Shown here: piece by piece, positions 1 to 64,000 of the stretch | Numbering within the stretch: position 1 is the first letter of the stretch | Layout: every line of letters starts with the position of its first letter | Assembly: GCA_000004985.1 (NCBI GenBank) | Contig: GG738881.1 | DNA: 64,000 nt | DNA from: Naegleria gruberi | Lineage: Eukaryota | Reading direction: 5' to 3' (one strand) | Position numbers and translations under genes: made by a program | Notes under the pieces: model-generated | Seen by the model: the letters and a program-made list of their open reading frames with translations, nothing else | Told to the model about the DNA's origin: nothing | Database searches by the model: none

Positions 1-116
1 TCTCAGTTCAGTAAAGCGAAGATTCATGCAAAGATTCCAATGAGTGTTATTTTTGCTGGTGGTAACAATCCTTTTCAATCAACTTATCAATGAAGAATAT
101 GATATTTAATATACAT

Positions 117-1094
117 TTAGAATTTATCATCAACAAGTGGAGTAATATTCTTGTAAGGTTGATTCTTGAAAAATTCGAGAATGAAATCGTCTGTATATCT
201 CAAACTGAAATGGGTCAAAATGAATCTAGTTTGTGGATGTTTCTCAATGTAAGGTTTGATGTGATTCCAGTGCATGTGATAAGCTCCCAAAGCTGTTTCT
301 TCTTGTCCATTTTCTAAGAAGGTACATTCCACAACAATGACTGGAAATTCCAATAAGAATGGATTCATTTCAAAGACACGATAAGTAGTATCTCCCATAA
401 TTGCAATTCTTGGTTCTAGAATGATATCAGAAATTTCATCACCTTTTTCTTTTCTCAATTTGGCAATTTCAGCTCCCTTGAGCTCTGAATATTCTTTTTT
501 CAGTTTTTTCTTTCTTTCGTAAATGGCATACCCATTACAAGGCACACTATGATCACACTTTACAACTTTGGCCACATAATTATCCTTTCCACCAATTTTC
601 TCAATCAAATCTCCAGGTTCCACACCAATGATATCAATTGGTTTTCTTTCCTGAACACTTTCTCTTGGCAATGTCTTTCCAGCATTCAATTCCTGACAAC
701 TATGCAAAAAGTTCTCTACAAATTCCACCTTTCCCTTTGGTACATAAACTCTATTAGGATTTGATCTATTTACAAAAGCAGGTTGACAAGCAGCCAAATA
801 AAACGTATGATCCGCATGTGTATGAGTAATCAGAAAAGTATTAGGATTTTGACTCATATACTTTTTATCAATAAATCCCATATCGATATTACATGAGAGT
901 TGGGGAATTTGAAAGTAGGTAGCCTCCGCACTCTTTGAATGCCCAACGAAAGATAGGGCTGGATAGGAAGATGATTTTTTATGTTCCGATGATGATGATG
1001 ATGATTGTGGTGGTGGAGATGATGATGATGATTGATCGGAAGCATCTTCTGATGAACCTGTTGGTAATTCATAAATATTCGGAATGACTTTCAT
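117..1094 (-). CDS. Metallo-beta-lactamase-fold hydrolase with a Ser-rich N-terminal low-complexity region. The likely start is the MKVIPNIY methionine, because the upstream part of the track ORF looks like UTR.
   Basis: The HxHxDH motif (ITHTHADHTF) of the MBL superfamily is present. It is a single uninterrupted ORF. A (GAT)n-encoded SSSSSPPPQSSSSSS tract is present. Confidence 0.55.
   Translation of the reverse strand: MKVIPNIYELPTGSSEDASDQSSSSSPPPQSSSSSSEHKKSSSYPALSFVGHSKSAEATYFQIPQLSCNIDMGFIDKKYMSQNPNTFLITHTHADHTFYLAACQPAFVNRSNPNRVYVPKGKVEFVENFLHSCQELNAGKTLPRESVQERKPIDIIGVEPGDLIEKIGGKDNYVAKVVKCDHSVPCNGYAIYERKKKLKKEYSELKGAEIAKLRKEKGDEISDIILEPRIAIMGDTTYRVFEMNPFLLEFPVIVVECTFLENGQEETALGAYHMHWNHIKPYIEKHPQTRFILTHFSLRYTDDFILEFFKNQPYKNITPLVDDKF
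977..1037. repeat. (GAT/GGT)n trinucleotide microsatellite inside the MBL-fold CDS. It encodes a Ser-rich tract on the coding strand and His-rich or Asp-rich strings in the other frames.
   Basis: The run gatgatgatgatgattgtggtggtggagatgatgatgatgat is directly visible. Confidence 0.6.
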
Positions 1095-1400
1095 GATGAA
1101 AAGTACTTTGTTTGATTTTTTTTGATTTTGAAAAATTAATTTAATATTTTTGAAATTGAAGAAAAGCAATTTTGAAATTGAGGTTGAAATTGAGGTTAAA
1201 GTTCAGATTTGAAAATTATAAATTAAATTTGTTTCATGTGAGTAAGATGATGAAATTTAAGGTTCATGAAATTAAAATACCAATATGGAAGGTTGACAGG
1301 ATGCATTGTAATAGTTTCGAATACAAATTGAAACGAAAAAGAAACCTTTCCAGCTCATTAGCTTCATATTTGGCAACAAACAAAATATCACTCCAAAAAA

Positions 1401-2093
1401 ATGTTTAAACATTCCCTCCTTGCAATCCTTGCATTACTTTGCTTTACACATGTCTTTTCAACTGTGGCCACCTTCAATTTTCTATTCGAAAGACATGAAT
1501 CCATGAAGAGATCAACACTTCAAACAACAACCACTACTACATGCTGCCAACCAAATGTCTTCTCCCTAAAAGGCATCTTAAATCAAGTTGCCATTGGTAA
1601 AAACGCAACTTTACAACCACTCACCGGAACCATTCAATTATTCGCAGATTACAATCTTGGAAGAATTAGACAAGATGCAACATTCTCTGCCAATGGAATG
1701 AACTCGTCCATTTCTAGTTATGCATTCAAACTTTCTGAAAATCTTGCTGTCAAGTATGATATTCGTGGCGAGGGCAATTGTGCATGTCATCAGATTTCGT
1801 CCACTCATGATTTTCAGCCAATGTGTGTCCTTTCGTCCAATCAAATAAGAAAGGCAAAAATTGGAAAATATAATGCAAAGAATGTTATCTATAATGTAAT
1901 GGGAATGAATGCTAATATTTGGGTTTTTTATGAGAATCCAGACGAAAGTGAAAAGTGTTGGATTTTGAGTTCGTATTTCCCAGATTCGTTTTCTCTTCAG
2001 GAAATTGTGTATTATGATCAAGTTGAGAAGGTTGACCAAAATGTTTTTAAGGTTCCTAGTTATTGTCCAAAGATTGAACAATGTTCTGATTGA
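1401..2093 (+). CDS. Hypothetical secreted Cys-containing protein with an N-terminal signal peptide.
   Basis: It has an ATG start and the hydrophobic N-terminus MFKHSLLAILALLCFTHVFS. The ORF is 230 aa with no recognisable domain. Confidence 0.4.
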   Translation: MFKHSLLAILALLCFTHVFSTVATFNFLFERHESMKRSTLQTTTTTTCCQPNVFSLKGILNQVAIGKNATLQPLTGTIQLFADYNLGRIRQDATFSANGMNSSISSYAFKLSENLAVKYDIRGEGNCACHQISSTHDFQPMCVLSSNQIRKAKIGKYNAKNVIYNVMGMNANIWVFYENPDESEKCWILSSYFPDSFSLQEIVYYDQVEKVDQNVFKVPSYCPKIEQCSD

Positions 2094-2125
2094 GAATATT
2101 TCAGTTTCGAATAAAAATTTATTGC

Positions 2126-3280
2126 TCAATTGAAATTATCCCAAAATTCCATTGTTGATTTTTCCTTAAATACAAAAGGAATTTCCAAAAATCCTCTAAT
2201 CATTTTCAATAAATCAATTCCAACCAAAAGTCCGATCATTCCCGCTAATTCCCCAAGTAATCCCTCAATTGAGTTTGTGTAAACTTCCTCAATTTGAGTT
2301 GTACTGAGAGAGTTGTAAGTTACTGAAATAGTTAGTGAAGTTTCGTCTGCATTATACGTTCTGAGAACTGTCTTTTCAGAATTCCATTTTGTAGAATTGA
2401 GATTTGGATTATCAATTGTTGGTTTTAATCGAGTGGTGATGACTTTGGTCAACATGAAAAAGTTATCTAATGAGGGAAGGGCATAATTAGTTTCGGATAA
2501 TAAATCAGGAGTGGTTCCTTGCTCATGGAATGAAACAATGAATCCCATTTTGACTTTTTTAGAACTGATTTCAGTTGGAGTTGGAGCATTCAATCCGAAA
2601 AAACTGTTTCGAATAATAGACAAGAAATCAAAAGAAATTGACATGAAATTCAAACTATTGTATATTACTTACAATGTTCTAATTCCATTATATCCAATCA
2701 ATGACGATTTCATTAAATTAGCACTCGAACTATCCGAAATATTATTAAAAACATAACAATGATACTTGTTTCCTCCCTGTTCAATTTCCTTATAATAAAC
2801 CTGGTCAGAATTGTAATTATTCGAAGATTGAAAATCAACAGCTCCATCAAATCGAAGGGCACAAGCATTACAATCAGAAGGACCTGCATTCCAATTACAA
2901 ACTCTATTCGAATCAGTTTCCAATAATTGTAAGAAAACAAATGAGCCAACTTACGTAACTGCTGGCAGGGTAAGGGAAGTTGCTGGAATCCAACTCATGG
3001 TTGTGGTTGGCTTGGACATGGCCTCAACATAACTCATCGATTGTCTAATGGTGTAATAGACCATGAAACTCAACATGATGAACCAGCCAATCATGGTCAG
3101 GATGTGATACCATTTGAAGGGGAATTTCCAGCCACATAGCTCAACATGTTGGATTGGCTCATCTGGGTTGTCTTTGATTGGACTGACATCTTGTTTGTTG
3201 ATGGTGGCTCGTTCCTTATTTTCGGTTGATGTTGGGTTGGTTTCTTGCATTTCAATGGGAGTCACCGAATTGGTGGCCAT
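2126..3280 (-). CDS. ENaC/degenerin/ASIC-like (amiloride-sensitive Na+ channel family) paralog A, with three coding segments.
   Basis: Exon 1 (2955..3280) encodes TM1 and ends in LTLPAVT, which with the first residues of exon 2 (ICNWN) gives the ENaC post-TM1 signature FPAVTIC. Exon 2 is 2673..2903 and exon 3 is 2126..about 2564-2654. The C-terminal segment encodes IEGLLGELAGMIGLLVGIDLL, matching the ASIC pre-TM2/TM2 consensus LLGDIGGQMGLFIGASIL. Introns 2904..2954 and 2655..2672 have gtaagt donors and ag acceptors. The exon 2/3 junction is ambiguous between an 18-nt micro-intron and acceptors at 2603 or 2564. Confidence 0.55.
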
Positions 3281-3507
3281 TTTTTTATGATCTTTAGTAT
3301 AACAGTTTGGCGGTAATTTACTACAATTTTTGATTCTTTCTTACTTGAGCTAGTACATCATTCGGGATGGCTTTTTATTAACGAAAGTCTTCAAACTGAT
3401 ACAGTTACTTCAAAACACAAAATATCAAGGCATATGTAAATTCAAAGAATTAATTGAAATTATCCCACAACTCCATAGTTGACTTTTCTCTAAATATCAA
3501 AGGTATC

Positions 3508-4668
3508 TCAAGCAAACCTCTTATAGTCTTTAAAATATCTATTCCCATAAGCAATCCCAGCATGCCTATTTGAAAAAAGTGAGATGCTCATAATACAATG
3601 TTTGAGAAGTAACATACCTGCAAGTTCTCCCAATAATCCTTCAATTGAAACTGTCAATACTTCTTCAATATGATTAACATTTAGGGTGCCATAAGTAACA
3701 GCGACTGTTAGGGATGTATTACTACTAACTGTTGACATTAGAACAGTGTTTTTGGAAGCCCATTCAGTAGTTTCCAGATTTTGATGTTCAACTGAAGGAT
3801 TTAACCTTTTAGTAACTTGTTTTGTTAGGATATAAAAGTTATCCAATCCAGGTTGGGCATAGTTGGTTTCAGAAAGAATGTTTGGAGTTGTTCCAGGCTC
3901 ATGGAATGATACTGTAAAACCCATTCTTTTGATATTGGCCTTGATTTCCTTTTCGTTTGGTTCTCTCAGGGAAAAATCGCTAACATATGAGCTTCTACTA
4001 ACAGAATAATCGTCAATTACTTACAACCTTCGCATTCCAGAATAACCAGTAAGCCATGATTTGAATACTTTGGTGCTATCTGTGATATTATTAAACACAT
4101 AGCAGTGATAATTTCTTCCACCTTGAACTATTTCTTTGTAATAATATTGATCATCAGTATACGGGGTGATCGATTCTTGACCGTCTTCCCTAGTCATGGT
4201 AAATTGAATTTTACTATCTTTATGACCTACCTTTGAAAATCCAAACACCCACTATAATAGATCCAACATGCATCACAATCAGAGGGACCTGCATTCCAAT
4301 TGCATACTCTAATTTTGAATTCCTATATTCAATTTCAATTGGAATTTAACTTACGTGATGGCTGGTAAGGCTAGTTTTAAAGTTGATTCCCAAGACATCG
4401 AAGTGGTTGGCTTTCCCAATGCCTCACTATAACTCATCGCCTGCCTAATAATATAATAAATCATAAATCCAATCATGATAACCCATCCAATCATGGTCAG
4501 TAGATGAAACCACTTGAACGGAAACTTCCATCCTCCAATTTTTACACTATTTCTTCTTTCCTCTTCGTCTTCGGCTGTTGTTGTTGGCTTCATAGAAGCT
4601 GCAGCAGAACCTCCTGCTTCCTTCTCTTGCATTTCAATTGGGCTAACGGAGGTTTTACTCATTTTCAC
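3508..4668 (-). CDS. ENaC/degenerin/ASIC-like paralog B.
   Basis: Exons are 4355..4668 (ending LALPAIT), 4231..4308, 4025..4213 and 3508..3925. The NYHCYVFNN block is conserved with paralog A. The C-terminus carries the GLLGELAGM motif. A 17-nt gtaggt..atag segment (4214..4230) must be removed to keep the frame. The other introns are 46 and 99 nt. Confidence 0.55.
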
Positions 4669-4720
4669 TTTTTTTTTAAGATTGAAGTGAACCTTAATAA
4701 CAGATCTTAAGCGTTATTTT

Positions 4721-4734
4721 TTTTGGCGCCAAAA
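4721..4734. promoter_or_regulatory. Palindromic E2F-type site TTTTGGCGCCAAAA in the divergent promoter between ENaC-like paralogs B and C.
   Basis: It is a perfect TTTGGCGCCAAA palindrome, which is the canonical high-affinity E2F/DP site. It lies 53 bp upstream of the paralog B start and 110 bp upstream of the paralog C start. Confidence 0.3.
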
Positions 4735-4843
4735 TACAAGTTCATCCAATTACGAAAAAAATATAACAACAAACTAACAAAACCATCATTTGATTTTGTG
4801 AGGAGAGAACTAAGTAGCAGATCGGAAGATAGTTGTTTGAAAA

Positions 4844-5803
4844 ATGATGGCAGCACCTGAAAAACAATTTAATTGGAGAATTATAAAACATGTACTAGTA
4901 CTCTTGTTTTGGTTCATCAATACTGGTGTTTTTGCATATTATATTTATTCACAGGCAGTTTCATTTATCAAGACTGAACAATCTCCTGTGACTTCAACTT
5001 CCTATTCATATGAAGATCCATTGAACTATCCGACTATAACAATTTGTGATTGGAGTAGAGAATCATCATTTGCGGCTACTTGTCCTGTTTGTACATTTGA
5101 ATACATTTCGTGTTATTGGTATAATTATGCAGATGACACAAATAATCCAGTGGCTTGCCCTCTAACATTTACCTTTTTTAAGGATGGTCAATCTTGCTTT
5201 GAGGCAAATGCAGATATAAGCAAATTGCTGACTGCCAAGAAAAAAGGATATCTAGGATCAATCAACATGTTATTTAGAATTCCTATCAATTATACTGATC
5301 CACTTCTTAGTGCTTACAGACTTGGAGCTTCTATCACTTTTAGAGAGCCAGGAACTCTACTGGGAAGCATATTTGCTGAAACTAATTATGCCATTCCAGG
5401 TCGATATAATTTATTTTCAATCAAAAAGGTGGTCTACGAGAAATTGCCTAAACCTCAGACCACCTCTATTGATGAGATTCCTTTACCAACAACAGATTCT
5501 TCAACAAAAACAATTTCATACGAGGCAACCTATTCAGCCCTCAAACGAGTGAAAACTGCAGACATGACAGACAATGATTATCTGGAGCAAATTGAGGTGG
5601 CATTCACATATGAAGAGTTAAAGACAACAACAATTACAGAAATTCAACAAAAAGATGGTTGGAGTTTGTTTGGAGAAGTTGCTGGAATGGCTGGGTTATT
5701 GCTTGGATTGGATATTTTGAAATCGTTTAGACTTTTCCTAATGTTTCCTCGTCTTTTCTTCAGACAAACCTCACTTGGAAAAATTTGGGAAGCTATGAAT
5801 TAA
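4844..5803 (+). CDS. ENaC/degenerin/ASIC-like paralog C, single exon, 319 aa.
   Basis: An N-terminal TM helix is followed by NYPTITICDWS, matching the ENaC FPAVTIC motif. FREPGTLLGSIFAETNYAIPG aligns with paralogs A and B. The C-terminus carries GEVAGMAGLLLGLDILK, the TM2 motif. Confidence 0.6.
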   Translation: MMAAPEKQFNWRIIKHVLVLLFWFINTGVFAYYIYSQAVSFIKTEQSPVTSTSYSYEDPLNYPTITICDWSRESSFAATCPVCTFEYISCYWYNYADDTNNPVACPLTFTFFKDGQSCFEANADISKLLTAKKKGYLGSINMLFRIPINYTDPLLSAYRLGASITFREPGTLLGSIFAETNYAIPGRYNLFSIKKVVYEKLPKPQTTSIDEIPLPTTDSSTKTISYEATYSALKRVKTADMTDNDYLEQIEVAFTYEELKTTTITEIQQKDGWSLFGEVAGMAGLLLGLDILKSFRLFLMFPRLFFRQTSLGKIWEAMN

Positions 5804-5905
5804 CAACAGACTAGGACAAATAATAATCGATTATGATATTTTTGTAAATATAAAGATTTTAAACATTGCAACCTAAAAATATTATCGTAATCATCCTGAA
5901 AAAAA

Positions 5906-7721
5906 ATGCCAACTGTCAAACTTGGAGTGACACTGTGCCTACTTGTTCTTCTTCAACTACTATTCATCACAACAACAAAGGCAGACATACCAGTACACTG
6001 CGTTCATGATGACATTGCCAACAATGAGTGGAAATTATTCATCACACCATCCATCTACTCCGTTCCAAATAGAAATTCTAAAATTGCCTTCAGAAAACAA
6101 TTTGTTCCATTAAATTGTACAAGATTTGACAAGGAAGATTTGACAATTTCTAGGGTATTACGTGTCTATCTTGAATATCCAAATATTGTCCGTGATAGTT
6201 TGGATAATTCTAGAATTGGAACTTGGACTATGGTTTATGATCAGGGATTTGAAATTACTTTAAAGGATGATTTTAGTGAGATTAGTTTATTTGCATTCAG
6301 TTCATTTGAAAGAATGAAGAATGATACTCAACTTATCAAGTCAAAGTGTCATGAAACTTTTGTAGGAAATTATCGTAAAACTTCGAGAGATGGAAAGAAT
6401 TCACTTGGATGTTATTATGCTGAAAAGACTAAACCATCTGCAAATGATGTTAAAATTTCATTACCTGTCAATACTCTATTGTACAAGTATTTTGATCCAA
6501 AGAATAATGGAAAAGGATTAAACGTTAATAAGAAGGATTCAGATGATGATTTTGAAAGTGAATCTGATTTGGATTTGAGAATTTTGAGAACTATCAAACC
6601 ATCAAATACCAAATTCAAGAACGACAAGACCTTAATTGATTGGATTAATACTCAATCTGATGATTTGGGTTGGTCTGCTCAAGCTTATCCACAATTTGAA
6701 GAAATGACAGAAGCTGATCTTATCAATCTCTCAGGTGGATGGAAATCACTCTTCTTGGGCCATTGGAACAAATGGAGACCAATTGGTTTGGATGATGCAG
6801 AATCATTTGAGAGCACTTCTGATAACTTTGCCATTGCCAATCAAGAATTATTGAACCAAGTTGAAAAATTACCAAAGAACTTTGACTGGAGTAATGTTGA
6901 TGGAGAAAATTACGTTCCAGATGTAAAAAATCAGATGGCGTGCGGATCTTGCTACGCTTTTGCTGCAGTCACAGCTATTGAATCTCGTATTAGAATTCAA
7001 AGCAGAAATAATGTCAGAGAACCACTTGCAGTTCAAGATATTGTCTCCTGTAGTCCATACGCTCAAAAGTGTCATGGTGGTATTCCATATGCTGTAGGTC
7101 GTCATTTACGTGATTTTAATCTCGTTCCAGAATCATGCTTCCCTTACAAGGGTTCAGAAAATGTTGCCTGTTCATCCAAGTGTAAGAATCCAGAATATAT
7201 TGTCAAGGTCACAAAGTATAGATATGTCTCTGATTATTATGGAGGTTCAAATTATGCCAACATGATGAAGGAAATTTATGAACATGGTCCAATTTCTGCC
7301 AGTTATTTGATTTATCCAGACTTTAAGGTAGGTTATTTGAATATTATTTAAAGGTTTCATTAATTTTTTATCTAGTACTACTCGAAAGGTATTTACAAGC
7401 ATTCTGGTAAGGGTTATCCAATGAAAACAGATAGAATCAATCGTGAAATGAATGGATGGGAACCAACTACTCACTCAGTTGTTATTACTGGTTGGGGAGA
7501 AGATCCAAAAACTGGTGAAAAGTATTGGAATGTTTTGAACTCTGTAAGTAGTTGATTCAATAATTTTCATTCTCATTCAATTAATTCTAAAAAACCAAAA
7601 GTGGTCTGAAAGCTGGGGTGAGAATGGTAGATTCCGTATCAAACGTGGAAATGATGAATGTGCTATTGAAGCTGAAGGAGTTGCCTTCTATCCAGAAGTA
7701 ATCTTTATGAATAAATATTAA
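5906..7721 (+). CDS. Cathepsin C / dipeptidyl-peptidase I homolog (papain family C1 with an N-terminal exclusion domain), three exons.
   Basis: The proposed structure is join(5906..7327,7376..7543,7602..7721). A signal peptide is present. The exclusion-domain motif [14 protein letters not shown] matches DPP1 IYNQGFEIVL. The active-site motif CGSCYAF is present. The last exon encodes [23 protein letters not shown]. Donors are gtaggt and gtaagt, and both acceptors are ag. Confidence 0.8.
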
Positions 7722-7736
7722 CAACTCTGGAGAGAT

Positions 7737-8731
7737 TTACTTCTTTTGAGATTTGGCTTGTTGATCTACCAGTTGTCTGCTTCGTAAATCAGCTTGTCTG
7801 ATTGGTTCTGGAATTTTATGGATACAAGTCATGGTCACAACTTTGATGGCAGTATCGAGACATACTTTGTGGCCAATACTAACGTACAATGGTCTGATGG
7901 ATTTATCAGTTGGTTGCAGAACTACTCCTAATACTTGACCACTAGTTTCTCCAATTAGATCTGCATAATCTCCCTTTTTCTTTAATTTTTCTGCCACTAG
8001 CTCTTTAACTCCTTCTCTTGTTAATCCATCAACGTACTATGTTATCATTGATTAATACTATTAATGTAATTTTACAAAATACATACTAGTAATTTTTTGG
8101 CAACTCCAATTGTTGGAATATTCGCTTCAACACCCAAATGAGCTGCTAATCCAAATCCTCTCTGATGCAAAATTCCATTTCCATCCACTAGAATGATTTG
8201 TGGTTTAGGTTGTGTTGAATTTAACATTTCCTCAATCATGATTTTCAAATGTGGAACTTCTCTAAATGCAAGACTAATTTCCATGTAAATAATTTCAATA
8301 CAACAGTAAACCTACAATCCTGGAATGTATGGATGAGCCATTCTCACCTTTTCATACTTTTCATATACAACTTTCAAATCAGGAAATGACAAGACAATCA
8401 AACTTGCAATAGCATCCCTCGGATCAGTCTTATCAAAACTTATATCCACTCCTCCAACAAACTTTAATGTAGAATCCAAATCATTCGGATCAAAATCAAT
8501 CTCATCACGAATACTCAATTTTTCCTTCAATTCATCCTGTTGAATAATCCACTCTGATTTAATTCTCTCCAATTCTTCCTCAGAAATTCCTGAATTAATA
8601 TTCATTGCCATTTCATCGACTATTACTGGTTCACCACTATCTAATGATGTTGTTGCTACTGATGCGGAGGAATCAACAGCATAGGAAGAAGAATCCTGAT
8701 GCGTAGTATCTGTAGAGTTGCTTTGCGACAT
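7737..8731 (-). CDS. Endonuclease V (nfi/ENDOV) homolog, three exons.
   Basis: The proposed structure is complement(join(7737..8036,8087..8273,8316..8731)). The spliced protein contains VGGVDISF, HPYIPGFLAFREVP, ILVDGNGILHQRGFGLAAHLGVEANIPTIGVAKKLL and RPLYVSIGHK. These are collinear with the human ENDOV motifs SGFLAFREVP, LLVDGNG, VGVAKKLL and PLYISVGH. Confidence 0.75.
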
Positions 8732-8974
8732 TTTTTTTGTATTGTGTTTTTTGTAAACAATTTAGAAATTGCACTCTGATGAAGATATTGAAGAAAATGG
8801 AAAGAGTTTTTAATTAGAAATGAAGAGTAGATATTGGGTGAGAGGCGATTGAGTGTTTTCCAATCAAATTTTGCAATTTGATTCAGTAAAATACCCTCAA
8901 TGAAAGAATTCTTTGATCTGAACAAAAGTTCAATTCAGAATTGAGTAGCATTACAAACAAATTACACAAAAAAA

Positions 8975-9550
8975 ATGTCTCAAATTGAGGAGATGATTAC
9001 ACCTGAAATTCTCACTCATCACATTTTCACCTTCCTTGATGGTGTCGATTTATTCGTCGGATGCGTCCTTGTATGTCGGAAGTGGTACGAGTTGGTTTGG
9101 GTTTCTCCCAAAAAACTAGTGAAAATTCATAATTGTAATGCCAAGTTGAGTCTGCTGATGGGATTGGGAAGATTTAATAACGTGAAAGGCTTTGTGTTGT
9201 ATAATTTTGATCATTCTACGTTGGGATCATTGTTATCTTCCAAGCAAATTTGTAAATCTGTAGAAAAATTAATTATTGATGGGCAAGATGAGAATTCAAT
9301 TGGAAAGGAAGGAGCAATGCTGATTACAAGACGTAAACTTCCCAATTTGAAATATTTATCCCTTAAGGAATTGTGTAAATCTGCAATTTCAATCATATTG
9401 AGAGCGGATAATTTGAGGAGCATTGAGGAATTGTGGATTTCAAATAGTGAGGATGTGAGTGAAGACCAAGTTAAGCAAAAGATTGTGTTTGCTAATTTTC
9501 CAAATTTGCAAATCTTGAATGGAATTAATTTATATGAAACAGTTCGCTGA
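8975..9550 (+). CDS. F-box-like protein with a leucine-rich C-terminal region.
   Basis: It has an ATG start and the F-box-like N-terminus ILTHHIFTFLDGVDLFVGCVLVCRKWYELVW, followed by LRR-like repeats. Confidence 0.4.
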   Translation: MSQIEEMITPEILTHHIFTFLDGVDLFVGCVLVCRKWYELVWVSPKKLVKIHNCNAKLSLLMGLGRFNNVKGFVLYNFDHSTLGSLLSSKQICKSVEKLIIDGQDENSIGKEGAMLITRRKLPNLKYLSLKELCKSAISIILRADNLRSIEELWISNSEDVSEDQVKQKIVFANFPNLQILNGINLYETVR

Positions 9551-9879
9551 GCTGAGGATTTTGAATTTTTATTGCTTTCAAGAATTAAATTTGTTTACAG
9601 GACTCATTATCATTTTCCAATAGCTCTGATCTTACTTCCTCTTATGTCTGCAATTTCTCTACCCAACTTTTAAACATCTTCACAAATGGACGATATTCTT
9701 CTTTAATGTGCCACAGCTCAATAGAACTATTAATTTGCTTTTTGTAATTGTTTACATAAATGGAAATCATGCGTTGCGCCCCGCCATATCAAAATGGTTC
9801 AATGCACGATATCAATTTAAATGAAAAACAGTTAAAATTTTAATTTCCAACAACAATTTTAAAAAAAATTAACAACAAC

Positions 9880-11668
9880 ATGACATCGGAATCATCATCT
9901 CTATCGACAACAATTCTTGAACAAGTTGATATGCTTAAGGATTGGATTGACCACCATTTAAAACTAATCATTTCGGAAGAGAATAAGGAGGAATTTTTAT
10001 CACTTGTTAGGGAGAAGAAGTGGTTATTGATTGCAACTCCTCCTCTTTTAATGTTCCTCTCATCAATGATCAAATTATATGGAAATTATAGAAAGGTAAA
10101 GCAAATTCCGGGGGGCTTGGCCTTATTCTTTTCACCATTCAAAATTCCATTCCTTGCACCAGTGTTTTATATGGGAAATTGGAATGGAATGATTGAATAT
10201 GCCAATGAAAAGGGTGATGGTGAAGGAAATGTTAGAGTTTCATTTGTTGGATTTAATTATTTCCTTGTCACTAGAGAAAGAGCTCTCATGAAGGAAATAT
10301 TGTTGAATAAGCAAGCCTTTTTGGATAAGCCAAGTATTGTTTATGATATGTTTAATGTTTTTGGAGAGAATATTGTGAGTGCATTGACCATTGATTCATG
10401 GAAAAGACATCATAGAGTATGTAATGCTGCATTCTCAGTGGAGAATTTAAAGTACATGTGTGGACAAGCTTCTAAAGTTACAGATTTGTTGACTGACTTG
10501 TGGGAAGAAAGATTGAAGAATGGAAATGGCGAGTTTATGTTTGATTGTGATGATTTCTCAATGGTTACATTGGAAGTTCTAGGTTTGGCTGGATTTAATA
10601 TGTCATTTGGAGTTTTTGATAAGAATGATGAAAGTGGAGGTAAATTTAAGGATGCTGTGGAGAAGATTTTCACTGTTGGAATGTTGATGAGGAGATTTTT
10701 AGGTGGCACTCCAATACTTTATCCTCTAGCTCAAAGAATATTTGGAGTTTCTCATGCTTTGGAAATTATCAATAAGAAATTGGATGCTGCCATTGAGGAC
10801 AGAAGAAAGGAAATGGAAGAAAATATTGACACTTTTTCAAAGAGTGATATCTTGAGCTTGTTGGTAAAGGCAAACTCTAAGGAAAACCTCCTAACAGATC
10901 AAGAATTGAAGAGCAATACATTAATATTCGTGTTGGCCGGTGAAGAGGTACGTTGGACAATTTACAAATTTGTGTGCTTACTCTTTTATTTGAAATTATC
11001 TTTAGACCACGTCAACCACTTTACAGGTGAGTAGAAATTGATTATGTGGAATTTCTAATAATGAAAGTGGGTCATTTATGAGCTTGCTAAGAATCCTCAA
11101 TACCAAGAGAAGGCAAGGGAGGAAATTGAAAGAGTTCTCTCTGAAAGAATACCATCCTATGATGATTATGATAATTTGGATTTACTTAATTGCATCTTTT
11201 TGGAAACTTTGAGATTACATCCTGCTGCAGCTGGAATTCTCAAACAAGCCAACAAGACCATCACTATTGGAAAGTATACTATTCCAAAGGATACCATTGT
11301 TGATTGCTCCATTGTTGGAGTTCAAACAAGTGAAAGTGTTTGGCCAGAAGCCTCAGTCTTTAAACCAGAACGTTGGCTGGATAGAGAGTTTAGATCTAAA
11401 GCTCAACATGATTATTCATTCCTTAGTTTCTCCACTGGTTTGAGAAAGTGCATTGTAAGTTTTTCTTCTCCGTAACAATTTTACTAAATTGAAATAATTT
11501 AAGGGATTCAATTTTTCAAAAATGGAAGCTTGCATGATTTTGGCAAGAGTATTGAAAAAGTACAAGTTTGAATTGCTTAACAATGAAGCACAAGGAGATA
11601 TTGTCGTTGGTTCTAAAGGAGTAACTACAAGACCAGAAAATCTCAAAGTCAAAGTTACTAAACTTTAA
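9880..11668 (+). CDS. Cytochrome P450 monooxygenase, four exons including a 21-nt micro-exon.
   Basis: The proposed structure is join(9880..10947,11006..11026,11068..11454,11504..11668). The splice reconstitutes the P450 I-helix AGEE-TTSTTLQ-WVIYEL (AGxETT). The heme-binding loop FSTGLRKCIGFNFSKMEA (FxxGxRxCxG) spans the last intron. Donors are gtacgt, gtgagt and gtaagt. Confidence 0.75.
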
Positions 11669-11925
11669 TCATAGTAGTGAGCAGTAAAATCAATTTGTAC
11701 AATTGTAAAGTGGACTATTTAGCAAGAGGGTGCACAATCTACTCATATTACAACAGTGTTGAATGTATGCGGCTTGTTGTTGGATTTTCAATCTGAAAGT
11801 TCTTTCATATCTGATTTTCCATGGCGGATACTTCTTAACAGTTATTACACCCGCATGGATTTGTGGAAATTGGTATTTAAATCTTCCACCAAACACAATT
11901 GTATCATCAAAACAAAATCAAAAAA

Positions 11926-12891
11926 ATGTCTCTTCTCCAAAATCTTAAACGTATTGAATTCTACACTGCTTTCATTTGTCCATATGCACACAGATCATTG
12001 ATTGCTATCATTGAAAGTCAACTGCAAGGAAAATTGCCAAAGTTTGCCTCAGTTTTGAACTCTGAAGAAACCAAACCAATTTATTACAATGAAATTGACT
12101 TGCTCCTTGATGAGCAAACAAAGGAGCATTACAAACGTATCAATCCACAAGGAAAGGTACCAGCTCTCAAACTTGTATTGAACGATGATACTTCTCTGGT
12201 TGTTAACGAATCACTTGTCATTGGCGAATTCATTCAAGAAACTTTCAACCCAAATCTATTGCCACAATCAGAAAATCCAATTGAGACTGCATTTGCCAAA
12301 GCTCAGTACAAGATTTGGACTTCTTACTTTGACAGTAATTTTACCTCACTTTTCTTTAAGATTTCCTTTGAAAAACTTACAGTCGATGCTGTTATCACTG
12401 AGCAGCTCCCTATCACTCATGAGAAAATCTCATTCCTTGTTCAAAATGGTTTCAAACCAAATCAAAAGGGTAGAGGTGATTTCTTCTTTGGCGATCAATT
12501 CAGCTTATTGGATGGAGCTCTCATTCCATTCATTATTAGATTTGATTCGAATTTGAGAAATCAGTATGGTGTTGATTTGTTTAAACCTCTCCCTACTGAC
12601 AATGAAACTGTTGTAGAATCATTGGCTATTTTCAAGAAGTGGTATCAAGCTGTAAGAGCTAGACCAAGTGTCAAGAAATCTGCATATGAGCCAGACTTTG
12701 TTCCACTCTCAACTACTTCAAATGCTACCAGAAAAGTACTCGTTTCAGGTTATGAAGCAACTCTTGAGGAAGAGCAATCTGGAAAGAAGAAGGAAATTGT
12801 ATCTGCTACTGAACTCCAAGTTGATTGGTTTGATTATGAAAGGTATTTAACAAGAGGTTATGAATTGCGCCTTGCCAAGTTACAAAAATAA
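11926..12891 (+). CDS. Glutathione S-transferase-like protein (omega/DHAR-type thioredoxin fold).
   Basis: The first ATG is MSLLQ, because the track start is a TTG. The N-terminal CPYAHR active-site motif (IEFYTAFICPYAHRS) resembles CPFAQR of GST-omega. A GST C-terminal-like domain follows. Confidence 0.55.
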   Translation: MSLLQNLKRIEFYTAFICPYAHRSLIAIIESQLQGKLPKFASVLNSEETKPIYYNEIDLLLDEQTKEHYKRINPQGKVPALKLVLNDDTSLVVNESLVIGEFIQETFNPNLLPQSENPIETAFAKAQYKIWTSYFDSNFTSLFFKISFEKLTVDAVITEQLPITHEKISFLVQNGFKPNQKGRGDFFFGDQFSLLDGALIPFIIRFDSNLRNQYGVDLFKPLPTDNETVVESLAIFKKWYQAVRARPSVKKSAYEPDFVPLSTTSNATRKVLVSGYEATLEEEQSGKKKEIVSATELQVDWFDYERYLTRGYELRLAKLQK

Positions 12892-12908
12892 ACCCTTACT
12901 CGTTGTGT

Positions 12909-13900
12909 TTAATTAATCTTACTGAAACAAGTTGATGTAGACACACAATTAACATAATCAACAGAAGAAACTTCCTCCAATTTGTTTCCATGTAAACTGC
13001 TATTCCTTGCCAAACATTCCAATACTTCCTTTTTACATAATGCAGTACCAACCAAGAGTCCAAATACTTGTTTCTCTACAATACATTCCTTTTCCAAGTC
13101 TTTGGCCTTAGCTGTACATTCAATCATTGCTTCATATTCTTTTGTTGCAATTTGATCTTTGATGTGAAGCAGTTTTTCTTCAATTGATTGCTCATTATCA
13201 CTCTCATTGGCATAATAATTCGAAATAATATTTGTTGGCTCTTCACTGCTTGGTTTGAATTTGAGAGATTTCAAAACTGACATGATTTTAGGTCTTACTT
13301 GAATCAATGTTTCAGGTTCTGACCATCTCATCCTTCTACTTTCAAAAACTGCAAAATCATCTTGTACATAATTTGCTTCAACACAATATGTAATATCTCT
13401 ATACATTTCCTTAGCTTCCTTTTCTGTCAATTGTCTTGCAGGTATTGGAAATAATCCATCAACACATCTATTAAACTAGAAATTGAACACCATTTCACAC
13501 AATATTATTAGAAATAATCCAACACCACATCCACAACCAATAAACAAACCTTTCCAGTCCTAAACTTTGTATAATCATTCATTGGACAAATTTCAATAAA
13601 ACCTTGACTATATTCAGCAGGCACCTTTAAATCATGAAAATATGTTTCCACATCCAAATTACACCTCGTAAAACTATCCAATAGAGCATCAAAATGGGCT
13701 TGTTGTTCTTTAAATCCCGGATACTTTTTCTCCATATATTGATCATCATAATTTATATAATCTACGAGATCGAGCGAGAAATCTCTCGTTACAACTACTA
13801 CTTGATCATCGGTACTACCACCAAATAAATCAAAATTAATCACATTTTCTCCATTCGTGTTGGTTGTCGAGGTTCCGTCTTGAGAAGTTGAATTGCCCAT
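12909..13900 (-). CDS. Hypothetical protein with an N-myristoylation consensus (MGNSTSQ), two exons.
   Basis: The proposed structure is complement(join(12909..13475,13550..13900)). The donor is aag|gtttgt and the acceptor is ttctag. The frame is continuous across a 74-nt intron. No recognisable domain. Confidence 0.4.
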
Positions 13901-14154
13901 TTTTTTAATAATATTAATTTGTTATTTATTAATTATTTAAATAGTTTTTTGCAACCAATTCCATCATTCCGATCATCAAAACAACAAATTTAATATTGAA
14001 AATAAATCCTGGTGATGATGGAACATTTCAAATTTCTACCATTCCAAAGAATATTTTATTCCATAAGGCTTGTTCCTCTTCTGGTCTGCTTGAACATCAC
14101 AACAAGGCTAAAAAAAATTCGGAATCGAAACTCTTCATCAGCAAGAAGAAAAAA

Positions 14155-15183
14155 ATGTTGAGTGATGACCAATTTAGAAAGTTGTTGGGAGTTGGCTTGA
14201 TCAAAAAGTCTTCTCCAGCAACCAACAAGACAATGGAAACACAAAAGACTACACAAACCTCTCAATCCGATAATTTTCTCACTTCCTTGTTGAATTCGGA
14301 TACACCTAGTATGGAGGATGATTCGTTTGGAACGAGTCAACATTCACAATATGTTGATAAACCATCTGTAGTAGTACAACAAAAACAACCAGTAGAATCA
14401 CTTGGAAAGCCTTCTTCACAAAATGTAACAATACCTCCTCTCACTCATAATATGGAAACATCATCATCGTCTCCTTCAATAGTAGCAAAAACATCTATGG
14501 AAGAACAAATTGATAAAGCCTTTGATGAATTGACTCAAATGGATGATGTTGATTTGATTTCAACCCCCAAAAAGAATACTCAAACAAATAATGTAAATAA
14601 TGTAAATAATAAGGACGATCAAGTAAGAGTTGAATTAATTGATGAAATGGAATATTTGGAAACAAGTTCACCAAAACCATCTTCTCCTTTAATTGAAGAA
14701 CCAGAGAAGGAAGAAGAAAAAGAAATTGAAGAGGAAAAAGAAATTAGAGAAGAATCAGAATCAGAGAAAAATATTTGGGAAGAATCTGACGACAATTCTC
14801 AAACACGTCCAAGAACATCAAGGAGAAAGAGAACGCCTAAGAAATCACCCAAGAAGAAAGTAGAAACACCAAAGAAATCTCCAAAAAAGCAAACCACTCC
14901 AAAGAAACAAACTACCCCAAAGAAATCGCCCAAGAAGAAAATTGATACCGAATCTGAAGACTCTGAGGAAGAGAAGAGTAAGAAGAGAAAATCTCCAGCA
15001 AAATCAAAGAAATCTCCTGCCAAAAAGTCTAAGAAACAAGACGATGACGAATGGGATGAGAAATATAATGAGGAAATCAAAAGACTGAAGGACCAATTTG
15101 CATTGGTGGACAAGACGAAACTGGTCAAGCACACAGTTGGCAATTTAAATACTACTCACTTTAGTGATATCTATAATGAATAA
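14155..15183 (+). CDS. Lys/Ser/Thr-rich nuclear-type protein with tandem (S/T)PKK motifs and acidic EEKE repeats.
   Basis: SPKKKVETPKKSPKKQTTPKKQTTPKKSPKKK is directly visible. The first ATG in the frame is at 14155, because the track start is a TTG. Confidence 0.4.
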   Translation: MLSDDQFRKLLGVGLIKKSSPATNKTMETQKTTQTSQSDNFLTSLLNSDTPSMEDDSFGTSQHSQYVDKPSVVVQQKQPVESLGKPSSQNVTIPPLTHNMETSSSSPSIVAKTSMEEQIDKAFDELTQMDDVDLISTPKKNTQTNNVNNVNNKDDQVRVELIDEMEYLETSSPKPSSPLIEEPEKEEEKEIEEEKEIREESESEKNIWEESDDNSQTRPRTSRRKRTPKKSPKKKVETPKKSPKKQTTPKKQTTPKKSPKKKIDTESEDSEEEKSKKRKSPAKSKKSPAKKSKKQDDDEWDEKYNEEIKRLKDQFALVDKTKLVKHTVGNLNTTHFSDIYNE

Positions 15184-15217
15184 ATTTTGTTCACTTATCT
15201 TTTTTGACTTGAACGTT

Positions 15218-16270
15218 TTATTGGTTATTATTATCAAAAGCCTGTCTCACTAATCGAGCTAATCGTTTTTGATGGCCCAGTTTCGTCACTCCCAATGCTT
15301 TAAAGTCATTTTGGTCAACCAAATGTTTAATGTCGGCAAGTATCAACAATTTCTTCTTCTTGAACAACTTTTCATATTCAGATAAATCATTAATTTCCAA
15401 AAATTGTGGAATGGACATATTTTCAATCTTTTCCTTTTTTCCTTCCTCATCTCGTGAGCTGGCCCAATCTAGTGCCTTACTTAATAGCCAAATTCTAAAC
15501 TCTTCTGATTTCTTTATAGAGGGATAGGTTTCAGTATTAATTTGTACAATTACATCCATCAAAATAGAATCAATCCAATGTAGATAATCCTCTTTAGGCG
15601 TCAAGGCATTGTTTAAATCTCTCTCGAACTTTCTAATAAATCTATTAGAAACATTTAATTGACACTCACTGCCATCCCTCAAAAATCTATCACAAATATT
15701 TAAGCATATTCCTCGTAAGCTTTCCTCGGTGACTCTATCTGAGTCAGATGTCATATTATTAGCAATGTTATCAATGAGTTGAATGAAGCTAACCTGTTCA
15801 TCCTTTTGTTGTTGCCTCAGTGATTGAATCAACATTTTCTTTCCCTCCATACAAAAGCAAAACGATTCCAATTTCTTGTAATGTTGAATCACTTGCATTA
15901 CAGAACTAAACTCAGGCGTTTCTGCTTTTGTAAAATTTGAAATACCTTCCTTTGGTATTTCAATACATAGAGACCCACTCTCAATGGATTCAAAAGAAGT
16001 ATCGAGTCTGCCACTCATATCGGCCGAAGCTGAGTTTCTCTTCCCACAAGAAAAGGCCGAACTCAATCTAATTTTCAATCCTGCATTCGAAGAGGTAGGA
16101 GAAGTAGGAGGCGAGCTCAAATACGAAACATCAGAAGAGGTAGGGGAGCTACACGTTGATTCTTCGTCTTTAGTCATATTGAATCGATGGGAGAGGTCAC
16201 TCAATCGAACTGAAATTGATTTACTTCCCATCAGATCACTCCACGATTTCTTGAGAAAGTTTGGTGGCAT
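15218..16270 (-). CDS. Hypothetical Ser-rich protein with a probable C-terminal SAM (sterile alpha motif) domain.
   Basis: It is a 350-aa ORF. The C-terminus SIPQFLEINDLSEYEKLF...LVDQNDFKALGVTKLGHQKRLARL resembles the SAM consensus. Confidence 0.35.
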   Translation of the reverse strand: MPPNFLKKSWSDLMGSKSISVRLSDLSHRFNMTKDEESTCSSPTSSDVSYLSSPPTSPTSSNAGLKIRLSSAFSCGKRNSASADMSGRLDTSFESIESGSLCIEIPKEGISNFTKAETPEFSSVMQVIQHYKKLESFCFCMEGKKMLIQSLRQQQKDEQVSFIQLIDNIANNMTSDSDRVTEESLRGICLNICDRFLRDGSECQLNVSNRFIRKFERDLNNALTPKEDYLHWIDSILMDVIVQINTETYPSIKKSEEFRIWLLSKALDWASSRDEEGKKEKIENMSIPQFLEINDLSEYEKLFKKKKLLILADIKHLVDQNDFKALGVTKLGHQKRLARLVRQAFDNNNQ

Positions 16271-16744
16271 TTTGTTTTACTGTTTCAGTTCACAAACAAG
16301 ATGTCGAGGCCATTGGAGATATTTCACCTTCTACTGGTGTTGATAGGATTCAAATAAATAGCAACCTGTGTTATGTTTTCCTAAAGCAAGTCAAAATTTA
16401 GTAAAATTGGGTACTCCATTTTGTTTATCTCTTATCAAGGAGTACCAACTTTGCAGAGAATCACCATTTCCAATTCAATTTAAATATATTAATAATTATG
16501 CAATTAATTCAAAGGCTGTTCATCTCCATCATATAAATGTTATTTGTTTTGTTGTGGTAATATTTTTCCTCTCTACGTTTCCGAAGATATGTATGCTGCC
16601 ATTCATACTACTCCCACATTTGTTGTTTAAGGAGCAAAATAAAGTTGAATATGAAGGTAGCAAGAACAAGAAGAACTTGTTGACGAATTTTTATTTATCA
16701 ATAATTTTTCCCTCCACTTTTTAAAATTTAAACGTTAAACGGTA

Positions 16745-16757
16745 TTTGGCGCCCAAA
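16745..16757. promoter_or_regulatory. E2F-type site TTTGGCGCCCAAA about 165 bp upstream of the kinesin-8 start.
   Basis: A TTTGGCGC half-site with a near-palindromic partner is present. An AACGG (Myb-like) motif lies immediately 5' (gttaaacgg). Confidence 0.3.
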
Positions 16758-16920
16758 TTCAATCCACAAAATTAAAAAAAAATAAAACAACAAGAGGCAT
16801 CATCATCTTTGCCGGTTATAAATTTATTTATTTACAACATCAAGACATCAACGAGTGTGCACTCACAGCAAAAAAGAAGGAGTAATATAGTACACTTTTG
16901 AGCCATATTTTGTAATCATC

Positions 16921-19900
16921 ATGTCTAACATGAATATTTCCCAAGACGATGATCGAGAGGATGAATTTTTAAGCTCCATGAGAACGTGGAATACAGACTC
17001 CACCAATACAGGACAGCTAGTTGATGATCCTTTTCTCTCAATGCAAGGAAGCGATAGTAATATTATGGTTTCAGTAAGATTGAGACCAGAAAGCGCTAAA
17101 GAAAAAATTGAGAGAAAAACTAGTACAACTGTTCGTGTTCTAGATAAGAATGTACTTGTTTTTGACCCTGTAGATACATCACAGGACCTTCACCAACGAA
17201 GAGCTCTAGGTTTGAGACGTGGAAAAGAATTAAGGTTTGCATTCGATAGAGTTTTCGATGATACATCAACACAATTAGAAGTTTATCAAAGTACAGCAAA
17301 GGCACTTTTGGAAAGTGTCTTGGAAGGATATAATGCCACCGTGTTTGCATACGGAGCTACTGGTGCTGGTAAGTTGAAAGATATTATTTTATAATTTACC
17401 TTATTACAGGTAAGACATTCACCATGTTTGGCTCGGAAATTAGTGGACCTGGTGTTCTACCTCTTACAATAATTGATATCTTTAGAATGATGGAACAAAA
17501 ACATGACAAGACTTACCGAGTGGCAATATCCTTCTTGGAGGTTTACAATGAAAATATTCACGATTTACTAGTACCACATACTGGAAAGGCAATTAATCAC
17601 GAAATTAGAGAAGACAAAGTGAAAGGAATAATAGTTTCTGGACTTTCTGAACACGTTTGCGAAAATGCTGATCAAGCTTTGGAACTAATTCAACTAGGTA
17701 TTGCTAACAGAACTCAATATGGAACAGCTGCTAATGCTCAATCTTCTAGGTCTCATGCTGTTTTTCAAATCAATGTTCAACAAACTGATAGAACAGCTAA
17801 TATTCAAGCAGATGTAGGAATTGGAAAATTATCATTAATTGACTTGGCAGGCTCAGAAAGAGCTTCGGTCACTAAGAATAGAGGTGCCAGACTTGTGGAA
17901 GGTGCAAATATTAACAAATCTCTGCTTGCCCTCTCGAACTGTATTAATGCACTTGGAAAAAACAAGGGAAAAGGTTATGTTCCATATCGTAACTCTAAGC
18001 TTACAAGACTTTTGAAAGACTCGTTGGGTGGTAATTGCAAAACAGTAATGATTGCAAATTTGAGTCCAAGTTACAGTTGTTATGACGATACATTCAATAC
18101 ACTCAAATATGCCAACAGAGCCAAGAGTATTAAGACAGTAGTCAAGAAGAATATCCACAATGTAAATTTCCATATTTCTAAATATCTGAAAATCATTGAT
18201 GAATTGAGGACAGAAATTAAAGAACTCAAGACACAAGCTCAAATCAAAGAACAAGAGGCTTCCTACATAGACTGTAAGAAGAATGAACAATACGAGAAGG
18301 AAAGGGATTCCACTGAGAAATTGAGAAGTCGTCTCTCTGAAGTTTTCCAAGAACAAATGCAAAATAGAAGAAAACTTCTTGAATTGGAAGAACAAGATAG
18401 ACAAAACTCTCTTCAAATAATGTCAATCAAGAATGATATTGAGCGATGGTCAAGAGAACATCCAAATGAAGAGAAACCATTACGTATTCATACTAGACAA
18501 AAGGATGCTGATACGCTCATAATTGCAAAGAGGGAATATGTTTCCAATAAGGAAGAAATTGAAAAGCGTCTTCAAGATAACATTTCATACACCAAGTCCT
18601 TACAAGATAATATTCCAAAAATGGTTTCCAATAATGAGTTGCGTCAATTAGTGGATCTTCAAGTTAAGGTACATGACCAAGAGATACTCAATCTTGATTT
18701 AGAGAGAATGATCGAACACCACAAATCCAAAGTACAGAGAATGTCACTTATCTTGGAAGATAATCAATATTGCTCTGTAAAGGTATTGGAATATGTACAG
18801 GATATGTATGATCGTCTTAGAGAGACTAACAGTTTAAATCCAGATATTGAAAAATCCTACTCTATGTGTACCACTCTCCTGGACGCTATTGAAAAACAAT
18901 CAACTCTTGATCATGTAAATAATGCCCAATCCCAACAAAATTCACAATCACAGCCACCACCAAACATTGAGACTGACTATGATTCAATGGTTGAAGAAGC
19001 TCTCAAAACTCCAAAATATTTACACAATGGTATCAAGAAAAAGAGAAGAAGCTCTCTTCAATTCTCATCACTCTTCCAACTCTCCTTCCCAAATAATCCA
19101 GAAGAAAGAACTGTTATCAAGCCATCAGAATTTGCTGCAAACAACTCGAAGCCAACCTCAAAAGGTATTAGAGCCAAACGTCCTAAAGACTCACGCCCTC
19201 CAAAGTCTCAATCTTCAGTCAAGTACAATAACTTTTTCTCTGAACCTATTGAAGGTGCCTCTTCTCAACAACAACCACAAATCGATTCCAACTCTGACAA
19301 GACTATTTCTCCTCAGCTATCTCCTCAAATGAGTAATCTTTCCCTCACTGATGCCATAGACAGTGGAGAAATGAATCCAAGCCTTACACCAGATGATGAT
19401 TTAATGATGGACGATGGACAGGAAGTTTTATTCCTCAAAAGACATACAGAGCCAAGAGATGAAGAAACCTATCAATCTCCAACCAAGAAAGGCATAGATA
19501 GCCTTGCACAACGCCACTTTTCTCCACTCAAAAAGGCTTCAGCAGAAGGTATTAATGCTCTCAAGGAAAAGTTTGAAAAATTCAGAACTGACTATATGGA
19601 AGCAAAGAGTGGTGAGGTTAAAACTAGGGTTCGTGTAAAGAAGATTAATCTTTCGCCAACCAGAGAAACTCAACCTCCTCTCTCACCAAATCAACTGAAA
19701 GGTGCTAGAGCTAGAAAATATGATGACTCTAATCCTGAAAAACCTCAAAAGCCAAAGAGTAAGAAGGTTAAATTTGAAGCAACAATAGGTGATTCTCCTT
19801 CTTCCCCTAAACCAGTTCCTGGATATATGGCCTATACTCAATCAGCCCAGCATCGTATTGGAGCAACGACAGCTTCTAAGAAGAAACCACTAGTTCCACC

Positions 19901-20108
19901 AGTGTCTTTCAACTCGGATAATGATTGGATACTCAATTTGAGATCTAATAAGGAAAATAACAATGGACAATCCCATTCCTCTTCTACTTCATCCCTTCTC
20001 TTACACCCTCAACCTAATCCAAACATTCATCACCTCACTGCCAAACCTAGAAAGTCTATTTCCCTCATGCATCCTCAACAACAACCAAACTCACCTAGAA
20101 CGAAATAA
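16921..20108 (+). CDS. Kinesin-8 family motor protein (KIF18/KIF19/Kip3-like), two exons.
   Basis: The proposed structure is join(16921..17368,17410..20108). The intron gtaagt..ttacag splits the P-loop codon, giving [13 protein letters not shown]. The motor motifs [20 protein letters not shown] and [20 protein letters not shown] are present. The overall alignment, including the neck [11 protein letters not shown] and the C-terminal PVPGYMAYT, resembles KIF18A. Confidence 0.85.
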
Positions 20109-20393
20109 ACCTTATTTATCATTTGAGATGTATTTGGGCGGGTCTAAGATATTCTTTGTAAAGACAGCTTGTAATTCTATCAACAATACTTTATTCATTA
20201 ATCATTTCAATGATTATTCAATTTAACATAAGTTTTTACCATCTGATGAAATCAAAGGCATACATCCACTACAAACGTAAACGTAGTCTGCAACCCAATT
20301 ATCAATTGCTTGATATTTCAAGTTAATTTTTAAGCATTCATTAGAGGCAAGACGAGCTGCATGTTTTGGATAATTTCTAACTTTTGGAGTTAT

Positions 20394-21239
20394 TTATTGA
20401 GCAGTATTTGGAGTAGAAGGAGAGGTTGCTGTTTTTAAAGCATCCCTTTGTTGTTTAAACTCAGCCATTTCCTTTGTGTATTGTTCCTTATATTTGAGTT
20501 TTGTGCCTTCGTCCAATTCTTTCCATCTCTTGGATGCAAGCTTGGCCATATCATGGGCACTGCACTTTTGATTCATTGCCTGAATTTCAGCCTTAATATC
20601 TGGGCAAACTTCCTTATAAAATCTCATAAATCCTGTTGTTGGAGCACCAGAAAGGGCATTCATTTTCTTCTTGGCTTGTTTGTAGACTTCCATTTGTTTA
20701 GTATATCTTTCCTTCTCTTCTTGAATATAGCTGTAATAGATATTCTTCTCATTTTCGGAAAGCTTGGAAAATCTATCATACAATTCCTTATTAACTTCTA
20801 CAAAAGCTTGATCAGTAATCATCTTCTTTTCAAGCATTTCCTTCTTTACTTCGTTAAAATGTGTGGCGGTATAGATAAGGAATGCTGATGGAACTCTCTT
20901 TGGCCTTAAATCTTCAACAGCTTTGATTTCCTCTTCCCTGGCCTTCCTTCTTTCTTCTTTCAATGATTCCACGGCCTGCTTCTTTTGTACTTTCAATTGT
21001 TGGAGTGATTTTCTGAGTAGATTCACTTCTTCATTGATATCGCTGGAAGTTGTTGCTGGTGTGAAAGTTGTTGAGGTGGTGTTGAACCTCTTAGCCATCA
21101 CAGTGTGGAAACTTCTAAGTTGATGAGTGATACTAAGGATGTTCTTAGATGAGCCAAGAGTTCTGATCATGAGGAGCCTATTCTCCATTTTGCTATTCGT
21201 ATATATTGTTGTTTTTTTAAAGCAAGCCTTAATGCTCAT
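20394..21239 (-). CDS. Dual HMG-box DNA-binding protein with an N-terminal presequence-like region, possibly mitochondrial (TFAM/Abf2-like).
   Basis: There are two HMG-box-like segments (KRVPSAFLIYTATHF... and PTTGFMRFYKEVCPDIK...KRWKELDEGTKLKYKEQY). The N-terminus is basic and hydroxylated with few acidic residues. The start is a genuine ATG. Confidence 0.55.
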   Translation of the reverse strand: MSIKACFKKTTIYTNSKMENRLLMIRTLGSSKNILSITHQLRSFHTVMAKRFNTTSTTFTPATTSSDINEEVNLLRKSLQQLKVQKKQAVESLKEERRKAREEEIKAVEDLRPKRVPSAFLIYTATHFNEVKKEMLEKKMITDQAFVEVNKELYDRFSKLSENEKNIYYSYIQEEKERYTKQMEVYKQAKKKMNALSGAPTTGFMRFYKEVCPDIKAEIQAMNQKCSAHDMAKLASKRWKELDEGTKLKYKEQYTKEMAEFKQQRDALKTATSPSTPNTAQ

Positions 21240-21385
21240 TATTTATACGAACCCCTTCCAACATCCGTAAATTTAATCAATTTCCAATCAATCAAAATCA
21301 AAATAATCATCTCTTCCAATCAACTTAAACTCTTCATCCTATTAACTTGAAATATTCGAATGTAAAATAAAGCAAAAGAGGAAAA

Positions 21386-22881
21386 CTAGTTAATATCACT
21401 AATTCTCTTGGGTATCATTTGTGTAATGTCCATATCTCCTACATTATATCTCGGCTTTTCCAATGTAATTTCTGCCAATTTTTCATTCTCTGCAAAGAAG
21501 GGAACAAAGCCAGTGCCTGATAGCTCAACTCCTGCAATGTGAAAAGATCGATCGAATGCCTTCAATAATCTGTAATCTTGCTTTCCTGCATCAAGTTCAA
21601 AATATCCCAATCCGTTAAGCCAATGACAAAAATCATTCACTTCACTTCTCTTATCAAATTCAATGAGTTCCATTGCAGAATACTTTGAAACTGGAGAGTG
21701 TGAAACAATATCTTTCAATTCCTTTGTGTAATGATAGACTCTTCCTTTTCCTTTCTTGATATCCTTCAAATAGCCTTGAATAGCTGCATTCTTTTCCATT
21801 CTCATTGAGATTGATTTTAAAATTCTCGAAACGAAATGTTGGCAATTACACAGCAAGGGATTATAATTTTTCGTTCCATTGAACAAGCAACAGATCGAAG
21901 CTATCGATTTGAATGCCTCCATTATATCTCTACTATCATTCAGCATGCCCAAATCAATCACTGCAATGGCATTTGTTGTAATAAACTTATTCCTAACAGA
22001 AACAAGTGAATCATTGTACCAATCCAATTGCCACTGTCCAATTATCAAACCAACATGGAATATTCCAAAAGTAGCAGGTATCAGTGTCCCAGCAATACCA
22101 ATCTTCTTATTAATTTGATTTCCAATCTCTGAAATGACCAACTTTACAGACATTCCAGCAGGAGTTTCCAAAGATCTTCTCTCTGGAGTGTGTCTAATTG
22201 GGAGGTAGAAATTTTCATACAAGAATCGATCTTCACAAACCCAATTCTGTACTTCAGCCACAATTTTAGCTTCCTCCAATTTTTTAGCACAAAATTCAAC
22301 TGCTTTCTTTTCCTTTTTAGTTAACATTTCATCTGAGAATAATTGTAAATGATCTTGAGAGAGGGATTCCCAGTCAACTTGTTTTGCAATAATGGAATGG
22401 CTTGGGTTGAGGGAAGTTTCTAATTTGGAATATGGTGTTTCTTTCAAATTCTTGGAACGTTCATAATCTCTATTGATCTTGGCAATTATTACTCTATCAA
22501 AGAATATATTTAATTCATCATCGGAAACTTGAACTTCTTCGTATTCTTTTAATAATTTACGACATTGCTTGATGATTCTCTTTCTTTCACACGAAACTTC
22601 TGTCTGATCATTTCTATGTATCGATTGATGCAAAGATTTAAATTTTAAACCACCAAATATCAAATTCGTAGAGTTTAGTATGGTTTCGAACCTTTCGAAT
22701 AAATCCTGTGGAACCTCCAAATATTTCATTAGAATTATAAAATCACCATGAGTATATTGATAGATGGGAGTTTCAACTATTCGCAATACTTCTGCCTGTT
22801 GTTTATTGCTAGAGTTGGGCGTTGATGATTTACTGTTGGTTGTTACCTTGGATGCTTTTGACTTGCCTGCTCCCATGGTTT
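21386..22881 (-). CDS. N-myristoylation-consensus protein with a C-terminal PPPDE/LRAT-like permuted papain-fold catalytic motif, paralog 1.
   Basis: The likely start is MGAGKSKASK (MGxxxS). The C-terminal half contains FGIFHVGLIIGQWQLDW (His) and, about 70 aa later, YNPLLCNCQHFVSRIL (Cys). This matches the H...NCxHF signature of the PPPDE/DeSI and LRAT/NlpC-P60 families. It is 45-50% identical to the gene at 25723-27311. Confidence 0.5.
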
Positions 22882-23452
22882 CGAATACTGCTTTATTTTT
22901 TACCGTTTCGCATAATGTTAATCTTGTGAAAAGAGACAAGTGCCAGCAAATAACATTATGAAATTTACAATAAAGGAAGAAAACATGAAGACAGAACCTC
23001 TTCAGTATCATCACTGATGAAGTAGCCGAAAGTCTCTAATTTCTAATATTGGAATTTTCATTAATATTCCTCTAGTGCAATAAATATTTCCAAATCCAAA
23101 TCTATTTGATGAGAAATTTGCGAAGAAACTCTTTCCGTCTCCATCATGCTTTGTGAAGAAACCAATTCATCATCACTTCTTTCCATCATGATGTATTTAT
23201 TATTATTAAACAATAATAAAAAACATTCGGGTGATGTTGATGAACGAAAAATATATTTCCCTCTCTCGCATTCTTTAACCCTAACACCACATATGAACCA
23301 TATTATAGAATGATAATATTCAAACAATCATACGCTCAGGGTGAATAATTTTCCTTCCCAAATCTTCCTCAGTTAGTATTGTATTTTTATTTTTTTTTAA
23401 AATTGAAAATCGTAACGGCTATTTGATGAACTTCAAACCAAATTAAAAAGAA

Positions 23453-24931
23453 ATGCCTCGAATTCTTAGCTTCCGTGAGGTGATCAGGAATGATATCGAT
23501 TATGCCTACCATTCCAGCACGACCTTCATCGATACAACCTACAGAAAATCGAATAAATTCATCTCCGATGGCGTTAAACAATTGAAAAACAATTGGAAGA
23601 TGAGAAAGCAAAATAGAGCAGAGAAGGAAATTCATCAGAAAACAAAGGCTTTCGAAAGCGAAAAGTATGCTGAAAAGTTGAGAAAGACAATGCCTAGTTA
23701 TGAAGGTTATGATCCGTATGCTAACTTGGGAGCTGGAGAAAGAATTCCTCATGATGCCTTAGTTTTTGTGCAGAAATCAATTATTGAGTTTTATAGGAAG
23801 GAGTTTGAAAAGTCACTTGATGATTTAAAGATTGCAAAGGTTTTGGATTTTAAATTGGATAATGTTTATTTGTATCATTACTTGGTTGGATATATGAGAT
23901 TTTTGAATGGAAAGTTTGCTAAGTCAATTGAGAGTTATAAGAGAGCTATTGAGTTGATGGATAATGTAGCGTTGGATGATTCAGAGTTGATTGGTTCTGT
24001 AGAAAAAGCAATTGTTGAAATAGAAGACAAGATGAAGCATACCTATGACAAGATCATGGACTATTTCAGTAAGGAGAAATCTACAAAGAAAGAATCGATT
24101 GTTAGCAGGGAAGAGCTTCACTATTGTATTGGTGTGTCATATTTTAGTGTTTCTTATTATAGGGATGCTATTAATCACCTCTCTGAGGCCATTTCTAGTA
24201 TGGAACTCTTGGAAAGAAATCAGGATCTTGATACTTTACTTCATCTTGCTTATTATTATAGAGGATATTCCAATTTTGGTAGTCATTCATTCACAACTGC
24301 TATCGAGGATTTTACAAAGAGTTTAGAGTTCAACAATCAAGACGAGAGAGCTAAACTAATGTTGAATAATTCAATGCAGAGAATGGGAGAAGAGCCAAAT
24401 CAAATTTGCCTTGCACCACCACCAACTGCGTTCCACTATAGATTGTTGAATGAGGAAATAATGGGTCATATCTTTAGCTATTTGAGAATTCACAGCCTTA
24501 GGACTCTCTCAATGACCTGTAAATATTGGAAAATTTTATCCATGAAGAGTTTACTTGATAGAGATTTGTGCATTTTACAATATGAGGAGTTTGTTAAGGA
24601 TCCTGACAATACTTTGAAATATGCAAATGAAAGTTCACTTACGGAAAAGCTCTTCATGCCAAAAAAATACCAATGTGAAATCTACACATTAATATATTAT
24701 GTATTGGAATCACCATTTTTCAAACACTACAAGAAGAAACAACGTGATATACATGTCATGTTTCCAAATTTTATTTGTGCTGTTGGTGGTGCTAATAGTT
24801 ATGTTTCGTACTTTTTTGGAAATTGTAAGAAATTGTACCTTTCCTGCATTACGTTTACTTCTATTTCCTACTATTATAATTCTTTTACTGAAAAGAAATA
24901 TCCAGTTGAGGAATTATTCATCATCAAGTAA
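23453..24931 (+). CDS. TPR-like / F-box-like hypothetical protein. A short 3' exon (about 25028..25264) may follow a gtaagt donor at 24930.
   Basis: It has an ATG start. TPR-like repeats are present (SIESYKRAIELMDN, AINHLSEAISSMEL). An F-box-like segment is present (MGHIFSYLRIHSLRTLSMTCKYWKIL). The ORF ends ...IIK immediately before gtaagt. Confidence 0.4.
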   Translation: MPRILSFREVIRNDIDYAYHSSTTFIDTTYRKSNKFISDGVKQLKNNWKMRKQNRAEKEIHQKTKAFESEKYAEKLRKTMPSYEGYDPYANLGAGERIPHDALVFVQKSIIEFYRKEFEKSLDDLKIAKVLDFKLDNVYLYHYLVGYMRFLNGKFAKSIESYKRAIELMDNVALDDSELIGSVEKAIVEIEDKMKHTYDKIMDYFSKEKSTKKESIVSREELHYCIGVSYFSVSYYRDAINHLSEAISSMELLERNQDLDTLLHLAYYYRGYSNFGSHSFTTAIEDFTKSLEFNNQDERAKLMLNNSMQRMGEEPNQICLAPPPTAFHYRLLNEEIMGHIFSYLRIHSLRTLSMTCKYWKILSMKSLLDRDLCILQYEEFVKDPDNTLKYANESSLTEKLFMPKKYQCEIYTLIYYVLESPFFKHYKKKQRDIHVMFPNFICAVGGANSYVSYFFGNCKKLYLSCITFTSISYYYNSFTEKKYPVEELFIIK

Positions 24932-25722
24932 GTTATCTCACCACACAATTCATACCCAATTTATTCAAGTCATACTAACTTCCAATTTGAGGAGAAGCAA
25001 TTTGCTTTTTTTAATACTTATCCAAATTTGAAACACGTTGCATTTGATATCAGGTCTCAAGATATTAAGCGAGATTTGTATAATCCATATTCTGTTAAGC
25101 TCTCACAAACAATAGATACATTCGAATACAGTGAATCATGTGAAGATTATATGAGAACTTTTGTTATTCCATTTAACTCACACATAACTTTCATAGCCTT
25201 TGAGAAAGGTAGAAAGGTTCCTCTTCCTTCGCCTTTTCTTGAAGAGTACCAAAGTTATTGAATACTCAAACGAAAATGTGTACGTTGTAATTGGTAAAAA
25301 GTAAAAAGGAAGTGGGAGCAATCAAGCACTTTCAGCACTTGATTAGACAGCAACCACCCTTATTCCACTTCCCCGAAAAGATCCGGTTATTGCAGCATGG
25401 TTACTCATGTATCGTTAGCATATTCTGGCGAGTTGAAGAGAAACGTGATTGGAAATAAGAAACTTGTGGTTTTAAAAATAAAATTTTAGAAATATCCATT
25501 CTGGAATGGACTTGTGTTGAATGGACACGCACAGAATGAGGCAACACAATGTTATTCATGTTTAAACTCTGTTAGTCCATAGGTTTTGGACTATTATCAA
25601 ACCGAAATTGAGTGGAAAAGATTGAAAGAGCTATTGATGAGAATGATTATATAAACGGTTCACGATTAGAGCAATATCTTTGAAATTGTAATAAATTCTC
25701 TGGTAATTTACAGTACCATTAT

Positions 25723-27311
25723 TTACAAATCACTCAAGGTATCATTTTCTGAAATTGTACTCGTTCCATCGGTTGCACTACCTGTTCCAGTATTGAGAAA
25801 ACATCTCTCTGGAACCAATTGAGCCAATTCCAAATTCTTCACATTGTAAGTTGGCTTATCGAGTGTAATTTCTGAAATCTTATCCTTGGCAAAGAATGAA
25901 ACATATTTGATTCCATTTTCTTCGTATTCATCGGCTACCCACATTCCCAAAGTGTCATCTCTGTTCATGTGAAAAGATCTATCAAATGCTTTCAAAAGTC
26001 TGTAATCTTCCATTCCAGAAACTGAATCAAAATAATTTAAACCATTCAACCAGTGACAAAACTGATCGAGTTGAATTCTTGTTTCGAATTTGATTTTTGA
26101 AAGTGAGGCATACTTTTCATGATGCACATTATTCACTTTGATCAGTTGTTTCAACTCAGATGTATAATGATAAATTCTTCCTTCCTTTCCCTTCTTGATA
26201 TCTTTCAGATATCTAACAATTGATTTGTTTTTTGGTAAACCAACTTGTATGACCTTCAGTAAAAGGGAAACAAAATGTTGGCAATTACACTTGAATTTGT
26301 CATAGATTTTCGAACCATTGAATTCGCAACAAATCTCAGAAATGTCTTCAAACGCAGCCATGATAGAATTTACGTTTGTCAATGGTTCCAAATCAATAAC
26401 AGCAATGCAACCTTTAGATTGAAATACCTTTTCAGTTGCTCTTCTCACTTTCACCACCGAATGAACATCCCAATCAAATTTCCACTCTCCAACAATCAAA
26501 GAAACATGAAAAATTCCAAACGGAAACAAATTACCCAATTGACCCATTTTTCTATTCGGTCTTTCCTCAATTTCTGTAATCACCAACTTGACAGGCATGT
26601 AAGCATCAGATTGAGGATTCACTCTACTCGTATTATATCTAATAGGAAGATAGAAGGTCTCATATAAAAACCTATCTTTACACACCATGTTCTGAATCAT
26701 TTTTCTAAATTCATTCAAAACAGCTTGATGCATTCCTTCACTTTCATTCTTTAATTCTCTTTCTGGTTCTTGTAATTTTTTACAACAATTATCAAAATAT
26801 TGACATTCTTCTTCTGTTAATCGATCCATTTCGAATAATTCCAAATGATCTTTTGACATTTCAAGTTCTTTAACTCTGCCAGCACTCAAAACTCTTGAAC
26901 CATTAATGTCATATTTCGAATATATTGTAGGATGTTTGTAATTTTTAGTTCTTTCAATGTCCATGTTAATTTTTTCAATTACCACATGATCAAGAAAATT
27001 TTCCAAATCTTGTTTCGTCAATTCAATTCCCATTTCTATTGTCTTTCGAATAATTTTATCTTTTTTACGTTGGATAGAGTATGAATTTCTTCGGAGGATG
27101 GCAACAAATAAACTTTCAAAGTAAGAACCATGTAATTCGTATTTAGAAAATGCTTGACTAAACATTTCTTCCTTTTCAAAATTTAAATATTTCATTAGTG
27201 TGATGAAATCCGAATGTTTGTAGAGGTGAATAGGTTTAGAATCCACGGCTAACTGTTGTGATGGAGTTTCGTCTTGTTTCTTGTTGCTGGCGGATAGTTT
27301 CAAGCCCATAT
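25723..27311 (-). CDS. N-myristoylation-consensus protein with a PPPDE/LRAT-like motif, paralog 2.
   Basis: The likely start is MGLKLSASNKK. It carries FGIFHVSLIVGEWKFDW and KFKCNCQHFVSLLLKVI. It is collinear with paralog 1 along its whole length, including the blocks FYLPIR, YLKDIKKGK, FCHWLNGL and DYRLLKAFDRSFH. Confidence 0.5.
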
Positions 27312-28358
27312 CTTGTGGTTTCGTTCTGATTTTTTTGTGAGTTTTGTGAAAGTTGACATTGGCTAAAAGTAAGAAAAGCATTAGGGCACATTATGCTATT
27401 TAAAATGGTGCCCTTGAATAAACTTGTATCACTGTACCACCTTCTAATAATTTCGAATTGGAAAGAAGACGAATGTTTCCAATTAACAAATTAAAAATTC
27501 AGTTCAGTTATTTCATATTGTAATGTACAACAATAAGAAACCAATTTACTTTTGTTAATCTCAATCTGCAAAGTTGTTAATTACTTCCACTTTTGTTTAC
27601 TTCCATTTATAACAATCTAATTCCCGCCAACAAAATTAAAAAATATATTAAATTAAAAAATGTTGACTTGATCGGAAAGATATGTATCACAAACATGTGT
27701 GATAAATTAAAAACGAAAAGTGTTCGGGATGGTCCATTAATATCGGATGTATTAGCGTGAACCATGTTCGAGCGATCATTTAAAACATGTTTGTTCAAAT
27801 CATTCAATTTGCAATAACGAGAGGATGATTGAAATGAACGTGGTGCACCCGAGGAAGAAGCGAGAGAATCCAACACACCATTACGGCCGTTATCTTGACA
27901 TTTTTATTATCGACAAACGTTACATGAACATTTGTCAATTTACCAACAAATAAGAACGCAACAAAATGTAAAGAGAAGGAGAGCCACTTTATGCTTTGTA
28001 AATATTATTTGTGCTATTTTTGTAGTGTCTGATAATTCTCAATGGTTAGAACAACCCTTAATAGTGTTCATCTCTGACCAAAACAAATTATCAATTGATT
28101 CATCAATTGTTTTTTCAGCGACAGTATAGACACCCTATTTTAGAGTCTTAGCAGATATGGTTATTAATTTGGTGAGGAGGAATTGGAGAGGAACTCTTGG
28201 AGATAGAGTTTGTTGTGTCAGTATCATATTATTCTATGAACTTTCAAGCAATCCGTCATCGATAGGTAAGGCAATCTTGAGAGACTTTTTGAGGGTATTT
28301 CCACTTGCTCACAACTTCATACACACAGAGACTAAAAAGACTCAAAATAACAAACAAA

Positions 28359-31300
28359 ATGAGCGAAATACATACAGAAACGACAGACTCTTCTGGTACC
28401 TCTAAGAGTACCTTCTCGAATAATATGAGGGAAAAGTTTGGAACGTGGATAATGTTGATGAGGAAGGGAAATCCCTCATTGAGCAAACTCTGGTTCATTA
28501 CCAATTTACTGGTAGAAATATACATGTTGTGGTGCGCCATGTTCATACCGACCCTTAAAGATTATAAGTGGGGTTTATATGGGAACTATGTATTTTGGGC
28601 AGCTAACTTTCCCATTGGCTTTCTATTGGACTGGCTTAGCTATTACGATTCAGTAGTAGTAACAATTATATTCTATCTTTTTCTAATAATGTGCTACGCG
28701 ATATTGGCAGTGGCTACATGGAGCAAAGCAAGAGGAAAAAAACATGGACACATCTTTTCGAAAATTCTCACAGTCCTCATGCTCATGTGTCGATTATTCT
28801 TCCCTGCTATTCTGTTTAATATTGTTGGATACTTTGACTGCTCAACAAGTTCTATGATTCCACTGACAGATTTATATTCCCTTAATAGATTTCCAACAGT
28901 GGCATGTGTGGACACACTTAATAGTATTCTGATTTTAATCTCGGTATTTTATTGTATTCTATTGTACATTTTCCTATTGTTATCTGAAATATTAACAATA
29001 GATCTTCATCCAAAGAGTAATAATTTATTCACACGTAATTCATATTGGACGAGTATTGCTATGAGAACAAGTTCATTTGTTGCTATTTTGGTAATGTTTA
29101 CGATTCCAAAAGAGTATGCATTCATCTCAGCAATTGTAAATATTATAACATCAACACTGGTAATGATTAAAACAGTGAGAGGTATACCATTCTATAGAAC
29201 CTATATCAATTCATTAATGTTTGGAGTATCATGTGGATGCATTACAAGCTCATGTGGAACTTTGTTGGCTTTCCTAGTCAATAATTCAGATATGGGAGGA
29301 GATGTATTCAACTACATTGGAATTGGGGTTTCGGGTTTAACGATATTATTGACCATGTTGAGTTTAATTGTTGGATTTGCAGGATTTGAGATTTATCTGC
29401 GGATGATTAGAAAGTGGCTCCTCAAAGAAATTATCAAGCAAATAGATGTCCACAAGAAATATCAAAAGCCAGAAGAAACTACAATAAGCGACAATTTCCT
29501 TCATGTAAATATTTCAGGATTGAAGAGGTCAACAGATGTTCAAGCAGCAGCAATGAGTGACGCAGGTTACAATCAATTTATTCAATATTTGAAAGACTCT
29601 CCTTTCAAGTACAAAAGACCAATACTCCTTCTCTTTCGATTGGATCTGATTAATGAGGAGGTTACTATTGAAAACGGAGAAGAAGAAATTAAACTTCACG
29701 ATATTGTTATGAGATTAGGGAAAGGTATCATTCAAAGAGGATATGAAGATCGCGAAATGTTAGAATCTGTTGCCATGATGTTTGCTTTTTGCCATCATGA
29801 ATCTCAATCATACCTGTCCATAGCCATTGAATTACTGGTTAAAAGTCACAGACATTCATCAATTTTCACACACGGCCTTAGCTCGATTAAAATTAAGGAA
29901 ATACAAAGTTTGGAAGAAGCAGCCAAATCTGATGGTATTGTATCACCTGGATATTTCAAAATCCAAACCATCAAGAAGAATCAAGAGATGATCACTGCTC
30001 TTCATAAGGATTTTTTCAAGGAATTATTAAATGATCCTATCAAGATTTCCAACCTCAAATCAATAATGAGGAAAACCAGTGAACTTTGTAGAACATGTGA
30101 AAATCTATTTAGAACATTGCTATTACATAGAAACAAGCGTATCCTTTATCTGTATGCTAGTTATGTGGAAATTGTGTACTTTGACAAGGAAACAGCCCNN
30201 NNNNNNNNNNNNNNNNNNNNNNNNNNNNNNNNNNNNNNNNNNNNNNNNATGACGATTCGGATGATCCTCTATTTGATGACAGCGTAAGCGTTGGTGGAGG
30301 AGCAGGCGAACTGAAAAAGGACTATTTGTTTAGAAATGCTTTGAAATCATCCAAACCAAAAATTGGAGCCAAATCTTTGCTAATAATTTTTATAGTATTG
30401 GGATTAGTAATGATTGCAACTGCCATTGGCTTTTCAGCTTATCATGGAATTGCAATTAAGAGCAACATTTTCAATTCGAGCATTGTTTGCATTCCACAAA
30501 TTATTTCTGCATCAGTTATCAAAAATATCAGATCAATGCAAAACTGGATCAATATATTTGTATTGTCTGGTTATGAATGGCCAACTGAAAGAAATGGATA
30601 CGAGATGCCTTCACCAAGTGTAAGTGATATTGTTAGTTGAACATACATATGTTAACATTGTTATCAGATATATTTGAGAAATTTCACAGATAGTATTGAG
30701 ACTTCAATTTTCAATATCAGAGAGTTGATAGCATTGGGACAATCTCTTGTGTTTGATGTTTCAACATTAACTTCATACGGTAAATCTATGCATTCATTCA
30801 AAATTCCAAGCGTGAATGGAACTGACGGATTCAATACAAAACAATACATTGGAGAACCAGAAATCAGAAAAGTATCCGTTGTTGAAATTTCTAACTTATT
30901 GATTCAATACATGGACAAACACATGGCTCAATTCCCAGAAACTGACATCTTGAATTATTTCAATTCCACAAGTGAGGCAACAAAAGTAGAAATTCAACAA
31001 AATTTGAAGAATTCAACATTCATGAATCCAGTTAAAGATTATGATTTTATGTTATTATGGCTTAACACACCAATAGCTTCACAAGCATATAAGGATTTTT
31101 GTATTGATTTTGTTGAATTGAGCTCTGATAGTGTTGCCTCACTTCAATATCAATCTCAATATTTCTTCCTTTGTGTTTTAGTATCCTATATTACATTTGG
31201 ATTATGCACGGCTATATATATCATTGTAGAGTTGAGATATATTGATAGATTGATAAAATTATTTGAGAAGGAAATTGGAAAGGATGTTATTGGAAAGATT

Positions 31301-33563
31301 TATCAAAAGTTATCGTCAAAGAATGATACTGAAACTTCATTGAGCACTTCTATACTTACAAAATTTGCTAGATTCGATGCCTTTGTAGTCATTTCAATTC
31401 TTGTCATCTCAATGATAGTGCCACTGATTGTTGGTTTAATTTACTATGAAACAAGTTTTAACATTACAACTGCATTGGTAAACTATGTCGATGTTAAATC
31501 AAGTTTTGAATGTGCACAAACAATGATGTTATCATCATTCTACACTACTGAAATGAGCATCTACTTTGCAATTCCATCTTTGAGTTATTCCACCAAGAAC
31601 CTCAAATATTATGGTCATCCTTATTTCAATTCTCGCTCGTTCTCAGAATTAAGCCTAGAGATAAAACAACAAGCTGATACTGCAAGCGCTAACTGGAATG
31701 ATTTATTATATGGAGATGTTAACAAAACCAATGATCTTCCAGTTTTGGGATCATATCCAACTGTTGATAACCTGCTGTATGGTGAAAAAAACTGTAGCCT
31801 CTATTTACAACAAAGAAATATTCCATTTTCCTATGATTCCTTCATTGAATATTGTCATGGGCTAGAAAATGTAGTGACTGAATACTTGGCACTGACTTCT
31901 GAAGTGACTGAGAATACTAGAGATCATTATCTGACACAATCAAGAAATCCCAATATTATAATAGATCCATTGGATATTTATTTACAACACCATGATCTAT
32001 TCAGAATGTCTCTCCCCCTAACCAAAAAGCTGAAGAGTTTTGTTCGTGAATTTGTTGATTATGCATCAACGCTATCCACTGGATATGTGATTGGAGCAAA
32101 TTTATTTGGATTAATATTTATTGCTTTTCTTTCTTTTATGATTTATACAGTAATGACAAATTATTGGGATACTTTACAAAAAGTAAGAATAATGCTCAAC
32201 TATTTACCTTTGGATACTATTGATAGAAATGATGTATTGAGAAACAACGTGCTTTATCACTCATATCCATCAATAGTAGAAATTAATGTGTTGAATAACA
32301 GCTCAAAAAGAAGTAGCAACAATACATACTTGGAAAACTTGTCAGAATTCATCAATAATCACATTGAAGGAACAGCTGTTCTCAATGAAAAAGGAGAAGT
32401 GGAGGTAATCAATGTTTCAGCTCACAGAATGTTTGGAAGTAAACCTGCAGATATTTTGGGAGCTACATTCTTTAAACTGGTTGAGAATAGTTATTTGGAC
32501 AAGATGAAAAAGACAATGAGTTCATTATGTGAGGCAGCTAAAAAAGCTTCTGAAGCTACCACATCTGAGCAATCAAAATTGACAGACACTATTGAGGTGG
32601 ATTGTTTTAGAATGAATCAAACCAAATTCCCTGCCAAATTATCATTTTTTACCAGTAATATTACAGGAAAGGGAATTATGATTGTTTGCACCATTAAGGA
32701 TATCACTTCAGAGAAGAAACAAAATGCCCTCCTTGCAGAAGAAAAGAAAAATTCTGAAAATCTCTTGAAGAATATATTACCTGAGGGTGTAGCAGCAAGA
32801 TTAAAGAAGGGTGAAACATTCATTGCTGAGAAATTGAATGACATTACATGTTTCTTTTCAGATATGGTTGGATTCACCAAAATTTCAAGCAATATGCAAG
32901 CAACAGATCTTGTCAAAATGTTGAATTATGTTGTGAATGGATTTGACAAATTGACTGAAAAGTATGATTTGGAAAAGATCAAAACCATTGGAGATGCTTA
33001 CTTTGTGGTTGGAGGACTCAAAGGTTCTTCAGACCATCCTGAAAGTATGCTCAAATTTGCAATTGAAACATTTGATGTAATTAAGGATTTCAACACGAAT
33101 GGAACGCTTCACAATGGAGAATTTTTAAATATCAGAGTTGGAATTAACACTGGTTCATGTGTTGCAGGTGTAATTGGTGTAAGTATCATTACAAAAATAT
33201 ATAATTAATATTATTAATTAACTGAATTAGATTAAAAAATTTGCCTATGATTTATGGGGTGATACCATCAATACAGCCTCTCGTATGGAATCAACAGGAG
33301 TTCCCGGAAGGATTCAAATTTCCAGAACAACCTATGAAAGAGTTTATGATTTGGGCTTTGAATTTGATGAAAGACAAGTTGAAGTGAAAGGAAAAGGACG
33401 TATGCAAGCATATCTTCTCAATTCCAAACATCATACCAATCCAGATCCATCTAAATCCACTCCAATTGGAGGTGATGATGCAGATGGTGAGGTGGTAGTT
33501 CAGAAATTAAACCAAGGTCAATCAATGTTCATTGAATCTACTACAATGGAAGAAAACTAAAAA
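28359..33563 (+). CDS. Multi-pass membrane class III nucleotidyl (adenylyl/guanylyl) cyclase with a PAS-like domain. Four exons, with the first interrupted by a 50-N gap.
   Basis: The proposed structure is join(28359..30198,[gap],30251..30619,30668..33178,33231..33563). The gap is of unknown length and the reading frame changes across it. There are two clusters of hydrophobic helices. A PAS-like segment is present (VLNEKGEVEVINVSAHRMFGSKPADILGATFFKLV). The cyclase catalytic core ITCFFSDMVGFT...IKTIGDAYFVVGGL...VGINTGSCVAGVIG|IKKFAYDLWGDTINTASRMES spans the last intron (gtaagt..aattag). Confidence 0.7.
30199..30248. other. Assembly gap (50 N) inside the cyclase first exon.
   Basis: Run of N. 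Confidence 0.95.
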
Positions 33564-33680
33564 TTATTGGGGGCCTATAGCATCTCCATACGGATTTTTA
33601 CCAATAAAAAAGATATTCCTCGCCAAGTTTCCTTTTATATTCATCTCCGCGCCTTTAGGAAGAAATTTAAATTTAAAAAA

Positions 33681-34418
33681 ATGCAAAAAATTCAAAATAA
33701 AAAAATGTTTGAACCAAAACTAATTTCCCGCCCAATGTCATCCCATTCCTCACGATCAAATAGTTTAAAAACCATTTCCAGAATTAGTGGATTGAGTTTA
33801 ATAATAATGTTCTTTGCAGCCATGCACGCAGAAATGATGGTCAGAGCAAAACTAATCATTCCGAATAATGTTCATCAAACGCTCGATAATATTCGTGATC
33901 ATAATTGGTTGTTTTATAGTGGCTTGCTTTCTTATTTAATTGTTTTAATGTGTGATTTGGTAGTTTCTGTCGGAATGCACATTTACCTGAAGAGATTTGA
34001 TGAGAAATTGTCGTGGATTGTTGCATCAATGAGAGTGATTTATACAATGATATTTTCCTATGCCATTATACAATTGTTTGTTGGGTTTCAATTGGCGCTT
34101 CATCCAAAATTTGAAAAGCAAGTGACTTGTATGAAGTATTTTGAAGAGTTTGAAATGATTTTCAATGGAGCTTTGATTTTATTTGGAGTTTATTTGATAT
34201 TTGCTGCTTGGTTGTGTAAGAAATCGAATTTAATTTACAAGTGGGTCTGTATTTTGTTGGCTATTGCTGGATTGGCTTATTGTGTGGATAATATTTTAAA
34301 GTTGAGTTATAGTAAGGAATATTATGTGGAACATTATCAATCTGTGACCCTGCCTCTTGTTGCTATTCCAGCAATATTTGGAGAAGTAGGATTGGCTATT
34401 TCACTACTCAGACAGTGA
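33681..34418 (+). CDS. Hypothetical multi-pass membrane protein with about 6 predicted TM helices.
   Basis: The first ATG is in frame, because the track start is a TTG. There are repeated 20-25-residue hydrophobic stretches. No recognisable motif. Confidence 0.3.
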   Translation: MQKIQNKKMFEPKLISRPMSSHSSRSNSLKTISRISGLSLIIMFFAAMHAEMMVRAKLIIPNNVHQTLDNIRDHNWLFYSGLLSYLIVLMCDLVVSVGMHIYLKRFDEKLSWIVASMRVIYTMIFSYAIIQLFVGFQLALHPKFEKQVTCMKYFEEFEMIFNGALILFGVYLIFAAWLCKKSNLIYKWVCILLAIAGLAYCVDNILKLSYSKEYYVEHYQSVTLPLVAIPAIFGEVGLAISLLRQ

Positions 34419-34752
34419 ATTTGATATAAATAATTTCAATTATAATTGGAAAATAATTCACTCATTAATACTTATGGGATTGACAGAGATCGGAGAATGT
34501 TTTCTAAACCATTAGCAAGCTTTCTTATAATTGCAGAAAATAACCAAACCAAAAGAAATGTCAGAAGTCAGTCCCATTTATTGTTAAACTATTACCAATA
34601 ATCACCACAGCTACATTTTCCATCTTTGATATGATGATACCTATTGGCATCTCTTACAATAATTTCCATGCCTACAAAGTGATTTCTCTTTTTCTTCCTC
34701 TGATGTCAGTTGGGTATGAGTTGTTTTATTCAGAAACTAATATTTCAAACAA

Positions 34753-35262
34753 TTATTCCATATTTTTCATATTATAAATTGGAACATTAGCCACCAACTG
34801 AGTGGCAAATACCTTTGGATCTGTCTTGAATCTATTTCTCAGAATATCTTTCTTATCTTGCTCCAAATTACTGTAAACTCTCTCAACAATCATATCAATC
34901 ACCTCACTGTACAATTGTAAATGATTGGCTGCGAATGTAATTAAATCCAAATCAATTAGTGAACCTCGATCTTGTTCCTCCCAACTGGTCATTCCAAGCA
35001 TTGTATTAATGAGTGCACCTTTGGTTTCATACCAATCTCTGGCTTGTTGCTGTTCAGTTTGAGTCATTTTCGAATAGGATTCAAAGGCAGGTCCGAAGAA
35101 TGATTCCAACATGTGTGGATCTTCGGCCAGGAAGGAGGGAAATCCCCAACTGTTTGGATGAGCAGTACCTTCCATTAGAGAGGCTGCAATACTTTGCACC
35201 AATATTTTATGTTTAAATTCATCCAAATGAGATGCTTGTTGATCTTGAGACATTTTTTTCAC
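34753..35262 (-). CDS. Hypothetical protein, 169 aa.
   Basis: It is an uninterrupted ORF with an ATG start, and its codon usage is similar to its neighbours. Confidence 0.3.
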   Translation of the reverse strand: MKKMSQDQQASHLDEFKHKILVQSIAASLMEGTAHPNSWGFPSFLAEDPHMLESFFGPAFESYSKMTQTEQQQARDWYETKGALINTMLGMTSWEEQDRGSLIDLDLITFAANHLQLYSEVIDMIVERVYSNLEQDKKDILRNRFKTDPKVFATQLVANVPIYNMKNME

Positions 35263-35364
35263 TTTATTGCACGATTTTAAAATTCAAACTCTAAATATAC
35301 CATTCACCAAATCATTAAAAAGAAATATGTTTAAATTAAGAGGAATTTTTTACTAGAATACAAT

Positions 35365-36926
35365 TTACTCAATGTTAGCAGAGATACTGAGATCAGCTTG
35401 AGTCAAACCCATGTTACCGTTACCAAACAAATTGTGTGGGTCAATCTTTTGCTTGAGACCCTTCAAGATGTCAACACCTTGATCTCTGACAACTTCATTC
35501 ATCCATTCTCTTCTGAGCTTACCAATACCGTGGTGGTGAGACAAACTTCCTCCTTGGAGCAAGATTTCATCTCTGGCTTCAGATTCAATTTCAGAGAAGA
35601 CCTTAATTGGATCACTCAATCCTCTAAAGATGAAACCATAATAGAAGTAGACACAAGCACCAGTTTCATAAGTTTGAGTAACACGAGCAGAAACCCAAGG
35701 AACTGATGGAACACCCTTCTTCTTGGCAGATTCCTTAACTCTTTCTTCAACCTTCTTAATCATTGGAACAATGTTAGACCATGGAACAGAGGTTTCAAAG
35801 CTTTCGGCCATAAAGTAATAATTGAAACCATAATCTCTCAAATAAGCAATAACATAGGTAAGCAAATATCCTCTAGAACCAGCTTCAGCACCAGCCTTAA
35901 GACCACCATACTTGGAAGTAATATCATAAATAATCTTTTGTTGTCTATCAACTTCTTCTTGAGTACCTTCAAAGAGCAATGTGACAACACACATCTTTTC
36001 TGGATCAAAACCACAGACCNNNNNNNNNNNNNNNNNNNNNNNNNNNNNNNNNNNNNNNNNNNNNNNNNNNNNNNNNNNNNNNNNNNNNNNNNNNNNNNNN
36101 NNNNNNNNNNNNNNNNNNNNNNNNNNNNNNNNNNNNNNNNNNNNNNNNNNNNNNNNNNNNNNNNNNNNTCGTGACCAAGAGTCAAATTAAACTTATCCTT
36201 AAGTTCCTTTTGTAATTCAATACCAATAGCACCAGCTTCAATAACAGCAGTATTGGATTCAAAATCAACACTCAAAATACGATCCATTTCTTGAGTATCA
36301 ATAGAAACAATCATTCTCTTTTCATTTTCTGGACAGAGCAAAGCTTGAGTGACGTTAGTACCACCACCATATGGAATAATTGTTAATTGTTCAGGATATT
36401 TAGTAGCAATAGAAACAATCTTTTCAACATGATCGTGTGAATCTGGATAGATGACAACGTCAACAAGTCTCTTGAATTTTCCGTATCTGAGTTGATAAAT
36501 TTCTTGACAACAGTGACCATGGGAGTGCATCAAACGGACTTCATCATCAAAAGACAAATACTTGAAGCAATTAGCTTGTTTAAGTTCATCAACGAATGAT
36601 TTACAAATTACTGGCTTGTGGATCTTTTGTTGCATCTCAGGCCAAGATTGAGCAGGAGAAGCATATCTAGTGTCCAAACCAGTAAAGTTTTCAAACCATG
36701 GACGGAAATCAGGAATACATTTACCAGATAAAACATAACGATCACCAGTAACATAAACGTCCTTCTTTTCATCCATAGTAAAATCGGTATCCTTGTATCC
36801 CCATCCGTTCCACTTGGCCAATTTTTGTCTCTTGTTTGGAATACCAGTACCCATCTTTTCCTTGGACATTGTCAATAGAGTAGGAGAAGTTGGAACGCCA
36901 CCAGCGCAAACATTAGAAGACACCAT
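35365..36926 (-). CDS. Alkyl-dihydroxyacetonephosphate synthase (AGPS; FAD-linked oxidase family), interrupted by a 149-N gap.
   Basis: The N-terminal part contains KWNGWGYKD, the AGPS signature, and the FAD-binding PCMH-type region IIPYGGGTNVTQAL. The C-terminal part (35365..35994) contains HHHGIGKLRREWM, the FAD-oxidase C-terminal motif. The frame is not continuous across the gap, consistent with a gap of unknown length. Confidence 0.75.
36020..36168. other. Assembly gap (149 N) inside the AGPS gene.
   Basis: Run of N. Confidence 0.95.
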
Positions 36927-37508
36927 ATTATTATTGATGATGATGACGGTGTTGTTTGCAAATGAGAGCCGATCATTTGCATACGACGTTGTGCTCTCTC
37001 CATTTGTTGTTGGTTCATTTTTTTTTCAAAGGCTTTTTTTTTGAATATTTTTTCAAAGGCTAAAAATCAAAACTTCACACAGCAATCTTGGTGTTTCTGA
37101 ACGAGGATGTTAAGATCGTGCTGCGAATGTTAGTTGGAATGTTTGTGGATTGATATTTTGTGAAGAGGAGATGAAAAAGTGAAAGGCAGTTGAGAGGTTA
37201 AGTGAAAAATTACGTGTGAAAATTGTAATGTGATTAATAGAATATTCTGAAAGAAGATAAGTTGACAAAGGAGGGAAAACACAGTTTTTGGGGTTTGGAA
37301 AATTTAAGGAGTATTGTAAGAAGTGTTTCATCATATGTTTCTTGATGTTCTGATATCAGAAATGGTTTAAAAAGAGGGAGAATGTTCAATAATGTGTGTA
37401 CGATATTGGATATTGTGTGCGAGTAAATGTCCCACCGCTCTTCAAAAAATTGCCAAGATTGTAATTCATTCAGTGTCACAATTTCTATTTTGTAATAACA
37501 ATGAGAAG

Positions 37509-37579
37509 GCGTCGATGGTTTAGTGGTAGAATACGGCGTTGCCATCGCCGTGACCCGGGTTCAATTCCCGGTCGACGCA
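37509..37579 (+). tRNA. tRNA-Gly (anticodon GCC).
   Basis: GCGTCGA-TGGTTTAGTGGTAGAATAC-GGCGTTGCCATCGCC-GTGACCCGGGTTCAATTCCCGG-TCGACGC-A folds as a cloverleaf. The 7-bp acceptor stem is perfect. The anticodon loop TTGCCAT gives GCC. A GTTCAAT T-loop is present and there is no intron. Confidence 0.85.
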
Positions 37580-37919
37580 CTCCGAAATTAGTTTTATCTT
37601 TGGTAATTCTTGTTTTTATTTTTTATTAATTTAATCATCAAAAGAACACAAGCGTATCTACAATATTCTCAAATTTCAAGTCTTATATTGATCAAGATAA
37701 TCATCACAGTTTGAGCACTATTTTTTTGCAAAGATATTTTTTACTTTAAAAAAAATTGTTCCAACGAAAGGAAAAAGTATATTCTGCAACAATTAACATT
37801 TTTTGATCAAAATACTCATAGGAAATACACTTTTGACATAGTCTAATATGTACAAACAGACACGTGTTTCAAAAAAGCTAGGAAATCTGTCACAACTCAA
37901 CTAGAAAATGAACAATTGT

Positions 37920-38312
37920 TTAATAATTAAAATACACTAATGGTTCAGAATTAGACCAAATACAAGAAGCCTCATTATGCTTAATAGTTTCATGAATACT
38001 ATAAAAGTCATAAATTGGAGCATGTCTTTGACGATGCACTCTAATATGAATGCACAAATCTCCTCCAATATTAACCTTAATAAAATAATTAGTACCGTAC
38101 TCTACAATTTCTTCGGCATACTTTAAAACCTTCCAATTGGCAATGTGTTCGTGGAGGTGAGCATCATGGAAATGATGGACAGTACTCTCATGATGTTTCT
38201 GATGAAGAGAATGAATGGCTGCGTGCTTTATATGAGGCTGAGAGACAATTTCATCAATTTGAGGTGTACAATCATGAACAGGACCCATGTTATTATCACT
38301 GACTGAGGACAT
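37920..38312 (-). CDS. Cystatin/stefin-like protein with a His-rich N-terminal extension.
   Basis: The segment EIVEYGTNYFIKVNIGG resembles the stefin QVVAGTNYFIKV motif. It is preceded by a His-rich tract (HQKHHESTVHHFHDAHLHEH). Confidence 0.4.
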   Translation of the reverse strand: MSSVSDNNMGPVHDCTPQIDEIVSQPHIKHAAIHSLHQKHHESTVHHFHDAHLHEHIANWKVLKYAEEIVEYGTNYFIKVNIGGDLCIHIRVHRQRHAPIYDFYSIHETIKHNEASCIWSNSEPLVYFNY

Positions 38313-38610
38313 TTTGCTGGTTTTATTTGTTTTTTTGTATGATTAAAATGAACTTTTTACTGTCTTACTATTTATTGAAAAAGTTTGAGTGCTAAATGAA
38401 GGAGAGATTCAAAAATGTTTGTTGACTCTGTGATAACGGTTATTGTAAATAGGATGATAGGTATTGATTGAGAACTGTTTTTGATCGCCAATTTGTGATG
38501 GCCATTGAAATAATTGATACAAAATGAATTTATCTCCCATTACAAAAATTCAATACAAAACTAAACTGTTTCCGTTCAAATATTTCACTTAAAAGAATTA
38601 TCCACATAAT

Positions 38611-40262
<1,652 letters not shown>

Positions 40263-40491
40263 TTTGATGATTAATGATAATTTTTTTGTGGTGGAAGAAA
40301 AATGGTGAAAAATTGATCTAGTATTTTGTTTCAGCAAGTGGAAGGTAAATGTCAATGCAAAAAGGATGAGTGCTGATGGATTTTGAGTATGTATTAATGT
40401 TTGTCCTTGTTTTGTGCTTGCCCGAGTGGTTCAAGTTAAAAATTGAATTGTGTAAAAGAATATGTGAGGGAAAATAAGAAAATGAATGTAT

Positions 40492-40565
40492 GCAGCGATA
40501 GATCAGTTGGTTAGATCGTAAGCCTAACACGCTTAAGGTCGCGGGTTCAAGCCCCGCTCGCTGTA
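40492..40565 (+). tRNA. tRNA-Val (anticodon AAC).
   Basis: GCAGCGA-TA-GATCAGTTGGTTAGATC-G-TAAGCCTAACACGCTTA-AGGTC-GCGGGTTCAAGCCCCGC-TCGCTGT-A. The anticodon loop CTAACAC gives AAC. A GTTCAAG T-loop is present. The acceptor stem has a G1:U72 wobble pair. Confidence 0.8.
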
Positions 40566-40636
40566 GCCTTTTGCATGATAATTTATTAATTTAAGAACGG
40601 GCTAAAAAGTTACAATTTATTTGGATTGCTTTAATG

Positions 40637-42004
40637 TTACAATTTTGGTTCAGTTTTTACGTAATTCTCAATTTGTTGCTTAACATCCAAGTATTGTCTT
40701 TGAGATGGAACTTTTTCACCCAACAGGATCATTCTTGTAACCATTCCAGCAACTGAACTACCAAATTGCACCTCAGAAGCAAGTTGTGGCCAAGAAGTGA
40801 GTGTCTTACCAACTTGGAAGAATGATTCTACACCCCTCTTTGAAGCCAGAGGAATTGAAATGAATTGCACAACCAAGGCACGTTTCTGTTCTGGTGAAAA
40901 TTGGTCAACTTCCAACAATTCTTTCTGAATGAGTCCATGAAGAATTGGATAATCCTTATCCAAATCAAATCTTTCAATATCCAAAAGACCTCTGTCACTT
41001 GTTTCCATGACAACTGGAATTTGTACTTTTCTACAATGTTTTCTAACCAATACTTTGGTGTCAAAGCTGTCACATTCTTCAATGACAAGATCAATTAATT
41101 TTGTTTCAGGAGAACTTCCCAAAACTGTGGCAATATTATCCTTGTTTAAACCTTGTTCAAGGAATGTAACTTTGAGGTATGGATCCAATTCAGCAATAGC
41201 TCTCTTAATGAGAGTTCCCTTCATAATACCCAAATCCATGACGCTAGCTCTTAGACGATTCATATTCGAAAGGTCCAAATGATCGAAATCTGCCAAGACT
41301 AAATGACCACAACTTCTTTCCATGGCCAAAACCATAGCAGCAGCCTGTCCAACACTGAGACCAATCACAAGAACTGTCTTTTTCTCAAGTGCTTGTTGTT
41401 CCTCTGGTAGAATCTTGGAAACATTTCTAATAGTTCTCACACGAACGAAATCATCTTTATCCAAAACATGGACAAGTGAATTTCTCCATGGATAATAAAC
41501 CCAATTTCCATATTCTTGCATTGACTTTCCATTCAACTTTTCAGTAATCTTAGTATCGTACAATTCTTTTGACATTGGATGAAGAGAAGGATTTTCCAAC
41601 TTGATCAAATCCTTGATTTGCAAATCCATGGTGTCAAGTATTTGGATTGATGGATTAGATTTCAATAAAAGTGACAATTCATTGGCTTGCTCTGGGAGTT
41701 TAAAAATTACATGTTGATTCTCGGTTTGATGAAAGTTAATTTCCTTATTCGAATCAGAACTAATCTTGATCTGTTTAAAAATATTAGAAAGGGAACCAAT
41801 TTCTTTCTCACCACTCTTTTGATGAGAAACAGCAGAATTTGAACTAATATTTGCTGTTGAAGTTGAGTGCACACCTCTCACACTATTGGATGTCAACATG
41901 GTAGTCAATTGTGCAGATTTTTTGGTAAAATTATTGAATGCAACATTCTTGGATCTGTAACCAAGAGCTCTTAAACCATTAATCATCATTATTGGATTCT
42001 GCAA
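40637..42004 (-). CDS. ThiF/MoeB-family (E1-like, dinucleotide-binding) protein with a long N-terminal extension.
   Basis: A Rossmann GxGxxG-like motif is present (VLVIGLSVGQAAAMVLAMERSCGHLVLADFDHLDLSNMNRL), typical of the ThiF/UBA4/MOCS3 adenylyltransferase fold. The N-terminal 200 aa are Ser/Asn-rich. Confidence 0.45.
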   Translation of the reverse strand: MQNPIMMINGLRALGYRSKNVAFNNFTKKSAQLTTMLTSNSVRGVHSTSTANISSNSAVSHQKSGEKEIGSLSNIFKQIKISSDSNKEINFHQTENQHVIFKLPEQANELSLLLKSNPSIQILDTMDLQIKDLIKLENPSLHPMSKELYDTKITEKLNGKSMQEYGNWVYYPWRNSLVHVLDKDDFVRVRTIRNVSKILPEEQQALEKKTVLVIGLSVGQAAAMVLAMERSCGHLVLADFDHLDLSNMNRLRASVMDLGIMKGTLIKRAIAELDPYLKVTFLEQGLNKDNIATVLGSSPETKLIDLVIEECDSFDTKVLVRKHCRKVQIPVVMETSDRGLLDIERFDLDKDYPILHGLIQKELLEVDQFSPEQKRALVVQFISIPLASKRGVESFFQVGKTLTSWPQLASEVQFGSSVAGMVTRMILLGEKVPSQRQYLDVKQQIENYVKTEPKL

Positions 42005-42408
42005 AGTAGTAACTCAATTATTCTATGATATTAAGTGTGATATTCCTGGTAAACCTTGTAGTAAGAGTTACTAGAGAGGATAAAGGAGTGATTTTTTTAA
42101 ACGTGTGTTAAATCACTCTAAGGATGCTGAGCAAATATATTCGAAATGGAAGATCGGTTGCACTCGCAAATACCTCTACTTCTCTCTTAAATTGTTCCAG
42201 TGTGTGAAATCGTAGCATTCCTTGTCCCTTTCATTTCCACTTGATAAGAACAATTGATCTTACTGCACGATTTCACTCGCAAGATCACTGATTGAAAACA
42301 TGTTGCATGAGCTAGAAATGATCTCCAATCATATATTCGCAATAAGCGTTGCCTTTTTTACATTGATCTCCAAACAAGCATCATGATTTACAAATTAATT
42401 GGTAACAA

Positions 42409-43406
42409 NNNNNNNNNNNNNNNNNNNNNNNNNNNNNNNNNNNNNNNNNNNNNNNNNNNNNNNNNNNNNNNNNNNNNNNNNNNNNNNNNNNNNNNNNNNN
42501 NNNNNNNNNNNNNNNNNNNNNNNNNNNNNNNNNNNNNNNNNNNNNNNNNNNNNNNNNNNNNNNNNNNNNNNNNNNNNNNNNNNNNNNNNNNNNNNNNNNN
42601 NNNNNNNNNNNNNNNNNNNNNNNNNNNNNNNNNNNNNNNNNNNNNNNNNNNNNNNNNNNNNNNNNNNNNNNNNNNNNNNNNNNNNNNNNNNNNNNNNNNN
42701 NNNNNNNNNNNNNNNNNNNNNNNNNNNNNNNNNNNNNNNNNNNNNNNNNNNNNNNNNNNNNNNNNNNNNNNNNNNNNNNNNNNNNNNNNNNNNNNNNNNN
42801 NNNNNNNNNNNNNNNNNNNNNNNNNNNNNNNNNNNNNNNNNNNNNNNNNNNNNNNNNNNNNNNNNNNNNNNNNNNNNNNNNNNNNNNNNNNNNNNNNNNN
42901 NNNNNNNNNNNNNNNNNNNNNNNNNNNNNNNNNNNNNNNNNNNNNNNNNNNNNNNNNNNNNNNNNNNNNNNNNNNNNNNNNNNNNNNNNNNNNNNNNNNN
43001 NNNNNNNNNNNNNNNNNNNNNNNNNNNNNNNNNNNNNNNNNNNNNNNNNNNNNNNNNNNNNNNNNNNNNNNNNNNNNNNNNNNNNNNNNNNNNNNNNNNN
43101 NNNNNNNNNNNNNNNNNNNNNNNNNNNNNNNNNNNNNNNNNNNNNNNNNNNNNNNNNNNNNNNNNNNNNNNNNNNNNNNNNNNNNNNNNNNNNNNNNNNN
43201 NNNNNNNNNNNNNNNNNNNNNNNNNNNNNNNNNNNNNNNNNNNNNNNNNNNNNNNNNNNNNNNNNNNNNNNNNNNNNNNNNNNNNNNNNNNNNNNNNNNN
43301 NNNNNNNNNNNNNNNNNNNNNNNNNNNNNNNNNNNNNNNNNNNNNNNNNNNNNNNNNNNNNNNNNNNNNNNNNNNNNNNNNNNNNNNNNNNNNNNNNNNN
43401 NNNNNN
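42409..43406. other. Assembly gap (998 N).
   Basis: Run of N. Confidence 0.95.
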
Positions 43407-43933
43407 ACTGTCCATCATTAAACCTAAACGCGATTGAACTTGTGATATTTATGGAGGAATGCAAAGTGCTGGTATTCTCTCATGAAAATAAGGCCTACTT
43501 TTACAATATTGAAACACATCAAATCATTCATGAATTGGAATATCCAGTACTTACTGAATTCAGAGTTCATTCCAAATATCGAGATTTAGTCCTTATACAT
43601 CCAAGATATGAAAAAGAAGCATTCATATTCAAAGTGGAAACAAATCCACATGAAAAGAGCCAAACAGTTAAAAGGCTAATTAGTATTCCAGTTGAAGATT
43701 TCATTGTTAGAGCAAAATTTTGTGGAGATGAATCAATTGTTGTCTTGATGGGAAATTGTGCTTTGGTAGAATACGATTTAAGGTCTGGCAAATTATTAGG
43801 AATGTTTAGTTTTGCTGCAACATATGGAAATGTCATTACGTTTGTCAAGCACGCACCTAGTAAGAGACGATTTCTGTTGTATGGAGATGAGATGGGTTCT
43901 GTCTATATTTTAGAACTCTACAAATTCGAGTAA
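43407..43933 (+). CDS. 3' fragment of a gene whose 5' end lies in the gap. The product is hypothetical, possibly beta-propeller-like.
   Basis: The ORF is open from the gap edge to a stop at 43931-43933. Alternating hydrophobic beta-strand-like segments are present. Confidence 0.3.
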
Positions 43934-44017
43934 CCAATGTTTTGTTAATACTTTATTTATAAACCGTATTACAGGAAGTGGACTCTTGGCCTTAGTTGAG
44001 AAATTTTTTCTCAATAC

Positions 44018-45121
44018 TCAGACAAGAAAACATGGCTTTGGTATTTCATTAGTCTTTTGAAAATTCTCAATTAAAATAGTTAGTCTGAAAATGGAGCCCT
44101 TATCAGAGTCAGTTGGTGGTTTGGTGAGCAAATGAATTCGAATAAATTCCAAAATTTTAACAAATTTTGACTTGTAGGTTTGGTACATTTTGTAAGCAGC
44201 AATTCCAAGAAATGAATCCAAAATTTCAATAGTGAATAAGTGATGTTGCGAGTTTAGTATGGCAGCAATCCATTCCCAACCCTTATCGATACCATATTGA
44301 TGACCTGGTGGATTGTGCTGAATGATCATGGCATAGACAGTAATGATATCGTTCATTCTGTTCATGAATTGTATTCGATTCTCCAATTTCCCATCCACTT
44401 CCTTGTATCCAATTTTTTTGAAATCAGTAATTTGACTGTTAGATCCAATTTCTGAATTAATTGGCATAGTAAACCCAGAATTGAAATGTATATATCCTAT
44501 TGCACTATCCAATATTGCTGGGAAATTGTTAGTCAATTCACAGGTGACCTGAATATAAGGCAGCACCTTTTTAAGGTCACTTGTTTGACTTGCTGCCTGA
44601 TCCACTGCTGTTTTTGCATAAAAGTACAAGTAGTTAGATAGTGTATTCGAATCTGTGTTTTTCATGATATGATCAAGTTCTGCTACAATTTCACTTTGGT
44701 TAGTTGCTGATATTCTGTTAATTGCCTTATTAATATGTTTCTTTGTAATATCCATTTTAGTTTCTCGATATAATAGTGACCATAGGTTCTTGCTAAACAT
44801 GGCTCTTAATGTTGTATTGAAATGTTTCAAATGGTCTCGGAGTCCAACACTTGGATTAATGTCATCCTCAATATCCAGAATGGTTTCAGTAGCAGTAGGA
44901 ATAGTTTGATAGTCTTTTTCCTCTTTAACGGATTTTCTCTCTTCCTTCACTTCCTCTTTTCCAATATTCTTGATAGTTTCTTCAACAGTATGTGATTTTT
45001 GATTTGAGTTTCGTTTCTTGGCTTGATGATCAACAATGTTCTCCTCAGATTTAATTTCATCCTCTGAGTCATATTCTTCTAAAAGTCCATATCGTCCAGA
45101 ACATTCCATTCCCTTCCGCAA
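44018..45121 (-). CDS. Hypothetical acidic protein. Its N-terminus may be truncated by the adjacent gap.
   Basis: It is a 367-aa ORF with no recognised motif. It ends 16 nt from the gap at 45137. Confidence 0.3.
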   Translation of the reverse strand: MRKGMECSGRYGLLEEYDSEDEIKSEENIVDHQAKKRNSNQKSHTVEETIKNIGKEEVKEERKSVKEEKDYQTIPTATETILDIEDDINPSVGLRDHLKHFNTTLRAMFSKNLWSLLYRETKMDITKKHINKAINRISATNQSEIVAELDHIMKNTDSNTLSNYLYFYAKTAVDQAASQTSDLKKVLPYIQVTCELTNNFPAILDSAIGYIHFNSGFTMPINSEIGSNSQITDFKKIGYKEVDGKLENRIQFMNRMNDIITVYAMIIQHNPPGHQYGIDKGWEWIAAILNSQHHLFTIEILDSFLGIAAYKMYQTYKSKFVKILEFIRIHLLTKPPTDSDKGSIFRLTILIENFQKTNEIPKPCFLV

Positions 45122-45136
45122 AGAATGATCAATACT

Positions 45137-48100
45137 NNNNNNNNNNNNNNNNNNNNNNNNNNNNNNNNNNNNNNNNNNNNNNNNNNNNNNNNNNNNNNNN
45201 NNNNNNNNNNNNNNNNNNNNNNNNNNNNNNNNNNNNNNNNNNNNNNNNNNNNNNNNNNNNNNNNNNNNNNNNNNNNNNNNNNNNNNNNNNNNNNNNNNNN
45301 NNNNNNNNNNNNNNNNNNNNNNNNNNNNNNNNNNNNNNNNNNNNNNNNNNNNNNNNNNNNNNNNNNNNNNNNNNNNNNNNNNNNNNNNNNNNNNNNNNNN
45401 NNNNNNNNNNNNNNNNNNNNNNNNNNNNNNNNNNNNNNNNNNNNNNNNNNNNNNNNNNNNNNNNNNNNNNNNNNNNNNNNNNNNNNNNNNNNNNNNNNNN
45501 NNNNNNNNNNNNNNNNNNNNNNNNNNNNNNNNNNNNNNNNNNNNNNNNNNNNNNNNNNNNNNNNNNNNNNNNNNNNNNNNNNNNNNNNNNNNNNNNNNNN
45601 NNNNNNNNNNNNNNNNNNNNNNNNNNNNNNNNNNNNNNNNNNNNNNNNNNNNNNNNNNNNNNNNNNNNNNNNNNNNNNNNNNNNNNNNNNNNNNNNNNNN
45701 NNNNNNNNNNNNNNNNNNNNNNNNNNNNNNNNNNNNNNNNNNNNNNNNNNNNNNNNNNNNNNNNNNNNNNNNNNNNNNNNNNNNNNNNNNNNNNNNNNNN
45801 NNNNNNNNNNNNNNNNNNNNNNNNNNNNNNNNNNNNNNNNNNNNNNNNNNNNNNNNNNNNNNNNNNNNNNNNNNNNNNNNNNNNNNNNNNNNNNNNNNNN
45901 NNNNNNNNNNNNNNNNNNNNNNNNNNNNNNNNNNNNNNNNNNNNNNNNNNNNNNNNNNNNNNNNNNNNNNNNNNNNNNNNNNNNNNNNNNNNNNNNNNNN
46001 NNNNNNNNNNNNNNNNNNNNNNNNNNNNNNNNNNNNNNNNNNNNNNNNNNNNNNNNNNNNNNNNNNNNNNNNNNNNNNNNNNNNNNNNNNNNNNNNNNNN
46101 NNNNNNNNNNNNNNNNNNNNNNNNNNNNNNNNNNNNNNNNNNNNNNNNNNNNNNNNNNNNNNNNNNNNNNNNNNNNNNNNNNNNNNNNNNNNNNNNNNNN
46201 NNNNNNNNNNNNNNNNNNNNNNNNNNNNNNNNNNNNNNNNNNNNNNNNNNNNNNNNNNNNNNNNNNNNNNNNNNNNNNNNNNNNNNNNNNNNNNNNNNNN
46301 NNNNNNNNNNNNNNNNNNNNNNNNNNNNNNNNNNNNNNNNNNNNNNNNNNNNNNNNNNNNNNNNNNNNNNNNNNNNNNNNNNNNNNNNNNNNNNNNNNNN
46401 NNNNNNNNNNNNNNNNNNNNNNNNNNNNNNNNNNNNNNNNNNNNNNNNNNNNNNNNNNNNNNNNNNNNNNNNNNNNNNNNNNNNNNNNNNNNNNNNNNNN
46501 NNNNNNNNNNNNNNNNNNNNNNNNNNNNNNNNNNNNNNNNNNNNNNNNNNNNNNNNNNNNNNNNNNNNNNNNNNNNNNNNNNNNNNNNNNNNNNNNNNNN
46601 NNNNNNNNNNNNNNNNNNNNNNNNNNNNNNNNNNNNNNNNNNNNNNNNNNNNNNNNNNNNNNNNNNNNNNNNNNNNNNNNNNNNNNNNNNNNNNNNNNNN
46701 NNNNNNNNNNNNNNNNNNNNNNNNNNNNNNNNNNNNNNNNNNNNNNNNNNNNNNNNNNNNNNNNNNNNNNNNNNNNNNNNNNNNNNNNNNNNNNNNNNNN
46801 NNNNNNNNNNNNNNNNNNNNNNNNNNNNNNNNNNNNNNNNNNNNNNNNNNNNNNNNNNNNNNNNNNNNNNNNNNNNNNNNNNNNNNNNNNNNNNNNNNNN
46901 NNNNNNNNNNNNNNNNNNNNNNNNNNNNNNNNNNNNNNNNNNNNNNNNNNNNNNNNNNNNNNNNNNNNNNNNNNNNNNNNNNNNNNNNNNNNNNNNNNNN
47001 NNNNNNNNNNNNNNNNNNNNNNNNNNNNNNNNNNNNNNNNNNNNNNNNNNNNNNNNNNNNNNNNNNNNNNNNNNNNNNNNNNNNNNNNNNNNNNNNNNNN
47101 NNNNNNNNNNNNNNNNNNNNNNNNNNNNNNNNNNNNNNNNNNNNNNNNNNNNNNNNNNNNNNNNNNNNNNNNNNNNNNNNNNNNNNNNNNNNNNNNNNNN
47201 NNNNNNNNNNNNNNNNNNNNNNNNNNNNNNNNNNNNNNNNNNNNNNNNNNNNNNNNNNNNNNNNNNNNNNNNNNNNNNNNNNNNNNNNNNNNNNNNNNNN
47301 NNNNNNNNNNNNNNNNNNNNNNNNNNNNNNNNNNNNNNNNNNNNNNNNNNNNNNNNNNNNNNNNNNNNNNNNNNNNNNNNNNNNNNNNNNNNNNNNNNNN
47401 NNNNNNNNNNNNNNNNNNNNNNNNNNNNNNNNNNNNNNNNNNNNNNNNNNNNNNNNNNNNNNNNNNNNNNNNNNNNNNNNNNNNNNNNNNNNNNNNNNNN
47501 NNNNNNNNNNNNNNNNNNNNNNNNNNNNNNNNNNNNNNNNNNNNNNNNNNNNNNNNNNNNNNNNNNNNNNNNNNNNNNNNNNNNNNNNNNNNNNNNNNNN
47601 NNNNNNNNNNNNNNNNNNNNNNNNNNNNNNNNNNNNNNNNNNNNNNNNNNNNNNNNNNNNNNNNNNNNNNNNNNNNNNNNNNNNNNNNNNNNNNNNNNNN
47701 NNNNNNNNNNNNNNNNNNNNNNNNNNNNNNNNNNNNNNNNNNNNNNNNNNNNNNNNNNNNNNNNNNNNNNNNNNNNNNNNNNNNNNNNNNNNNNNNNNNN
47801 NNNNNNNNNNNNNNNNNNNNNNNNNNNNNNNNNNNNNNNNNNNNNNNNNNNNNNNNNNNNNNNNNNNNNNNNNNNNNNNNNNNNNNNNNNNNNNNNNNNN
47901 NNNNNNNNNNNNNNNNNNNNNNNNNNNNNNNNNNNNNNNNNNNNNNNNNNNNNNNNNNNNNNNNNNNNNNNNNNNNNNNNNNNNNNNNNNNNNNNNNNNN
48001 NNNNNNNNNNNNNNNNNNNNNNNNNNNNNNNNNNNNNNNNNNNNNNNNNNNNNNNNNNNNNNNNNNNNNNNNNNNNNNNNNNNNNNNNNNNNNNNNNNNN

Positions 48101-51100
48101 NNNNNNNNNNNNNNNNNNNNNNNNNNNNNNNNNNNNNNNNNNNNNNNNNNNNNNNNNNNNNNNNNNNNNNNNNNNNNNNNNNNNNNNNNNNNNNNNNNNN
48201 NNNNNNNNNNNNNNNNNNNNNNNNNNNNNNNNNNNNNNNNNNNNNNNNNNNNNNNNNNNNNNNNNNNNNNNNNNNNNNNNNNNNNNNNNNNNNNNNNNNN
48301 NNNNNNNNNNNNNNNNNNNNNNNNNNNNNNNNNNNNNNNNNNNNNNNNNNNNNNNNNNNNNNNNNNNNNNNNNNNNNNNNNNNNNNNNNNNNNNNNNNNN
48401 NNNNNNNNNNNNNNNNNNNNNNNNNNNNNNNNNNNNNNNNNNNNNNNNNNNNNNNNNNNNNNNNNNNNNNNNNNNNNNNNNNNNNNNNNNNNNNNNNNNN
48501 NNNNNNNNNNNNNNNNNNNNNNNNNNNNNNNNNNNNNNNNNNNNNNNNNNNNNNNNNNNNNNNNNNNNNNNNNNNNNNNNNNNNNNNNNNNNNNNNNNNN
48601 NNNNNNNNNNNNNNNNNNNNNNNNNNNNNNNNNNNNNNNNNNNNNNNNNNNNNNNNNNNNNNNNNNNNNNNNNNNNNNNNNNNNNNNNNNNNNNNNNNNN
48701 NNNNNNNNNNNNNNNNNNNNNNNNNNNNNNNNNNNNNNNNNNNNNNNNNNNNNNNNNNNNNNNNNNNNNNNNNNNNNNNNNNNNNNNNNNNNNNNNNNNN
48801 NNNNNNNNNNNNNNNNNNNNNNNNNNNNNNNNNNNNNNNNNNNNNNNNNNNNNNNNNNNNNNNNNNNNNNNNNNNNNNNNNNNNNNNNNNNNNNNNNNNN
48901 NNNNNNNNNNNNNNNNNNNNNNNNNNNNNNNNNNNNNNNNNNNNNNNNNNNNNNNNNNNNNNNNNNNNNNNNNNNNNNNNNNNNNNNNNNNNNNNNNNNN
49001 NNNNNNNNNNNNNNNNNNNNNNNNNNNNNNNNNNNNNNNNNNNNNNNNNNNNNNNNNNNNNNNNNNNNNNNNNNNNNNNNNNNNNNNNNNNNNNNNNNNN
49101 NNNNNNNNNNNNNNNNNNNNNNNNNNNNNNNNNNNNNNNNNNNNNNNNNNNNNNNNNNNNNNNNNNNNNNNNNNNNNNNNNNNNNNNNNNNNNNNNNNNN
49201 NNNNNNNNNNNNNNNNNNNNNNNNNNNNNNNNNNNNNNNNNNNNNNNNNNNNNNNNNNNNNNNNNNNNNNNNNNNNNNNNNNNNNNNNNNNNNNNNNNNN
49301 NNNNNNNNNNNNNNNNNNNNNNNNNNNNNNNNNNNNNNNNNNNNNNNNNNNNNNNNNNNNNNNNNNNNNNNNNNNNNNNNNNNNNNNNNNNNNNNNNNNN
49401 NNNNNNNNNNNNNNNNNNNNNNNNNNNNNNNNNNNNNNNNNNNNNNNNNNNNNNNNNNNNNNNNNNNNNNNNNNNNNNNNNNNNNNNNNNNNNNNNNNNN
49501 NNNNNNNNNNNNNNNNNNNNNNNNNNNNNNNNNNNNNNNNNNNNNNNNNNNNNNNNNNNNNNNNNNNNNNNNNNNNNNNNNNNNNNNNNNNNNNNNNNNN
49601 NNNNNNNNNNNNNNNNNNNNNNNNNNNNNNNNNNNNNNNNNNNNNNNNNNNNNNNNNNNNNNNNNNNNNNNNNNNNNNNNNNNNNNNNNNNNNNNNNNNN
49701 NNNNNNNNNNNNNNNNNNNNNNNNNNNNNNNNNNNNNNNNNNNNNNNNNNNNNNNNNNNNNNNNNNNNNNNNNNNNNNNNNNNNNNNNNNNNNNNNNNNN
49801 NNNNNNNNNNNNNNNNNNNNNNNNNNNNNNNNNNNNNNNNNNNNNNNNNNNNNNNNNNNNNNNNNNNNNNNNNNNNNNNNNNNNNNNNNNNNNNNNNNNN
49901 NNNNNNNNNNNNNNNNNNNNNNNNNNNNNNNNNNNNNNNNNNNNNNNNNNNNNNNNNNNNNNNNNNNNNNNNNNNNNNNNNNNNNNNNNNNNNNNNNNNN
50001 NNNNNNNNNNNNNNNNNNNNNNNNNNNNNNNNNNNNNNNNNNNNNNNNNNNNNNNNNNNNNNNNNNNNNNNNNNNNNNNNNNNNNNNNNNNNNNNNNNNN
50101 NNNNNNNNNNNNNNNNNNNNNNNNNNNNNNNNNNNNNNNNNNNNNNNNNNNNNNNNNNNNNNNNNNNNNNNNNNNNNNNNNNNNNNNNNNNNNNNNNNNN
50201 NNNNNNNNNNNNNNNNNNNNNNNNNNNNNNNNNNNNNNNNNNNNNNNNNNNNNNNNNNNNNNNNNNNNNNNNNNNNNNNNNNNNNNNNNNNNNNNNNNNN
50301 NNNNNNNNNNNNNNNNNNNNNNNNNNNNNNNNNNNNNNNNNNNNNNNNNNNNNNNNNNNNNNNNNNNNNNNNNNNNNNNNNNNNNNNNNNNNNNNNNNNN
50401 NNNNNNNNNNNNNNNNNNNNNNNNNNNNNNNNNNNNNNNNNNNNNNNNNNNNNNNNNNNNNNNNNNNNNNNNNNNNNNNNNNNNNNNNNNNNNNNNNNNN
50501 NNNNNNNNNNNNNNNNNNNNNNNNNNNNNNNNNNNNNNNNNNNNNNNNNNNNNNNNNNNNNNNNNNNNNNNNNNNNNNNNNNNNNNNNNNNNNNNNNNNN
50601 NNNNNNNNNNNNNNNNNNNNNNNNNNNNNNNNNNNNNNNNNNNNNNNNNNNNNNNNNNNNNNNNNNNNNNNNNNNNNNNNNNNNNNNNNNNNNNNNNNNN
50701 NNNNNNNNNNNNNNNNNNNNNNNNNNNNNNNNNNNNNNNNNNNNNNNNNNNNNNNNNNNNNNNNNNNNNNNNNNNNNNNNNNNNNNNNNNNNNNNNNNNN
50801 NNNNNNNNNNNNNNNNNNNNNNNNNNNNNNNNNNNNNNNNNNNNNNNNNNNNNNNNNNNNNNNNNNNNNNNNNNNNNNNNNNNNNNNNNNNNNNNNNNNN
50901 NNNNNNNNNNNNNNNNNNNNNNNNNNNNNNNNNNNNNNNNNNNNNNNNNNNNNNNNNNNNNNNNNNNNNNNNNNNNNNNNNNNNNNNNNNNNNNNNNNNN
51001 NNNNNNNNNNNNNNNNNNNNNNNNNNNNNNNNNNNNNNNNNNNNNNNNNNNNNNNNNNNNNNNNNNNNNNNNNNNNNNNNNNNNNNNNNNNNNNNNNNNN

Positions 51101-54100
51101 NNNNNNNNNNNNNNNNNNNNNNNNNNNNNNNNNNNNNNNNNNNNNNNNNNNNNNNNNNNNNNNNNNNNNNNNNNNNNNNNNNNNNNNNNNNNNNNNNNNN
51201 NNNNNNNNNNNNNNNNNNNNNNNNNNNNNNNNNNNNNNNNNNNNNNNNNNNNNNNNNNNNNNNNNNNNNNNNNNNNNNNNNNNNNNNNNNNNNNNNNNNN
51301 NNNNNNNNNNNNNNNNNNNNNNNNNNNNNNNNNNNNNNNNNNNNNNNNNNNNNNNNNNNNNNNNNNNNNNNNNNNNNNNNNNNNNNNNNNNNNNNNNNNN
51401 NNNNNNNNNNNNNNNNNNNNNNNNNNNNNNNNNNNNNNNNNNNNNNNNNNNNNNNNNNNNNNNNNNNNNNNNNNNNNNNNNNNNNNNNNNNNNNNNNNNN
51501 NNNNNNNNNNNNNNNNNNNNNNNNNNNNNNNNNNNNNNNNNNNNNNNNNNNNNNNNNNNNNNNNNNNNNNNNNNNNNNNNNNNNNNNNNNNNNNNNNNNN
51601 NNNNNNNNNNNNNNNNNNNNNNNNNNNNNNNNNNNNNNNNNNNNNNNNNNNNNNNNNNNNNNNNNNNNNNNNNNNNNNNNNNNNNNNNNNNNNNNNNNNN
51701 NNNNNNNNNNNNNNNNNNNNNNNNNNNNNNNNNNNNNNNNNNNNNNNNNNNNNNNNNNNNNNNNNNNNNNNNNNNNNNNNNNNNNNNNNNNNNNNNNNNN
51801 NNNNNNNNNNNNNNNNNNNNNNNNNNNNNNNNNNNNNNNNNNNNNNNNNNNNNNNNNNNNNNNNNNNNNNNNNNNNNNNNNNNNNNNNNNNNNNNNNNNN
51901 NNNNNNNNNNNNNNNNNNNNNNNNNNNNNNNNNNNNNNNNNNNNNNNNNNNNNNNNNNNNNNNNNNNNNNNNNNNNNNNNNNNNNNNNNNNNNNNNNNNN
52001 NNNNNNNNNNNNNNNNNNNNNNNNNNNNNNNNNNNNNNNNNNNNNNNNNNNNNNNNNNNNNNNNNNNNNNNNNNNNNNNNNNNNNNNNNNNNNNNNNNNN
52101 NNNNNNNNNNNNNNNNNNNNNNNNNNNNNNNNNNNNNNNNNNNNNNNNNNNNNNNNNNNNNNNNNNNNNNNNNNNNNNNNNNNNNNNNNNNNNNNNNNNN
52201 NNNNNNNNNNNNNNNNNNNNNNNNNNNNNNNNNNNNNNNNNNNNNNNNNNNNNNNNNNNNNNNNNNNNNNNNNNNNNNNNNNNNNNNNNNNNNNNNNNNN
52301 NNNNNNNNNNNNNNNNNNNNNNNNNNNNNNNNNNNNNNNNNNNNNNNNNNNNNNNNNNNNNNNNNNNNNNNNNNNNNNNNNNNNNNNNNNNNNNNNNNNN
52401 NNNNNNNNNNNNNNNNNNNNNNNNNNNNNNNNNNNNNNNNNNNNNNNNNNNNNNNNNNNNNNNNNNNNNNNNNNNNNNNNNNNNNNNNNNNNNNNNNNNN
52501 NNNNNNNNNNNNNNNNNNNNNNNNNNNNNNNNNNNNNNNNNNNNNNNNNNNNNNNNNNNNNNNNNNNNNNNNNNNNNNNNNNNNNNNNNNNNNNNNNNNN
52601 NNNNNNNNNNNNNNNNNNNNNNNNNNNNNNNNNNNNNNNNNNNNNNNNNNNNNNNNNNNNNNNNNNNNNNNNNNNNNNNNNNNNNNNNNNNNNNNNNNNN
52701 NNNNNNNNNNNNNNNNNNNNNNNNNNNNNNNNNNNNNNNNNNNNNNNNNNNNNNNNNNNNNNNNNNNNNNNNNNNNNNNNNNNNNNNNNNNNNNNNNNNN
52801 NNNNNNNNNNNNNNNNNNNNNNNNNNNNNNNNNNNNNNNNNNNNNNNNNNNNNNNNNNNNNNNNNNNNNNNNNNNNNNNNNNNNNNNNNNNNNNNNNNNN
52901 NNNNNNNNNNNNNNNNNNNNNNNNNNNNNNNNNNNNNNNNNNNNNNNNNNNNNNNNNNNNNNNNNNNNNNNNNNNNNNNNNNNNNNNNNNNNNNNNNNNN
53001 NNNNNNNNNNNNNNNNNNNNNNNNNNNNNNNNNNNNNNNNNNNNNNNNNNNNNNNNNNNNNNNNNNNNNNNNNNNNNNNNNNNNNNNNNNNNNNNNNNNN
53101 NNNNNNNNNNNNNNNNNNNNNNNNNNNNNNNNNNNNNNNNNNNNNNNNNNNNNNNNNNNNNNNNNNNNNNNNNNNNNNNNNNNNNNNNNNNNNNNNNNNN
53201 NNNNNNNNNNNNNNNNNNNNNNNNNNNNNNNNNNNNNNNNNNNNNNNNNNNNNNNNNNNNNNNNNNNNNNNNNNNNNNNNNNNNNNNNNNNNNNNNNNNN
53301 NNNNNNNNNNNNNNNNNNNNNNNNNNNNNNNNNNNNNNNNNNNNNNNNNNNNNNNNNNNNNNNNNNNNNNNNNNNNNNNNNNNNNNNNNNNNNNNNNNNN
53401 NNNNNNNNNNNNNNNNNNNNNNNNNNNNNNNNNNNNNNNNNNNNNNNNNNNNNNNNNNNNNNNNNNNNNNNNNNNNNNNNNNNNNNNNNNNNNNNNNNNN
53501 NNNNNNNNNNNNNNNNNNNNNNNNNNNNNNNNNNNNNNNNNNNNNNNNNNNNNNNNNNNNNNNNNNNNNNNNNNNNNNNNNNNNNNNNNNNNNNNNNNNN
53601 NNNNNNNNNNNNNNNNNNNNNNNNNNNNNNNNNNNNNNNNNNNNNNNNNNNNNNNNNNNNNNNNNNNNNNNNNNNNNNNNNNNNNNNNNNNNNNNNNNNN
53701 NNNNNNNNNNNNNNNNNNNNNNNNNNNNNNNNNNNNNNNNNNNNNNNNNNNNNNNNNNNNNNNNNNNNNNNNNNNNNNNNNNNNNNNNNNNNNNNNNNNN
53801 NNNNNNNNNNNNNNNNNNNNNNNNNNNNNNNNNNNNNNNNNNNNNNNNNNNNNNNNNNNNNNNNNNNNNNNNNNNNNNNNNNNNNNNNNNNNNNNNNNNN
53901 NNNNNNNNNNNNNNNNNNNNNNNNNNNNNNNNNNNNNNNNNNNNNNNNNNNNNNNNNNNNNNNNNNNNNNNNNNNNNNNNNNNNNNNNNNNNNNNNNNNN
54001 NNNNNNNNNNNNNNNNNNNNNNNNNNNNNNNNNNNNNNNNNNNNNNNNNNNNNNNNNNNNNNNNNNNNNNNNNNNNNNNNNNNNNNNNNNNNNNNNNNNN

Positions 54101-54455
54101 NNNNNNNNNNNNNNNNNNNNNNNNNNNNNNNNNNNNNNNNNNNNNNNNNNNNNNNNNNNNNNNNNNNNNNNNNNNNNNNNNNNNNNNNNNNNNNNNNNNN
54201 NNNNNNNNNNNNNNNNNNNNNNNNNNNNNNNNNNNNNNNNNNNNNNNNNNNNNNNNNNNNNNNNNNNNNNNNNNNNNNNNNNNNNNNNNNNNNNNNNNNN
54301 NNNNNNNNNNNNNNNNNNNNNNNNNNNNNNNNNNNNNNNNNNNNNNNNNNNNNNNNNNNNNNNNNNNNNNNNNNNNNNNNNNNNNNNNNNNNNNNNNNNN
54401 NNNNNNNNNNNNNNNNNNNNNNNNNNNNNNNNNNNNNNNNNNNNNNNNNNNNNNN
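45137..54455. other. Assembly gap (9319 N), probably a collapsed repeat region upstream of the Cys-rich repeat gene.
   Basis: This is a run of N. The flanking sequence at 54456 onward is a high-identity tandem repeat. Confidence 0.9.
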
Positions 54456-55545
54456 GTTTGTCAAGGTAATTTCAAAGGAGTTGACTGTTCTCAATGTAAA
54501 TCAGGATGGAAAGGAGCTAATTGTGATGAACCAATTTGTGATTCAAAATGTAGAAAATGCTATTCACCAAACCAGTGCGCGCTATGTGACGGAAACTATT
54601 CTGGTGATAGGTGTGATAGTTGTACATCTGGATGGACTGGATCTGATTGTAATACTCCTGTTTGTGATTCAAAATGCACAACATGTGATTCACCAAATCA
54701 ATGTTCAGTTTGTAAAGGAAACTTTGAAGGATCTGACTGCTCCACATGCAAATCTGGATGGTCTGAATCTGATTGTAACACACCAGTTTGTGATTTGAAA
54801 TGCAAACAATGTGATTCTCCAAATCAATGCTCATCCTGTAATGGAAACTTTGCTGGATCAGACTGTTCAAGCTGTAAGTCTGGATGGACTGGATCTCTCT
54901 GTGATATTCCAATTTGTGATTCCAAATGTACTAATTGTTCTGCCCCATCCAAATGCTCAAAATGTCAAGGAAACTTCCAAGGTTTCGAATGTGATTCTTG
55001 TACAGATGGATGGAAAGGAACTGACTGTGACCAACCAATTTGTGATTCCAAATGTTCAGTTTGTGATTCTCCAAATCAGTGTAGAGTATGTAATGGTAAT
55101 TTTGAGGGATCTGACTGTTCCATTTGTACTACTGGCTGGAAAGGAGCTAATTGTGTAGTACCTATTTGTGACAGTAAGTGCACAACTTGTGATTCTCCAA
55201 ATCAATGTTCTGTTTGTCAAGGTAACTACAAAGGTGCTCAATGTGACAATTGTCAAGATGGTTGGACTGGCACTGATTGCAATAAGCCAATTTGTGACAG
55301 TAAGTGTACTACTTGTGATTCACCTGCTAAATGCTCAAAATGTCAAGGAAACTTCCAGGGATCTGATTGCTCCTCATGCAAATCAGGATGGAAGGGAGCT
55401 AATTGTGATGAACCAATTTGTGATTCAAAATGTTCTGAGTGCTCTGCTCCAAATCAATGTTCGACCTGTAGTGATAATTATGATGGTAACGACTGCTCTG
55501 GTTGTAAATCAGGATATAGTGGAACCAATTGCTCATTGAGTATTT
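54456..55545. repeat. Tandem DNA repeat array with a period of about 123 bp (41 codons), encoding the Cys-rich modules.
   Basis: Near-identical blocks (ccaatttgtgattcaaaatg...ggatggactgg...) recur every about 123 bp. Other-frame ORFs on both strands are by-products of the repeat. Confidence 0.6.
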
Positions 55546-57713
55546 GTTATGGGCTGACCAACCAAGATGCCAATGTTTGTTCTGGACACGGTTCTTGTGT
55601 ATTGCCAAGTGTTTGTAAATGTAATTCCAAATGGTTTGGAGATAATTGTGAATTAACTTCATGCTATGGTATTATGAAGAATGACACTGGTGTTTGTAGC
55701 AAACAAGGTTCTTGTATTGGCCCTGACGTTTGTTCATGTAAGACTGGTTACAAATCCAGTGCTGATTGTTCGGTTGTCTCATGTGAAAATTTGAATAGTT
55801 GTAGTTCTCATGGTTCTTGTGTTGGACCTAACTCTTGTACATGTAGTGCTGGTTGGAAATCATCTGGTGATTGTAGCTCTCCTTCATGTGAATTGGTTTC
55901 AAACTGTAATGCACGAGGATCATGTTCTGGACCTAATGTTTGTACATGTTCAGGTGGATTCTTTGGTAAAAAGTGTGAATTGGCAACATGCTTTGGAGTT
56001 GCTGGCGATTTGAATACAGGTTGTAGTGGAAATGGAGAGTGTTTTACAACCGATACTTGTTCTTGCAATGCTGGTTATTATGGAGCTAGGTGCGATTTTA
56101 AGGTTAACCTGGAAGCAACCAAGAAGGTTACAAACTTTAAGCAATTTTTCATTGAACCAACTGTTTACAATCCATCTGGGTTATCTATTGGCTATAAATG
56201 GTCTCAAGTTGGAGGACCATCAATTAATTTAGAATCAATTAGTGAGAATACAATTTCCAACCCCAAACTTGTGATTAGATCTGAAAATGGATTGACCAAG
56301 GGACAATCCTATACCTTGCTGTTAACTACCACTAGGTCTGATAATGTTATTATTACAAATAGTATAGTTTTGAATGTTAACATCGATCCAGTAATCGATT
56401 GGTTCAGCACTGTCAACCCATCAACTGGACAATCTGTAGGTATTGCTGGTGTTACTTCATTCAATGCAAGCATTGCTTCTGCAACTGATCCAGATGGTGA
56501 TTCCGATTCTTTGCAATATTCATTTGGTTATATAGTGGATGGAAAGAGATTTGTTTCAAAGGAATTTTCTTATTCAACCTCAACAATCTTCCGACTTCCT
56601 CTTCCAAGCAATAACTTGGCTGAAGTTTTCTACATTGCTAAAGATGATATGGGAGCAACAACCGAAGTTCAATCTGTAGTTGTTGTGAATAATCCATCTT
56701 CAAGTATGAATTCTTCTCAAATAGCCAAATTGGTTGACTCAATGTTGGAAAAACCATCAATTGACCAACTTTATTTCGCCACCTCATTGATCAAATCATC
56801 AAGTGATTCAGAATCTAGTATTGTCAAAAATAAGATTATTGATGCCCTCTACAATCAAACTGAGTCCAATCCTGAACTTGCTGTCGCAATTTTAAGTGAA
56901 TTGTCAAATAAGACTCTGGACAACTCGCACGGAAGCAAGGCTCTTAGAATGCTTGAAATTTTGTCAAATATTTCAGACAGTTATGAAACTATTTTACAAA
57001 CATCTTCCAAATTGATTAGTTACACCCAGTCAACTTCCGAAAATAGACAAGTTATGAATGCAATTTTGGAAAATATTTCATCATCTTTGGCTAAGAATAT
57101 GGCAACAGGTAGTATTATTAAGACTATTTCTAATAATTTGTTAAACATTATTATTAAGAACAATGTAGATCTCTTGAATATCACCTTGCCAAGTTCAATT
57201 GGTGTTAATGGATTGACTATTCCAACATCAAATCTCAAGAATGTGGTTTCAAATCACACAATTGCATTCAGTATTACTATTTTGCCATCCTCATCTTTAA
57301 GTTTCCTCTCTATTCCTGTTTCATCCTCAGTATATAAGATCAAGCTCTTCTGGGATAGTGGAGTAATGATAAATATTACTAAATTGAACACTCCATTTGA
57401 ATTTGAAATGACTGTTGTTGGTACCTCTAGTGGTGTCGAACCAGAATGTAGATATTTTGATGAAAGAACTAATACTTTGACAAAGGATGGTGTTGAAACC
57501 ATTGTTATTTCTCCGACTCGTGTTAAGTGCAGAGTTTATCAATTAGGAGATTTCACTACAACCTTAATTTCAAAGGCTACAAGCTCGCCTGCTCCAGAAA
57601 AATCAAAGGTACAACCAAAGATTTCTCAAAGAGCAAATACTGCATCCACTACTAGTCAATTTTCATTTATGATGATGTTGCTTTTTGTGATTGTTGTTGT
57701 TTTCATGTTGTAA
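54456..57713 (+). CDS. Large extracellular Cys-rich protein, 5'-partial. It has about 9 or more tandem 41-aa furin/laminin-EGF-like repeats, then 5 EGF-like modules, a Ser/Thr/Asn-rich domain and a hydrophobic C-terminal tail that may be a GPI signal or TM helix.
   Basis: The repeat unit is PICDSKCTTCDSPNQCSVCQGNFxGSDCSxCKSGWxGxDC. EGF-like modules are present (CYGLTNQDANVCSGHGSCVLPSVCKCNSKWFGDNCEL). The C-terminus is SQFSFMMMLLFVIVVVFML followed by a stop. Confidence 0.6.
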   Translation, partial: VCQGNFKGVDCSQCKSGWKGANCDEPICDSKCRKCYSPNQCALCDGNYSGDRCDSCTSGWTGSDCNTPVCDSKCTTCDSPNQCSVCKGNFEGSDCSTCKSGWSESDCNTPVCDLKCKQCDSPNQCSSCNGNFAGSDCSSCKSGWTGSLCDIPICDSKCTNCSAPSKCSKCQGNFQGFECDSCTDGWKGTDCDQPICDSKCSVCDSPNQCRVCNGNFEGSDCSICTTGWKGANCVVPICDSKCTTCDSPNQCSVCQGNYKGAQCDNCQDGWTGTDCNKPICDSKCTTCDSPAKCSKCQGNFQGSDCSSCKSGWKGANCDEPICDSKCSECSAPNQCSTCSDNYDGNDCSGCKSGYSGTNCSLSICYGLTNQDANVCSGHGSCVLPSVCKCNSKWFGDNCELTSCYGIMKNDTGVCSKQGSCIGPDVCSCKTGYKSSADCSVVSCENLNSCSSHGSCVGPNSCTCSAGWKSSGDCSSPSCELVSNCNARGSCSGPNVCTCSGGFFGKKCELATCFGVAGDLNTGCSGNGECFTTDTCSCNAGYYGARCDFKVNLEATKKVTNFKQFFIEPTVYNPSGLSIGYKWSQVGGPSINLESISENTISNPKLVIRSENGLTKGQSYTLLLTTTRSDNVIITNSIVLNVNIDPVIDWFSTVNPSTGQSVGIAGVTSFNASIASATDPDGDSDSLQYSFGYIVDGKRFVSKEFSYSTSTIFRLPLPSNNLAEVFYIAKDDMGATTEVQSVVVVNNPSSSMNSSQIAKLVDSMLEKPSIDQLYFATSLIKSSSDSESSIVKNKIIDALYNQTESNPELAVAILSELSNKTLDNSHGSKALRMLEILSNISDSYETILQTSSKLISYTQSTSENRQVMNAILENISSSLAKNMATGSIIKTISNNLLNIIIKNNVDLLNITLPSSIGVNGLTIPTSNLKNVVSNHTIAFSITILPSSSLSFLSIPVSSSVYKIKLFWDSGVMINITKLNTPFEFEMTVVGTSSGVEPECRYFDERTNTLTKDGVETIVISPTRVKCRVYQLGDFTTTLISKATSSPAPEKSKVQPKISQRANTASTTSQFSFMMMLLFVIVVVFML

Positions 57714-57824
57714 ATAAATTATTCTTTTAATTTAGCTATTAAAGTGAAGAAATTTCTTTAATCCGAGATGGCGACGGTTTGCTTGTGTTTTTTTAAAGGC
57801 TGATTCTTTCTAAAATGCCATTCT

Positions 57825-57838
57825 TTTGGCGCCAAATG
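57825..57838. promoter_or_regulatory. Palindromic E2F-type site TTTTGGCGCCAAAT downstream of the Cys-rich gene.
   Basis: It is a perfect TTTGGCGCCAAA palindrome, followed by GTAACGG (a Myb-like AACGG motif). Confidence 0.25.
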
Positions 57839-58879
57839 TAACGGCAAATAAAGCCTATTACAATATCTTTCCTTTTGAATACCATTTCATCACTACCAAG
57901 AGTTGTTTTACAAGGATCTTCGTGTTTACATGTACGTAATAAGTGCTGAATTTGATTGAAAACTTTGATAAAGTTACTCCTATTCACAAAATTCAAGATA
58001 AAAAATATGAACAAATTGTAAAAGGTACCTGGAAGGATGTTCTTCCTCTAATTCCTTTTTGAAAAGCAATATCTGCCATAAATGTCAGATTGACCACATA
58101 AACAATAACAAAAAGAAAAGGTCAAGCCATTATGACTCTCATCTCAAAACCTCGTTCTCCAGATGTCAACAAACAACGCTACAAGCCCACCATCTTCAAC
58201 ATGTATGGCGAGTAATAATGAAGAGTCAAGTCCAGGAAATACATCCTAACCAAAGATGAAACAATGTGGAAGAATTACTGGTTGGATAATTTATTGGCTG
58301 TTGGTGCTCTTTGGATGGCTAGTAATAACTGTTCGTGGATTATGAGAGCTTCACCTGTTAATCCAAATAATCCAGAAGATTATAGAAAGGATCTCTTTCT
58401 TGGAAGTAATCACACTGTGCATAAGGGATATCCTGCTATCATTATGGACTACATGGTTCGCTGTTGCTGCTAATTTGATTCTCTGTGAAATTTACATTAA
58501 TATGGTGGTAAGAAAGAAGGATGAAAAGAAAGTCCCAACAATTCATACTTTTCATGTAACTTCAGCTTCTCTTTGACAATAGGTTAACAAAACGAATAAT
58601 AAAAGGGTTAAAAAGACTACAGCACCACAGGTTCCCAAGTTGTCTCCAACCTCAGTACTGATGTGGCTCGACGATGCTTAACTTCTCAAATCGGACGGGA
58701 TGAGGTGCATTCATCGTGATATGGCCGTAGCCATTCAATTCCTTAATCTTTCCATTTTCAATCATATCAGAAATCAGTTGATTGAAAAATCTTGAGATTG
58801 GTTTCTTAGATTATTGAGCTCAATGATTTTGGCAAAAGATGGAATATATTATTTATTGTTAAAACAGTTTGTAGATTAT

Positions 58880-59704
58880 TTACAATTCATCCTTTGAACA
58901 TGTTGAAATACCAGTCAAATCAATATTTCCAATAAATTCTACATCAAGATGGCATTTGACAAGTCTTTCCTCTACCTTACTCCAATCAATAACTTTCCAA
59001 TAATCATTGACATAATTCAAACGTCTATTTTGGTGCTTCAAATAATAAGCATGCTCCCAAACATCAAGTGATAAGATTGGCTCCTCAATAGTCAGTTGCT
59101 TTGAATCAGCAGAATTTTCATTCAAATAAGCATTATCTTGATTGGCAAAACTCTTGATAACCAAATCAAATTGAGTTGGATTAGCAGTATTAACTCTCTT
59201 CAATAAAAAGACCCAACCAGATCCAAAAACTTTCATAGAAGCATCATTGAATTGAGCAATAAACTTTTCAACAGATCCAAAATGTTTAACCAAAGCTTGT
59301 TCAACTCTTGGAGTTGGCTTATTCTCACCAGAGGAAGGCTTCTTCAAAGAAGCAAAGAATAAATTATGATTCACAACACCACCTCCATTATTTCTAACTT
59401 GTTTTCTGGTAGCTTCATCACTTGTGGTGAGTAAATGTAAATTGGCAAGGAGAGTTTCAACTCTGCTACTCTTTTCAACGATCGGATCAGCCTTTAAAAC
59501 TCCAAGAGCAGCATTAATATTATTTACATAGGCTTGATGATGTCCGGAATGATGTACTTTCATGGTGGCTTCATCAATAACAGGTTCTAATTCATTGTAT
59601 GGATAGGACAAGGTTTGGAGGCTTACTTTGGTCAATTCAGAGTTGACACTGTAAATCAAGCCAATTACAATGCACAATACAACGAGCAGTGATTGTTTAA
59701 TCAT
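58880..59704 (-). CDS. Fe/Mn-superoxide dismutase with an N-terminal signal peptide and a C-terminal KDEL, predicted to be ER-lumenal.
   Basis: It has an ATG start and the N-terminus MIKQSLLVVLCIVIGLIYSVNS. The SOD motifs HHSGHHQAYVNN and DVWEHAYYL are present. A roughly 25-aa C-terminal extension ends ...TCSKDEL followed by a stop. Confidence 0.8.
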   Translation of the reverse strand: MIKQSLLVVLCIVIGLIYSVNSELTKVSLQTLSYPYNELEPVIDEATMKVHHSGHHQAYVNNINAALGVLKADPIVEKSSRVETLLANLHLLTTSDEATRKQVRNNGGGVVNHNLFFASLKKPSSGENKPTPRVEQALVKHFGSVEKFIAQFNDASMKVFGSGWVFLLKRVNTANPTQFDLVIKSFANQDNAYLNENSADSKQLTIEEPILSLDVWEHAYYLKHQNRRLNYVNDYWKVIDWSKVEERLVKCHLDVEFIGNIDLTGISTCSKDEL

Positions 59705-59861
59705 TTTTTTTAAATTGATTTTTTAAATATTAAATATATTTAAAATGATCATTACAATTTTATTAAAAAAGAATATTGCTCTTTGAATTTTAATATTAAT
59801 CTCAATAAAATTAATACTCAAATTGTGCAAATATTTTAAATAATAATAATATTTAAAAAAA

Positions 59862-60507
59862 ATGTCTCGACCAATTGTGTTTATGGAATTCAATGTCGCC
59901 AACAAGAAAGTTGGACGTGTAGAAATTGAATTGTTCTCCGATATTGTGCCAAAAACTGCTGAAAATTTCCGAGCATTGTGTACAGGTAGGTTGTGAGGAT
60001 GATTGCTCAGAACTTTACTCATGCTTGTATAACAATTTTGATACACTTTCCGATATTGCATTACATTGTGTGGATTCTCTTCTAATATTATTTGATAATT
60101 TTAAAGGCGAAAAGGGACAAAAAGGAGGAAAGGCATTGCATTATAAAAATTGTAAAGTGCACAGAATTGAACCAGGATTTTGCATTCAATCAGGAGATAT
60201 TTTGAAAGGAAATGGAACTGGAGGAAAATCAATCTATGATTCTGGTAAATTGGAAGATGAAAACTTCACTGTAAAACATAGTGGACCAGGAATTGTTTCA
60301 ATGGCTAATAGTGGACCAAATACAGCTTCAAGTCAATTCTTTTTCACAATGTCAGATGAAGCTTTACCTCAATTGGATGGAAAGCATGTTGCTTTTGGTA
60401 AAGTTATTTCAGGATATGATGTTTTGAAGAGTTTGGAACAATACGGAAACAGATTAGGAAATGTGGACAAGAAAGTTGTCATTTGTGATTGTGGTCAAGT
60501 TCAATAA
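59862..60507 (+). CDS. Cyclophilin-type peptidyl-prolyl cis-trans isomerase, two exons.
   Basis: The proposed structure is join(59862..59985,60107..60507). The intron is gtaggt..ttttaaag. The spliced product [12 protein letters not shown]...[14 protein letters not shown]...[26 protein letters not shown]...[17 protein letters not shown]...[10 protein letters not shown] is collinear with cyclophilin A. Confidence 0.85.
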
Positions 60508-60551
60508 AATCTCCATTTCAGAAATTCCATTCAATTAATTGTAGTAATTTC

Positions 60552-61352
60552 TTAATCCTTTGGTGGAGAACCACTGGAACTTGATGAATCAGCAATATAT
60601 TGCAGCAAATTCTCTGAAGATGATACAGAAAGTGAATCCTCTTCCTCTCCCGAACTACTACTACTTGTCATTAAATTTATCATATCCAAGTCTTCATCCG
60701 AATCATCAAAATTTGGTTTGGCTGCTTTTGGTGGACTTTTTTTTGTTGGACCCTTTCTTCTTGTTCTCTTCTTTGGTTTTTCATCACTTTCATATTCAGG
60801 CTCCTCTGGTTCTTGTTCGGATGACTCGTCGGAAAAGTCCTCTTCCTCTTCTTGCTCATCTTCATAATCCTCATCATCTTCACTATCATGAAATCCTCTC
60901 TTTTTCCTCTTTTTTGGAGCACTTGAAGAATTGGAACCATTCTTCTTAGAGGTTTGTTTTTTAGGTTTTTGATCCAACGAAGTGGTTTCATAGGAATTGT
61001 CTTCCTCTTCATCTGAGAATTTATATTCCTCCTCTTCTTCCTCTCCAAATAGTGCATCTTCCGAATAGTCAACTATAGCTCTACTTCTTCCACCACTTGA
61101 TGCTGCAGCTGCAGCTCTTCTACTTCCTCTCATATTTAAACATCGTTCCAGATGAGGAGCATAGCCTGAATGGCCAATTTCTCTCTTACAATTTGCACAA
61201 ACAACGTGAGTCCGAGTAATAGGTAGATGGTTTGTATCAATTTCTGGAAAGACGGAAACTTGTTCCTGCAGTGAAAATTGTTTTTTAGCTACAGAAGGTT
61301 TTTCTGTTGTTCTGTTGTTGGAGAAGTACTCGTTTCCTTCTCTCCTCTCCAA
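60552..61352 (-). CDS. Sgf11/ATXN7L3-type zinc-finger protein with a long acidic/basic tail. A probable 5' exon lies in the upstream ORF (61285..61608), and the junction is unresolved.
   Basis: The zinc finger VVCANCKREIGHSGYAPHLERCL matches the Sgf11 C-x2-C-x11-H-x3-C finger (CxNCGR...APHLEKC). The upstream ORF encodes a helix (IQEHILDLLVKEILVEQ) like the Sgf11 N-terminal helix. The two ORFs are in different frames with no clean GT..AG junction found. Confidence 0.45.
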   Translation of the reverse strand: MERREGNEYFSNNRTTEKPSVAKKQFSLQEQVSVFPEIDTNHLPITRTHVVCANCKREIGHSGYAPHLERCLNMRGSRRAAAAASSGGRSRAIVDYSEDALFGEEEEEEYKFSDEEEDNSYETTSLDQKPKKQTSKKNGSNSSSAPKKRKKRGFHDSEDDEDYEDEQEEEEDFSDESSEQEPEEPEYESDEKPKKRTRRKGPTKKSPPKAAKPNFDDSDEDLDMINLMTSSSSSGEEEDSLSVSSSENLLQYIADSSSSSGSPPKD

Positions 61353-62587
61353 CCATTTTAATACATTGTTCCACCAGTATTTCTTTCACCAGTAAATCCA
61401 AAATATGTTCTTGTATTCTTGTTGTATGATTAAATGTTTTCTTGATGTTGTTTTTTGTTACTTGTTCCGAAGAGGAATTTTCCATAACATTCTGTTCATC
61501 AACATCTTCATGATCAATTACTATTACATCATCATCGTCTACTACATTTACTACATTTGAATAATTTTGTTGTTCTTCTTTCGCGAAACTTCTGAGTTTT
61601 TGTTGCATTTTTTGATGTAAAATTTTACAACAACCATATTGAATTTAATTTCCTCAAAGACCAAGAAGTGCAATCATAAAACAGGTAACACTTTTAATTC
61701 TTCTTGCCTTAATTACTAGGTAAAAGACTGTGCATCACTCTATCCTCATTCCTCAACGAAATACTGTAACGCTCTTAATCACATACATCCTCATTTCGTT
61801 TAGAAATTAAGCAACATTTGAGTGAAAAAGACTGGTTTGAAAAGTCGTGCCAATGATTCAAATTTGGAATTGCAATATACAGTTAGATATCCAAATCCAA
61901 AGTGGCTATTGTTATGTTTGAATTAGCAGGTGTCTGCCTCAACATTTTGAAGTGCACACTTCAAAGATTCTAATACTGTACACAAAAAGTTTCCCTTAGT
62001 AGATCTTGTTACCTTTCTTTTTTTGCAAAAACCTTTCTTCTTTAGTTGTCTTCCTTTTTGTAAAATGGTAAAAAATTAGATCCAACCAATCAAACGAATG
62101 GTTTAGAAATTACAATCAAATGAGCTCGCATAAAAAACTTGATTCTGACTTGGTGATGGAACAATGTACGATTTACAAGTTAAGGCTGCATGTTACCATC
62201 TTGATGATGAGGTGCTGACATTCTTACCAGATCCATTTTGTGAGGGTATTCGTTAGGGGGAATGACCCAATCATACTTCATCTTGTTCTGAATTGTTCAT
62301 GATCTTCCCTGCTTTTTTCCGTATGGTCCACAACCAAGTTGAATATCTTTTAATTGACAGCTGTCTACTATTACGAAAGCATTCCATCTTGTTGAATGGA
62401 TGCAAATATTAATCTTTCCAATTTATATTAAAAAATCAGAAGAGTTTGTCAAAGGGCCAACCTGCTCAACTTGCAACCATTCAGTAACTCATTGTATTAA
62501 ATTTGAACAATTTCTAGTATTGTAGGGCTCATTTCTTTCAATACAGTTGAAAAATCCCCTACTGCTTTAGATTTGCTATTAAACGAC

Positions 62588-63508
62588 ATGTTCATGATGC
62601 AACCTATGCCTGCTCATGCCACTGCGAGTGTGAGTACAATGAATGCTACACCAACCATTCTGGTCTCTTCACCTTTGGCTATTAAGAATATGAAGAGAGA
62701 CAGGTCCACTTCACATATGCAAACTTGCTGTATGAAACAACCACATGCTACTCTTCTCCAACCATCTACCTCTACCCCTGTGAAAACCTTCACTCACATC
62801 ACTCACCAAACTTGCAATCATTCTGATGGCAATATGATTGCACCAGAAATCTCAATCTCTTCATGCTCTAGTATCAATGATCATACATCCACAAGTACAT
62901 TGAGTATTTCTTCAGCTTCCTTATCTGGCAGTGAGTCAAGATCTGTAAATAACAAATCACCAACCTCTCCATCCCTTCTCCAAAGAACAACATCCAAGGG
63001 AAAGAGCAGATCACCAACTAGTCAGAATGATAATGAATCAAGCTCATCAGAAGATTATCCTTCAAATGATGATCGAATTATACGTTCATTCAATTCTTGC
63101 AAAATGAAATCTAGCGACCTTAAAAACAAGTTTACCACCTCAAAGAAGGACCAAGTTATCAGATGTAACAGAACATCTGGAAATCAGAGGAGTTTCATTG
63201 GCTATCAGGATATTAAAGGGTATTTCTTCCTTCCAGAAAATGAAGCAGCCAAACGTCTTGGATGCTCCAAGAGTAAACTGAAACGTATTAAGACTCGATT
63301 AAATATTGAACGTTGGCCATACAGAAGAATTCAATCGTTACTGAACCAAAAACAGAATGCGCTCTCAAAGAATGAAAATGTTGAAGATATCGAAATGGCC
63401 ATTCAATTTGTGATTGATTATCCAAATCTCATTACTAAATATTCTAACGAGGATATTGCATTAACTGCCTCCCGTTTCGATCGCATCAGGATCAGTAACC
63501 TCCTGTAA
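62588..63508 (+). CDS. RWP-RK domain putative transcription factor with a Ser/Thr-rich N-terminal region.
   Basis: The C-terminal segment ENEAAKRLGCSKSKLKRIKTRLNIERWPYRRIQSLL matches the RWP-RK consensus (..GxxxTxLKxxCRxxGIxRWPxRKIxSL). The first ATG is at 62588, because the track start is a TTG. Confidence 0.5.
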   Translation: MFMMQPMPAHATASVSTMNATPTILVSSPLAIKNMKRDRSTSHMQTCCMKQPHATLLQPSTSTPVKTFTHITHQTCNHSDGNMIAPEISISSCSSINDHTSTSTLSISSASLSGSESRSVNNKSPTSPSLLQRTTSKGKSRSPTSQNDNESSSSEDYPSNDDRIIRSFNSCKMKSSDLKNKFTTSKKDQVIRCNRTSGNQRSFIGYQDIKGYFFLPENEAAKRLGCSKSKLKRIKTRLNIERWPYRRIQSLLNQKQNALSKNENVEDIEMAIQFVIDYPNLITKYSNEDIALTASRFDRIRISNLL

Positions 63509-63709
63509 CATTACAATATCATAGTTAAACAATTTTGAAAATAATTCCACCAATCAAACTCATGATAGCAACAACTGAGTCACTATCAACAATCTCCAAC
63601 AATAAATTTTAACAAAAAGCTAAATTGCTAAAATTCTTCAAATTGTTATAATACATTTACTCGTAATTTCATATAAATATTGCAAAAAACATTCCTAGAA
63701 TTAAAAAGT

Positions 63710-64000
63710 ATTATTGCTTTTGAGCTAGTTGCTGTTTTCTAAGCTCTCTCATCTCTTTGGCTCTTTTTGCTTGTTGATATTCATCGGCTGCAGCATTGTC
63801 AGATGTTGATACACTCACAAAACTGAATATAGAAGAAATGCTCTTTCTTCTATCGATGGCGTTATCATCCAAAGAACCCATTGATGATCGAACTAAAATT
63901 CTTCGTTTCTCTTCGCGAGTCCTATCAATTCTCTTTATAAGCTCTATAAATGCTGTATCAATTCCTTTCTTTTTAAAGGTTGCTGATGTTTCAATAAATG
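63710..64000 (-). CDS. 3' end of a gene that runs off the window. The product is hypothetical.
   Basis: The minus-strand frame is open from the window edge to a TAA at about 63710-63712. It encodes ...RRKSISSIFSFVSVSTSDNAAADEYQQAKRAKEMRELRKQQLAQKQ. Confidence 0.3.

Follow-up and report, generated by a model that had tools for sequence, protein, structure and literature searches.

A short ENaC/degenerin/ASIC-like subfamily with an altered pore motif, represented by three adjacent genes of Naegleria gruberi

Three adjacent genes of Naegleria gruberi, here called G1, G2 and G3, encode proteins which, as judged from their sequences, belong to a distinct short subfamily of the ENaC/DEG/ASIC channels, with a signature of its own that is absent from animals. 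The proteins are probably channel subunits, belonging to a minimal branch of protist type.

Results

Three intact genes in the window

The genes occupy positions 2126-5803 of the window, i.e., the whole stretch of 64,000 nucleotides of N. gruberi DNA that was analysed. The minus strand carries G1 and G2 as a tandem pair, the plus strand carries G3, which is divergent from them, and all three frames are intact, which confirms the arrangement of three adjacent genes, two minus and one divergent plus, that the original prediction had placed here. When the window is searched by tblastn, exactly three copies are found, and these are G1, G2 and G3. The genes and their motifs are:

2126..3280, minus strand: G1, ENaC/DEG-like, 344 aa; exons 3280-2955, 2903-2673 and 2603-2126, stop codon 2128-2126
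2954-2904 (51 nt) and 2672-2604 (69 nt), minus strand: introns of G1
3450..4662, minus strand: G2, ENaC/DEG-like, 342 aa; exons 4662-4355, 4308-4231, 4189-4025, 3979-3618 and 3565-3450
Minus strand: introns of G2, 46, 41, 45 and 52 nt, the 41-nt intron at 4230-4190
4663..4843: spacer of 181 bp between the start codons of the divergent genes G2 and G3
4844..5803, plus strand: G3, ENaC/DEG-like, single exon, 319 aa
2891..2968, minus strand: post-TM1 motif LPAVTVCNW of G1, aa 105-113, interrupted by intron 1
Minus strand: post-TM1 motif LPAITVC of G2, from the motif comparison
5027..5053, plus strand: post-TM1 motif YPTITICDW of G3, aa 62-70
2204..2254, minus strand: outer TM2/pore motif GELAGMIGLLVGIDLLK of G1, aa 303-319
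3528..3630, minus strand: pore motif GELAGMLGLLMGIDILK of G2, aa 301-317, interrupted by intron 4
5672..5722, plus strand: pore motif GEVAGMAGLLLGLDILK of G3, aa 277-293, in which the filter position reads G-L-D

All six introns of G1 and G2 are of the GT..AG type, with lengths of 41-69 nt. The exon model of G1 is independently supported by the pattern of substitutions relative to a metagenome contig that is 97.6% identical to the locus: the two differ at 1 of 344 first, 1 of 344 second and 9 of 344 third codon positions, and at 8 of 120 intron positions. The last intron of G2 coincides with the point at which the metagenomic homologs P0017-P0019 are truncated. G3 is the 'predicted protein' NAEGRDRAFT_69903 (GenBank EFC42116, XP_002674860, UniProt D2VLU5), the database entry beginning one Met downstream of the present model. 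The spacing of accessions suggests that G1 and G2 are also annotated in UniProt. The spacer between G2 and G3 may act as a shared bidirectional promoter.

Assignment to the ENaC/DEG/ASIC family

The original prediction had proposed an ENaC/degenerin/ASIC-like identity, with a search by the Pfam ASC model (PF00858) as a check. The scores are 50.9 bits for G1, 53.5 for G2 and 32.2 for G3, all above the gathering cut-off of 23.6 bits, and the proposed identity agrees both with this match and with the predicted fold described below. When PDB is searched with G1 by phmmer, ASIC1 chains are found at E = 1e-4, with LPAVTVCN placed over FPAVTFCN and TM2 over TM2. When an alignment of 30 short-family sequences is compared by hhalign with 17 animal ASIC/ENaC sequences, the match extends from TM1 to TM2 over 271 columns, with a probability of 99.7% and an E value of 3e-25. 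The closest animal matches have a global identity of 17-21% (alignment A4) and an E value of about 1e-5 in the profile search. Each of the three proteins has two hydropathy peaks.

A motif of the FPAVT(I/V/L)CN type, aligned to FPAVTFCN of ASIC1, is present as LPAVTVCN in G1 (the equivalent of FPAVTxCN in ASIC/ENaC), LPAITVCN in G2 and YPTITICD in G3. An equivalent of the originally described (F/L)PA(V/I)T-IC is thereby found in all three proteins, but not in that exact form, since they read LPAVTVC, LPAITVC and YPTITIC. Two ectodomain blocks that had been described as common to the three are present in G1 and G2 but not in G3: NYHCYVFNN appears as (K/N)YHCYVFNN in the first two, while G3 has SCFEAN, and FHEPGTTP..SETNYA appears as FHE(Q/P)GTTP..SETNYA, while G3 has FREPGT..AETNYA. 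The block given as E(V/L)AGM.GLL.G.D.L recurs in all three as GE(L/V)AGMxGLLxG(I/L)D(I/L)LK. It had been labelled the ASIC pre-TM2 segment, and it does match ASIC, but the segment is in fact the outer half of TM2 together with the selectivity-filter position, where it differs from G-x-S.

The likeness to ENaC, ASIC, FaNaC and pickpocket channels consists in two TMs, the post-TM1 motif (F/L/Y)P(A/T)(V/I)T(V/I)C and the beta-ball motif C(Y/F)xFN. With ENaC/DEG/ASIC the short proteins further share the palm strands, a YxxL..I strand ahead of TM2 and LLG(D/E)xxGxxGLxxG in TM2, where G1-G3 bear the family motif G-x-x-(A/G)-G-x-x-G-L-x-x-G. In G1-G3 the C-terminal tail is short, with a conserved W(D/E)x(F/M)N at its end; for the short family as a whole the conserved C-terminus is W/F-x-x-F-N(G), unlike in ENaC/DEG/ASIC.

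Predicted fold and missing domains

The AlphaFold model of G3, a monomer prediction of moderate confidence (pLDDT 73, pTM 0.59), has terminal helices at residues 11-46 and 272-306 and, between them, a beta domain with 12 strands and three short helices. When this model is compared with PDB by Foldseek, the top matches are exclusively PAC and ASIC-type chains (E from 2e-9 to 1e-7), with target-normalised TM-scores of 0.44-0.53 for PAC and 0.33-0.39 for ASIC. The ectodomain of G3 is predicted, from this model, to have the palm/beta-ball fold, and the comparison with the ASIC structure that had been suggested earlier comes out as a predicted match to ASIC/ENaC.

The ectodomain, of about 220 residues, consists almost solely of the 12-strand beta core (palm and beta-ball) that is common to the short proteins, ASIC, ENaC and PAC. 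The description of these proteins as minimal versions of the fold, which goes back to the original prediction, can now be made precise: animal ENaC/ASIC have 450-700 aa and the short proteins about 320-345 aa, and the two large deletions relative to the animal channels are the finger and the Cys-rich thumb. Neither the helical finger nor the Cys-rich thumb was found in G1-G3, whether by alignment with animal channels or in the G3 model. The proteins have 4-6 cysteines each in total, and Cys49 of G1 precedes TM1; ASIC1 has 14 cysteines in its ectodomain. The HG motif before TM1 was not found in G1-G3 either, the hhalign match beginning at TM1, whereas in animal channels T(T)xHG precedes TM1 in four of the five A4 sequences and the A8 consensus is TTxHG. 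Since HG, the finger, the Cys-rich thumb and G-x-S are all missing, gating and selectivity as described for ASIC/ENaC are not transferable to the short proteins.

Pore motif and resemblance to PAC/TMEM206

Residues G314-I-D316 of G1 are placed over the G-A-S belt of ASIC1 in the HMMER alignment with chicken ASIC1 and, likewise, by hhalign against the animal profile. A G/S-x-S filter was not found at the G-A-S position of the three proteins, which have G-I-D (G1, G2) and G-L-D (G3); the filter of the short family is G-(I/L/M)-D, whereas that of animal channels is G/S-x-S. The Asp is nearly invariant across the short family, and so is a Lys three residues past it, within a recurring G(D/E)xAGMxGxLxG(L/I/M)D..K. 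From the G-x-D filter and the Lys follows the expectation of a cation channel that would be less Na+-selective than ENaC and might pass K+ or Ca2+. Cation selectivity is here an expectation from sequence, against which the Lys near the Asp in TM2 and the likeness to PAC must be weighed.

PAC resembles the short proteins in size (about 350 aa, as against 319-344 for G1-G3), in its two TMs around a compact 12-strand domain and in having small insertions only. It differs from them in that FPAVTxC, CYxFN and the glycine-rich TM2 motif, all three of them features of the short family, are absent. When PDB is searched with profiles of the short family, PAC chains are matched with E values from 9.5e-7 to 5e-5, and P2X appears at E = 0.37 only. 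The short family scores 28.2 bits against PAC, and 2000 segment-shuffled decoys reach at most 10 bits; an animal profile gives no PAC/TMEM206 match. In the reverse direction a shallow PAC profile (Neff 1.4) gives one match, with E = 0.9, and hhalign of the short family against PAC gives a probability of 31.8%. The PAC profile is shallow because a search with a 56-aa PAC fragment yielded only exon-sized PAC fragments; the human PAC sequence used is identical to PDB 7jna_A at 350 of 350 positions. The sequence similarity covers TM1 and the first strand, where HPVMSVSYKE of PAC corresponds to the short-family consensus akPttsvsyee (HPSTSVSYVE in P0018, SPVTSTSYSYE in G3).

The anion selectivity of PAC is set by a lysine in TM2. 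If the near-invariant TM2 Lys of the short family is read in the same way, and if one considers that length and a small, nearly all-beta ectodomain bring G1-G3 nearer to PAC than to ASIC, and that the short-family profiles match PAC chains, the three proteins might be PAC/TMEM206-like, acid-opened anion (chloride) channels. This is unlikely, however, because the Pfam TMEM206 model (PF15122) has no match at E <= 10 for G1, G2, G3 or P0001 while the ASC model is matched, because the hhalign probability against PAC stands against the much higher one for animal ASIC/ENaC, and because TM2 aligns with ASIC TM2 residue for residue, a ring of Asp at the filter position favours cations, and the PAC match lies mostly within TM1 and the first strand.

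The fold could also have been kept when channel function was lost, the proteins serving, e.g., as surface receptors or adhesion proteins by means of their beta ectodomain. That HG and a canonical filter have been lost would fit such a role, which is nevertheless very unlikely, since the pore-lining motif of TM2 (glycines, Asp and Lys) is the most conserved part of the subfamily and this is hard to explain without pore function.

Selection, duplication and host

G1 and G2 are 60% identical, and G3 is 28-30% identical to G1 and G2. Between G1 and G2, pN is 0.27 and pS is 0.75, with dN/dS about 0.07 and synonymous sites saturated, and the three genes are under strong purifying selection. The local expansion that had been proposed from the tandem arrangement is, by the saturation between G1 and G2 and the divergence of G3, an old local duplication. 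That the genes are decaying pseudogenes or mis-modelled reading frames, with a frameshift in place of the 41-nt intron of G2, is highly improbable. This intron is indeed very short, and without it the G2 frame meets a stop codon, but the other introns are similarly short (45-69 nt), GT..AG splicing opens all frames from Met to the conserved C-terminal WxxFN-stop, and spliced G2 is gapless in the conserved blocks relative to G1 and to distant homologs; with the open spliced frames, the conserved blocks and the low dN/dS this reading is rejected.

The genome, originally judged to be apparently non-animal, is identified by exact protein matches as that of Naegleria gruberi. G1-G3 are surrounded by ordinary Naegleria genes, their introns are short and of the Naegleria type, and more paralogs are found on other N. 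gruberi scaffolds. Relatives occur in metagenomes, in an amoebozoan and a malawimonad, and in two further species of the genus, N. lovaniensis and N. fowleri, the latter with a tandem pair of genes; the annotated Naegleria homologs came from a search with representatives and from cluster look-ups, and the search with G1 alone gave one metagenomic protein. The superfamily is overwhelmingly metazoan and the published non-animal Deg/ENaC cases are few, among them those which Elkhatib et al. 2023 (PMC10507113) give for Cafeteria (a heterokont), Symbiodinium and Tunicaraptor, but animal contamination or recent horizontal transfer from an animal is hardly credible for G1-G3, being contradicted by a GC content equal to that of the rest of the scaffold, flanking genes that are exact N. 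gruberi proteins, introns as short as in neighbouring genes, the Naegleria homologs and paralogs, and the distance of the animal matches, among which the subfamily signature is absent.

Discussion

ENaC/degenerin homologs of N. gruberi are said to have been reported by Studer et al. in 2011, and the finding is therefore less novel than the original prediction supposed. Among the papers searched for Naegleria together with ENaC/degenerin, none deals with the G1-G3 proteins. The presence of the superfamily in Naegleria is not new, then; what appears from the sequences to be new is the short form with its altered pore motif and its resemblance to PAC. We know of no functionally characterised ENaC/DEG-type channel outside animals. 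The heterokont and Tunicaraptor sequences group with animal ASIC and ENaC sub-clusters (PMC10507113), and by their published description the short subfamily, with pore and C-terminal signatures of its own, would be set apart from the Cafeteria and Tunicaraptor sequences.

Each of G1-G3, the probable subunits of a minimal ENaC/degenerin/ASIC-type channel, has a short cytoplasmic N-terminus, TM1, a beta ectodomain, TM2 with the pore motif and a short C-terminal tail. As in all members of the fold with a solved structure, the proteins would assemble in threes, as trimers, with TM2 lining a central pore that would be opened by some extracellular stimulus, such as ions, pH, a ligand or membrane stretch. 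The alpha, beta and gamma subunits of ENaC form heteromers, and the three adjacent paralogs, with G2 and G3 on a divergent spacer, could similarly be co-expressed and assemble into heteromers. The ionic and osmotic environment governs the switch of Naegleria from amoeba to flagellate, and a role of the channels in sensing this environment is plausible but speculative.

PAC is anion-selective and known solely from vertebrates and a hemichordate (PMC6663466), and in the literature its likeness to ASIC is treated as 'structural convergence', with no homology in sequence (PMC7904269). We tentatively raise the possibility, to which we give somewhat less than even weight, that the short protist proteins are near to the ancestral minimal form of one ancient superfamily, which led both to ENaC/DEG/ASIC and to PAC/TMEM206. 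Animal ENaC/DEG/ASIC would then derive from the minimal form by gain of the finger and the thumb. If this is true, the likeness between PAC and ASIC is a case of divergence, and the Naegleria-type family is the sequence bridge between them. By the match to PAC, one-directional but specific, the choice between PAC as a diverged ENaC/ASIC relative and convergence becomes testable.

A natural minimal channel, with a beta core, two helices and a filter Asp, lends itself to a simple test of what in the fold is required for gating and for selectivity. The spread over Heterolobosea, Amoebozoa and a malawimonad bears on the age of the superfamily, i.e., on whether it arose in early eukaryotes or on the animal stem. 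In Naegleria, the genus to which the pathogen N. fowleri with its tandem pair belongs, the short-family genes are candidates for a role in sensing ionic conditions.

Assignment to the Superfamily

The assignment of G1, G2 and G3, three neighbouring genes at window 2126-5803, to the ENaC/degenerin/ASIC superfamily is secure. Their proteins score 50.9, 53.5 and 32.2 bits, respectively, with the Pfam HMM PF00858 (ASC), all above the gathering score of 23.6. G1 alone matches ASIC1 chains in PDB (E = 1e-4), in an alignment where LPAVTVCN stands opposite FPAVTFCN and GLLGELAGMIGLLVGIDLL opposite GLLGDIGGQMGLFIGASIL. When an alignment of 30 sequences from the short family, i.e., the protist ASC-like proteins that include G1-G3, is compared by hhalign with one of 17 animal ASIC/ENaC sequences, the probability is 99.7% and E = 3e-25 over 271 columns that extend from TM1 to TM2. 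The AlphaFold2 model of G3 (mean pLDDT 73.4, pTM 0.59) predicts a long helix at each end and an ectodomain with 12 strands and three short helices. The predicted fold resembles ASIC, as proposed, with PAC/ASOR (TMEM206, the vertebrate proton-activated chloride channel) and ASIC-type chains as best Foldseek matches in PDB, at E values from 2e-9 to about 1e-7.

Gene Models and Selection

The gene models agree with the original prediction of two minus-strand genes and one divergent plus-strand gene in this interval.

Gene models of G1-G3
3280-2955, 2903-2673, 2603-2126, minus: G1, 344 aa
4662-4355, 4308-4231, 4189-4025, 3979-3618, 3565-3450, minus, directly upstream of G1: G2, 342 aa
4844-5803, plus, single exon, opposite to G1 and G2: G3, 319 aa, start codon separated from that of G2 by 181 bp

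The six introns are all GT..AG and 41-69 nt long, and the second intron of G2 (window 4190-4230, minus) has just 41 nt. The sequence motifs first quoted for the three proteins are present but need small corrections, with LPAVTVC (G1), LPAITVC (G2) and YPTITIC (G3) after TM1. A tblastn search with the three proteins as queries finds no further copies in the 64-kb window.

The proposed local expansion holds as far as a local array is concerned, but the identity of G3 to G1 and G2 is only 28-30%, from which follows that the trio, judged by its sequences, is an old array and not a recent expansion. Protein identity between G1 and G2 is 60%, with synonymous sites saturated (pS 0.75), pN 0.27 and dN/dS about 0.07. 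Since G1 lacks introns at the positions of both intron 2 and intron 4 of G2, these tandem copies differ by two introns. The metagenome contig L005 (ENA ERZ929261, 1550 bp), compared with window 2050-3400, differs from G1 at 1/344 first, 1/344 second and 9/344 third codon positions and at 8/120 intron positions, a pattern of substitutions that independently supports the G1 exon model as well as purifying selection. The identity of L005 to the G1 locus is 97.6%, so its metagenome includes a very close strain of the N. gruberi type.

Host Genome and Neighbourhood

Exact-sequence look-ups identify the ORFs that neighbour G1-G3 as proteins of N. gruberi, encoded on a scaffold of 379,849 bp, a result that bears out that the genome is not an animal one.

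Examples of exact matches to neighbouring ORFs
1401-2093: EFC42115
EFC42123
EFC42216: superoxide dismutase

The GC content is about 34% and uniform over the window outside assembly gaps, and the neighbours of G1-G3 are ordinary eukaryotic genes (cathepsin C, endonuclease V, F-box protein, P450, GST). From these three observations follows that G1-G3 are native to this heterolobosean amoeboflagellate. N runs at about 42400-43400 and 45140-54460, with shorter ones near 30200 and 36100, interrupt several ORFs, and GC reads 0 at 46001-54000.

Other genes in the window
21386-23014 and 25723-27381, both minus: two paralogous ORFs, about 545 aa each
30674-33208, plus: PAS-domain adenylate/guanylate cyclase
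54795-57713, plus: teneurin-like EGF-repeat surface protein
62573-63508, plus: RWP-RK transcription factor

The paralogous ORFs have long conserved blocks in common, e.g., CHWLNGL.YF and DYRLLKAFDRSFH, and no Pfam match was found for either; they represent a further case of local duplication, here in an uncharacterised family.

A Minimal Branch and Its Predicted Pore

Aligned with animal channels, G1-G3 show two large deletions, so that they are indeed minimal versions of the fold: one, after FPAVTxCN, corresponds to the finger helices of ASIC, and the other, ahead of the final palm strands, to its Cys-rich thumb. Cysteines number only 4-6 per protein, and one of them, Cys49 of G1, is N-terminal to TM1; in alignments with animal sequences the HG motif that precedes TM1 in animal channels is absent. 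The selectivity filter in TM2 is G/S-x-S in animals (G-A-S in ASIC1), whereas G1-G3 have G-I-D or G-L-D with Lys three residues later. In the short family, conservation reaches or exceeds 90% for this Asp, for this Lys and for a C-terminal end of the form W/F-x-x-F-N(G). The deletions, the few cysteines, the missing HG, the altered filter and the separate C-terminus together make G1-G3 a structurally minimal, sequence-distinct branch rather than ordinary superfamily members.

Since they are homologous to all solved members of the fold, G1-G3 would be trimers with TM2 lining a central pore, which would be gated through the extracellular beta domain. The outer TM2 retains its glycines, among them the position that corresponds to the amiloride site and to the gate. 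Kellenberger et al. reportedly found in 1999 that the S589D change in alpha-ENaC lets K+ and divalent cations pass through the channel, and from this a less selective cation channel would be expected when Asp replaces the filter Ser, although the conserved Lys nearby casts some doubt on this expectation. Having lost thumb and finger, G1-G3 have neither the ASIC acidic pocket nor the ENaC tracts that are sensitive to proteases. The adjacency of three paralogs, with a 181-bp divergent spacer common to G2 and G3, fits putative co-expression and heteromer formation.

Distribution and Gene Pairing

An index-free profile search over 1.84 billion cluster representatives gives 499 proteins with E ≤ 1e-3, 129 with E ≤ 1e-10 and 69 with E ≤ 1e-30. 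Nearly all strong matches have 250-400 aa, and animal-length proteins with several matched stretches appear from about E = 1e-12 on.

Further members of the short family
N. gruberi, other scaffolds: EFC47565, EFC45670, EFC39296
N. fowleri: FDP41_006660, FDP41_006661
N. lovaniensis: C9374_010561
Pyxidicula operculata, testate amoeba (Amoebozoa)
Gefionella okellyi, malawimonad

EFC39296 (P0050) has 1563 aa, with teneurin-like EGF/NHL repeats, an OTU protease domain and a short ASC-like channel domain at the C-terminus, and its gene model is probably chimeric, with neighbouring genes fused in the annotation. The two N. fowleri genes are in tandem (locus L008 8001-10493, from VFQX01000053), with a pseudouridine synthase gene on one side and, on the other, a histidine-kinase gene and beyond it a SET-domain gene. 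Metagenome contig L003 (3674-5864) has a tandem pair with a SET-domain gene on one side and a pseudouridine synthase gene on the other, and contig L001 (10001-12375) carries a convergent pair. With these pairs and the trio G1-G3, grouping of two or three genes thus recurs in the short family. Prokaryote-style gene calls on metagenome contigs stop exactly at the position of the fourth G2 intron, which means that this intron position is common to the metagenome homologs.

The P0127 cluster is an intronless ASC-family protein of 387 aa (Pfam 60 bits) with FPAITIC and with G-V-G at the filter position; dozens of short contigs from marine samples carry it, among them some from TARA 0.22-3 μm fractions.

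P0127-cluster loci
L006, 140-1303
L007, 257-1420

An NTPase_1 gene neighbours the locus on L006.

A Possible Link to PAC

PAC is described as having no discernible sequence homology to ASIC/ENaC, the likeness being ascribed to structural convergence (PMC7904269), and no homologs beyond vertebrates and a hemichordate (PMC6663466). A short-family profile searched against PDB finds Xenopus PAC (E = 9.5e-7) and ASIC1 (E = 3e-7) about equally strongly, and no unrelated membrane protein in PDB scores better than E = 0.37. The PAC match, obtained with three short-family alignments (A3, A5, A6) against chains 7jna, 8h8d and 9hqn at E about 1e-6, covers TM1 and the first strand, where PAC ...LKHPVMSVSYKEV is aligned with the consensus akPttsvsyee. 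For human PAC the score is 28.2 bits; among 2000 decoys made by shuffling within topological segments, the highest score is 10.0 bits. The animal ASIC/ENaC profile gives no signal on PAC (-1.3 bits). Against a PAC profile that is shallow, the hhalign probability is 31.8% for the short family (E = 5e-4, over 208 colinear columns) and 0.9% for animal ASC, and the reverse search with this shallow profile returns a single match at E = 0.9. On these sequence comparisons, the link between the short family and PAC is suggestive, not established.

Relation to Earlier Work

Studer et al. reportedly described ENaC/degenerin from N. gruberi in 2011 and considered vertical descent versus lateral transfer. 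G3 is already in the databases as GenBank EFC42116, XP_002674860 and UniProt D2VLU5, annotated 'predicted protein'. Other non-animal Deg/ENaC homologs have been reported from heterokonts, a dinoflagellate and Tunicaraptor (PMC10507113). The presence of the superfamily in a non-animal genome, the headline of the original prediction, is therefore not new. In the literature searched, no paper was found on the minimal architecture, the G-x-D..K pore signature or the gene clustering, nor on the spread to Amoebozoa and malawimonads or the sequence link to PAC.

What the first reader, a model, noticed from the sequence alone, without database searches (positions are those of the whole stretch)
2655..2672. 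17-18 nt GT..AG micro-intron-like segments in ENaC-like paralogs A and B (a second instance is at 4214-4230)
In paralog A the reading frame is interrupted by a TAA that sits inside the 18-mer gtaagtaatatacaatag. In paralog B a frame shift is bridged by the 17-mer gtaggtcataaagatag. Both have consensus donors and a tag acceptor, and removing each one restores a long open frame. All other introns in the window are 44 nt or longer. Such short introns are below the usual spliceosomal minimum. So either this organism tolerates ultrashort introns, or a longer intron using a downstream acceptor is used (candidates exist in A at 2603 and 2564), or these copies are decaying pseudogenes.
Basis: seen in the sequence. 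Interest (0 to 1): 0.5.

Follow-up and report, generated by a model that had tools for sequence, protein, structure and literature searches.

The report
Chance mini GT-AG inside ordinary introns
The two 17-18 base "micro-introns" are most likely just the first bases of ordinary 69- and 41-base introns in two sodium-channel-like genes of the amoeba Naegleria gruberi, so nothing unusual about splicing is needed.

Summary
The window is Naegleria gruberi NEG-M.

Paralog A: the micro-intron reading is refuted.
- A 69-nt intron (2672..2604) uses the same GTAAGT donor and an AACAG acceptor. It gives exactly the RefSeq protein XP_002674946.1.
- That model is gap-free against paralog B, against intronless paralog C, and against an intronless metagenomic homologue.
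- A 98%-identical environmental allele has lost the micro-acceptor AG. It also carries a 12-nt insertion there, yet keeps the donor and the AACAG acceptor.
- A family HMM favours the 69-nt model by 15.5 bits.

Paralog B: the evidence is indirect.
- The frame break is real. An independent contig carries it unchanged.
- A 41-nt intron (4230..4190) uses the same GTAGGT donor. It is favoured by loop length in the family (49 aa, against a range of 40-51) and by 5.7 bits in the HMM.
- The window has another validated 41-nt intron, which rebuilds a kinesin P-loop.
- A frame-shifted pseudogene, or true 17-nt splicing, is not excluded without RNA data.

Nested frame-preserving AGs arise in about 29% of shuffled introns. 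Interest is low.

The parts
2126..3280 (-). Paralog A, a DEG/ENaC-like gene (NAEGRDRAFT_69901). Exons 3280-2955, 2903-2673 and 2603-2126; product 344 aa.
   Evidence: The spliced translation is identical to XP_002674946.1 / EFC42202.1 / D2VLU3. Pfam ASC E=1.6e-13.
2904..2954 (-). A intron 1, 51 nt, GTAAGT...AATAG, phase 2, after ...LPAVT.
   Evidence: It carries 3 substitutions in 51 nt in allele L002.
2604..2672 (-). A intron 2, the real intron: 69 nt, GTAAGT...AACAG, phase 2.
   Evidence: It gives the annotated protein exactly. It is gap-free against B and C. The GY.G-to-SFH spacing is 26 aa, the same as intronless P0008. Both boundaries are conserved in L002, where the intron is 81 nt. The HMM favours it by 15.5 bits over the 18-nt model.
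2655..2672 (-). The flagged 18-mer GTAAGTAATATACAATAG. It is the 5' end of A intron 2; its AATAG is a chance internal AG.
   Evidence: In allele L002 this stretch has 4 substitutions, including the G of the AG at 2655, plus a 12-nt insertion next to it. No AG remains in that allele's intron apart from the one inside the GTAAGT donor and the terminal AACAG.
3448..4662 (-). Paralog B, a DEG/ENaC-like gene. Best model: exons 4662-4355, 4308-4231, 4189-4025, 3979-3618 and 3565-3448; product 342 aa.
   Evidence: model. Pfam ASC E=2.7e-14. 55.6% identical to A. Highest family-HMM score of the B models tested, 304.1 bits.
4309..4354 (-). B intron 1, 46 nt, GTAAGT...ATTAG. Same position and phase as A intron 1.
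4190..4230 (-). B intron 2, best-supported model: 41 nt, GTAGGT...ACTAG. B-specific, in a variable extracellular loop after ...LDFQ.
   Evidence: It restores the frame. The CNWN-to-C..FNN spacing is 49 aa, inside the family range of 40-51. The HMM favours it by 5.7 bits over the 17-nt model and 7.6 bits over read-through. A 41-nt intron is validated elsewhere in the window. No transcript evidence was available.
4214..4230 (-). The flagged 17-mer GTAGGTCATAAAGATAG. It is probably the 5' end of B intron 2; its GATAG would be an internal AG upstream of the branch point.
   Evidence: The sequence is confirmed and is identical in independent contig L003. The 17-nt model gives a loop of 57 aa, matched by only one of about 45 homologues.
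3980..4024 (-). B intron 3, 45 nt, GTAAGTAAT...GTTAG. Homologous in position and phase to A intron 2. It has nested in-frame AGs at 27, 30 and 33 nt that are not used.
   Evidence: The 45-nt model is gap-free against A_69 and C. Nested options are listed. The 27-nt model loses 8.4 bits.
3566..3617 (-). B intron 4, 52 nt, GTATGT...AATAG. B-specific, inside the second transmembrane segment (GELAG|MLG).
   Evidence: gap-free against A and C after removal.
4847..5803 (+). Paralog C, an intronless DEG/ENaC-like gene. It serves as an intron-free ruler for A and B.
   Evidence: The ORF is. P0040 (318 aa) is the same protein starting at the second ATG. Pfam ASC.
17369..17409 (+). Reference 41-nt intron in a kinesin gene. 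It shows that 41 nt is a working intron length in this genome.
   Evidence: Splicing joins [14 protein letters not shown]. Pfam Kinesin then matches as one stretch covering 1-327 of 327 profile positions, E=7e-113.

Best explanation
Neither flagged segment is an ultrashort intron. Each is the first 17-18 bases of an ordinary short spliceosomal intron of Naegleria gruberi, and each happens to contain an internal, frame-compatible TAG.

In paralog A the intron runs from the GTAAGT donor at 2672 to the AACAG acceptor at 2604 (69 nt). In paralog B it most likely runs from the GTAGGT donor at 4230 to the ACTAG acceptor at 4190 (41 nt).

The internal AGs lie 17-18 nt from the donor. That would place them upstream of the branch point, where the spliceosome does not choose a 3' splice site. 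This mechanistic step is inferred, not shown.

Both genes then encode full-length two-transmembrane DEG/ENaC-like proteins that are colinear with their homologues.

Shown: exon/intron coordinates for A, the reality of the frame break in B, and use of 41-nt introns in this genome.
Inferred: the acceptor used in B, and the branch-point positions.
For: Organism: four window ORFs or models are exact matches to N. gruberi RefSeq proteins.

Paralog A:
1. The 69-nt model is identical to XP_002674946.1.
2. The 18-nt model inserts 17 aa (LNFMSISFDFLSIIRNS) that are absent from B and from intronless C. It gives a GY.G-to-SFH spacing of 43 aa, against 16-26 aa in 35 homologues. The 69-nt model gives 26 aa, the same as P0008, which is encoded by an uninterrupted ORF.
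3. Allele L002 (98% identical) lacks the micro-acceptor AG, has a 12-nt insertion next to the 18-mer, and has no AG in its 81-nt intron apart from the one inside the GTAAGT donor and the terminal one.
4. Ten of the 12 exon substitutions fall at codon position 3 (p=5e-4). Substitution density is higher in the two introns than in the exons (Fisher p=4.7e-4).
5. Family HMM scores: 297.3 bits for the 69-nt model, 281.8 for the 18-nt model, 283.5 for the 108-nt model.

Paralog B:
1. The frame break is identical in the independently assembled contig L003, which has 6 substitutions and no indels over 1104 nt. It is therefore not an assembly error.
2. Conservation with A runs right up to the donor (VDFQ in A, LDFQ in B).
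3. The 41-nt model gives a loop of 49 aa (family range 40-51). The 17-nt model gives 57 aa.
4. HMM scores: 304.1 bits (41 nt), 298.4 (17 nt), 296.5 (read-through).
5. A 41-nt intron is validated in the kinesin gene. In the window survey, the strong-donor introns with only one viable short solution are 41-52 nt.
6. Wherever a nested short acceptor can be tested (A intron 2, B intron 3), the longer intron is the right one.

Literature: an N. fowleri transcriptome study set the minimum intron length to 30 bp, based on its predicted genes (PMC8296547).
Against: No transcript data could be examined. For B the choice of acceptor rests on homologue colinearity and on the length range of other introns.

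The 5.7-bit HMM advantage is modest, and the loop concerned is variable in the family. One homologue, P0048, also has a 57-aa spacing.

The reference annotation of B could not be recovered. None of 22 candidate B models, including both the 41-nt and the 17-nt models, is an exact entry in the protein collection. The annotators' model therefore differs from mine somewhere.

The GTAGGT donor departs from the GTAAGT/GTATGT donors seen in the other introns.

The B allele L003 is identical across this region. It gives no comparative information on which acceptor is used.
Confidence: 0.75

Rival explanations
1. Paralog B is a frame-shifted (decaying or recently disabled) copy. Nothing is spliced at 4230, and translation ends at the TAG two codons after ...DFQ.
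For: B needs an extra, B-specific intron with a less common donor (GTAGGT). Its annotated model could not be matched by any of the 22 models I tried. Between the two alleles, the exon changes in B are 2 at codon position 2 and 2 at position 3, so there is no clear sign of purifying selection. B has five extracellular cysteines, one apparently unpaired.
Against: All other exons of B are open and all other splice sites are canonical. The break sits exactly at a good AG|GTAGGT donor, and an in-frame ACTAG acceptor lies 41 nt downstream. Read-through coding would require a loop about 10 aa longer than even the 17-nt model gives, and it scores lowest of the three options for this break (296.5 bits). 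B has another B-specific intron (intron 4) that is certainly an intron. Four substitutions give no statistical power.
Confidence: 0.14
2. The 17-nt segment in B is truly excised, either as the only intron or as an alternative 3' splice site to the 41-nt intron. The two differ by 24 nt, so both keep the frame.
For: It has GT...AG boundaries, and removing it restores the frame. A TCATA motif resembling the branch-like motifs of other introns lies 8-9 nt before its AG (my reading of the sequences). The resulting 57-aa loop is matched by one homologue.
Against: The shortest validated intron in the window is 41 nt. The analogous 18-nt candidate in A is demonstrably not used. The donor-to-branch distance would be about 9 nt. 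The HMM disfavours it by 5.7 bits. Nested in-frame AGs are common by chance.
Confidence: 0.04
3. B uses another donor/acceptor pair near the break, for example a weak donor at 4252, 4248 or 4246 with an acceptor at 4218, 4214, 4190 or 4185.
For: Many GT..AG pairs restore an open frame. The annotated model was not recovered, so it may use one of them.
Against: These donors (GTGGGT, GTGTTT, GTTTGG) are poor. They also delete residues conserved with A (G..DFQ). Twelve such models are not in the protein collection either.
Confidence: 0.05
4. The 18-nt segment in A is a true micro-intron.
For: It has a consensus GTAAGT donor and a TAG acceptor, and removing it is in frame and eliminates the TAA.
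Against: The acceptor is lost in allele L002, which retains the TAA and could then not be rescued. The model adds 17 aa found in no homologue. It scores 15.5 bits lower. The reference annotation uses the 69-nt intron.
Confidence: 0.01
5. The frame break in B is a sequencing or assembly indel error in the reference.
For: The window comes from a draft scaffold with several N gaps.
Against: The same sequence, base for base, across 4260-4170 is present in an independently assembled environmental contig that differs from the reference elsewhere (L003).
Confidence: 0.01

Closest known systems
Ordinary short U2-type (GT-AG) spliceosomal introns of Naegleria gruberi, as in the reference annotation (XP_002674946.1 for paralog A)
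   Same: GTAAGT-like donor, YAG acceptor, and a length of 41-69 nt as for the other introns in the window. Removal gives proteins colinear with their homologues. For A the model equals the annotated protein exactly.
   Different: Nothing for A. For B the acceptor is inferred, the donor is GTAGGT, and the intron is absent from A, from C and from intronless homologues.
Genome-wide ultrashort-intron systems: Stentor coeruleus 15-16 nt and the Bigelowiella natans nucleomorph 18-21 nt (both from my own knowledge); Paramecium and Nyctotherus around 25 bp (PMC5014332 abstract)
   Same: The flagged segments are 17-18 nt with GT...AG ends.
   Different: In those organisms essentially the whole intron population is ultrashort. 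Here the validated and strong-donor introns are 41 nt or longer. The one testable micro-acceptor is not conserved even within the species.
Decoy or cryptic AG dinucleotides inside introns, upstream of the branch point (general splicing knowledge)
   Same: An AG inside a real intron that would be frame-compatible if used. Such AGs are common by chance (about 29% of shuffles) and are seen unused in B introns 3 and 4.
   Different: None identified. The branch-point positions themselves were not determined.
DEG/ENaC (amiloride-sensitive sodium channel, Pfam PF00858) family
   Same: All three paralogs score above the Pfam gathering threshold. They have an N-terminal and a C-terminal hydrophobic segment flanking a Cys-containing extracellular domain.
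   Different: They are short (about 320-345 aa) compared with the 455-position Pfam profile. They are protist proteins of untested function.

Membership tests
Functional spliceosomal intron of N. gruberi | GT donor and AG acceptor | tested here: met
   All candidates (18, 69, 17 and 41 nt) have GT...AG ends. This feature does not discriminate between them.
Functional spliceosomal intron of N. gruberi | Removal yields a product colinear with homologues, including intronless ones | tested here: not met
   18-nt model: 17 extra aa and a spacing of 43 aa against 16-26; 15.5 bits lower. 17-nt model: spacing of 57 aa against 40-51; 5.7 bits lower. The 69-nt and 41-nt models do meet this feature.
Functional spliceosomal intron of N. 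gruberi | Splice sites conserved between alleles or strains while the interior evolves freely | tested here: not met
   The acceptor AG of the 18-mer is lost in L002, while the donor and the AACAG acceptor are kept. For B the two alleles are identical here, so this is uninformative.
Functional spliceosomal intron of N. gruberi | Length within the range of validated introns of the organism | tested here: not met
   17 and 18 nt lie far below the shortest validated intron in the window (41 nt). 41 and 69 nt are inside the range. Only one window was surveyed, not the whole genome.
Functional spliceosomal intron of N. gruberi | Spliced transcripts showing the junction | not testable with these tools
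   No RNA-seq or EST access. Data exist under PRJEB23822 (PMC6142364).
Ultrashort-intron genome (Stentor / nucleomorph / Paramecium type) | The intron length distribution of the genome peaks below about 30 nt | tested here: not met
   The window survey gives 41-89 nt for the first viable solution at strong donors. The reported mean intron length for N. gruberi is 203 bp (PMC8296547).
DEG/ENaC (PF00858 ASC) | Significant match to the family profile above the curated threshold | tested here: met
   A 50.9 bits, B 53.5 bits, C 32.2 bits, against a cutoff of 23.6.
DEG/ENaC (PF00858 ASC) | Channel activity or amiloride sensitivity | not testable with these tools
   Functional assay needed.
Pseudogene (paralog B) | A frame disruption that cannot be bridged by canonical splice sites, and relaxed constraint | tested here: inconclusive
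   The disruption can be bridged by a canonical 41-nt GT-AG intron. Only 4 exon substitutions separate the alleles (2 at position 2, 2 at position 3), which is too few to judge constraint.

The most novel reading that the evidence does not exclude
The 17-nt GTAGGTCATAAAGATAG in paralog B is really excised, alone or as an alternative 3' splice site to the 41-nt intron (both keep the frame and differ by 8 aa). This would make it by far the shortest spliceosomal intron known in a heterolobosean. It would also show that a spliceosome working on introns of 40 nt or more can handle a donor-to-branch distance of about 9 nt.
Probability: 0.04. Interest if true: 0.6.

Novelty: not a real feature. Interest (0 to 1): 0.08.

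Why it matters
If they were real, 17-18 nt introns in an organism whose other introns are 40 nt or longer would challenge ideas about the minimum spacing the spliceosome needs. The evidence shows the opposite. These are chance GT..AG pairs nested in ordinary introns, one of which is already correctly annotated in RefSeq.

The practical lesson is for sequence-only gene modelling in AT-rich genomes. The shortest frame-restoring GT..AG is often not the intron. About 29% of composition-matched introns contain such a decoy. Paralog or allele comparison resolves the question quickly.

Tried and rejected
1. The search for homologous proteins with B returned nothing, although close fragments exist in the collection. 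These turned up later as P0031 and P0066, so that tool was not informative here.
2. I tried to recover the reference annotation of B by exact look-up of 22 alternative gene models. They varied intron 2 (17, 41 and 12 other donor/acceptor pairs), intron 3 (27, 30 or 45 nt), exon skipping, and an internal start. None is in the collection.
3. Exact look-ups of window ORFs of B (103, 105, 138 and 75 aa) found no contigs. The variant contig L003 was found only through the representative search.
4. A look-up of A's locus in the assembly collection failed, so other species' genomic orthologues could not be obtained that way.
5. Scans of JGI metagenome contigs, with B as a protein query and with a degenerate CNWNAGPSDC DNA pattern, found no A/B-like loci.
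6. I checked whether the introns are repeated (introner-like) elements. There are no other copies in the window.
7. The 108-nt alternative for A (acceptor at 2565) is rejected. It deletes 13 aa present in B, and it scores 13.8 bits lower than the 69-nt model.
8. The papers on Naegleria that I searched gave no explicit minimum intron length for N. gruberi. They gave only a mean of 203 bp, and a 30-bp aligner setting used for N. fowleri.

Full report
**What is there**

The window is AT-rich (about 34% G+C) eukaryotic DNA with compact genes. Four ORFs or gene models from it are exact matches to Naegleria gruberi NEG-M RefSeq/UniProt proteins, so the organism is N. gruberi.

Three DEG/ENaC-like paralogs lie side by side:
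- A: minus strand, 3280..2126.
- B: minus strand, 4662..3448.
- C: plus strand, 4844..5803, with no introns.

All three match Pfam ASC (PF00858) above the gathering score. No further paralogs are in the window.

**The observation**

The two flagged strings are exactly as described. On the minus strand, 2672..2655 is GTAAGTAATATACAATAG and 4230..4214 is GTAGGTCATAAAGATAG. Deleting either gives an uninterrupted full-length reading frame.

**Paralog A: the 18-mer is the start of a 69-nt intron**

From the same GTAAGT donor there is an in-frame acceptor AACAG ending at 2604, giving a 69-nt intron. Five independent lines support it.

1. Annotation. The 69-nt model translates to a 344-aa protein identical, residue for residue, to XP_002674946.1 / EFC42202.1 / D2VLU3.
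2. Colinearity with the paralogs. With the 69-nt intron, A aligns without any gap to B and to intronless C through this region. The 18-nt model inserts 17 residues (LNFMSISFDFLSIIRNS) that neither has.
3. Spacing in the wider family. A search of 1.84 billion representative proteins gave 91 family members. In 35 of them the spacing between the GY.G motif and the SFH motif is 16-26 aa. The 69-nt model gives 26 aa. That equals P0008, which is encoded by an uninterrupted 984-nt ORF on a metagenome contig. The 18-nt model gives 43 aa.
4. An allelic variant. An environmental contig (L002, ENA ERZ929261) is 98% identical to the A locus.
   - Of its 12 exon differences, 10 are at third codon positions (p=5e-4).
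   - The two introns carry 8 substitutions in 120 nt (Fisher p=4.7e-4 against the exons).
   - The 18-mer alone has 4 substitutions, including loss of the G of its AG acceptor. A 12-nt insertion sits right next to it.
   - In that allele the intron is 81 nt. Apart from the AG inside the GTAAGT donor, its only AG is the terminal AACAG. The TAA at the donor is retained, so the micro-intron could not rescue that allele.
5. Family HMM. A profile built from 45 homologues, with A and B excluded, scores the 69-nt model at 297.3 bits, the 18-nt model at 281.8 and the 108-nt alternative at 283.5.

The micro-intron reading for A is therefore refuted.

**Paralog B: a real frame break, best bridged by a 41-nt intron**

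B has three unambiguous introns:
- 46 nt (4354..4309), at the same site as A intron 1.
- 45 nt (4024..3980), at the same site and phase as A intron 2. It even shares the first nine bases, GTAAGTAAT.
- 52 nt (3617..3566), specific to B.

Each leaves B gap-free against A and C.

The fourth interruption is the frame shift at 4230. It is not an assembly artefact. An independently assembled contig (L003) covers 4741..3638 with 6 substitutions and no indels, and it is identical across the break.

Similarity to A runs right up to the GTAGGT donor (LDFQ in B, VDFQ in A). Donors further upstream would delete conserved residues.

From this donor two acceptors restore the frame without deleting the conserved YYKEI..GG..YHCYVFNN block: GATAG (17 nt) and ACTAG at 4190 (41 nt). 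Four observations favour 41 nt.
- Loop length. The spacing from CNWN to C..FNN is 40-51 aa in about 45 homologues, with one at 57. The 41-nt model gives 49 and the 17-nt model gives 57.
- HMM scores. 304.1 bits for 41 nt, 298.4 for 17 nt, and 296.5 for unspliced read-through with a corrected frame.
- Intron length. 41 nt is a working intron length in this genome. The intron at 17369-17409 is 41 nt, and its removal joins [14 protein letters not shown]. The Pfam Kinesin domain then matches as one stretch over the whole 327-position profile. In the window survey, strong-donor introns whose shortest viable solution is unambiguous measure 41-52 nt.
- Precedent. In both cases where a nested short acceptor can be tested (A intron 2, and B intron 3 with nested AGs at 27/30/33 nt), the longer intron is correct.

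**What remains open for B**

I could not see transcripts. I also could not recover the reference annotation of B: none of 22 candidate models, including both the 41-nt and the 17-nt models, is an exact entry in the protein collection. The two B alleles are identical around the break, so they say nothing about which acceptor is used. They differ by only four exon substitutions, which is too few to test constraint.

My probabilities for B are roughly:
- 41-nt intron: about 0.75.
- Frame-shifted pseudogene: about 0.14.
- Another donor/acceptor pair: about 0.05.
- True 17-nt splicing: about 0.04.

**Chance expectation**

I kept the donor hexamer and the last three bases fixed and shuffled the intron interior. 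About 29% of shuffles of either intron then contain a nested acceptor that preserves the frame and leaves no stop. One of 20 nt or less appears in 3% (A) and 9% (B) of shuffles. Two of the four other introns of these genes also have nested options. Finding two such cases while reading a 64-kb window is unremarkable.

**Mechanism**

The coordinates are shown; the following is inferred. The spliceosome pairs U1 with the GTAAGT or GTAGGT donor. U2 pairs with a branch site some 8-17 nt upstream of the true acceptor. YTNAY-like motifs occur at that distance in the window's introns, for example CTGAT, CTCAT, CTCAC and TTAAC (sequences). For B intron 2, TTCAA lies about 14 nt before ACTAG. An AG only 17-18 nt from the donor lies upstream of the branch point and is not scanned as a 3' splice site.

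**Comparison with known systems**

Genuine ultrashort introns are known where the whole intron population is ultrashort. Paramecium and Nyctotherus have introns of about 25 bp (PMC5014332). Stentor and the Bigelowiella nucleomorph are further examples (my own knowledge). N. gruberi is not such a genome. Its mean intron length is reported as 203 bp, and an N. fowleri study set a 30-bp minimum from its gene models (PMC8296547). In this window nothing validated is shorter than 41 nt.

**Verdict**

The micro-introns are decoy GT..AG pairs inside normal introns of (at least for A) already annotated genes.

Noticed in passing
window 2126-5803 (A 3280..2126 -, B 4662..3448 -, C 4844..5803 +): The three clustered DEG/ENaC-like paralogs differ in intron content. 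A has 2 introns, B has 4 (its introns 2 and 4 are absent from A, its closest relative at 55.6% identity), and C has none. The homologue P0008 (L004 1919-2902) is also intronless. Several metagenomic ORFs of the family start right at the ...TVCNWN position of intron 1. This suggests lineage-specific intron gain in B, or loss in A.
   Followed up: partly
window 17369-17409 (+): A 41-nt intron (GTAAGT...TTACAG) splits the P-loop of a kinesin gene. A 42-nt candidate (GTAAGT...TTCAAG) lies at 24928-24969 (+).
   Followed up: yes
L002 (= window 3345..1808), L003 (= window 4741..3638), L001 (= window 850..1827): One environmental assembly (ENA ERZ929261, run ERR1078381, project PRJEB11402) contains N. 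gruberi-like contigs. The A locus is 98.0% identical and the adjacent B locus 99.5%. L001 matches the neighbouring gene at only 92% with 9 gaps, then continues into different genes (a 574-aa ORF and RCC1/WD40_RLD-like ORFs). That points to a paralogous or rearranged locus, or a second strain.
   Followed up: partly
window 4308-4025 (-), B extracellular domain: B has five extracellular cysteines and A has four. The extra one (SGC, just before LDFQ) has a partner cysteine in homologues that carry it (for example P0013, P0016 and paralog C). No B model supplies a partner.
   Followed up: no
window 4844-4849 (+): Paralog C has two adjacent ATG codons. The database protein P0040 (318 aa) starts at the second. 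The 319-aa form starting at the first ATG is not in the collection.
   Followed up: partly
window 30199-30248, 36020-36168, 42409-43406, 45137-54455: Runs of N (50, 149, 998 and 9319 bases). The window is from a draft scaffold with gaps, which explains the zero or low G+C bins at 42-54 kb.
   Followed up: yes
P0010 (1563 aa): One family hit is a 1563-aa protein whose last 200 or so residues are the DEG/ENaC-like C-terminal half. They are preceded by long unrelated repeat and low-complexity regions. It lacks the CNWN...CYVFNN part, so it is probably a merged or mis-spliced gene model in another genome.
   Followed up: no
window 960-1050 (-), gene 117..1094: The 325-aa protein NAEGRDRAFT_50625 has an N-terminal Ser/Pro-rich stretch (encoded by a GATGAT-rich repeat on the plus strand) ahead of an HxHxDH-containing region. 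It has no bearing on the finding.
   Followed up: no

Follow-up and report, generated by a model that had tools for sequence, protein, structure and literature searches.

Paralogous, divergent PPPDE/DeSI relatives in Naegleria gruberi as predicted membrane-acting cysteine hydrolases

Two nearby, intron-free genes on the minus strand of the window, a 64-kb stretch of Naegleria gruberi nuclear DNA, encode proteins, here called A and B, which are likely to be paralogous cysteine hydrolases acting at membranes, each built from an N-terminal Gly2 available for lipidation, a SAM domain, a PPPDE core and a C-terminal extension. The two proteins align from end to end with 42% identity (E 2e-125), far beyond chance, the His-Tyr-Cys triad of their core is conserved across the family to which they belong, and the core itself is related in both profile and fold to DeSI-1. 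Taken together, comparison of profiles and of modelled folds supports the assignment of A and B as divergent PPPDE/DeSI relatives and predicted cysteine hydrolases.

The gene pair, its family and its N-terminal region

The first-pass annotation had described a collinear pair of minus-strand paralogs that had been duplicated locally on either side of an F-box/TPR gene. The end-to-end alignment and the presence of both open reading frames bear out the pair, and the Pfam matches of the intervening gene bear out its naming (Table 1). The strand given at that stage also stands, the start positions being off by 5 nt in A and 2 nt in B. The sequence of protein A is identical to that of NAEGRDRAFT_50633 (XP_002674952.1, UniProt D2VLV6) in the N. 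gruberi annotation, and its layout from N to C terminus is that of a myristoylation consensus, a SAM-like domain, a helical linker, the PPPDE-like core and the C-terminal extension. The family HMM matches A at E 1e-57 and B at E 2e-58, these being the only two family copies within the window; elsewhere, P0003 and P0004 form a second tandem pair. A functional link of A and B with the F-box/TPR gene was considered and rejected as unsupported, since the two other family loci that were examined lack such a neighbour: none of the genes called in the vicinity of the family gene P0005 of N. lovaniensis is annotated as F-box or TPR, and no F-box/TPR Pfam match was found in the three ORFs flanking the P0007 locus on Logan contig L003. 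In other words, the intervening gene is treated here as a neighbour only.

The wider family comprises 713 clusters at 50% identity (E<=1e-3), with a conserved core at profile positions of about 245-465. The named members sampled are all heterolobosean, among them a protein (P0006) of the brain-eating amoeba Naegleria fowleri, and among such members this large and unstudied family has so far been found only in heterolobosean amoebae. Relatives also carry C2 and PH domains, and the UniRef name 'PPPDE domain-containing protein' is already attached to the paralogues P0003, P0005, P0017 and P0026. In the literature searched, neither the A and B genes nor a SAM-PPPDE architecture is mentioned.

Table 1. 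Positions of the genes and of their recognised or predicted features within the window
Feature	Position	Strand	Details
Gene A	21386..22876	(-)	496 aa + stop, no intron; ORF, translation; MGAGKSKASK... start
Gene A myristoylation consensus	22859..22876	(-)	MGAGKS(KASK); G2, S6; then Lys at 5, 7, 10
Gene A divergent SAM-like domain	22451..22780	(-)	residues about 33-142, ~20-aa insertion; N-terminal profile coordinates
Gene A PPPDE-like permuted papain core	21797..22162	(-)	residues 239-360
Gene A predicted catalytic codons	22055-22057; 21863-21865; 21842-21844	(-)	His274; Tyr338; Cys345
Gene A family-specific C-terminal extension	21530..21796	(-)	residues 361-449; LLKAFDRSF at 21542-21568
Intervening F-box/TPR gene	23453..24931	(+)	492 aa; Pfam TPR_2 2e-11, F-box-like 4e-7
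Gene B	25723..27309	(-)	528 aa + stop from MG start; MGLKLSASNK...
Gene B myristoylation consensus	27292..27309	(-)	MGLKLS; G2, S6; start codon inferred from homology
Gene B divergent SAM-like domain	26944..27240	(-)	residues about 24-122
Gene B PPPDE-like permuted papain core	26236..26607	(-)	residues 235-358
Gene B predicted catalytic codons	26506-26508; 26302-26304; 26281-26283	(-)	His268; Tyr336; Cys343
Gene B family-specific C-terminal extension	25954..26235	(-)	residues 359-452; LLKAFDRSF at 25972-25998

Both A and B have the G2 and S6 of the MGxxxS start that had been claimed for them, and the N-myristoyltransferase (NMT) consensus after Met, G-{EDRKHPFYW}-x(2)-[STAGCN]-{P}, is matched by MGAGKSK in A and by MGLKLSA in B. 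G2 is invariant in an alignment of the six-protein clade. Over the family as a whole an MG start occurs in 55 of 145 members (38%), 35 of these 55 also having S6, a combination far more frequent than expected from composition. A and B are probably N-myristoylated at Gly2, and their anchoring to a membrane is a prediction from the N-terminal consensus which the family-wide G2/S6 enrichment supports. The annotated start of gene A is the MG itself. Gene B has a further ATG in the same frame at 27381, 24 codons (72 nt) upstream of its MG, from which the 552-aa NCBI 'predicted protein' model (P0001) begins, and translation from this codon would abolish the predicted myristoylation of B; alignment with homologues suggests that the true start is the MG at 27309. 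The related contig L002 was considered as transcript evidence for the start codon and rejected, as it consists of genomic DNA that continues into the following gene and so marks no transcript end.

The N-terminal region of about 270 residues, in which no motif had previously been recognised, opens with a divergent SAM domain. The N-terminal profile aligns in hhalign with the SAM domains of family relatives at 88.9% probability (E 2.4e-6; reversed control 0.2%), and a five-helix SAM fold is found together with this profile-profile homology. Neither the N-terminal segments of A and B nor the clade consensus match the Pfam SAM models (PF00536 and PF07647) at E<=10.

The PPPDE-like core and the C-terminal extension

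The catalytic module of both proteins contains the motif FGIFHV, with His274 in A and His268 in B, followed by NCQHFV, with Cys345 in A and Cys343 in B, and the spacing of 71 (A) and 75 (B) residues from His to Cys agrees with the separation of about 70 that was reported earlier. Across 133 family members (B numbering throughout) the core retains K241 in 98%, H268 in 98%, N331 in 100%, Y336 in 100%, N342 in 100%, C343 in 97% and F346 in 100%. The conserved triad is one of His-Tyr-Cys with a Y-x6-C spacing; the His within NCQHF is not kept family-wide, NCQDF and NCQTF being common. The NCQ motif is missing from a few relatives.

The relation of this core to DeSI-1 is one of moderate profile-profile homology across the whole of the catalytic core. 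An alignment of 133 family sequences matches a DeSI-1 alignment in hhalign at 89.1% probability (E 2.2e-6; reversed control 0.2%) over 111 columns, corresponding to DeSI-1 residues 5-119, and matches the single DeSI-1 sequence, which was validated against PDB 3ebq, at 81.5% (E 1e-5). Within this alignment H38, Y101 and C108 of DeSI-1 are in register with H268, Y336 and C343 of B and with H274, Y338 and C345 of A, in agreement with the reading of the His and Cys as catalytic in the first-pass annotation. The modelled folds point in the same direction. The only two high-probability Foldseek matches (0.96 and 0.91, with weak E values of 0.11 and 0.25) are the DeSI-1 entries 3ebq and 2wp7, and the modelled core has a permuted papain alpha+beta fold nearest to solved PPPDE structures, DeSI-1 being the closest of all. 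A domain-only AF2 model of gene A, the pLDDT of which is worse at 62 than the 72 of full-length B, still has DeSI-1, CLN5 and TseH as its structural matches.

Pfam matches to the PPPDE family are weaker. Neither A nor B matches PF05903 (gathering score 29.2 bits) at E<=1, and the family consensus reaches 17.1 bits; PF05903 is nevertheless the commonest Pfam match among relatives, found in 17 of 116 at E<=0.01, every one of these below the gathering score. The best of them, P0015, covers profile positions 3-121 of 151 (E 3e-5, 24.4 bits). HMM searches of PDB sequences with B, with a 6-sequence profile and with a 116-sequence profile returned no relevant structure. The permuted-papain reading of the His and Cys is hence upheld by the DeSI-1 profile alignment, the Foldseek matches to DeSI-1 and the sub-threshold PF05903 matches of relatives, in the absence of a direct PF05903 match in A and B.

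Beyond the core lies a C-terminal extension of about 95 residues with the motif LLKxFDRxF, which is conserved to a degree equal to that of the active site: in the same 133 members F408 is kept in 100%, D415 in 93%, L439 in 98%, K440 in 95%, D443 in 97% and R444 in 98%. The extension falls outside the DeSI-1 alignment in hhalign, and the structural matches of the domain-only gene A model contain nothing interpretable for it. It had been left unseparated from the catalytic module in the first-pass annotation.

Proposed chemistry and its alternatives

A working mechanism for the two enzymes can be put forward from these features. Gly2 would be N-myristoylated, with lysines 5, 7 and 10 next to it in A, and the SAM domain would probably strengthen attachment to the membrane through self-association or binding to a scaffold. 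In the permuted papain core, which belongs to the NlpC/P60 cluster, His268 may activate Cys343 with Tyr336 completing the centre (B numbering), such that catalysis would pass through an acyl-enzyme thioester on Cys343, and the invariant Lys, Asp and Arg of the extension motif may shape substrate binding or regulation. The predicted reaction is the stripping of an acyl group (an S-acyl thioester) or of an isopeptide-linked modifier from membrane-proximal proteins. Efficient S-depalmitoylation in vitro is reported for PPPDE1, PPPDE2 and CLN5, whose catalytic centre is His-Tyr-Cys (PMC9012467). We marginally favour thioesterase/S-deacylase over isopeptidase chemistry for A and B.

The isopeptidase reading, in which A and B are membrane-tethered deSUMOylases or deubiquitylases akin to DeSI-1, DeSI-2 and Desi3a, perhaps within a ubiquitin-system cluster, is possible but somewhat unlikely. 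It draws on DeSI-1 being the closest solved structure, on the presence of the F-box/TPR gene between A and B, and on the substrates reported for relatives: DeSI-1 is described as a deubiquitylase for hydrophobic and transmembrane proteins (PMC13596326), and plant Desi3a as deSUMOylating the receptors FLS2 and BRI1 (PMC6281677, PMC9942830). However, the cleavage of SUMO precursors by PPPDE1 and PPPDE2 is reportedly very low, and PPPDE2 is reported to have no deubiquitinating activity, while their thioesterase activity is high (PMC9012467). Moreover, the F-box adjacency is missing at the two other family loci examined, adjacency of genes being in any case weak evidence in eukaryotes, neither A nor B showed a recognisable motif for binding ubiquitin or SUMO, and DeSI-1 has nothing that corresponds to the extension of this family.

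It is improbable that A and B are LRAT/PLAAT-type acyltransferases or phospholipases, in which Cys343 would move an acyl group from a phospholipid to water or to another lipid, and of the two families named in the first-pass annotation it is PPPDE which is borne out by profile and fold. The case for LRAT lies in the resemblance of NCQHFV to the NCEHFV of PLAAT3, in weak Pfam matches over the NCQHF region (A, E 0.38; B, E 0.88; P0010, E 0.006), in an hhalign probability of 46.9% with PLAAT3, and in CLN5, a structural neighbour here, which is also reported as a lipid transacylase (BMP synthase). These matches to PF04970 amount to 11.5 bits in A and 10.3 bits in B against a gathering score of 24.3, and membership of the family is rejected; one relative in 116 matches LRAT at E<=0.01, as against the 17 that match PPPDE. 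The proposed alignment of the His and Cys with a HRASLS-type protein, PLAAT3, extends over only 18 columns around the Cys. The PLAAT3 triad is His23/His35/Cys113, the second His standing about 12 residues past the first, and in the present family 87% of members have a Trp at the column 12 residues past His268. The second His of the Cys-His-His triad of LRAT proteins (PMC10318531) is in other words missing, the His of NCQHF is not kept across the family, and no long hydrophobic stretch can be read in the sequence of either C-terminal tail. That A and B are non-catalytic scaffolds, with a fold kept for binding and an incidental MG start, is very improbable indeed: divergence from PF05903 is great, large lineage-specific expansions often hold inactive members and the NCQ motif is lacking in those few relatives, but His, Tyr and Cys are 97-100% kept over 133 members and intact in both A and B, and the enrichment of G2 with S6 far exceeds what composition would give.

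Returning to the membrane-acting hydrolase, a broader proposal, which we hold as tentative and rather doubtful, is that A and B belong to a lineage-specific heterolobosean toolkit of PPPDE enzymes tethered to membranes by myristate, SAM, C2 or PH targeting, which would serve in reversible protein S-acylation or lipid deacylation and not in the removal of SUMO or ubiquitin, the LLKxFDRxF extension being an unrecognised substrate-binding or regulatory domain. The known depalmitoylases of the APT and ABHD17 groups are serine hydrolases; were the toolkit to exist, it would constitute a second, cysteine-based depalmitoylase system beside them. The physiological chemistry of PPPDE/DeSI proteins is itself disputed between deSUMOylase, deubiquitylase and S-depalmitoylase, and a branch that is expanded and furnished with membrane-targeting modules (the myristoylation consensus, SAM, C2 and PH) therefore offers a natural test of this fold on membrane-proximal acyl and isopeptide substrates, to which the conserved C-terminal extension adds a new handle on specificity. 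The family is present in N. fowleri, with no member sampled from outside Heterolobosea, and were it to prove essential, it would offer a candidate target selective for the parasite. In annotation, the gain is a fold and domain assignment for two 'predicted proteins', a start codon in gene B that probably needs correction, and a PF05903 model that may be extended or else joined by a new family model.

Relation to known systems

Relative to SAM domains such as those of aveugle/Hyphen and CNK2, that of A and B differs in that about 20 extra residues precede its last helix and in its lack of a Pfam SAM match. With LRAT/PLAAT proteins (HRASLS; PF04970; PLAAT3, 4fa0) the likeness is that of a permuted NlpC/P60 core with His before Cys, an NC(E/Q)HF(V) motif and a Tyr 7 residues before the Cys; A and B are unlike PLAAT in the 18-column extent of the similarity and in having neither a second catalytic His nor a C-terminal membrane helix, and no PLAAT structure is among their structural neighbours.

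CLN5 (PDB 6r99), a PPPDE-like cysteine S-depalmitoylase of the lysosome, is such a structural neighbour, with no sequence similarity detected between it and A or B. Its location is lysosomal (PMC9012467), whereas A and B have an MGxxxS start and a SAM domain and are without an evident signal peptide; the start and the SAM domain together point to the cytosolic face of a membrane.

The nearest known system is PPPDE/DeSI (MEROPS C97, PF05903; DeSI-1, 3ebq and 2wp7), with which A and B have in common a circularly permuted papain core, and of which DeSI-1 is both the best profile-profile and the best structural match. The PPPDE catalytic centre is His-Tyr-Cys, namely His38, Tyr101 and Cys108 in DeSI-1 (PMC9012467). 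The order and spacing of these residues are the same in A and B, the Tyr lying 7 residues before the Cys in both systems, and the surrounding motifs G-I-W/F-H-T and N-C-x-x-F are similar. A and B share about 18-20% identity with DeSI-1 and are three times its length, and what they carry beyond it is the myristoylation consensus, the SAM domain, the helical linker and the 95-residue LLKxFDRxF extension.

The gene pair and its neighbourhood

Genes A and B are uninterrupted reading frames whose proteins align end to end with 42% identity (E 2e-125), as expected from the first-pass annotation, which had called them collinear minus-strand paralogues; the start coordinates it gave lie out of frame, by 5 nt in A and 2 nt in B. 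The MGxxxS start that it had claimed is seen in both proteins, as are the FGIFHV and NCQHFV motifs, placed by it ca 70 residues apart, with His-to-Cys spacings of 71 (A) and 75 (B) residues. Protein A matches XP_002674952.1 (NAEGRDRAFT_50633, D2VLV6) exactly, and B has 100% identity to an annotated N. gruberi 'predicted protein'. No third copy was found within the 64-kb window, which is N. gruberi nuclear DNA, has a GC content of ~34% and contains assembly gaps.

The gene between the pair does indeed encode TPR and F-box domains, as confirmed by Pfam. No such neighbour was found at two other family loci inspected, and this gene provides no usable evidence on the function of A and B. Of the remaining features, the reading frames at 45125-54494 (very long) and across 42.4-43.4 kb are artefacts of the N gaps. 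The kinesin motor-domain match begins at Pfam profile position 92, and its missing N-terminal part is probably encoded by the ORF at 16921-17394, with a short intron in between. Further downstream, a multi-pass membrane ORF with a weak TmcB-type TPR match is followed by a PAS and adenylate/guanylate cyclase ORF; the two are probably a single large membrane cyclase gene split by the 50-N gap at 30199-30248, with perhaps an intron as a further interruption.

Features of the window (positions in nt)
Feature	Position	Strand	Remark
Cathepsin C (papain family with exclusion domain)	5906-7351	+	ordinary eukaryotic gene
Cytochrome P450 fragment	9880-11034	+	ordinary eukaryotic gene
Separate 350-aa protein	15221-16270	-	canonical C-terminal SAM domain (SAM_1, E 3e-8); ~5 kb from gene A
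Kinesin gene	16921-20108	+	
Two-HMG-box protein	20394-21239	-	ordinary eukaryotic gene
Gene A	21386-22876	-	496 aa
F-box/TPR gene	23453-24931	+	between A and B
Gene B	25723-27309	-	528 aa, counted from MG start
Membrane ORF and cyclase ORF	28305-33208	+	probably one gene
ThiF/E1-like protein	40640-42004	-	ordinary eukaryotic gene
EGF/teneurin-like repeat protein	54795-57713	+	ordinary eukaryotic gene
Assembly gaps (N runs)	30199-30248, 36020-36168, 42409-43406, 45137-54455		

The catalytic core

Of the two Pfam families named at first pass, PPPDE (PF05903) gave no match in A or B and LRAT (PF04970) gave sub-threshold matches confined to the NCQHF region. Among 116 relatives PF05903 is the commonest Pfam match (17/116, best E 3e-5; profile positions 3-121 of 151 in the relative P0015), with LRAT matched in one only, all of these being below the gathering score. 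The family core profile, a 133-sequence alignment numbered here by the residues of B, was compared with human DeSI-1 and PLAAT3 (HRASLS3), the sequences of which are identical to PDB 3ebq and 4fa0. It aligns with DeSI-1 as a single sequence over 112 columns (81.5% probability, E 1e-5) and with a vertebrate DeSI-1 alignment over 111 columns (89.1%, E 2e-6), against 12 columns for the reversed alignment as a control (0.2%, E 0.25). The match to PLAAT3, the other alignment foreseen at first pass, is limited to 18 columns around NCxHF (46.9%, E 2e-4).

In the DeSI-1 profile alignment His38, Tyr101 and Cys108 fall on His268, Tyr336 and Cys343 of B, bearing out the anticipated register of His and Cys. 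Across the 133 members these three residues are conserved at 98%, 100% and 97%, respectively, and N331, N342 and F346 at 100% each. The proposed H...NCxHF arrangement therefore stands as regards the catalytic His and Cys, but not the motif's own His, which is not conserved in the family, NCQDF and NCQTF being common. Moreover, the column of the second catalytic His of LRAT is Trp in 87% of the members, such that the LRAT Cys-His-His triad is absent. In other words, the original choice between PPPDE and LRAT narrows to PPPDE, with its 111-column match and triad in register.

Structure prediction, also proposed at first pass, gave an AlphaFold2 model of B (six-sequence alignment) with a pLDDT of 71.6, and 80-92 across most of the core. 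Its only Foldseek hits of meaningful probability are 3ebq (0.96, target-normalised TM 0.49) and 2wp7 (0.91, TM 0.47). C92-type and YiiX-type permuted NlpC/P60 proteins are also listed with the model.

Flanking regions and distribution of the family

Gly2 is invariant in the six-protein clade around A and B and present in 55/145 (38%) of the family members that begin with Met; position 6 is Ser in 35 of these 55 (64%), in line with the classical N-myristoyltransferase consensus. Protein A is annotated as starting at its MG, and its N-terminus, MGAGKSKASK, has lysines at positions 5, 7 and 10, a pattern resembling the myristate-plus-basic motif at the N-terminus of Src. The NCBI model (P0001, 552 aa) places the start of B at an ATG lying 24 codons further upstream (extra stretch 27310-27381, minus strand), which would remove the myristoylation signal. 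Since these 24 residues are not conserved and are absent from all homologues, we infer the MG start for B, the upstream start being probably mis-called.

Where the first-pass annotation recognised no motif, in the N-terminal region, a SAM-like domain is found. Pfam detects no SAM domain in A, B or the clade consensus; ~31 of 154 family relatives have one at the same position (SAM_2 in P0031, E 3e-10), with which the clade N-terminus profile aligns at 88.9% (E 2.4e-6; reversed control 0.2%), with a ~20-residue insertion ahead of the last helix. C2 domains, PH domains or a second catalytic module are present in other relatives. Two NCQHF modules occur in P0008 (N. gruberi, 893 aa), a C2 domain downstream of the core in P0015 (679 aa) and PH domains in two members. 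Some have very long N-terminal regions; the whole P0017 protein (N. lovaniensis) measures 1778 aa. Beyond the core, residues ~359-452 of B are modelled as helices and short strands, and this extension includes positions conserved to active-site level in the 133 members (G374 95%, F408 100%, D415 93%, L439 98%, K440 95%, D443 97%, R444 98%).

A word-indexed homologue search returned relatives from Naegleria only, N. fowleri included, two of them already named 'PPPDE domain-containing protein' in UniRef. An exhaustive HMM search, seeded with the alignment of six proteins, gave 713 clusters (50% identity) at E<=1e-3, 350 of them at E<=1e-10, sharing profile positions ~245-465, that is, the catalytic module and ~95 residues downstream. 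Twenty clusters were looked up; the ten with organism labels are all heterolobosean (Naegleria gruberi, N. lovaniensis, Willaertia magna, Acrasis kona, Pharyngomonas kirbyi), and the other ten are contigs from metagenomes or read archives that bear no organism label. Two further paralogues, P0003 and P0004, carry consecutive accessions (EFC41105.1, EFC41106.1) on one N. gruberi scaffold (351,708 bp), such that tandem pairs recur, with at least a second in this species. A 1702-bp contig labelled 'metagenome' (ENA ERZ929261) is near-identical to 21230-22920, where gene A lies; the flanks differ by a few single bases and indels. This points to N. gruberi itself, or a strain very close to it, as a source of reads in that sample.

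Chemistry and relation to known enzymes

The best-supported reading of these sequences is that A and B are active PPPDE-type cysteine hydrolases. Cys343 would act as nucleophile, with His268 as base and Tyr336 as the third member of the triad, in a protein held at the membrane by the predicted myristate; the basic residues of A would add to this attachment, as possibly would SAM-mediated assembly. Thioesterase/S-deacylase and isopeptidase chemistry are both candidates. The former is marginally favoured, by the membrane-targeting theme of the family and by the precedent of PPPDE1, PPPDE2 and CLN5, which in vitro are efficient S-depalmitoylases with poor UBL protease activity (PMC9012467). Among the UniRef entries for vertebrate DESI1, many now bear the name 'palmitoyl-protein hydrolase', thioesterase activity having thus entered the automated naming of the canonical family. 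Removal of ubiquitin-like modifiers is a tentative alternative, in keeping with the reported deubiquitylation of hydrophobic proteins by DeSI-1 (PMC13596326) and the reported deSUMOylation of receptors by plant Desi3a (PMC6281677, PMC9942830). Lipid acyl transfer of the LRAT type is improbable, given the short PLAAT3 match, the Trp in place of the second His, the single Pfam match against 17 for PPPDE and the Foldseek hits; a pseudoenzyme is most improbable with a triad that is almost invariant.

The fold and catalytic type of A and B are already known, and automated annotation labels some paralogues as PPPDE-domain proteins, A and B still being 'predicted protein'. Neither the architecture (myristoylation consensus, SAM, helical linker, PPPDE-like core and conserved extension) nor the large expansion in Heterolobosea is described in the searchable literature. 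In its core the family differs from LRAT, with its Cys-His-His triad, and has the same His-Tyr-Cys centre as DeSI-1, described for PPPDE proteins and CLN5 (PMC9012467).

What the first reader, a model, noticed from the sequence alone, without database searches (positions are those of the whole stretch)
58880..59704. Fe/Mn superoxide dismutase with a signal peptide and C-terminal KDEL
Fe/Mn-SODs are normally cytosolic, mitochondrial or plastidic. This one has a cleavable-looking hydrophobic N-terminus, all SOD metal-ligand motifs, and a roughly 25-residue C-terminal extension ending in SKDEL. This predicts retention in the ER lumen and an unusual compartment for superoxide detoxification.
Basis: seen in the sequence. 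Interest (0 to 1): 0.55.

Follow-up and report, generated by a model that had tools for sequence, protein, structure and literature searches.

The report
ER-retained manganese superoxide dismutase of Naegleria
This Naegleria gruberi gene encodes an intact manganese-type superoxide dismutase with a secretory signal peptide and a conserved C-terminal KDEL tag, so it most likely works inside the endoplasmic reticulum; it is a non-animal example of a little-known enzyme class so far predicted only in aquatic animals.

Summary
Window 58880-59704 (minus strand) is one intronless 274-aa ORF of Naegleria gruberi (100% match to an unnamed "predicted protein"). It has both Fe/Mn-SOD Pfam domains, all four metal ligands, the Mn-type discriminator residues, a signal-peptide-like N-terminus with no arginine, and a 26-residue C-terminal extension ending in KDEL.

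KDEL is kept in all five heterolobosean orthologues despite synonymous codon changes, different stop codons and a 60-residue spacer insertion in one. It lies in the same exon as the SOD domain in N. fowleri, so it is not a missed-intron or frameshift artefact. Published analysis reports a canonical KDEL receptor in Naegleria.

The best explanation is a soluble Mn-SOD of the ER lumen, retrieved by the KDEL receptor. It is not unprecedented. Hewitt & Degnan 2022 predicted an ER Mn-SOD clade, SOD2X, in aquatic animals, but without noting K/HDEL tails. A later paper says SOD2X arose in the animal ancestor.

I find signal-peptide plus xDEL Mn-SODs in sponges, amphioxus, a lungfish, a brittle star, chytrid fungi and Heterolobosea, with looser xxEL tails in Balamuthia and Rhizaria. 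Shared signature residues and moderate tree support suggest one old eukaryotic lineage. Localisation and activity are untested in any organism.

Verdict: new member of a known, poorly characterised kind. Interest is moderate.

The parts
58880..59704 (-). Complete single-exon coding sequence of the KDEL-tailed Mn-SOD (274 codons plus TAA stop at 58880-58882)
   Evidence: ORF list and sequence. It is 100% identical to the N. gruberi predicted protein P0001. An in-frame stop lies 6 codons upstream of the ATG.
59639..59704 (-). Predicted cleavable signal peptide, residues 1-22 (MIKQ / SLLVVLCIVIGLIY / SVNS, cleavage after VNS)
   Evidence: Rule-based analysis gives n-region charge +1, a 16-residue uncharged h-region with mean KD 2.79, Val at -3 and Ser at -1, and no Arg. 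AF2 pLDDT is below 50 for residues 1-3 and 10-23. Equivalent N-termini occur in all orthologues. No SignalP run was available.
59345..59623 (-). Sod_Fe_N alpha-hairpin domain, residues 28-120, containing ligands His51 (59552-59554) and His113 (59366-59368), gateway residues His55 and Tyr59, and the Mn-type GG...F motif
   Evidence: Pfam PF00081, 9.6e-22. Invariant columns are listed. The codon for His51 was checked by hand.
58964..59314 (-). Sod_Fe_C domain, residues 131-247, containing Gln189-Asp190 (Mn-type NQD), ligands Asp214 (59063-59065) and His218 (59051-59053), and Glu217
   Evidence: Pfam PF02777, 4.5e-30. Invariant columns are listed. Foldseek matches solved Mn-SODs with TM 0.82-0.91 normalised to the target.
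58895..58960 (-). C-terminal extension, residues 249-270 (VKCHLDVEFIGNIDLTGISTCS), with the clade-specific DVEFIGNxxL motif and a Naegleria-specific Cys251/Cys269 pair
   Evidence: Alignment of five heterolobosean orthologues and Cys positions. AF2 pLDDT is 76 for residues 251-260 and falls to 55 and then 37 toward the C-terminus.
58883..58894 (-). KDEL ER-retrieval tetrapeptide (AAG GAT GAA TTG), immediately followed by the stop codon
   Evidence: Sequence. It is conserved with synonymous codon differences and different stop codons in N. fowleri (AAG GAT GAG CTT TGA) and in the P0005 contig (AAG GAT GAA CTT TAA). It is also present in N. lovaniensis and Willaertia magna.

Best explanation
The gene encodes a catalytically competent, manganese-type superoxide dismutase that resides as a soluble protein in the ER lumen.

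Proposed mechanism:
1. The 22-residue N-terminal signal peptide directs co-translational import through Sec61 and is cleaved after Val-Asn-Ser. This leaves a mature N-terminus (ELTKVSLQTLSYPY...) only three residues longer than that of mature E. coli SodA.
2. The protein folds as a normal Mn-SOD and acquires Mn in the early secretory pathway.
3. The flexible C-terminal tail presents KDEL to the canonical Naegleria KDEL receptor in the cis-Golgi. The receptor returns escaped molecules to the ER.
4. In the lumen the enzyme converts membrane-impermeant superoxide to O2 and H2O2. Possible sources are NOX-type oxidases, which Naegleria possesses, or leaky lumenal flavo-oxidases.

Shown here: gene integrity, domain content, ligand and Mn-signature conservation, signal-peptide-like N-terminus, and conservation of the KDEL tail across Heterolobosea.

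Inferred: signal-peptide cleavage, ER residence, the metal actually bound, the source of superoxide, and the fate of the H2O2.
For: - ORF and tail.
- Pfam domains.
- Closest solved relatives are bacterial-type Mn-SODs at 1e-41 to 1e-44, against 1e-28 to 1e-30 for mitochondrial SOD2. The fold match has TM 0.82-0.91.
- Ligands and the Mn discriminators (Gly108, Gly109, Phe116, Gln189, Asp190) are conserved (read against E. coli SodA numbering from memory).
- Signal-peptide features occur in all orthologues, with 0 Arg.
- A 19-residue hydropathy window peaks only at the N-terminus, so there is no second membrane segment.
- KDEL is present in N. gruberi, N. lovaniensis, N. fowleri, Willaertia magna and an environmental relative. 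The environmental relative has inserted about 60 residues of spacer yet keeps KDEL at the very end.
- Codon differences within KDEL are synonymous.
- KDEL is in the same exon as the domain in N. fowleri.
- Microsynteny with a Ras-like gene supports orthology.
- Naegleria has a canonical KDEL receptor (UniProt D2V4W2) and canonical K/HDEL motifs (PMC10903960).
- N. gruberi has NOX1-4-type oxidases (PMC3591440).
- Across 150 representatives of the nearest SOD clusters, about 30 combine a hydrophobic N-terminus with xDEL or xxEL. They include named animals and chytrids (xDEL) and amoebozoan and rhizarian proteins with looser xxEL tails.
Against: - No localisation, activity or metal-content data exist for this protein or for any member of the class. 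Published SOD2X localisations are DeepLoc predictions, and that paper's own conclusion also calls the clade "predominantly extracellular".
- Signal-peptide cleavage was judged only by rule (h-region length and the -3/-1 rule). SignalP and TargetP were not available. The h-regions of N. fowleri (20 aa) and P0005 (27 aa) are long enough to act as membrane anchors.
- The N. gruberi protein has no N-glycosylation sequon that would offer an easy lumenal marker.
- No transcript or peptide evidence could be tied to this gene. NF0015750, the only N. fowleri protein annotated as Mn-SOD and detected by proteomics, may be the orthologue, but this could not be verified.
- It is not known whether Mn is available in the ER lumen of Naegleria.
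Confidence: 0.7

Rival explanations
1. The hydrophobic N-terminus is an uncleaved signal anchor. The enzyme would then be a type II membrane protein tethered to the ER membrane with its catalytic domain in the lumen, as in the cyanobacterial membrane-bound Mn-SODs. KDEL would act only as a back-up.
For: The best sequence match among solved structures is the catalytic portion of the membrane-bound Anabaena Mn-SOD, 1gv3. Many cyanobacterial anchored Mn-SODs rank high in the profile search. H-regions are 19-27 residues in N. lovaniensis, N. fowleri, Willaertia and P0005.
Against: The N. gruberi h-region is only 16 residues and is followed by a good small-residue (-3,-1) site. A strictly conserved KDEL is the hallmark of soluble residents and would be largely redundant on an anchored protein. 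The compartment and the chemistry would be the same in either case.
Confidence: 0.1
2. The protein enters the secretory pathway but mainly acts beyond the ER, for example in phagosomes, lysosomes, the cell surface or the medium, as protection against oxidative bursts. KDEL would only slow or regulate its export.
For: DeepLoc placed several metazoan SOD2X proteins as extracellular or lysosomal, and the authors' conclusion calls the clade "predominantly extracellular". Some relatives lack a K/HDEL end, such as the Ephydatia-like P0306 (...RNSL) and Solemya P0122. Rice MSD1, a signal-peptide Mn-SOD, was seen in Golgi and plastids (PMC6680209).
Against: All five heterolobosean proteins end in exact KDEL, which the canonical Naegleria receptor should retrieve efficiently. 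KDEL is retained even after a 60-residue spacer insertion, which argues that retrieval is the selected function.
Confidence: 0.12
3. It is a mitochondrial or dually targeted Mn-SOD whose N-terminus is a presequence, and the KDEL is fortuitous.
For: Database records label some relatives "mitochondrial", for example UniRef names for the Branchiostoma protein. Mn-SODs are classically mitochondrial.
Against: There is no Arg in the first 40 residues of any of the six proteins examined. There is a long uncharged hydrophobic core instead of an amphipathic basic helix. KDEL is conserved in five species. The sequence is far closer to bacterial-type Mn-SODs than to mitochondrial SOD2. Human SOD2 falls outside the clade in the trees.
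Confidence: 0.03
4. It is an annotation or assembly artefact, or bacterial contamination: a bacterial periplasmic SOD gene or a frameshifted or mis-spliced 3' end.
For: The scaffold is a draft with long N-runs. The nearest non-heterolobosean sequences are bacterial-type and often carry their own signal peptides.
Against: The gene sits between a eukaryotic 5S rRNA gene and an intron-containing cyclophilin gene, with no N-run within 4 kb. The N. fowleri orthologue carries a spliceosomal intron. The reading frame and tail are conserved in five genomes or assemblies.
Confidence: 0.02

Closest known systems
Metazoan SOD2X (Hewitt & Degnan 2022, BMC Biol, PMC9524095; Sod2X in PMC11721785)
   Same: It is an Mn-SOD with an N-terminal signal peptide instead of a mitochondrial presequence, predicted mainly in the ER. 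Many members that I retrieved end in HDEL, KDEL or RDEL: Amphiura, Branchiostoma, Protopterus, Oscarella, Sycon and Chamberlinius. It shares Gly at the E. coli Lys29 position, F/Y/V in GGGxxNH, and LKHQN. In NJ trees built on the catalytic core, it groups in the same region as the Naegleria protein.
   Different: SOD2X was defined only for animals and was said to have been acquired in the metazoan ancestor. Those papers do not mention K/HDEL tails. The Naegleria clade has its own DVEFIGNxxL extension and three internal insertions. It is only about 40% identical to SOD2X proteins. Support for a joint clade is moderate (118/200 bootstraps), and competing HMMs are indecisive.
Mitochondrial Mn-SOD (SOD2)
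   Same: It has the same two-domain fold, the same four metal ligands and the same Mn-type discriminator residues.
   Different: SOD2 has an Arg-rich amphipathic presequence and no KDEL. It is much less similar in sequence (1e-28 to 1e-30, against 1e-41 to 1e-44 for bacterial-type enzymes). Human SOD2 lies outside the clade.
Bacterial exported and cyanobacterial membrane-anchored Mn-SODs (e.g. Anabaena SodA, PDB 1gv3)
   Same: These are the closest catalytic cores, at 42-47% identity. Many carry hydrophobic N-termini that place the enzyme on the non-cytoplasmic side of a membrane.
   Different: They are prokaryotic, have no KDEL and keep Lys29 and GGGH. The Naegleria gene is nuclear, and its N. 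fowleri orthologue has an intron.
Rice MSD1, a Golgi/plastid-type Mn-SOD (PMC6680209)
   Same: It is an Mn-SOD with a signal sequence that was shown experimentally to enter the endomembrane system.
   Different: It was localised to Golgi and plastids, not the ER. It is N-glycosylated, whereas the Naegleria protein has no sequon. According to the abstract it has no reported K/HDEL tail. Its sequence was not compared here.
Classical soluble ER residents (BiP, PDI, calreticulin) retrieved by the KDEL receptor
   Same: It has the same targeting logic: a cleavable signal peptide plus K/HDEL at the extreme C-terminus on a flexible tail. The receptor and the motif are canonical in Naegleria.
   Different: Those proteins are chaperones or oxidoreductases. 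A superoxide dismutase is not part of the textbook ER redox set, and the ER is described as poor in classical antioxidant enzymes (PMC12781119).

Membership tests
Fe/Mn superoxide dismutase family (Pfam PF00081 + PF02777) | Both the N-terminal alpha-hairpin domain and the C-terminal alpha/beta domain are present above the curated thresholds | tested here: met
   Sod_Fe_N scores 77.7 bits (cut-off 27) and Sod_Fe_C scores 104.1 bits (cut-off 20.9).
Fe/Mn superoxide dismutase family (Pfam PF00081 + PF02777) | Four metal ligands (His26, His81, Asp167, His171 in E. coli SodA numbering) plus gateway His30/Tyr34 and Glu170 | tested here: met
   His51, His113, Asp214, His218, His55, Tyr59 and Glu217 are invariant in the alignments.
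Fe/Mn superoxide dismutase family (Pfam PF00081 + PF02777) | SOD fold | tested here: met
   The AF2 model has pLDDT 80.8. Foldseek matches solved Mn-SODs with TM 0.82-0.91 normalised to the target and probability 1.00.
Mn-specific subclass of Fe/Mn-SODs | Sequence discriminators Gly76, Gly77, Phe84, Gln146, Asp147 (E. coli SodA numbering; Parker & Blake-type rules, recalled from memory) | tested here: met
   NNGGGVVNHNLFF gives Gly108, Gly109 and Phe116. ANQDN gives Gln189 and Asp190. The metal actually bound cannot be determined from sequence, and a cambialistic enzyme is not excluded.
Soluble ER-resident proteins retrieved by the KDEL receptor | N-terminal cleavable signal peptide | tested here: inconclusive
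   All rule-based features are met: a short basic n-region, a 16-residue h-region, VNS|E at -3/-1 and no Arg. No trained predictor (SignalP, TargetP) and no experimental cleavage data were available.
Soluble ER-resident proteins retrieved by the KDEL receptor | K/HDEL at the extreme C-terminus, conserved in orthologues | tested here: met
   KDEL followed by a stop codon occurs in five heterolobosean proteins, with synonymous codon variation.
Soluble ER-resident proteins retrieved by the KDEL receptor | No additional transmembrane segment | tested here: met
   The top five 19-residue hydropathy windows all lie at residues 1-25.
Soluble ER-resident proteins retrieved by the KDEL receptor | The organism has a KDEL receptor that reads K/HDEL | not tested
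   This is taken from the literature. The N. gruberi receptor D2V4W2 is described as canonical, with canonical K/HDEL ligands (PMC10903960). It was not re-examined here.
Soluble ER-resident proteins retrieved by the KDEL receptor | Steady-state localisation in the ER lumen | not testable with these tools
   This requires microscopy or fractionation.
SOD2X clade (metazoan ER/secretory Mn-SOD) | Mn-SOD carrying a signal peptide rather than a mitochondrial presequence | tested here: met
   the definition is in PMC11721785.
SOD2X clade (metazoan ER/secretory Mn-SOD) | Phylogenetic membership of the SOD2X clade | tested here: inconclusive
   NJ on the catalytic core only gives a heterolobosean sister group that is mostly xxEL-type in 181/200 bootstraps, and a joint clade in 118/200. 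The Gly29 plus non-His signature is shared: 15/24 xDEL sequences against 4/346 others, and at least three of those four (P0021, P0122, P0306) are themselves secretory-type; P0126 is unidentified. However, competing HMMs are nearly tied (-4 to -14 bits). Raw distances are slightly smaller to bacterial-type sequences, so long-branch attraction is possible. No maximum-likelihood tree could be run.
SOD2X clade (metazoan ER/secretory Mn-SOD) | Metazoan origin (as published) | tested here: not met
   The protein is from Naegleria gruberi, a heterolobosean. Under the published circumscription it is not a member. It is either a sister lineage or evidence that the circumscription is too narrow.
Mitochondrial SOD2 | Arg-rich amphipathic presequence and SOD2-type sequence | tested here: not met
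   There is no Arg in residues 1-40, and residues 1-22 are strongly hydrophobic (mean hydropathy 1.79). E-values to mitochondrial SOD2 chains are 1e-28 to 1e-30, against 1e-44 for bacterial-type chains. Human SOD2 lies outside the clade.

The most novel reading that the evidence does not exclude
The Naegleria KDEL-SOD, metazoan SOD2X, the chytrid RDEL-SODs, and the Balamuthia, rhizarian and environmental xxEL-SODs may be one ancient eukaryotic lineage of ER-lumenal Mn-SOD. It would have been present early in eukaryote evolution, lost repeatedly (yeast, most vertebrates, many model organisms), and therefore overlooked. If so, Sod2X was not acquired in the metazoan ancestor, and a dedicated superoxide defence or H2O2 source in the ER lumen would be an ancestral eukaryotic trait rather than an oddity.
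Probability: 0.4. Interest if true: 0.62.

Novelty: new member of a known kind. Interest (0 to 1): 0.46.

Why it matters
Superoxide does not cross membranes, so each compartment needs its own dismutase. The mammal-centred view is that the ER lumen lacks one and is poor in classical antioxidant enzymes (PMC12781119).

A cleanly KDEL-tagged, catalytically intact Mn-SOD that is conserved across Heterolobosea, including the pathogen N. fowleri, gives a simple test case for whether some eukaryotes run superoxide dismutation inside the ER. It also allows questions about what produces the superoxide there, whether the resulting H2O2 feeds oxidative protein folding, and how Mn reaches the lumen.

The wider survey suggests the class is spread over several eukaryotic supergroups, is mis-annotated as "mitochondrial" or "Mn-like", and is older than the animal origin currently published. 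A lungfish also carries one, although Sod2X is listed as lost in vertebrates.

Tried and rejected
- **Alternative genetic code.** I considered that TAA might code for an amino acid, as in ciliates, which would remove the KDEL end. I rejected this once the organism was identified as Naegleria gruberi and orthologues were seen to end with TGA or TAA after KDEL.
- **Missed 3' intron or frameshift.** Rejected.
- **Upstream start codon.** Rejected because of an in-frame TAA 6 codons upstream.
- **Bacterial promoter/terminator scan**. It is uninformative for a eukaryote.
- **Conserved neighbourhood suggesting function.** The neighbours are a 5S rRNA gene, a cyclophilin without a signal peptide, and Sgf11-like, RWP-RK and EGF-repeat proteins, which are unrelated. 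Only a Ras-like gene is a conserved neighbour.
- **Mapping N. fowleri proteomics entry NF0015750 ("manganese SOD") to the orthologue.** The supplements hold no sequence, and that ID is not in the stored parts.
- **Literature searches** for KDEL/HDEL Fe/Mn-SODs or an ER-resident SOD in protists found nothing beyond SOD2X and rice MSD1.
- **Competing HMMs** (SOD2X-trained against bacterial-trained) gave an intermediate, indecisive result.
- **A first large bootstrap run** timed out and was redone with a vectorised NJ.
Full report
**1. What is in the sequence**

Window 58880-59704 on the minus strand is a single open reading frame of 274 codons. It runs from ATG to TAA and ends ...TGISTCSKDEL. 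An in-frame TAA lies six codons upstream of the ATG, so the N-terminus cannot be longer. The next methionine is residue 48, inside the SOD domain.

Pfam places Sod_Fe_N at residues 28-120 and Sod_Fe_C at 131-247, both far above the curated thresholds. That leaves about 27 N-terminal residues and 26-27 C-terminal residues outside the fold.

The protein is 100% identical to a Naegleria gruberi "predicted protein" (P0001). The window is therefore N. gruberi nuclear DNA (about 34% GC), the genetic code is standard, and TAA is a real stop.

**2. Is it an intact enzyme, and of which metal type?**

The closest solved structures are bacterial-type Mn-SODs: Anabaena membrane-bound Mn-SOD 1gv3 at 2.5e-44, the Geobacillus enzyme and E. 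coli SodA. Mitochondrial SOD2 chains score only 1e-28 to 1e-30.

An AlphaFold model (mean pLDDT 80.8) superposes on solved Mn-SODs with TM 0.82-0.91 normalised to the target.

The four metal ligands (His51, His113, Asp214, His218), the gateway residues His55 and Tyr59, the second-sphere Gln189 and the dimer-bridging Glu217 are invariant in the alignments. The classical Mn-versus-Fe discriminators, in E. coli SodA numbering recalled from memory, are Gly76, Gly77, Phe84, Gln146 and Asp147. All are of the Mn type here: Gly108, Gly109, Phe116, Gln189 and Asp190.

So this is an Mn-type SOD, or at most a cambialistic one, with no sign of being a pseudo-enzyme.

**3. The N-terminus**

Residues 1-22 read MIKQ / SLLVVLCIVIGLIY / SVNS. 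This is one basic residue, then 16 uncharged residues with mean hydropathy 2.79, then a small-residue (-3,-1) site, VNS|E.

There is no arginine in the first 40 residues of this protein or of any of the five other xDEL proteins examined.

Cleavage after Ser22 would leave ELTKVSLQTLSYPY..., only three residues longer than mature E. coli SodA. AF2 confidence is below 50 for residues 1-3 and 10-23. No second hydrophobic segment exists.

This is what a eukaryotic signal peptide looks like and what a mitochondrial presequence does not. The judgement is rule-based, because no trained predictor was available. An uncleaved signal anchor cannot be excluded. The h-regions of some orthologues reach 19-27 residues, and cyanobacterial relatives are membrane-anchored.

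**4. The KDEL tail is real and under selection**

Orthologues exist in N. lovaniensis (...NKDEL), N. fowleri (...NKDEL), Willaertia magna (...RKDEL) and one environmental contig (P0005...TKDEL). They share the extension motif DVEFIGNxxL.

P0005 has inserted about 60 residues of Pro/Glu/Thr-rich spacer and still ends in KDEL. That is the behaviour expected of a signal that must sit at the extreme C-terminus.

At the DNA level the KDEL codons differ synonymously and the stop codons differ: AAG GAT GAA TTG TAA in N. gruberi, AAG GAT GAG CTT TGA in N. fowleri, and AAG GAT GAA CTT TAA in P0005.

The N. gruberi gene has no intron. The N. fowleri gene has one, directly after the GSGW motif in mid-gene, and the rest of the domain, the extension and KDEL-TGA are in one exon.

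A Ras-like gene flanks the SOD in N. fowleri and on the P0005 contig, and it is also present in this window at 63714-63998. This supports orthology.

The three Naegleria species additionally share a Cys pair in the extension (Cys251 and Cys269 in N. gruberi). It would be compatible with a disulfide in an oxidising lumen, but this is untested.

AF2 confidence is moderate over the DVEFIGN motif (76) and falls to 37 at KDEL, which is consistent with a flexible, receptor-accessible tail.

**5. Does Naegleria read KDEL?**

I did not test this. A published comparative analysis of KDEL receptors states that Naegleria has a "perfectly canonical" receptor (UniProt D2V4W2) and canonical K/HDEL motifs on its ER residents (PMC10903960).

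**6. Most likely mechanism**

- The protein is imported co-translationally.
- The signal peptide is cleaved.
- The protein folds and binds Mn.
- The KDEL receptor retrieves it from the cis-Golgi.
- It dismutates superoxide in the ER lumen.

Superoxide is membrane-impermeant, so the substrate must arise on the lumenal side. N. gruberi has NOX1-4-type NADPH oxidases (PMC3591440), which release superoxide on the non-cytosolic face. Lumenal flavo-oxidases are another possible source.

The targeting logic is well supported. The substrate source, the metal supply and the fate of the H2O2 are inferences.

The rivals are these:
- A membrane-anchored lumenal form, with the same compartment and chemistry.
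- A mainly post-ER or secreted role, with KDEL as a brake.
- Mitochondrial targeting.
- An artefact or contamination.

The last two are effectively excluded.

**7. Comparison with what is known**

The idea is not new. [quoted passage not shown] It was defined by phylogeny and DeepLoc prediction: 10 of 18 sequences were predicted as ER and others as extracellular or lysosomal. The paper does not contain the words KDEL or retention, and its conclusion calls the clade "predominantly extracellular".

No experimental localisation exists for the class. The only experimentally localised endomembrane Mn-SOD I found is rice MSD1, in Golgi and plastids (PMC6680209).

I found no paper on a KDEL-tailed SOD in Naegleria or any other protist. 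A 2025 review of ER redox biology states that knowledge of ER antioxidant systems is limited and that classical antioxidant enzymes are scarce there (PMC12781119).

**8. How wide is the class?**

I made a profile of the heterolobosean proteins plus the Amphiura protein and searched it against 1.84 billion cluster representatives. The heterolobosean clade has only two representatives (490 and 446 bits), followed by a gap to 234 bits.

About 30 of the best 150 representatives combine a hydrophobic N-terminus with a C-terminal xDEL or xxEL. The named ones are:

| Group | Organism | C-terminus |
|---|---|---|
| Cephalochordate | Branchiostoma | HDEL |
| Vertebrate (lungfish) | Protopterus annectens | HDEL |
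| Echinoderm | Amphiura | HDEL |
| Millipede | Chamberlinius | HDEL |
| Sponge | Oscarella | KDEL |
| Sponge | Sycon | RDEL |
| Jellyfish | Rhopilema | HEEL |
| Chytrid fungus | Spizellomyces | RDEL |
| Chytrid fungus | Quaeritorhiza | RDEL |
| Amoebozoan | Balamuthia mandrillaris | HSEL |
| Rhizarian | Lapot gusevi | KQEL |
| Foraminifer | Nonionella stella | RLEL |
| Marine protists (MMETSP transcriptome collection) | unnamed | HEEL |

There is also a large environmental group ending in KSEL or KAEL.

**9. One lineage or several?**

- **First tree.** I trimmed the targeting sequences and built NJ trees on about 195 core columns. In a 59-taxon tree the heteroloboseans (84% bootstrap) sit among the xxEL proteins. 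They are apart from named bacteria and from human SOD2, but the deep nodes have less than 60% support.
- **Larger tree.** With 107 mostly bacterial-type sequences added (144 taxa, 200 bootstraps), the heteroloboseans are monophyletic in 199 replicates. Their sister group is mostly xxEL-type in 181, against a background fraction of 0.24. A clade holding them plus at least 20 xxEL proteins with no more than 15% others appears in 118.
- **Exceptions inside the clade.** The three "other" sequences inside that clade also have signal-like N-termini and near-miss tails (...HTELR...KQDL, and one ending GKCVP).
- **Signature residues.** Gly replaces the near-universal Lys29 (HHxGHH) in 19 of 24 xDEL proteins, against 17 of 346 others. 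F, Y or V replaces His in GGGHxNH in 19 of 19 scorable xDEL proteins, whereas His occurs in 213 of 277 others. Both changes together occur in 15 of 24 xDEL proteins and in 4 of 346 others. Those four are a read-through model of the N. fowleri gene, a bivalve protein, an Ephydatia-type SOD2X and one unknown.
- **Evidence against a single lineage.** Competing HMMs are nearly tied for the heteroloboseans (-4 to -14 bits). Bacterial controls prefer the bacterial model by 74-128 bits and human SOD2 prefers it by 60. Raw distances from the heteroloboseans are slightly smaller to bacterial-type sequences (0.94) than to the xxEL group (1.04), so long-branch attraction is a live alternative.

I rate common ancestry at roughly 40-50%. 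It needs a proper maximum-likelihood analysis.

**10. Verdict**

It is best filed as a new, non-metazoan member of a recently predicted and still uncharacterised kind, the signal-peptide Mn-SOD of the ER or secretory pathway (SOD2X-like). It is not categorically new.

Its value has two parts:
- It is an unusually clean case: an exact KDEL conserved in five species, in an organism with a canonical receptor, and with an orthologue in the pathogen N. fowleri.
- Together with the chytrid, amoebozoan, rhizarian and lungfish proteins, it challenges the published statements that this class arose in the animal ancestor and is absent from vertebrates.

I score interest at 0.46.

Noticed in passing
window 58614-58732 (-): There is a complete 5S rRNA gene (Rfam RF00001, 105 bits, E 6.6e-23) about 150 bp downstream of the SOD stop codon, on the same strand.
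   Followed up: partly
window 59862-59985 and 60107-60507 (+): A cyclophilin-type peptidyl-prolyl isomerase gene (Pfam Pro_isomerase, 9.8e-31) has one GT..AG intron at 59986-60106. It has no signal peptide. It is transcribed divergently from the SOD across a 157-bp A/T-rich spacer (59705-59861).
   Followed up: partly
window 63714-63998 (-), cut by the window end: A Ras-domain gene fragment is 68% identical to the gene that lies next to the SOD orthologue on the P0005 contig (L002 2099-3319); that gene in turn matches the Ras-domain gene beside the SOD in N. fowleri (L001 8386-10423). This is loose conserved microsynteny across Heterolobosea.
   Followed up: partly
window 30199-30248, 36020-36168, 42409-43406, 45137-54455: There are four runs of N (assembly gaps), the largest 9.3 kb. 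The ORF lists across them are meaningless, and the gene at 54795-57713 probably starts inside the gap.
   Followed up: no
window 54795-57713 (+): A 972-aa Cys-rich protein has many EGF/teneurin-type repeats (Pfam EGF_TEN, 8.4e-21) and a hydrophobic C-terminal end. It is probably the 3' part of a larger surface protein truncated by the assembly gap.
   Followed up: no
window 60552-61352 (-) and 62573-63508 (+): One ORF is an acidic Sgf11-domain protein (SAGA deubiquitinase module, 1e-12). The other is an RWP-RK-domain putative transcription factor (6e-18).
   Followed up: no
L001 6001-7106 (N. fowleri VFQX01000004.1): The N. fowleri orthologue has a single intron of about 235 bp directly after the GSGW motif, which is absent from N. 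gruberi. Database protein P0021 is an unspliced read-through model of this gene.
   Followed up: yes
L002 630-1709 (ENA ERZ27315067 contig k141_1311346), protein P0005: An environmental heterolobosean-like orthologue has a spacer of about 60 residues, rich in Pro, Glu and Thr, between the conserved extension motif and KDEL. It also has two N-glycosylation sequons in that spacer.
   Followed up: partly
protein P0139 (Protopterus annectens XP_043931185.1): A lungfish Mn-SOD has a signal-like N-terminus and ends in HDEL, although the literature lists Sod2X as lost in vertebrates (PMC11721785).
   Followed up: partly
protein P0295 (554 aa, Logan assembly): This protein scores 487 bits against the SOD2X-type profile, roughly double a single domain. 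It has a hydrophobic N-terminus and may be a tandem two-SOD secretory protein.
   Followed up: no
proteins P0019, P0023, P0124, P0125, P0008, P0018, P0072 (metagenome-derived): This is an abundant environmental group of Mn-SODs with signal-like N-termini, a QNLPLPPLPY start to the mature protein, and C-termini KSEL or KAEL. The organism is unknown, and the group clusters with the eukaryotic xxEL proteins in the trees.
   Followed up: partly
N. fowleri proteomics entry NF0015750 (PMC7326272): This is the only N. fowleri protein annotated as "manganese SOD". It was detected in whole-cell proteomics (1.6-fold change under iron limitation). It may be the KDEL-SOD orthologue, because Naegleria has four SOD genes and the other three are annotated as Fe, Fe and Cu/Zn. 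The mapping could not be verified.
   Followed up: partly
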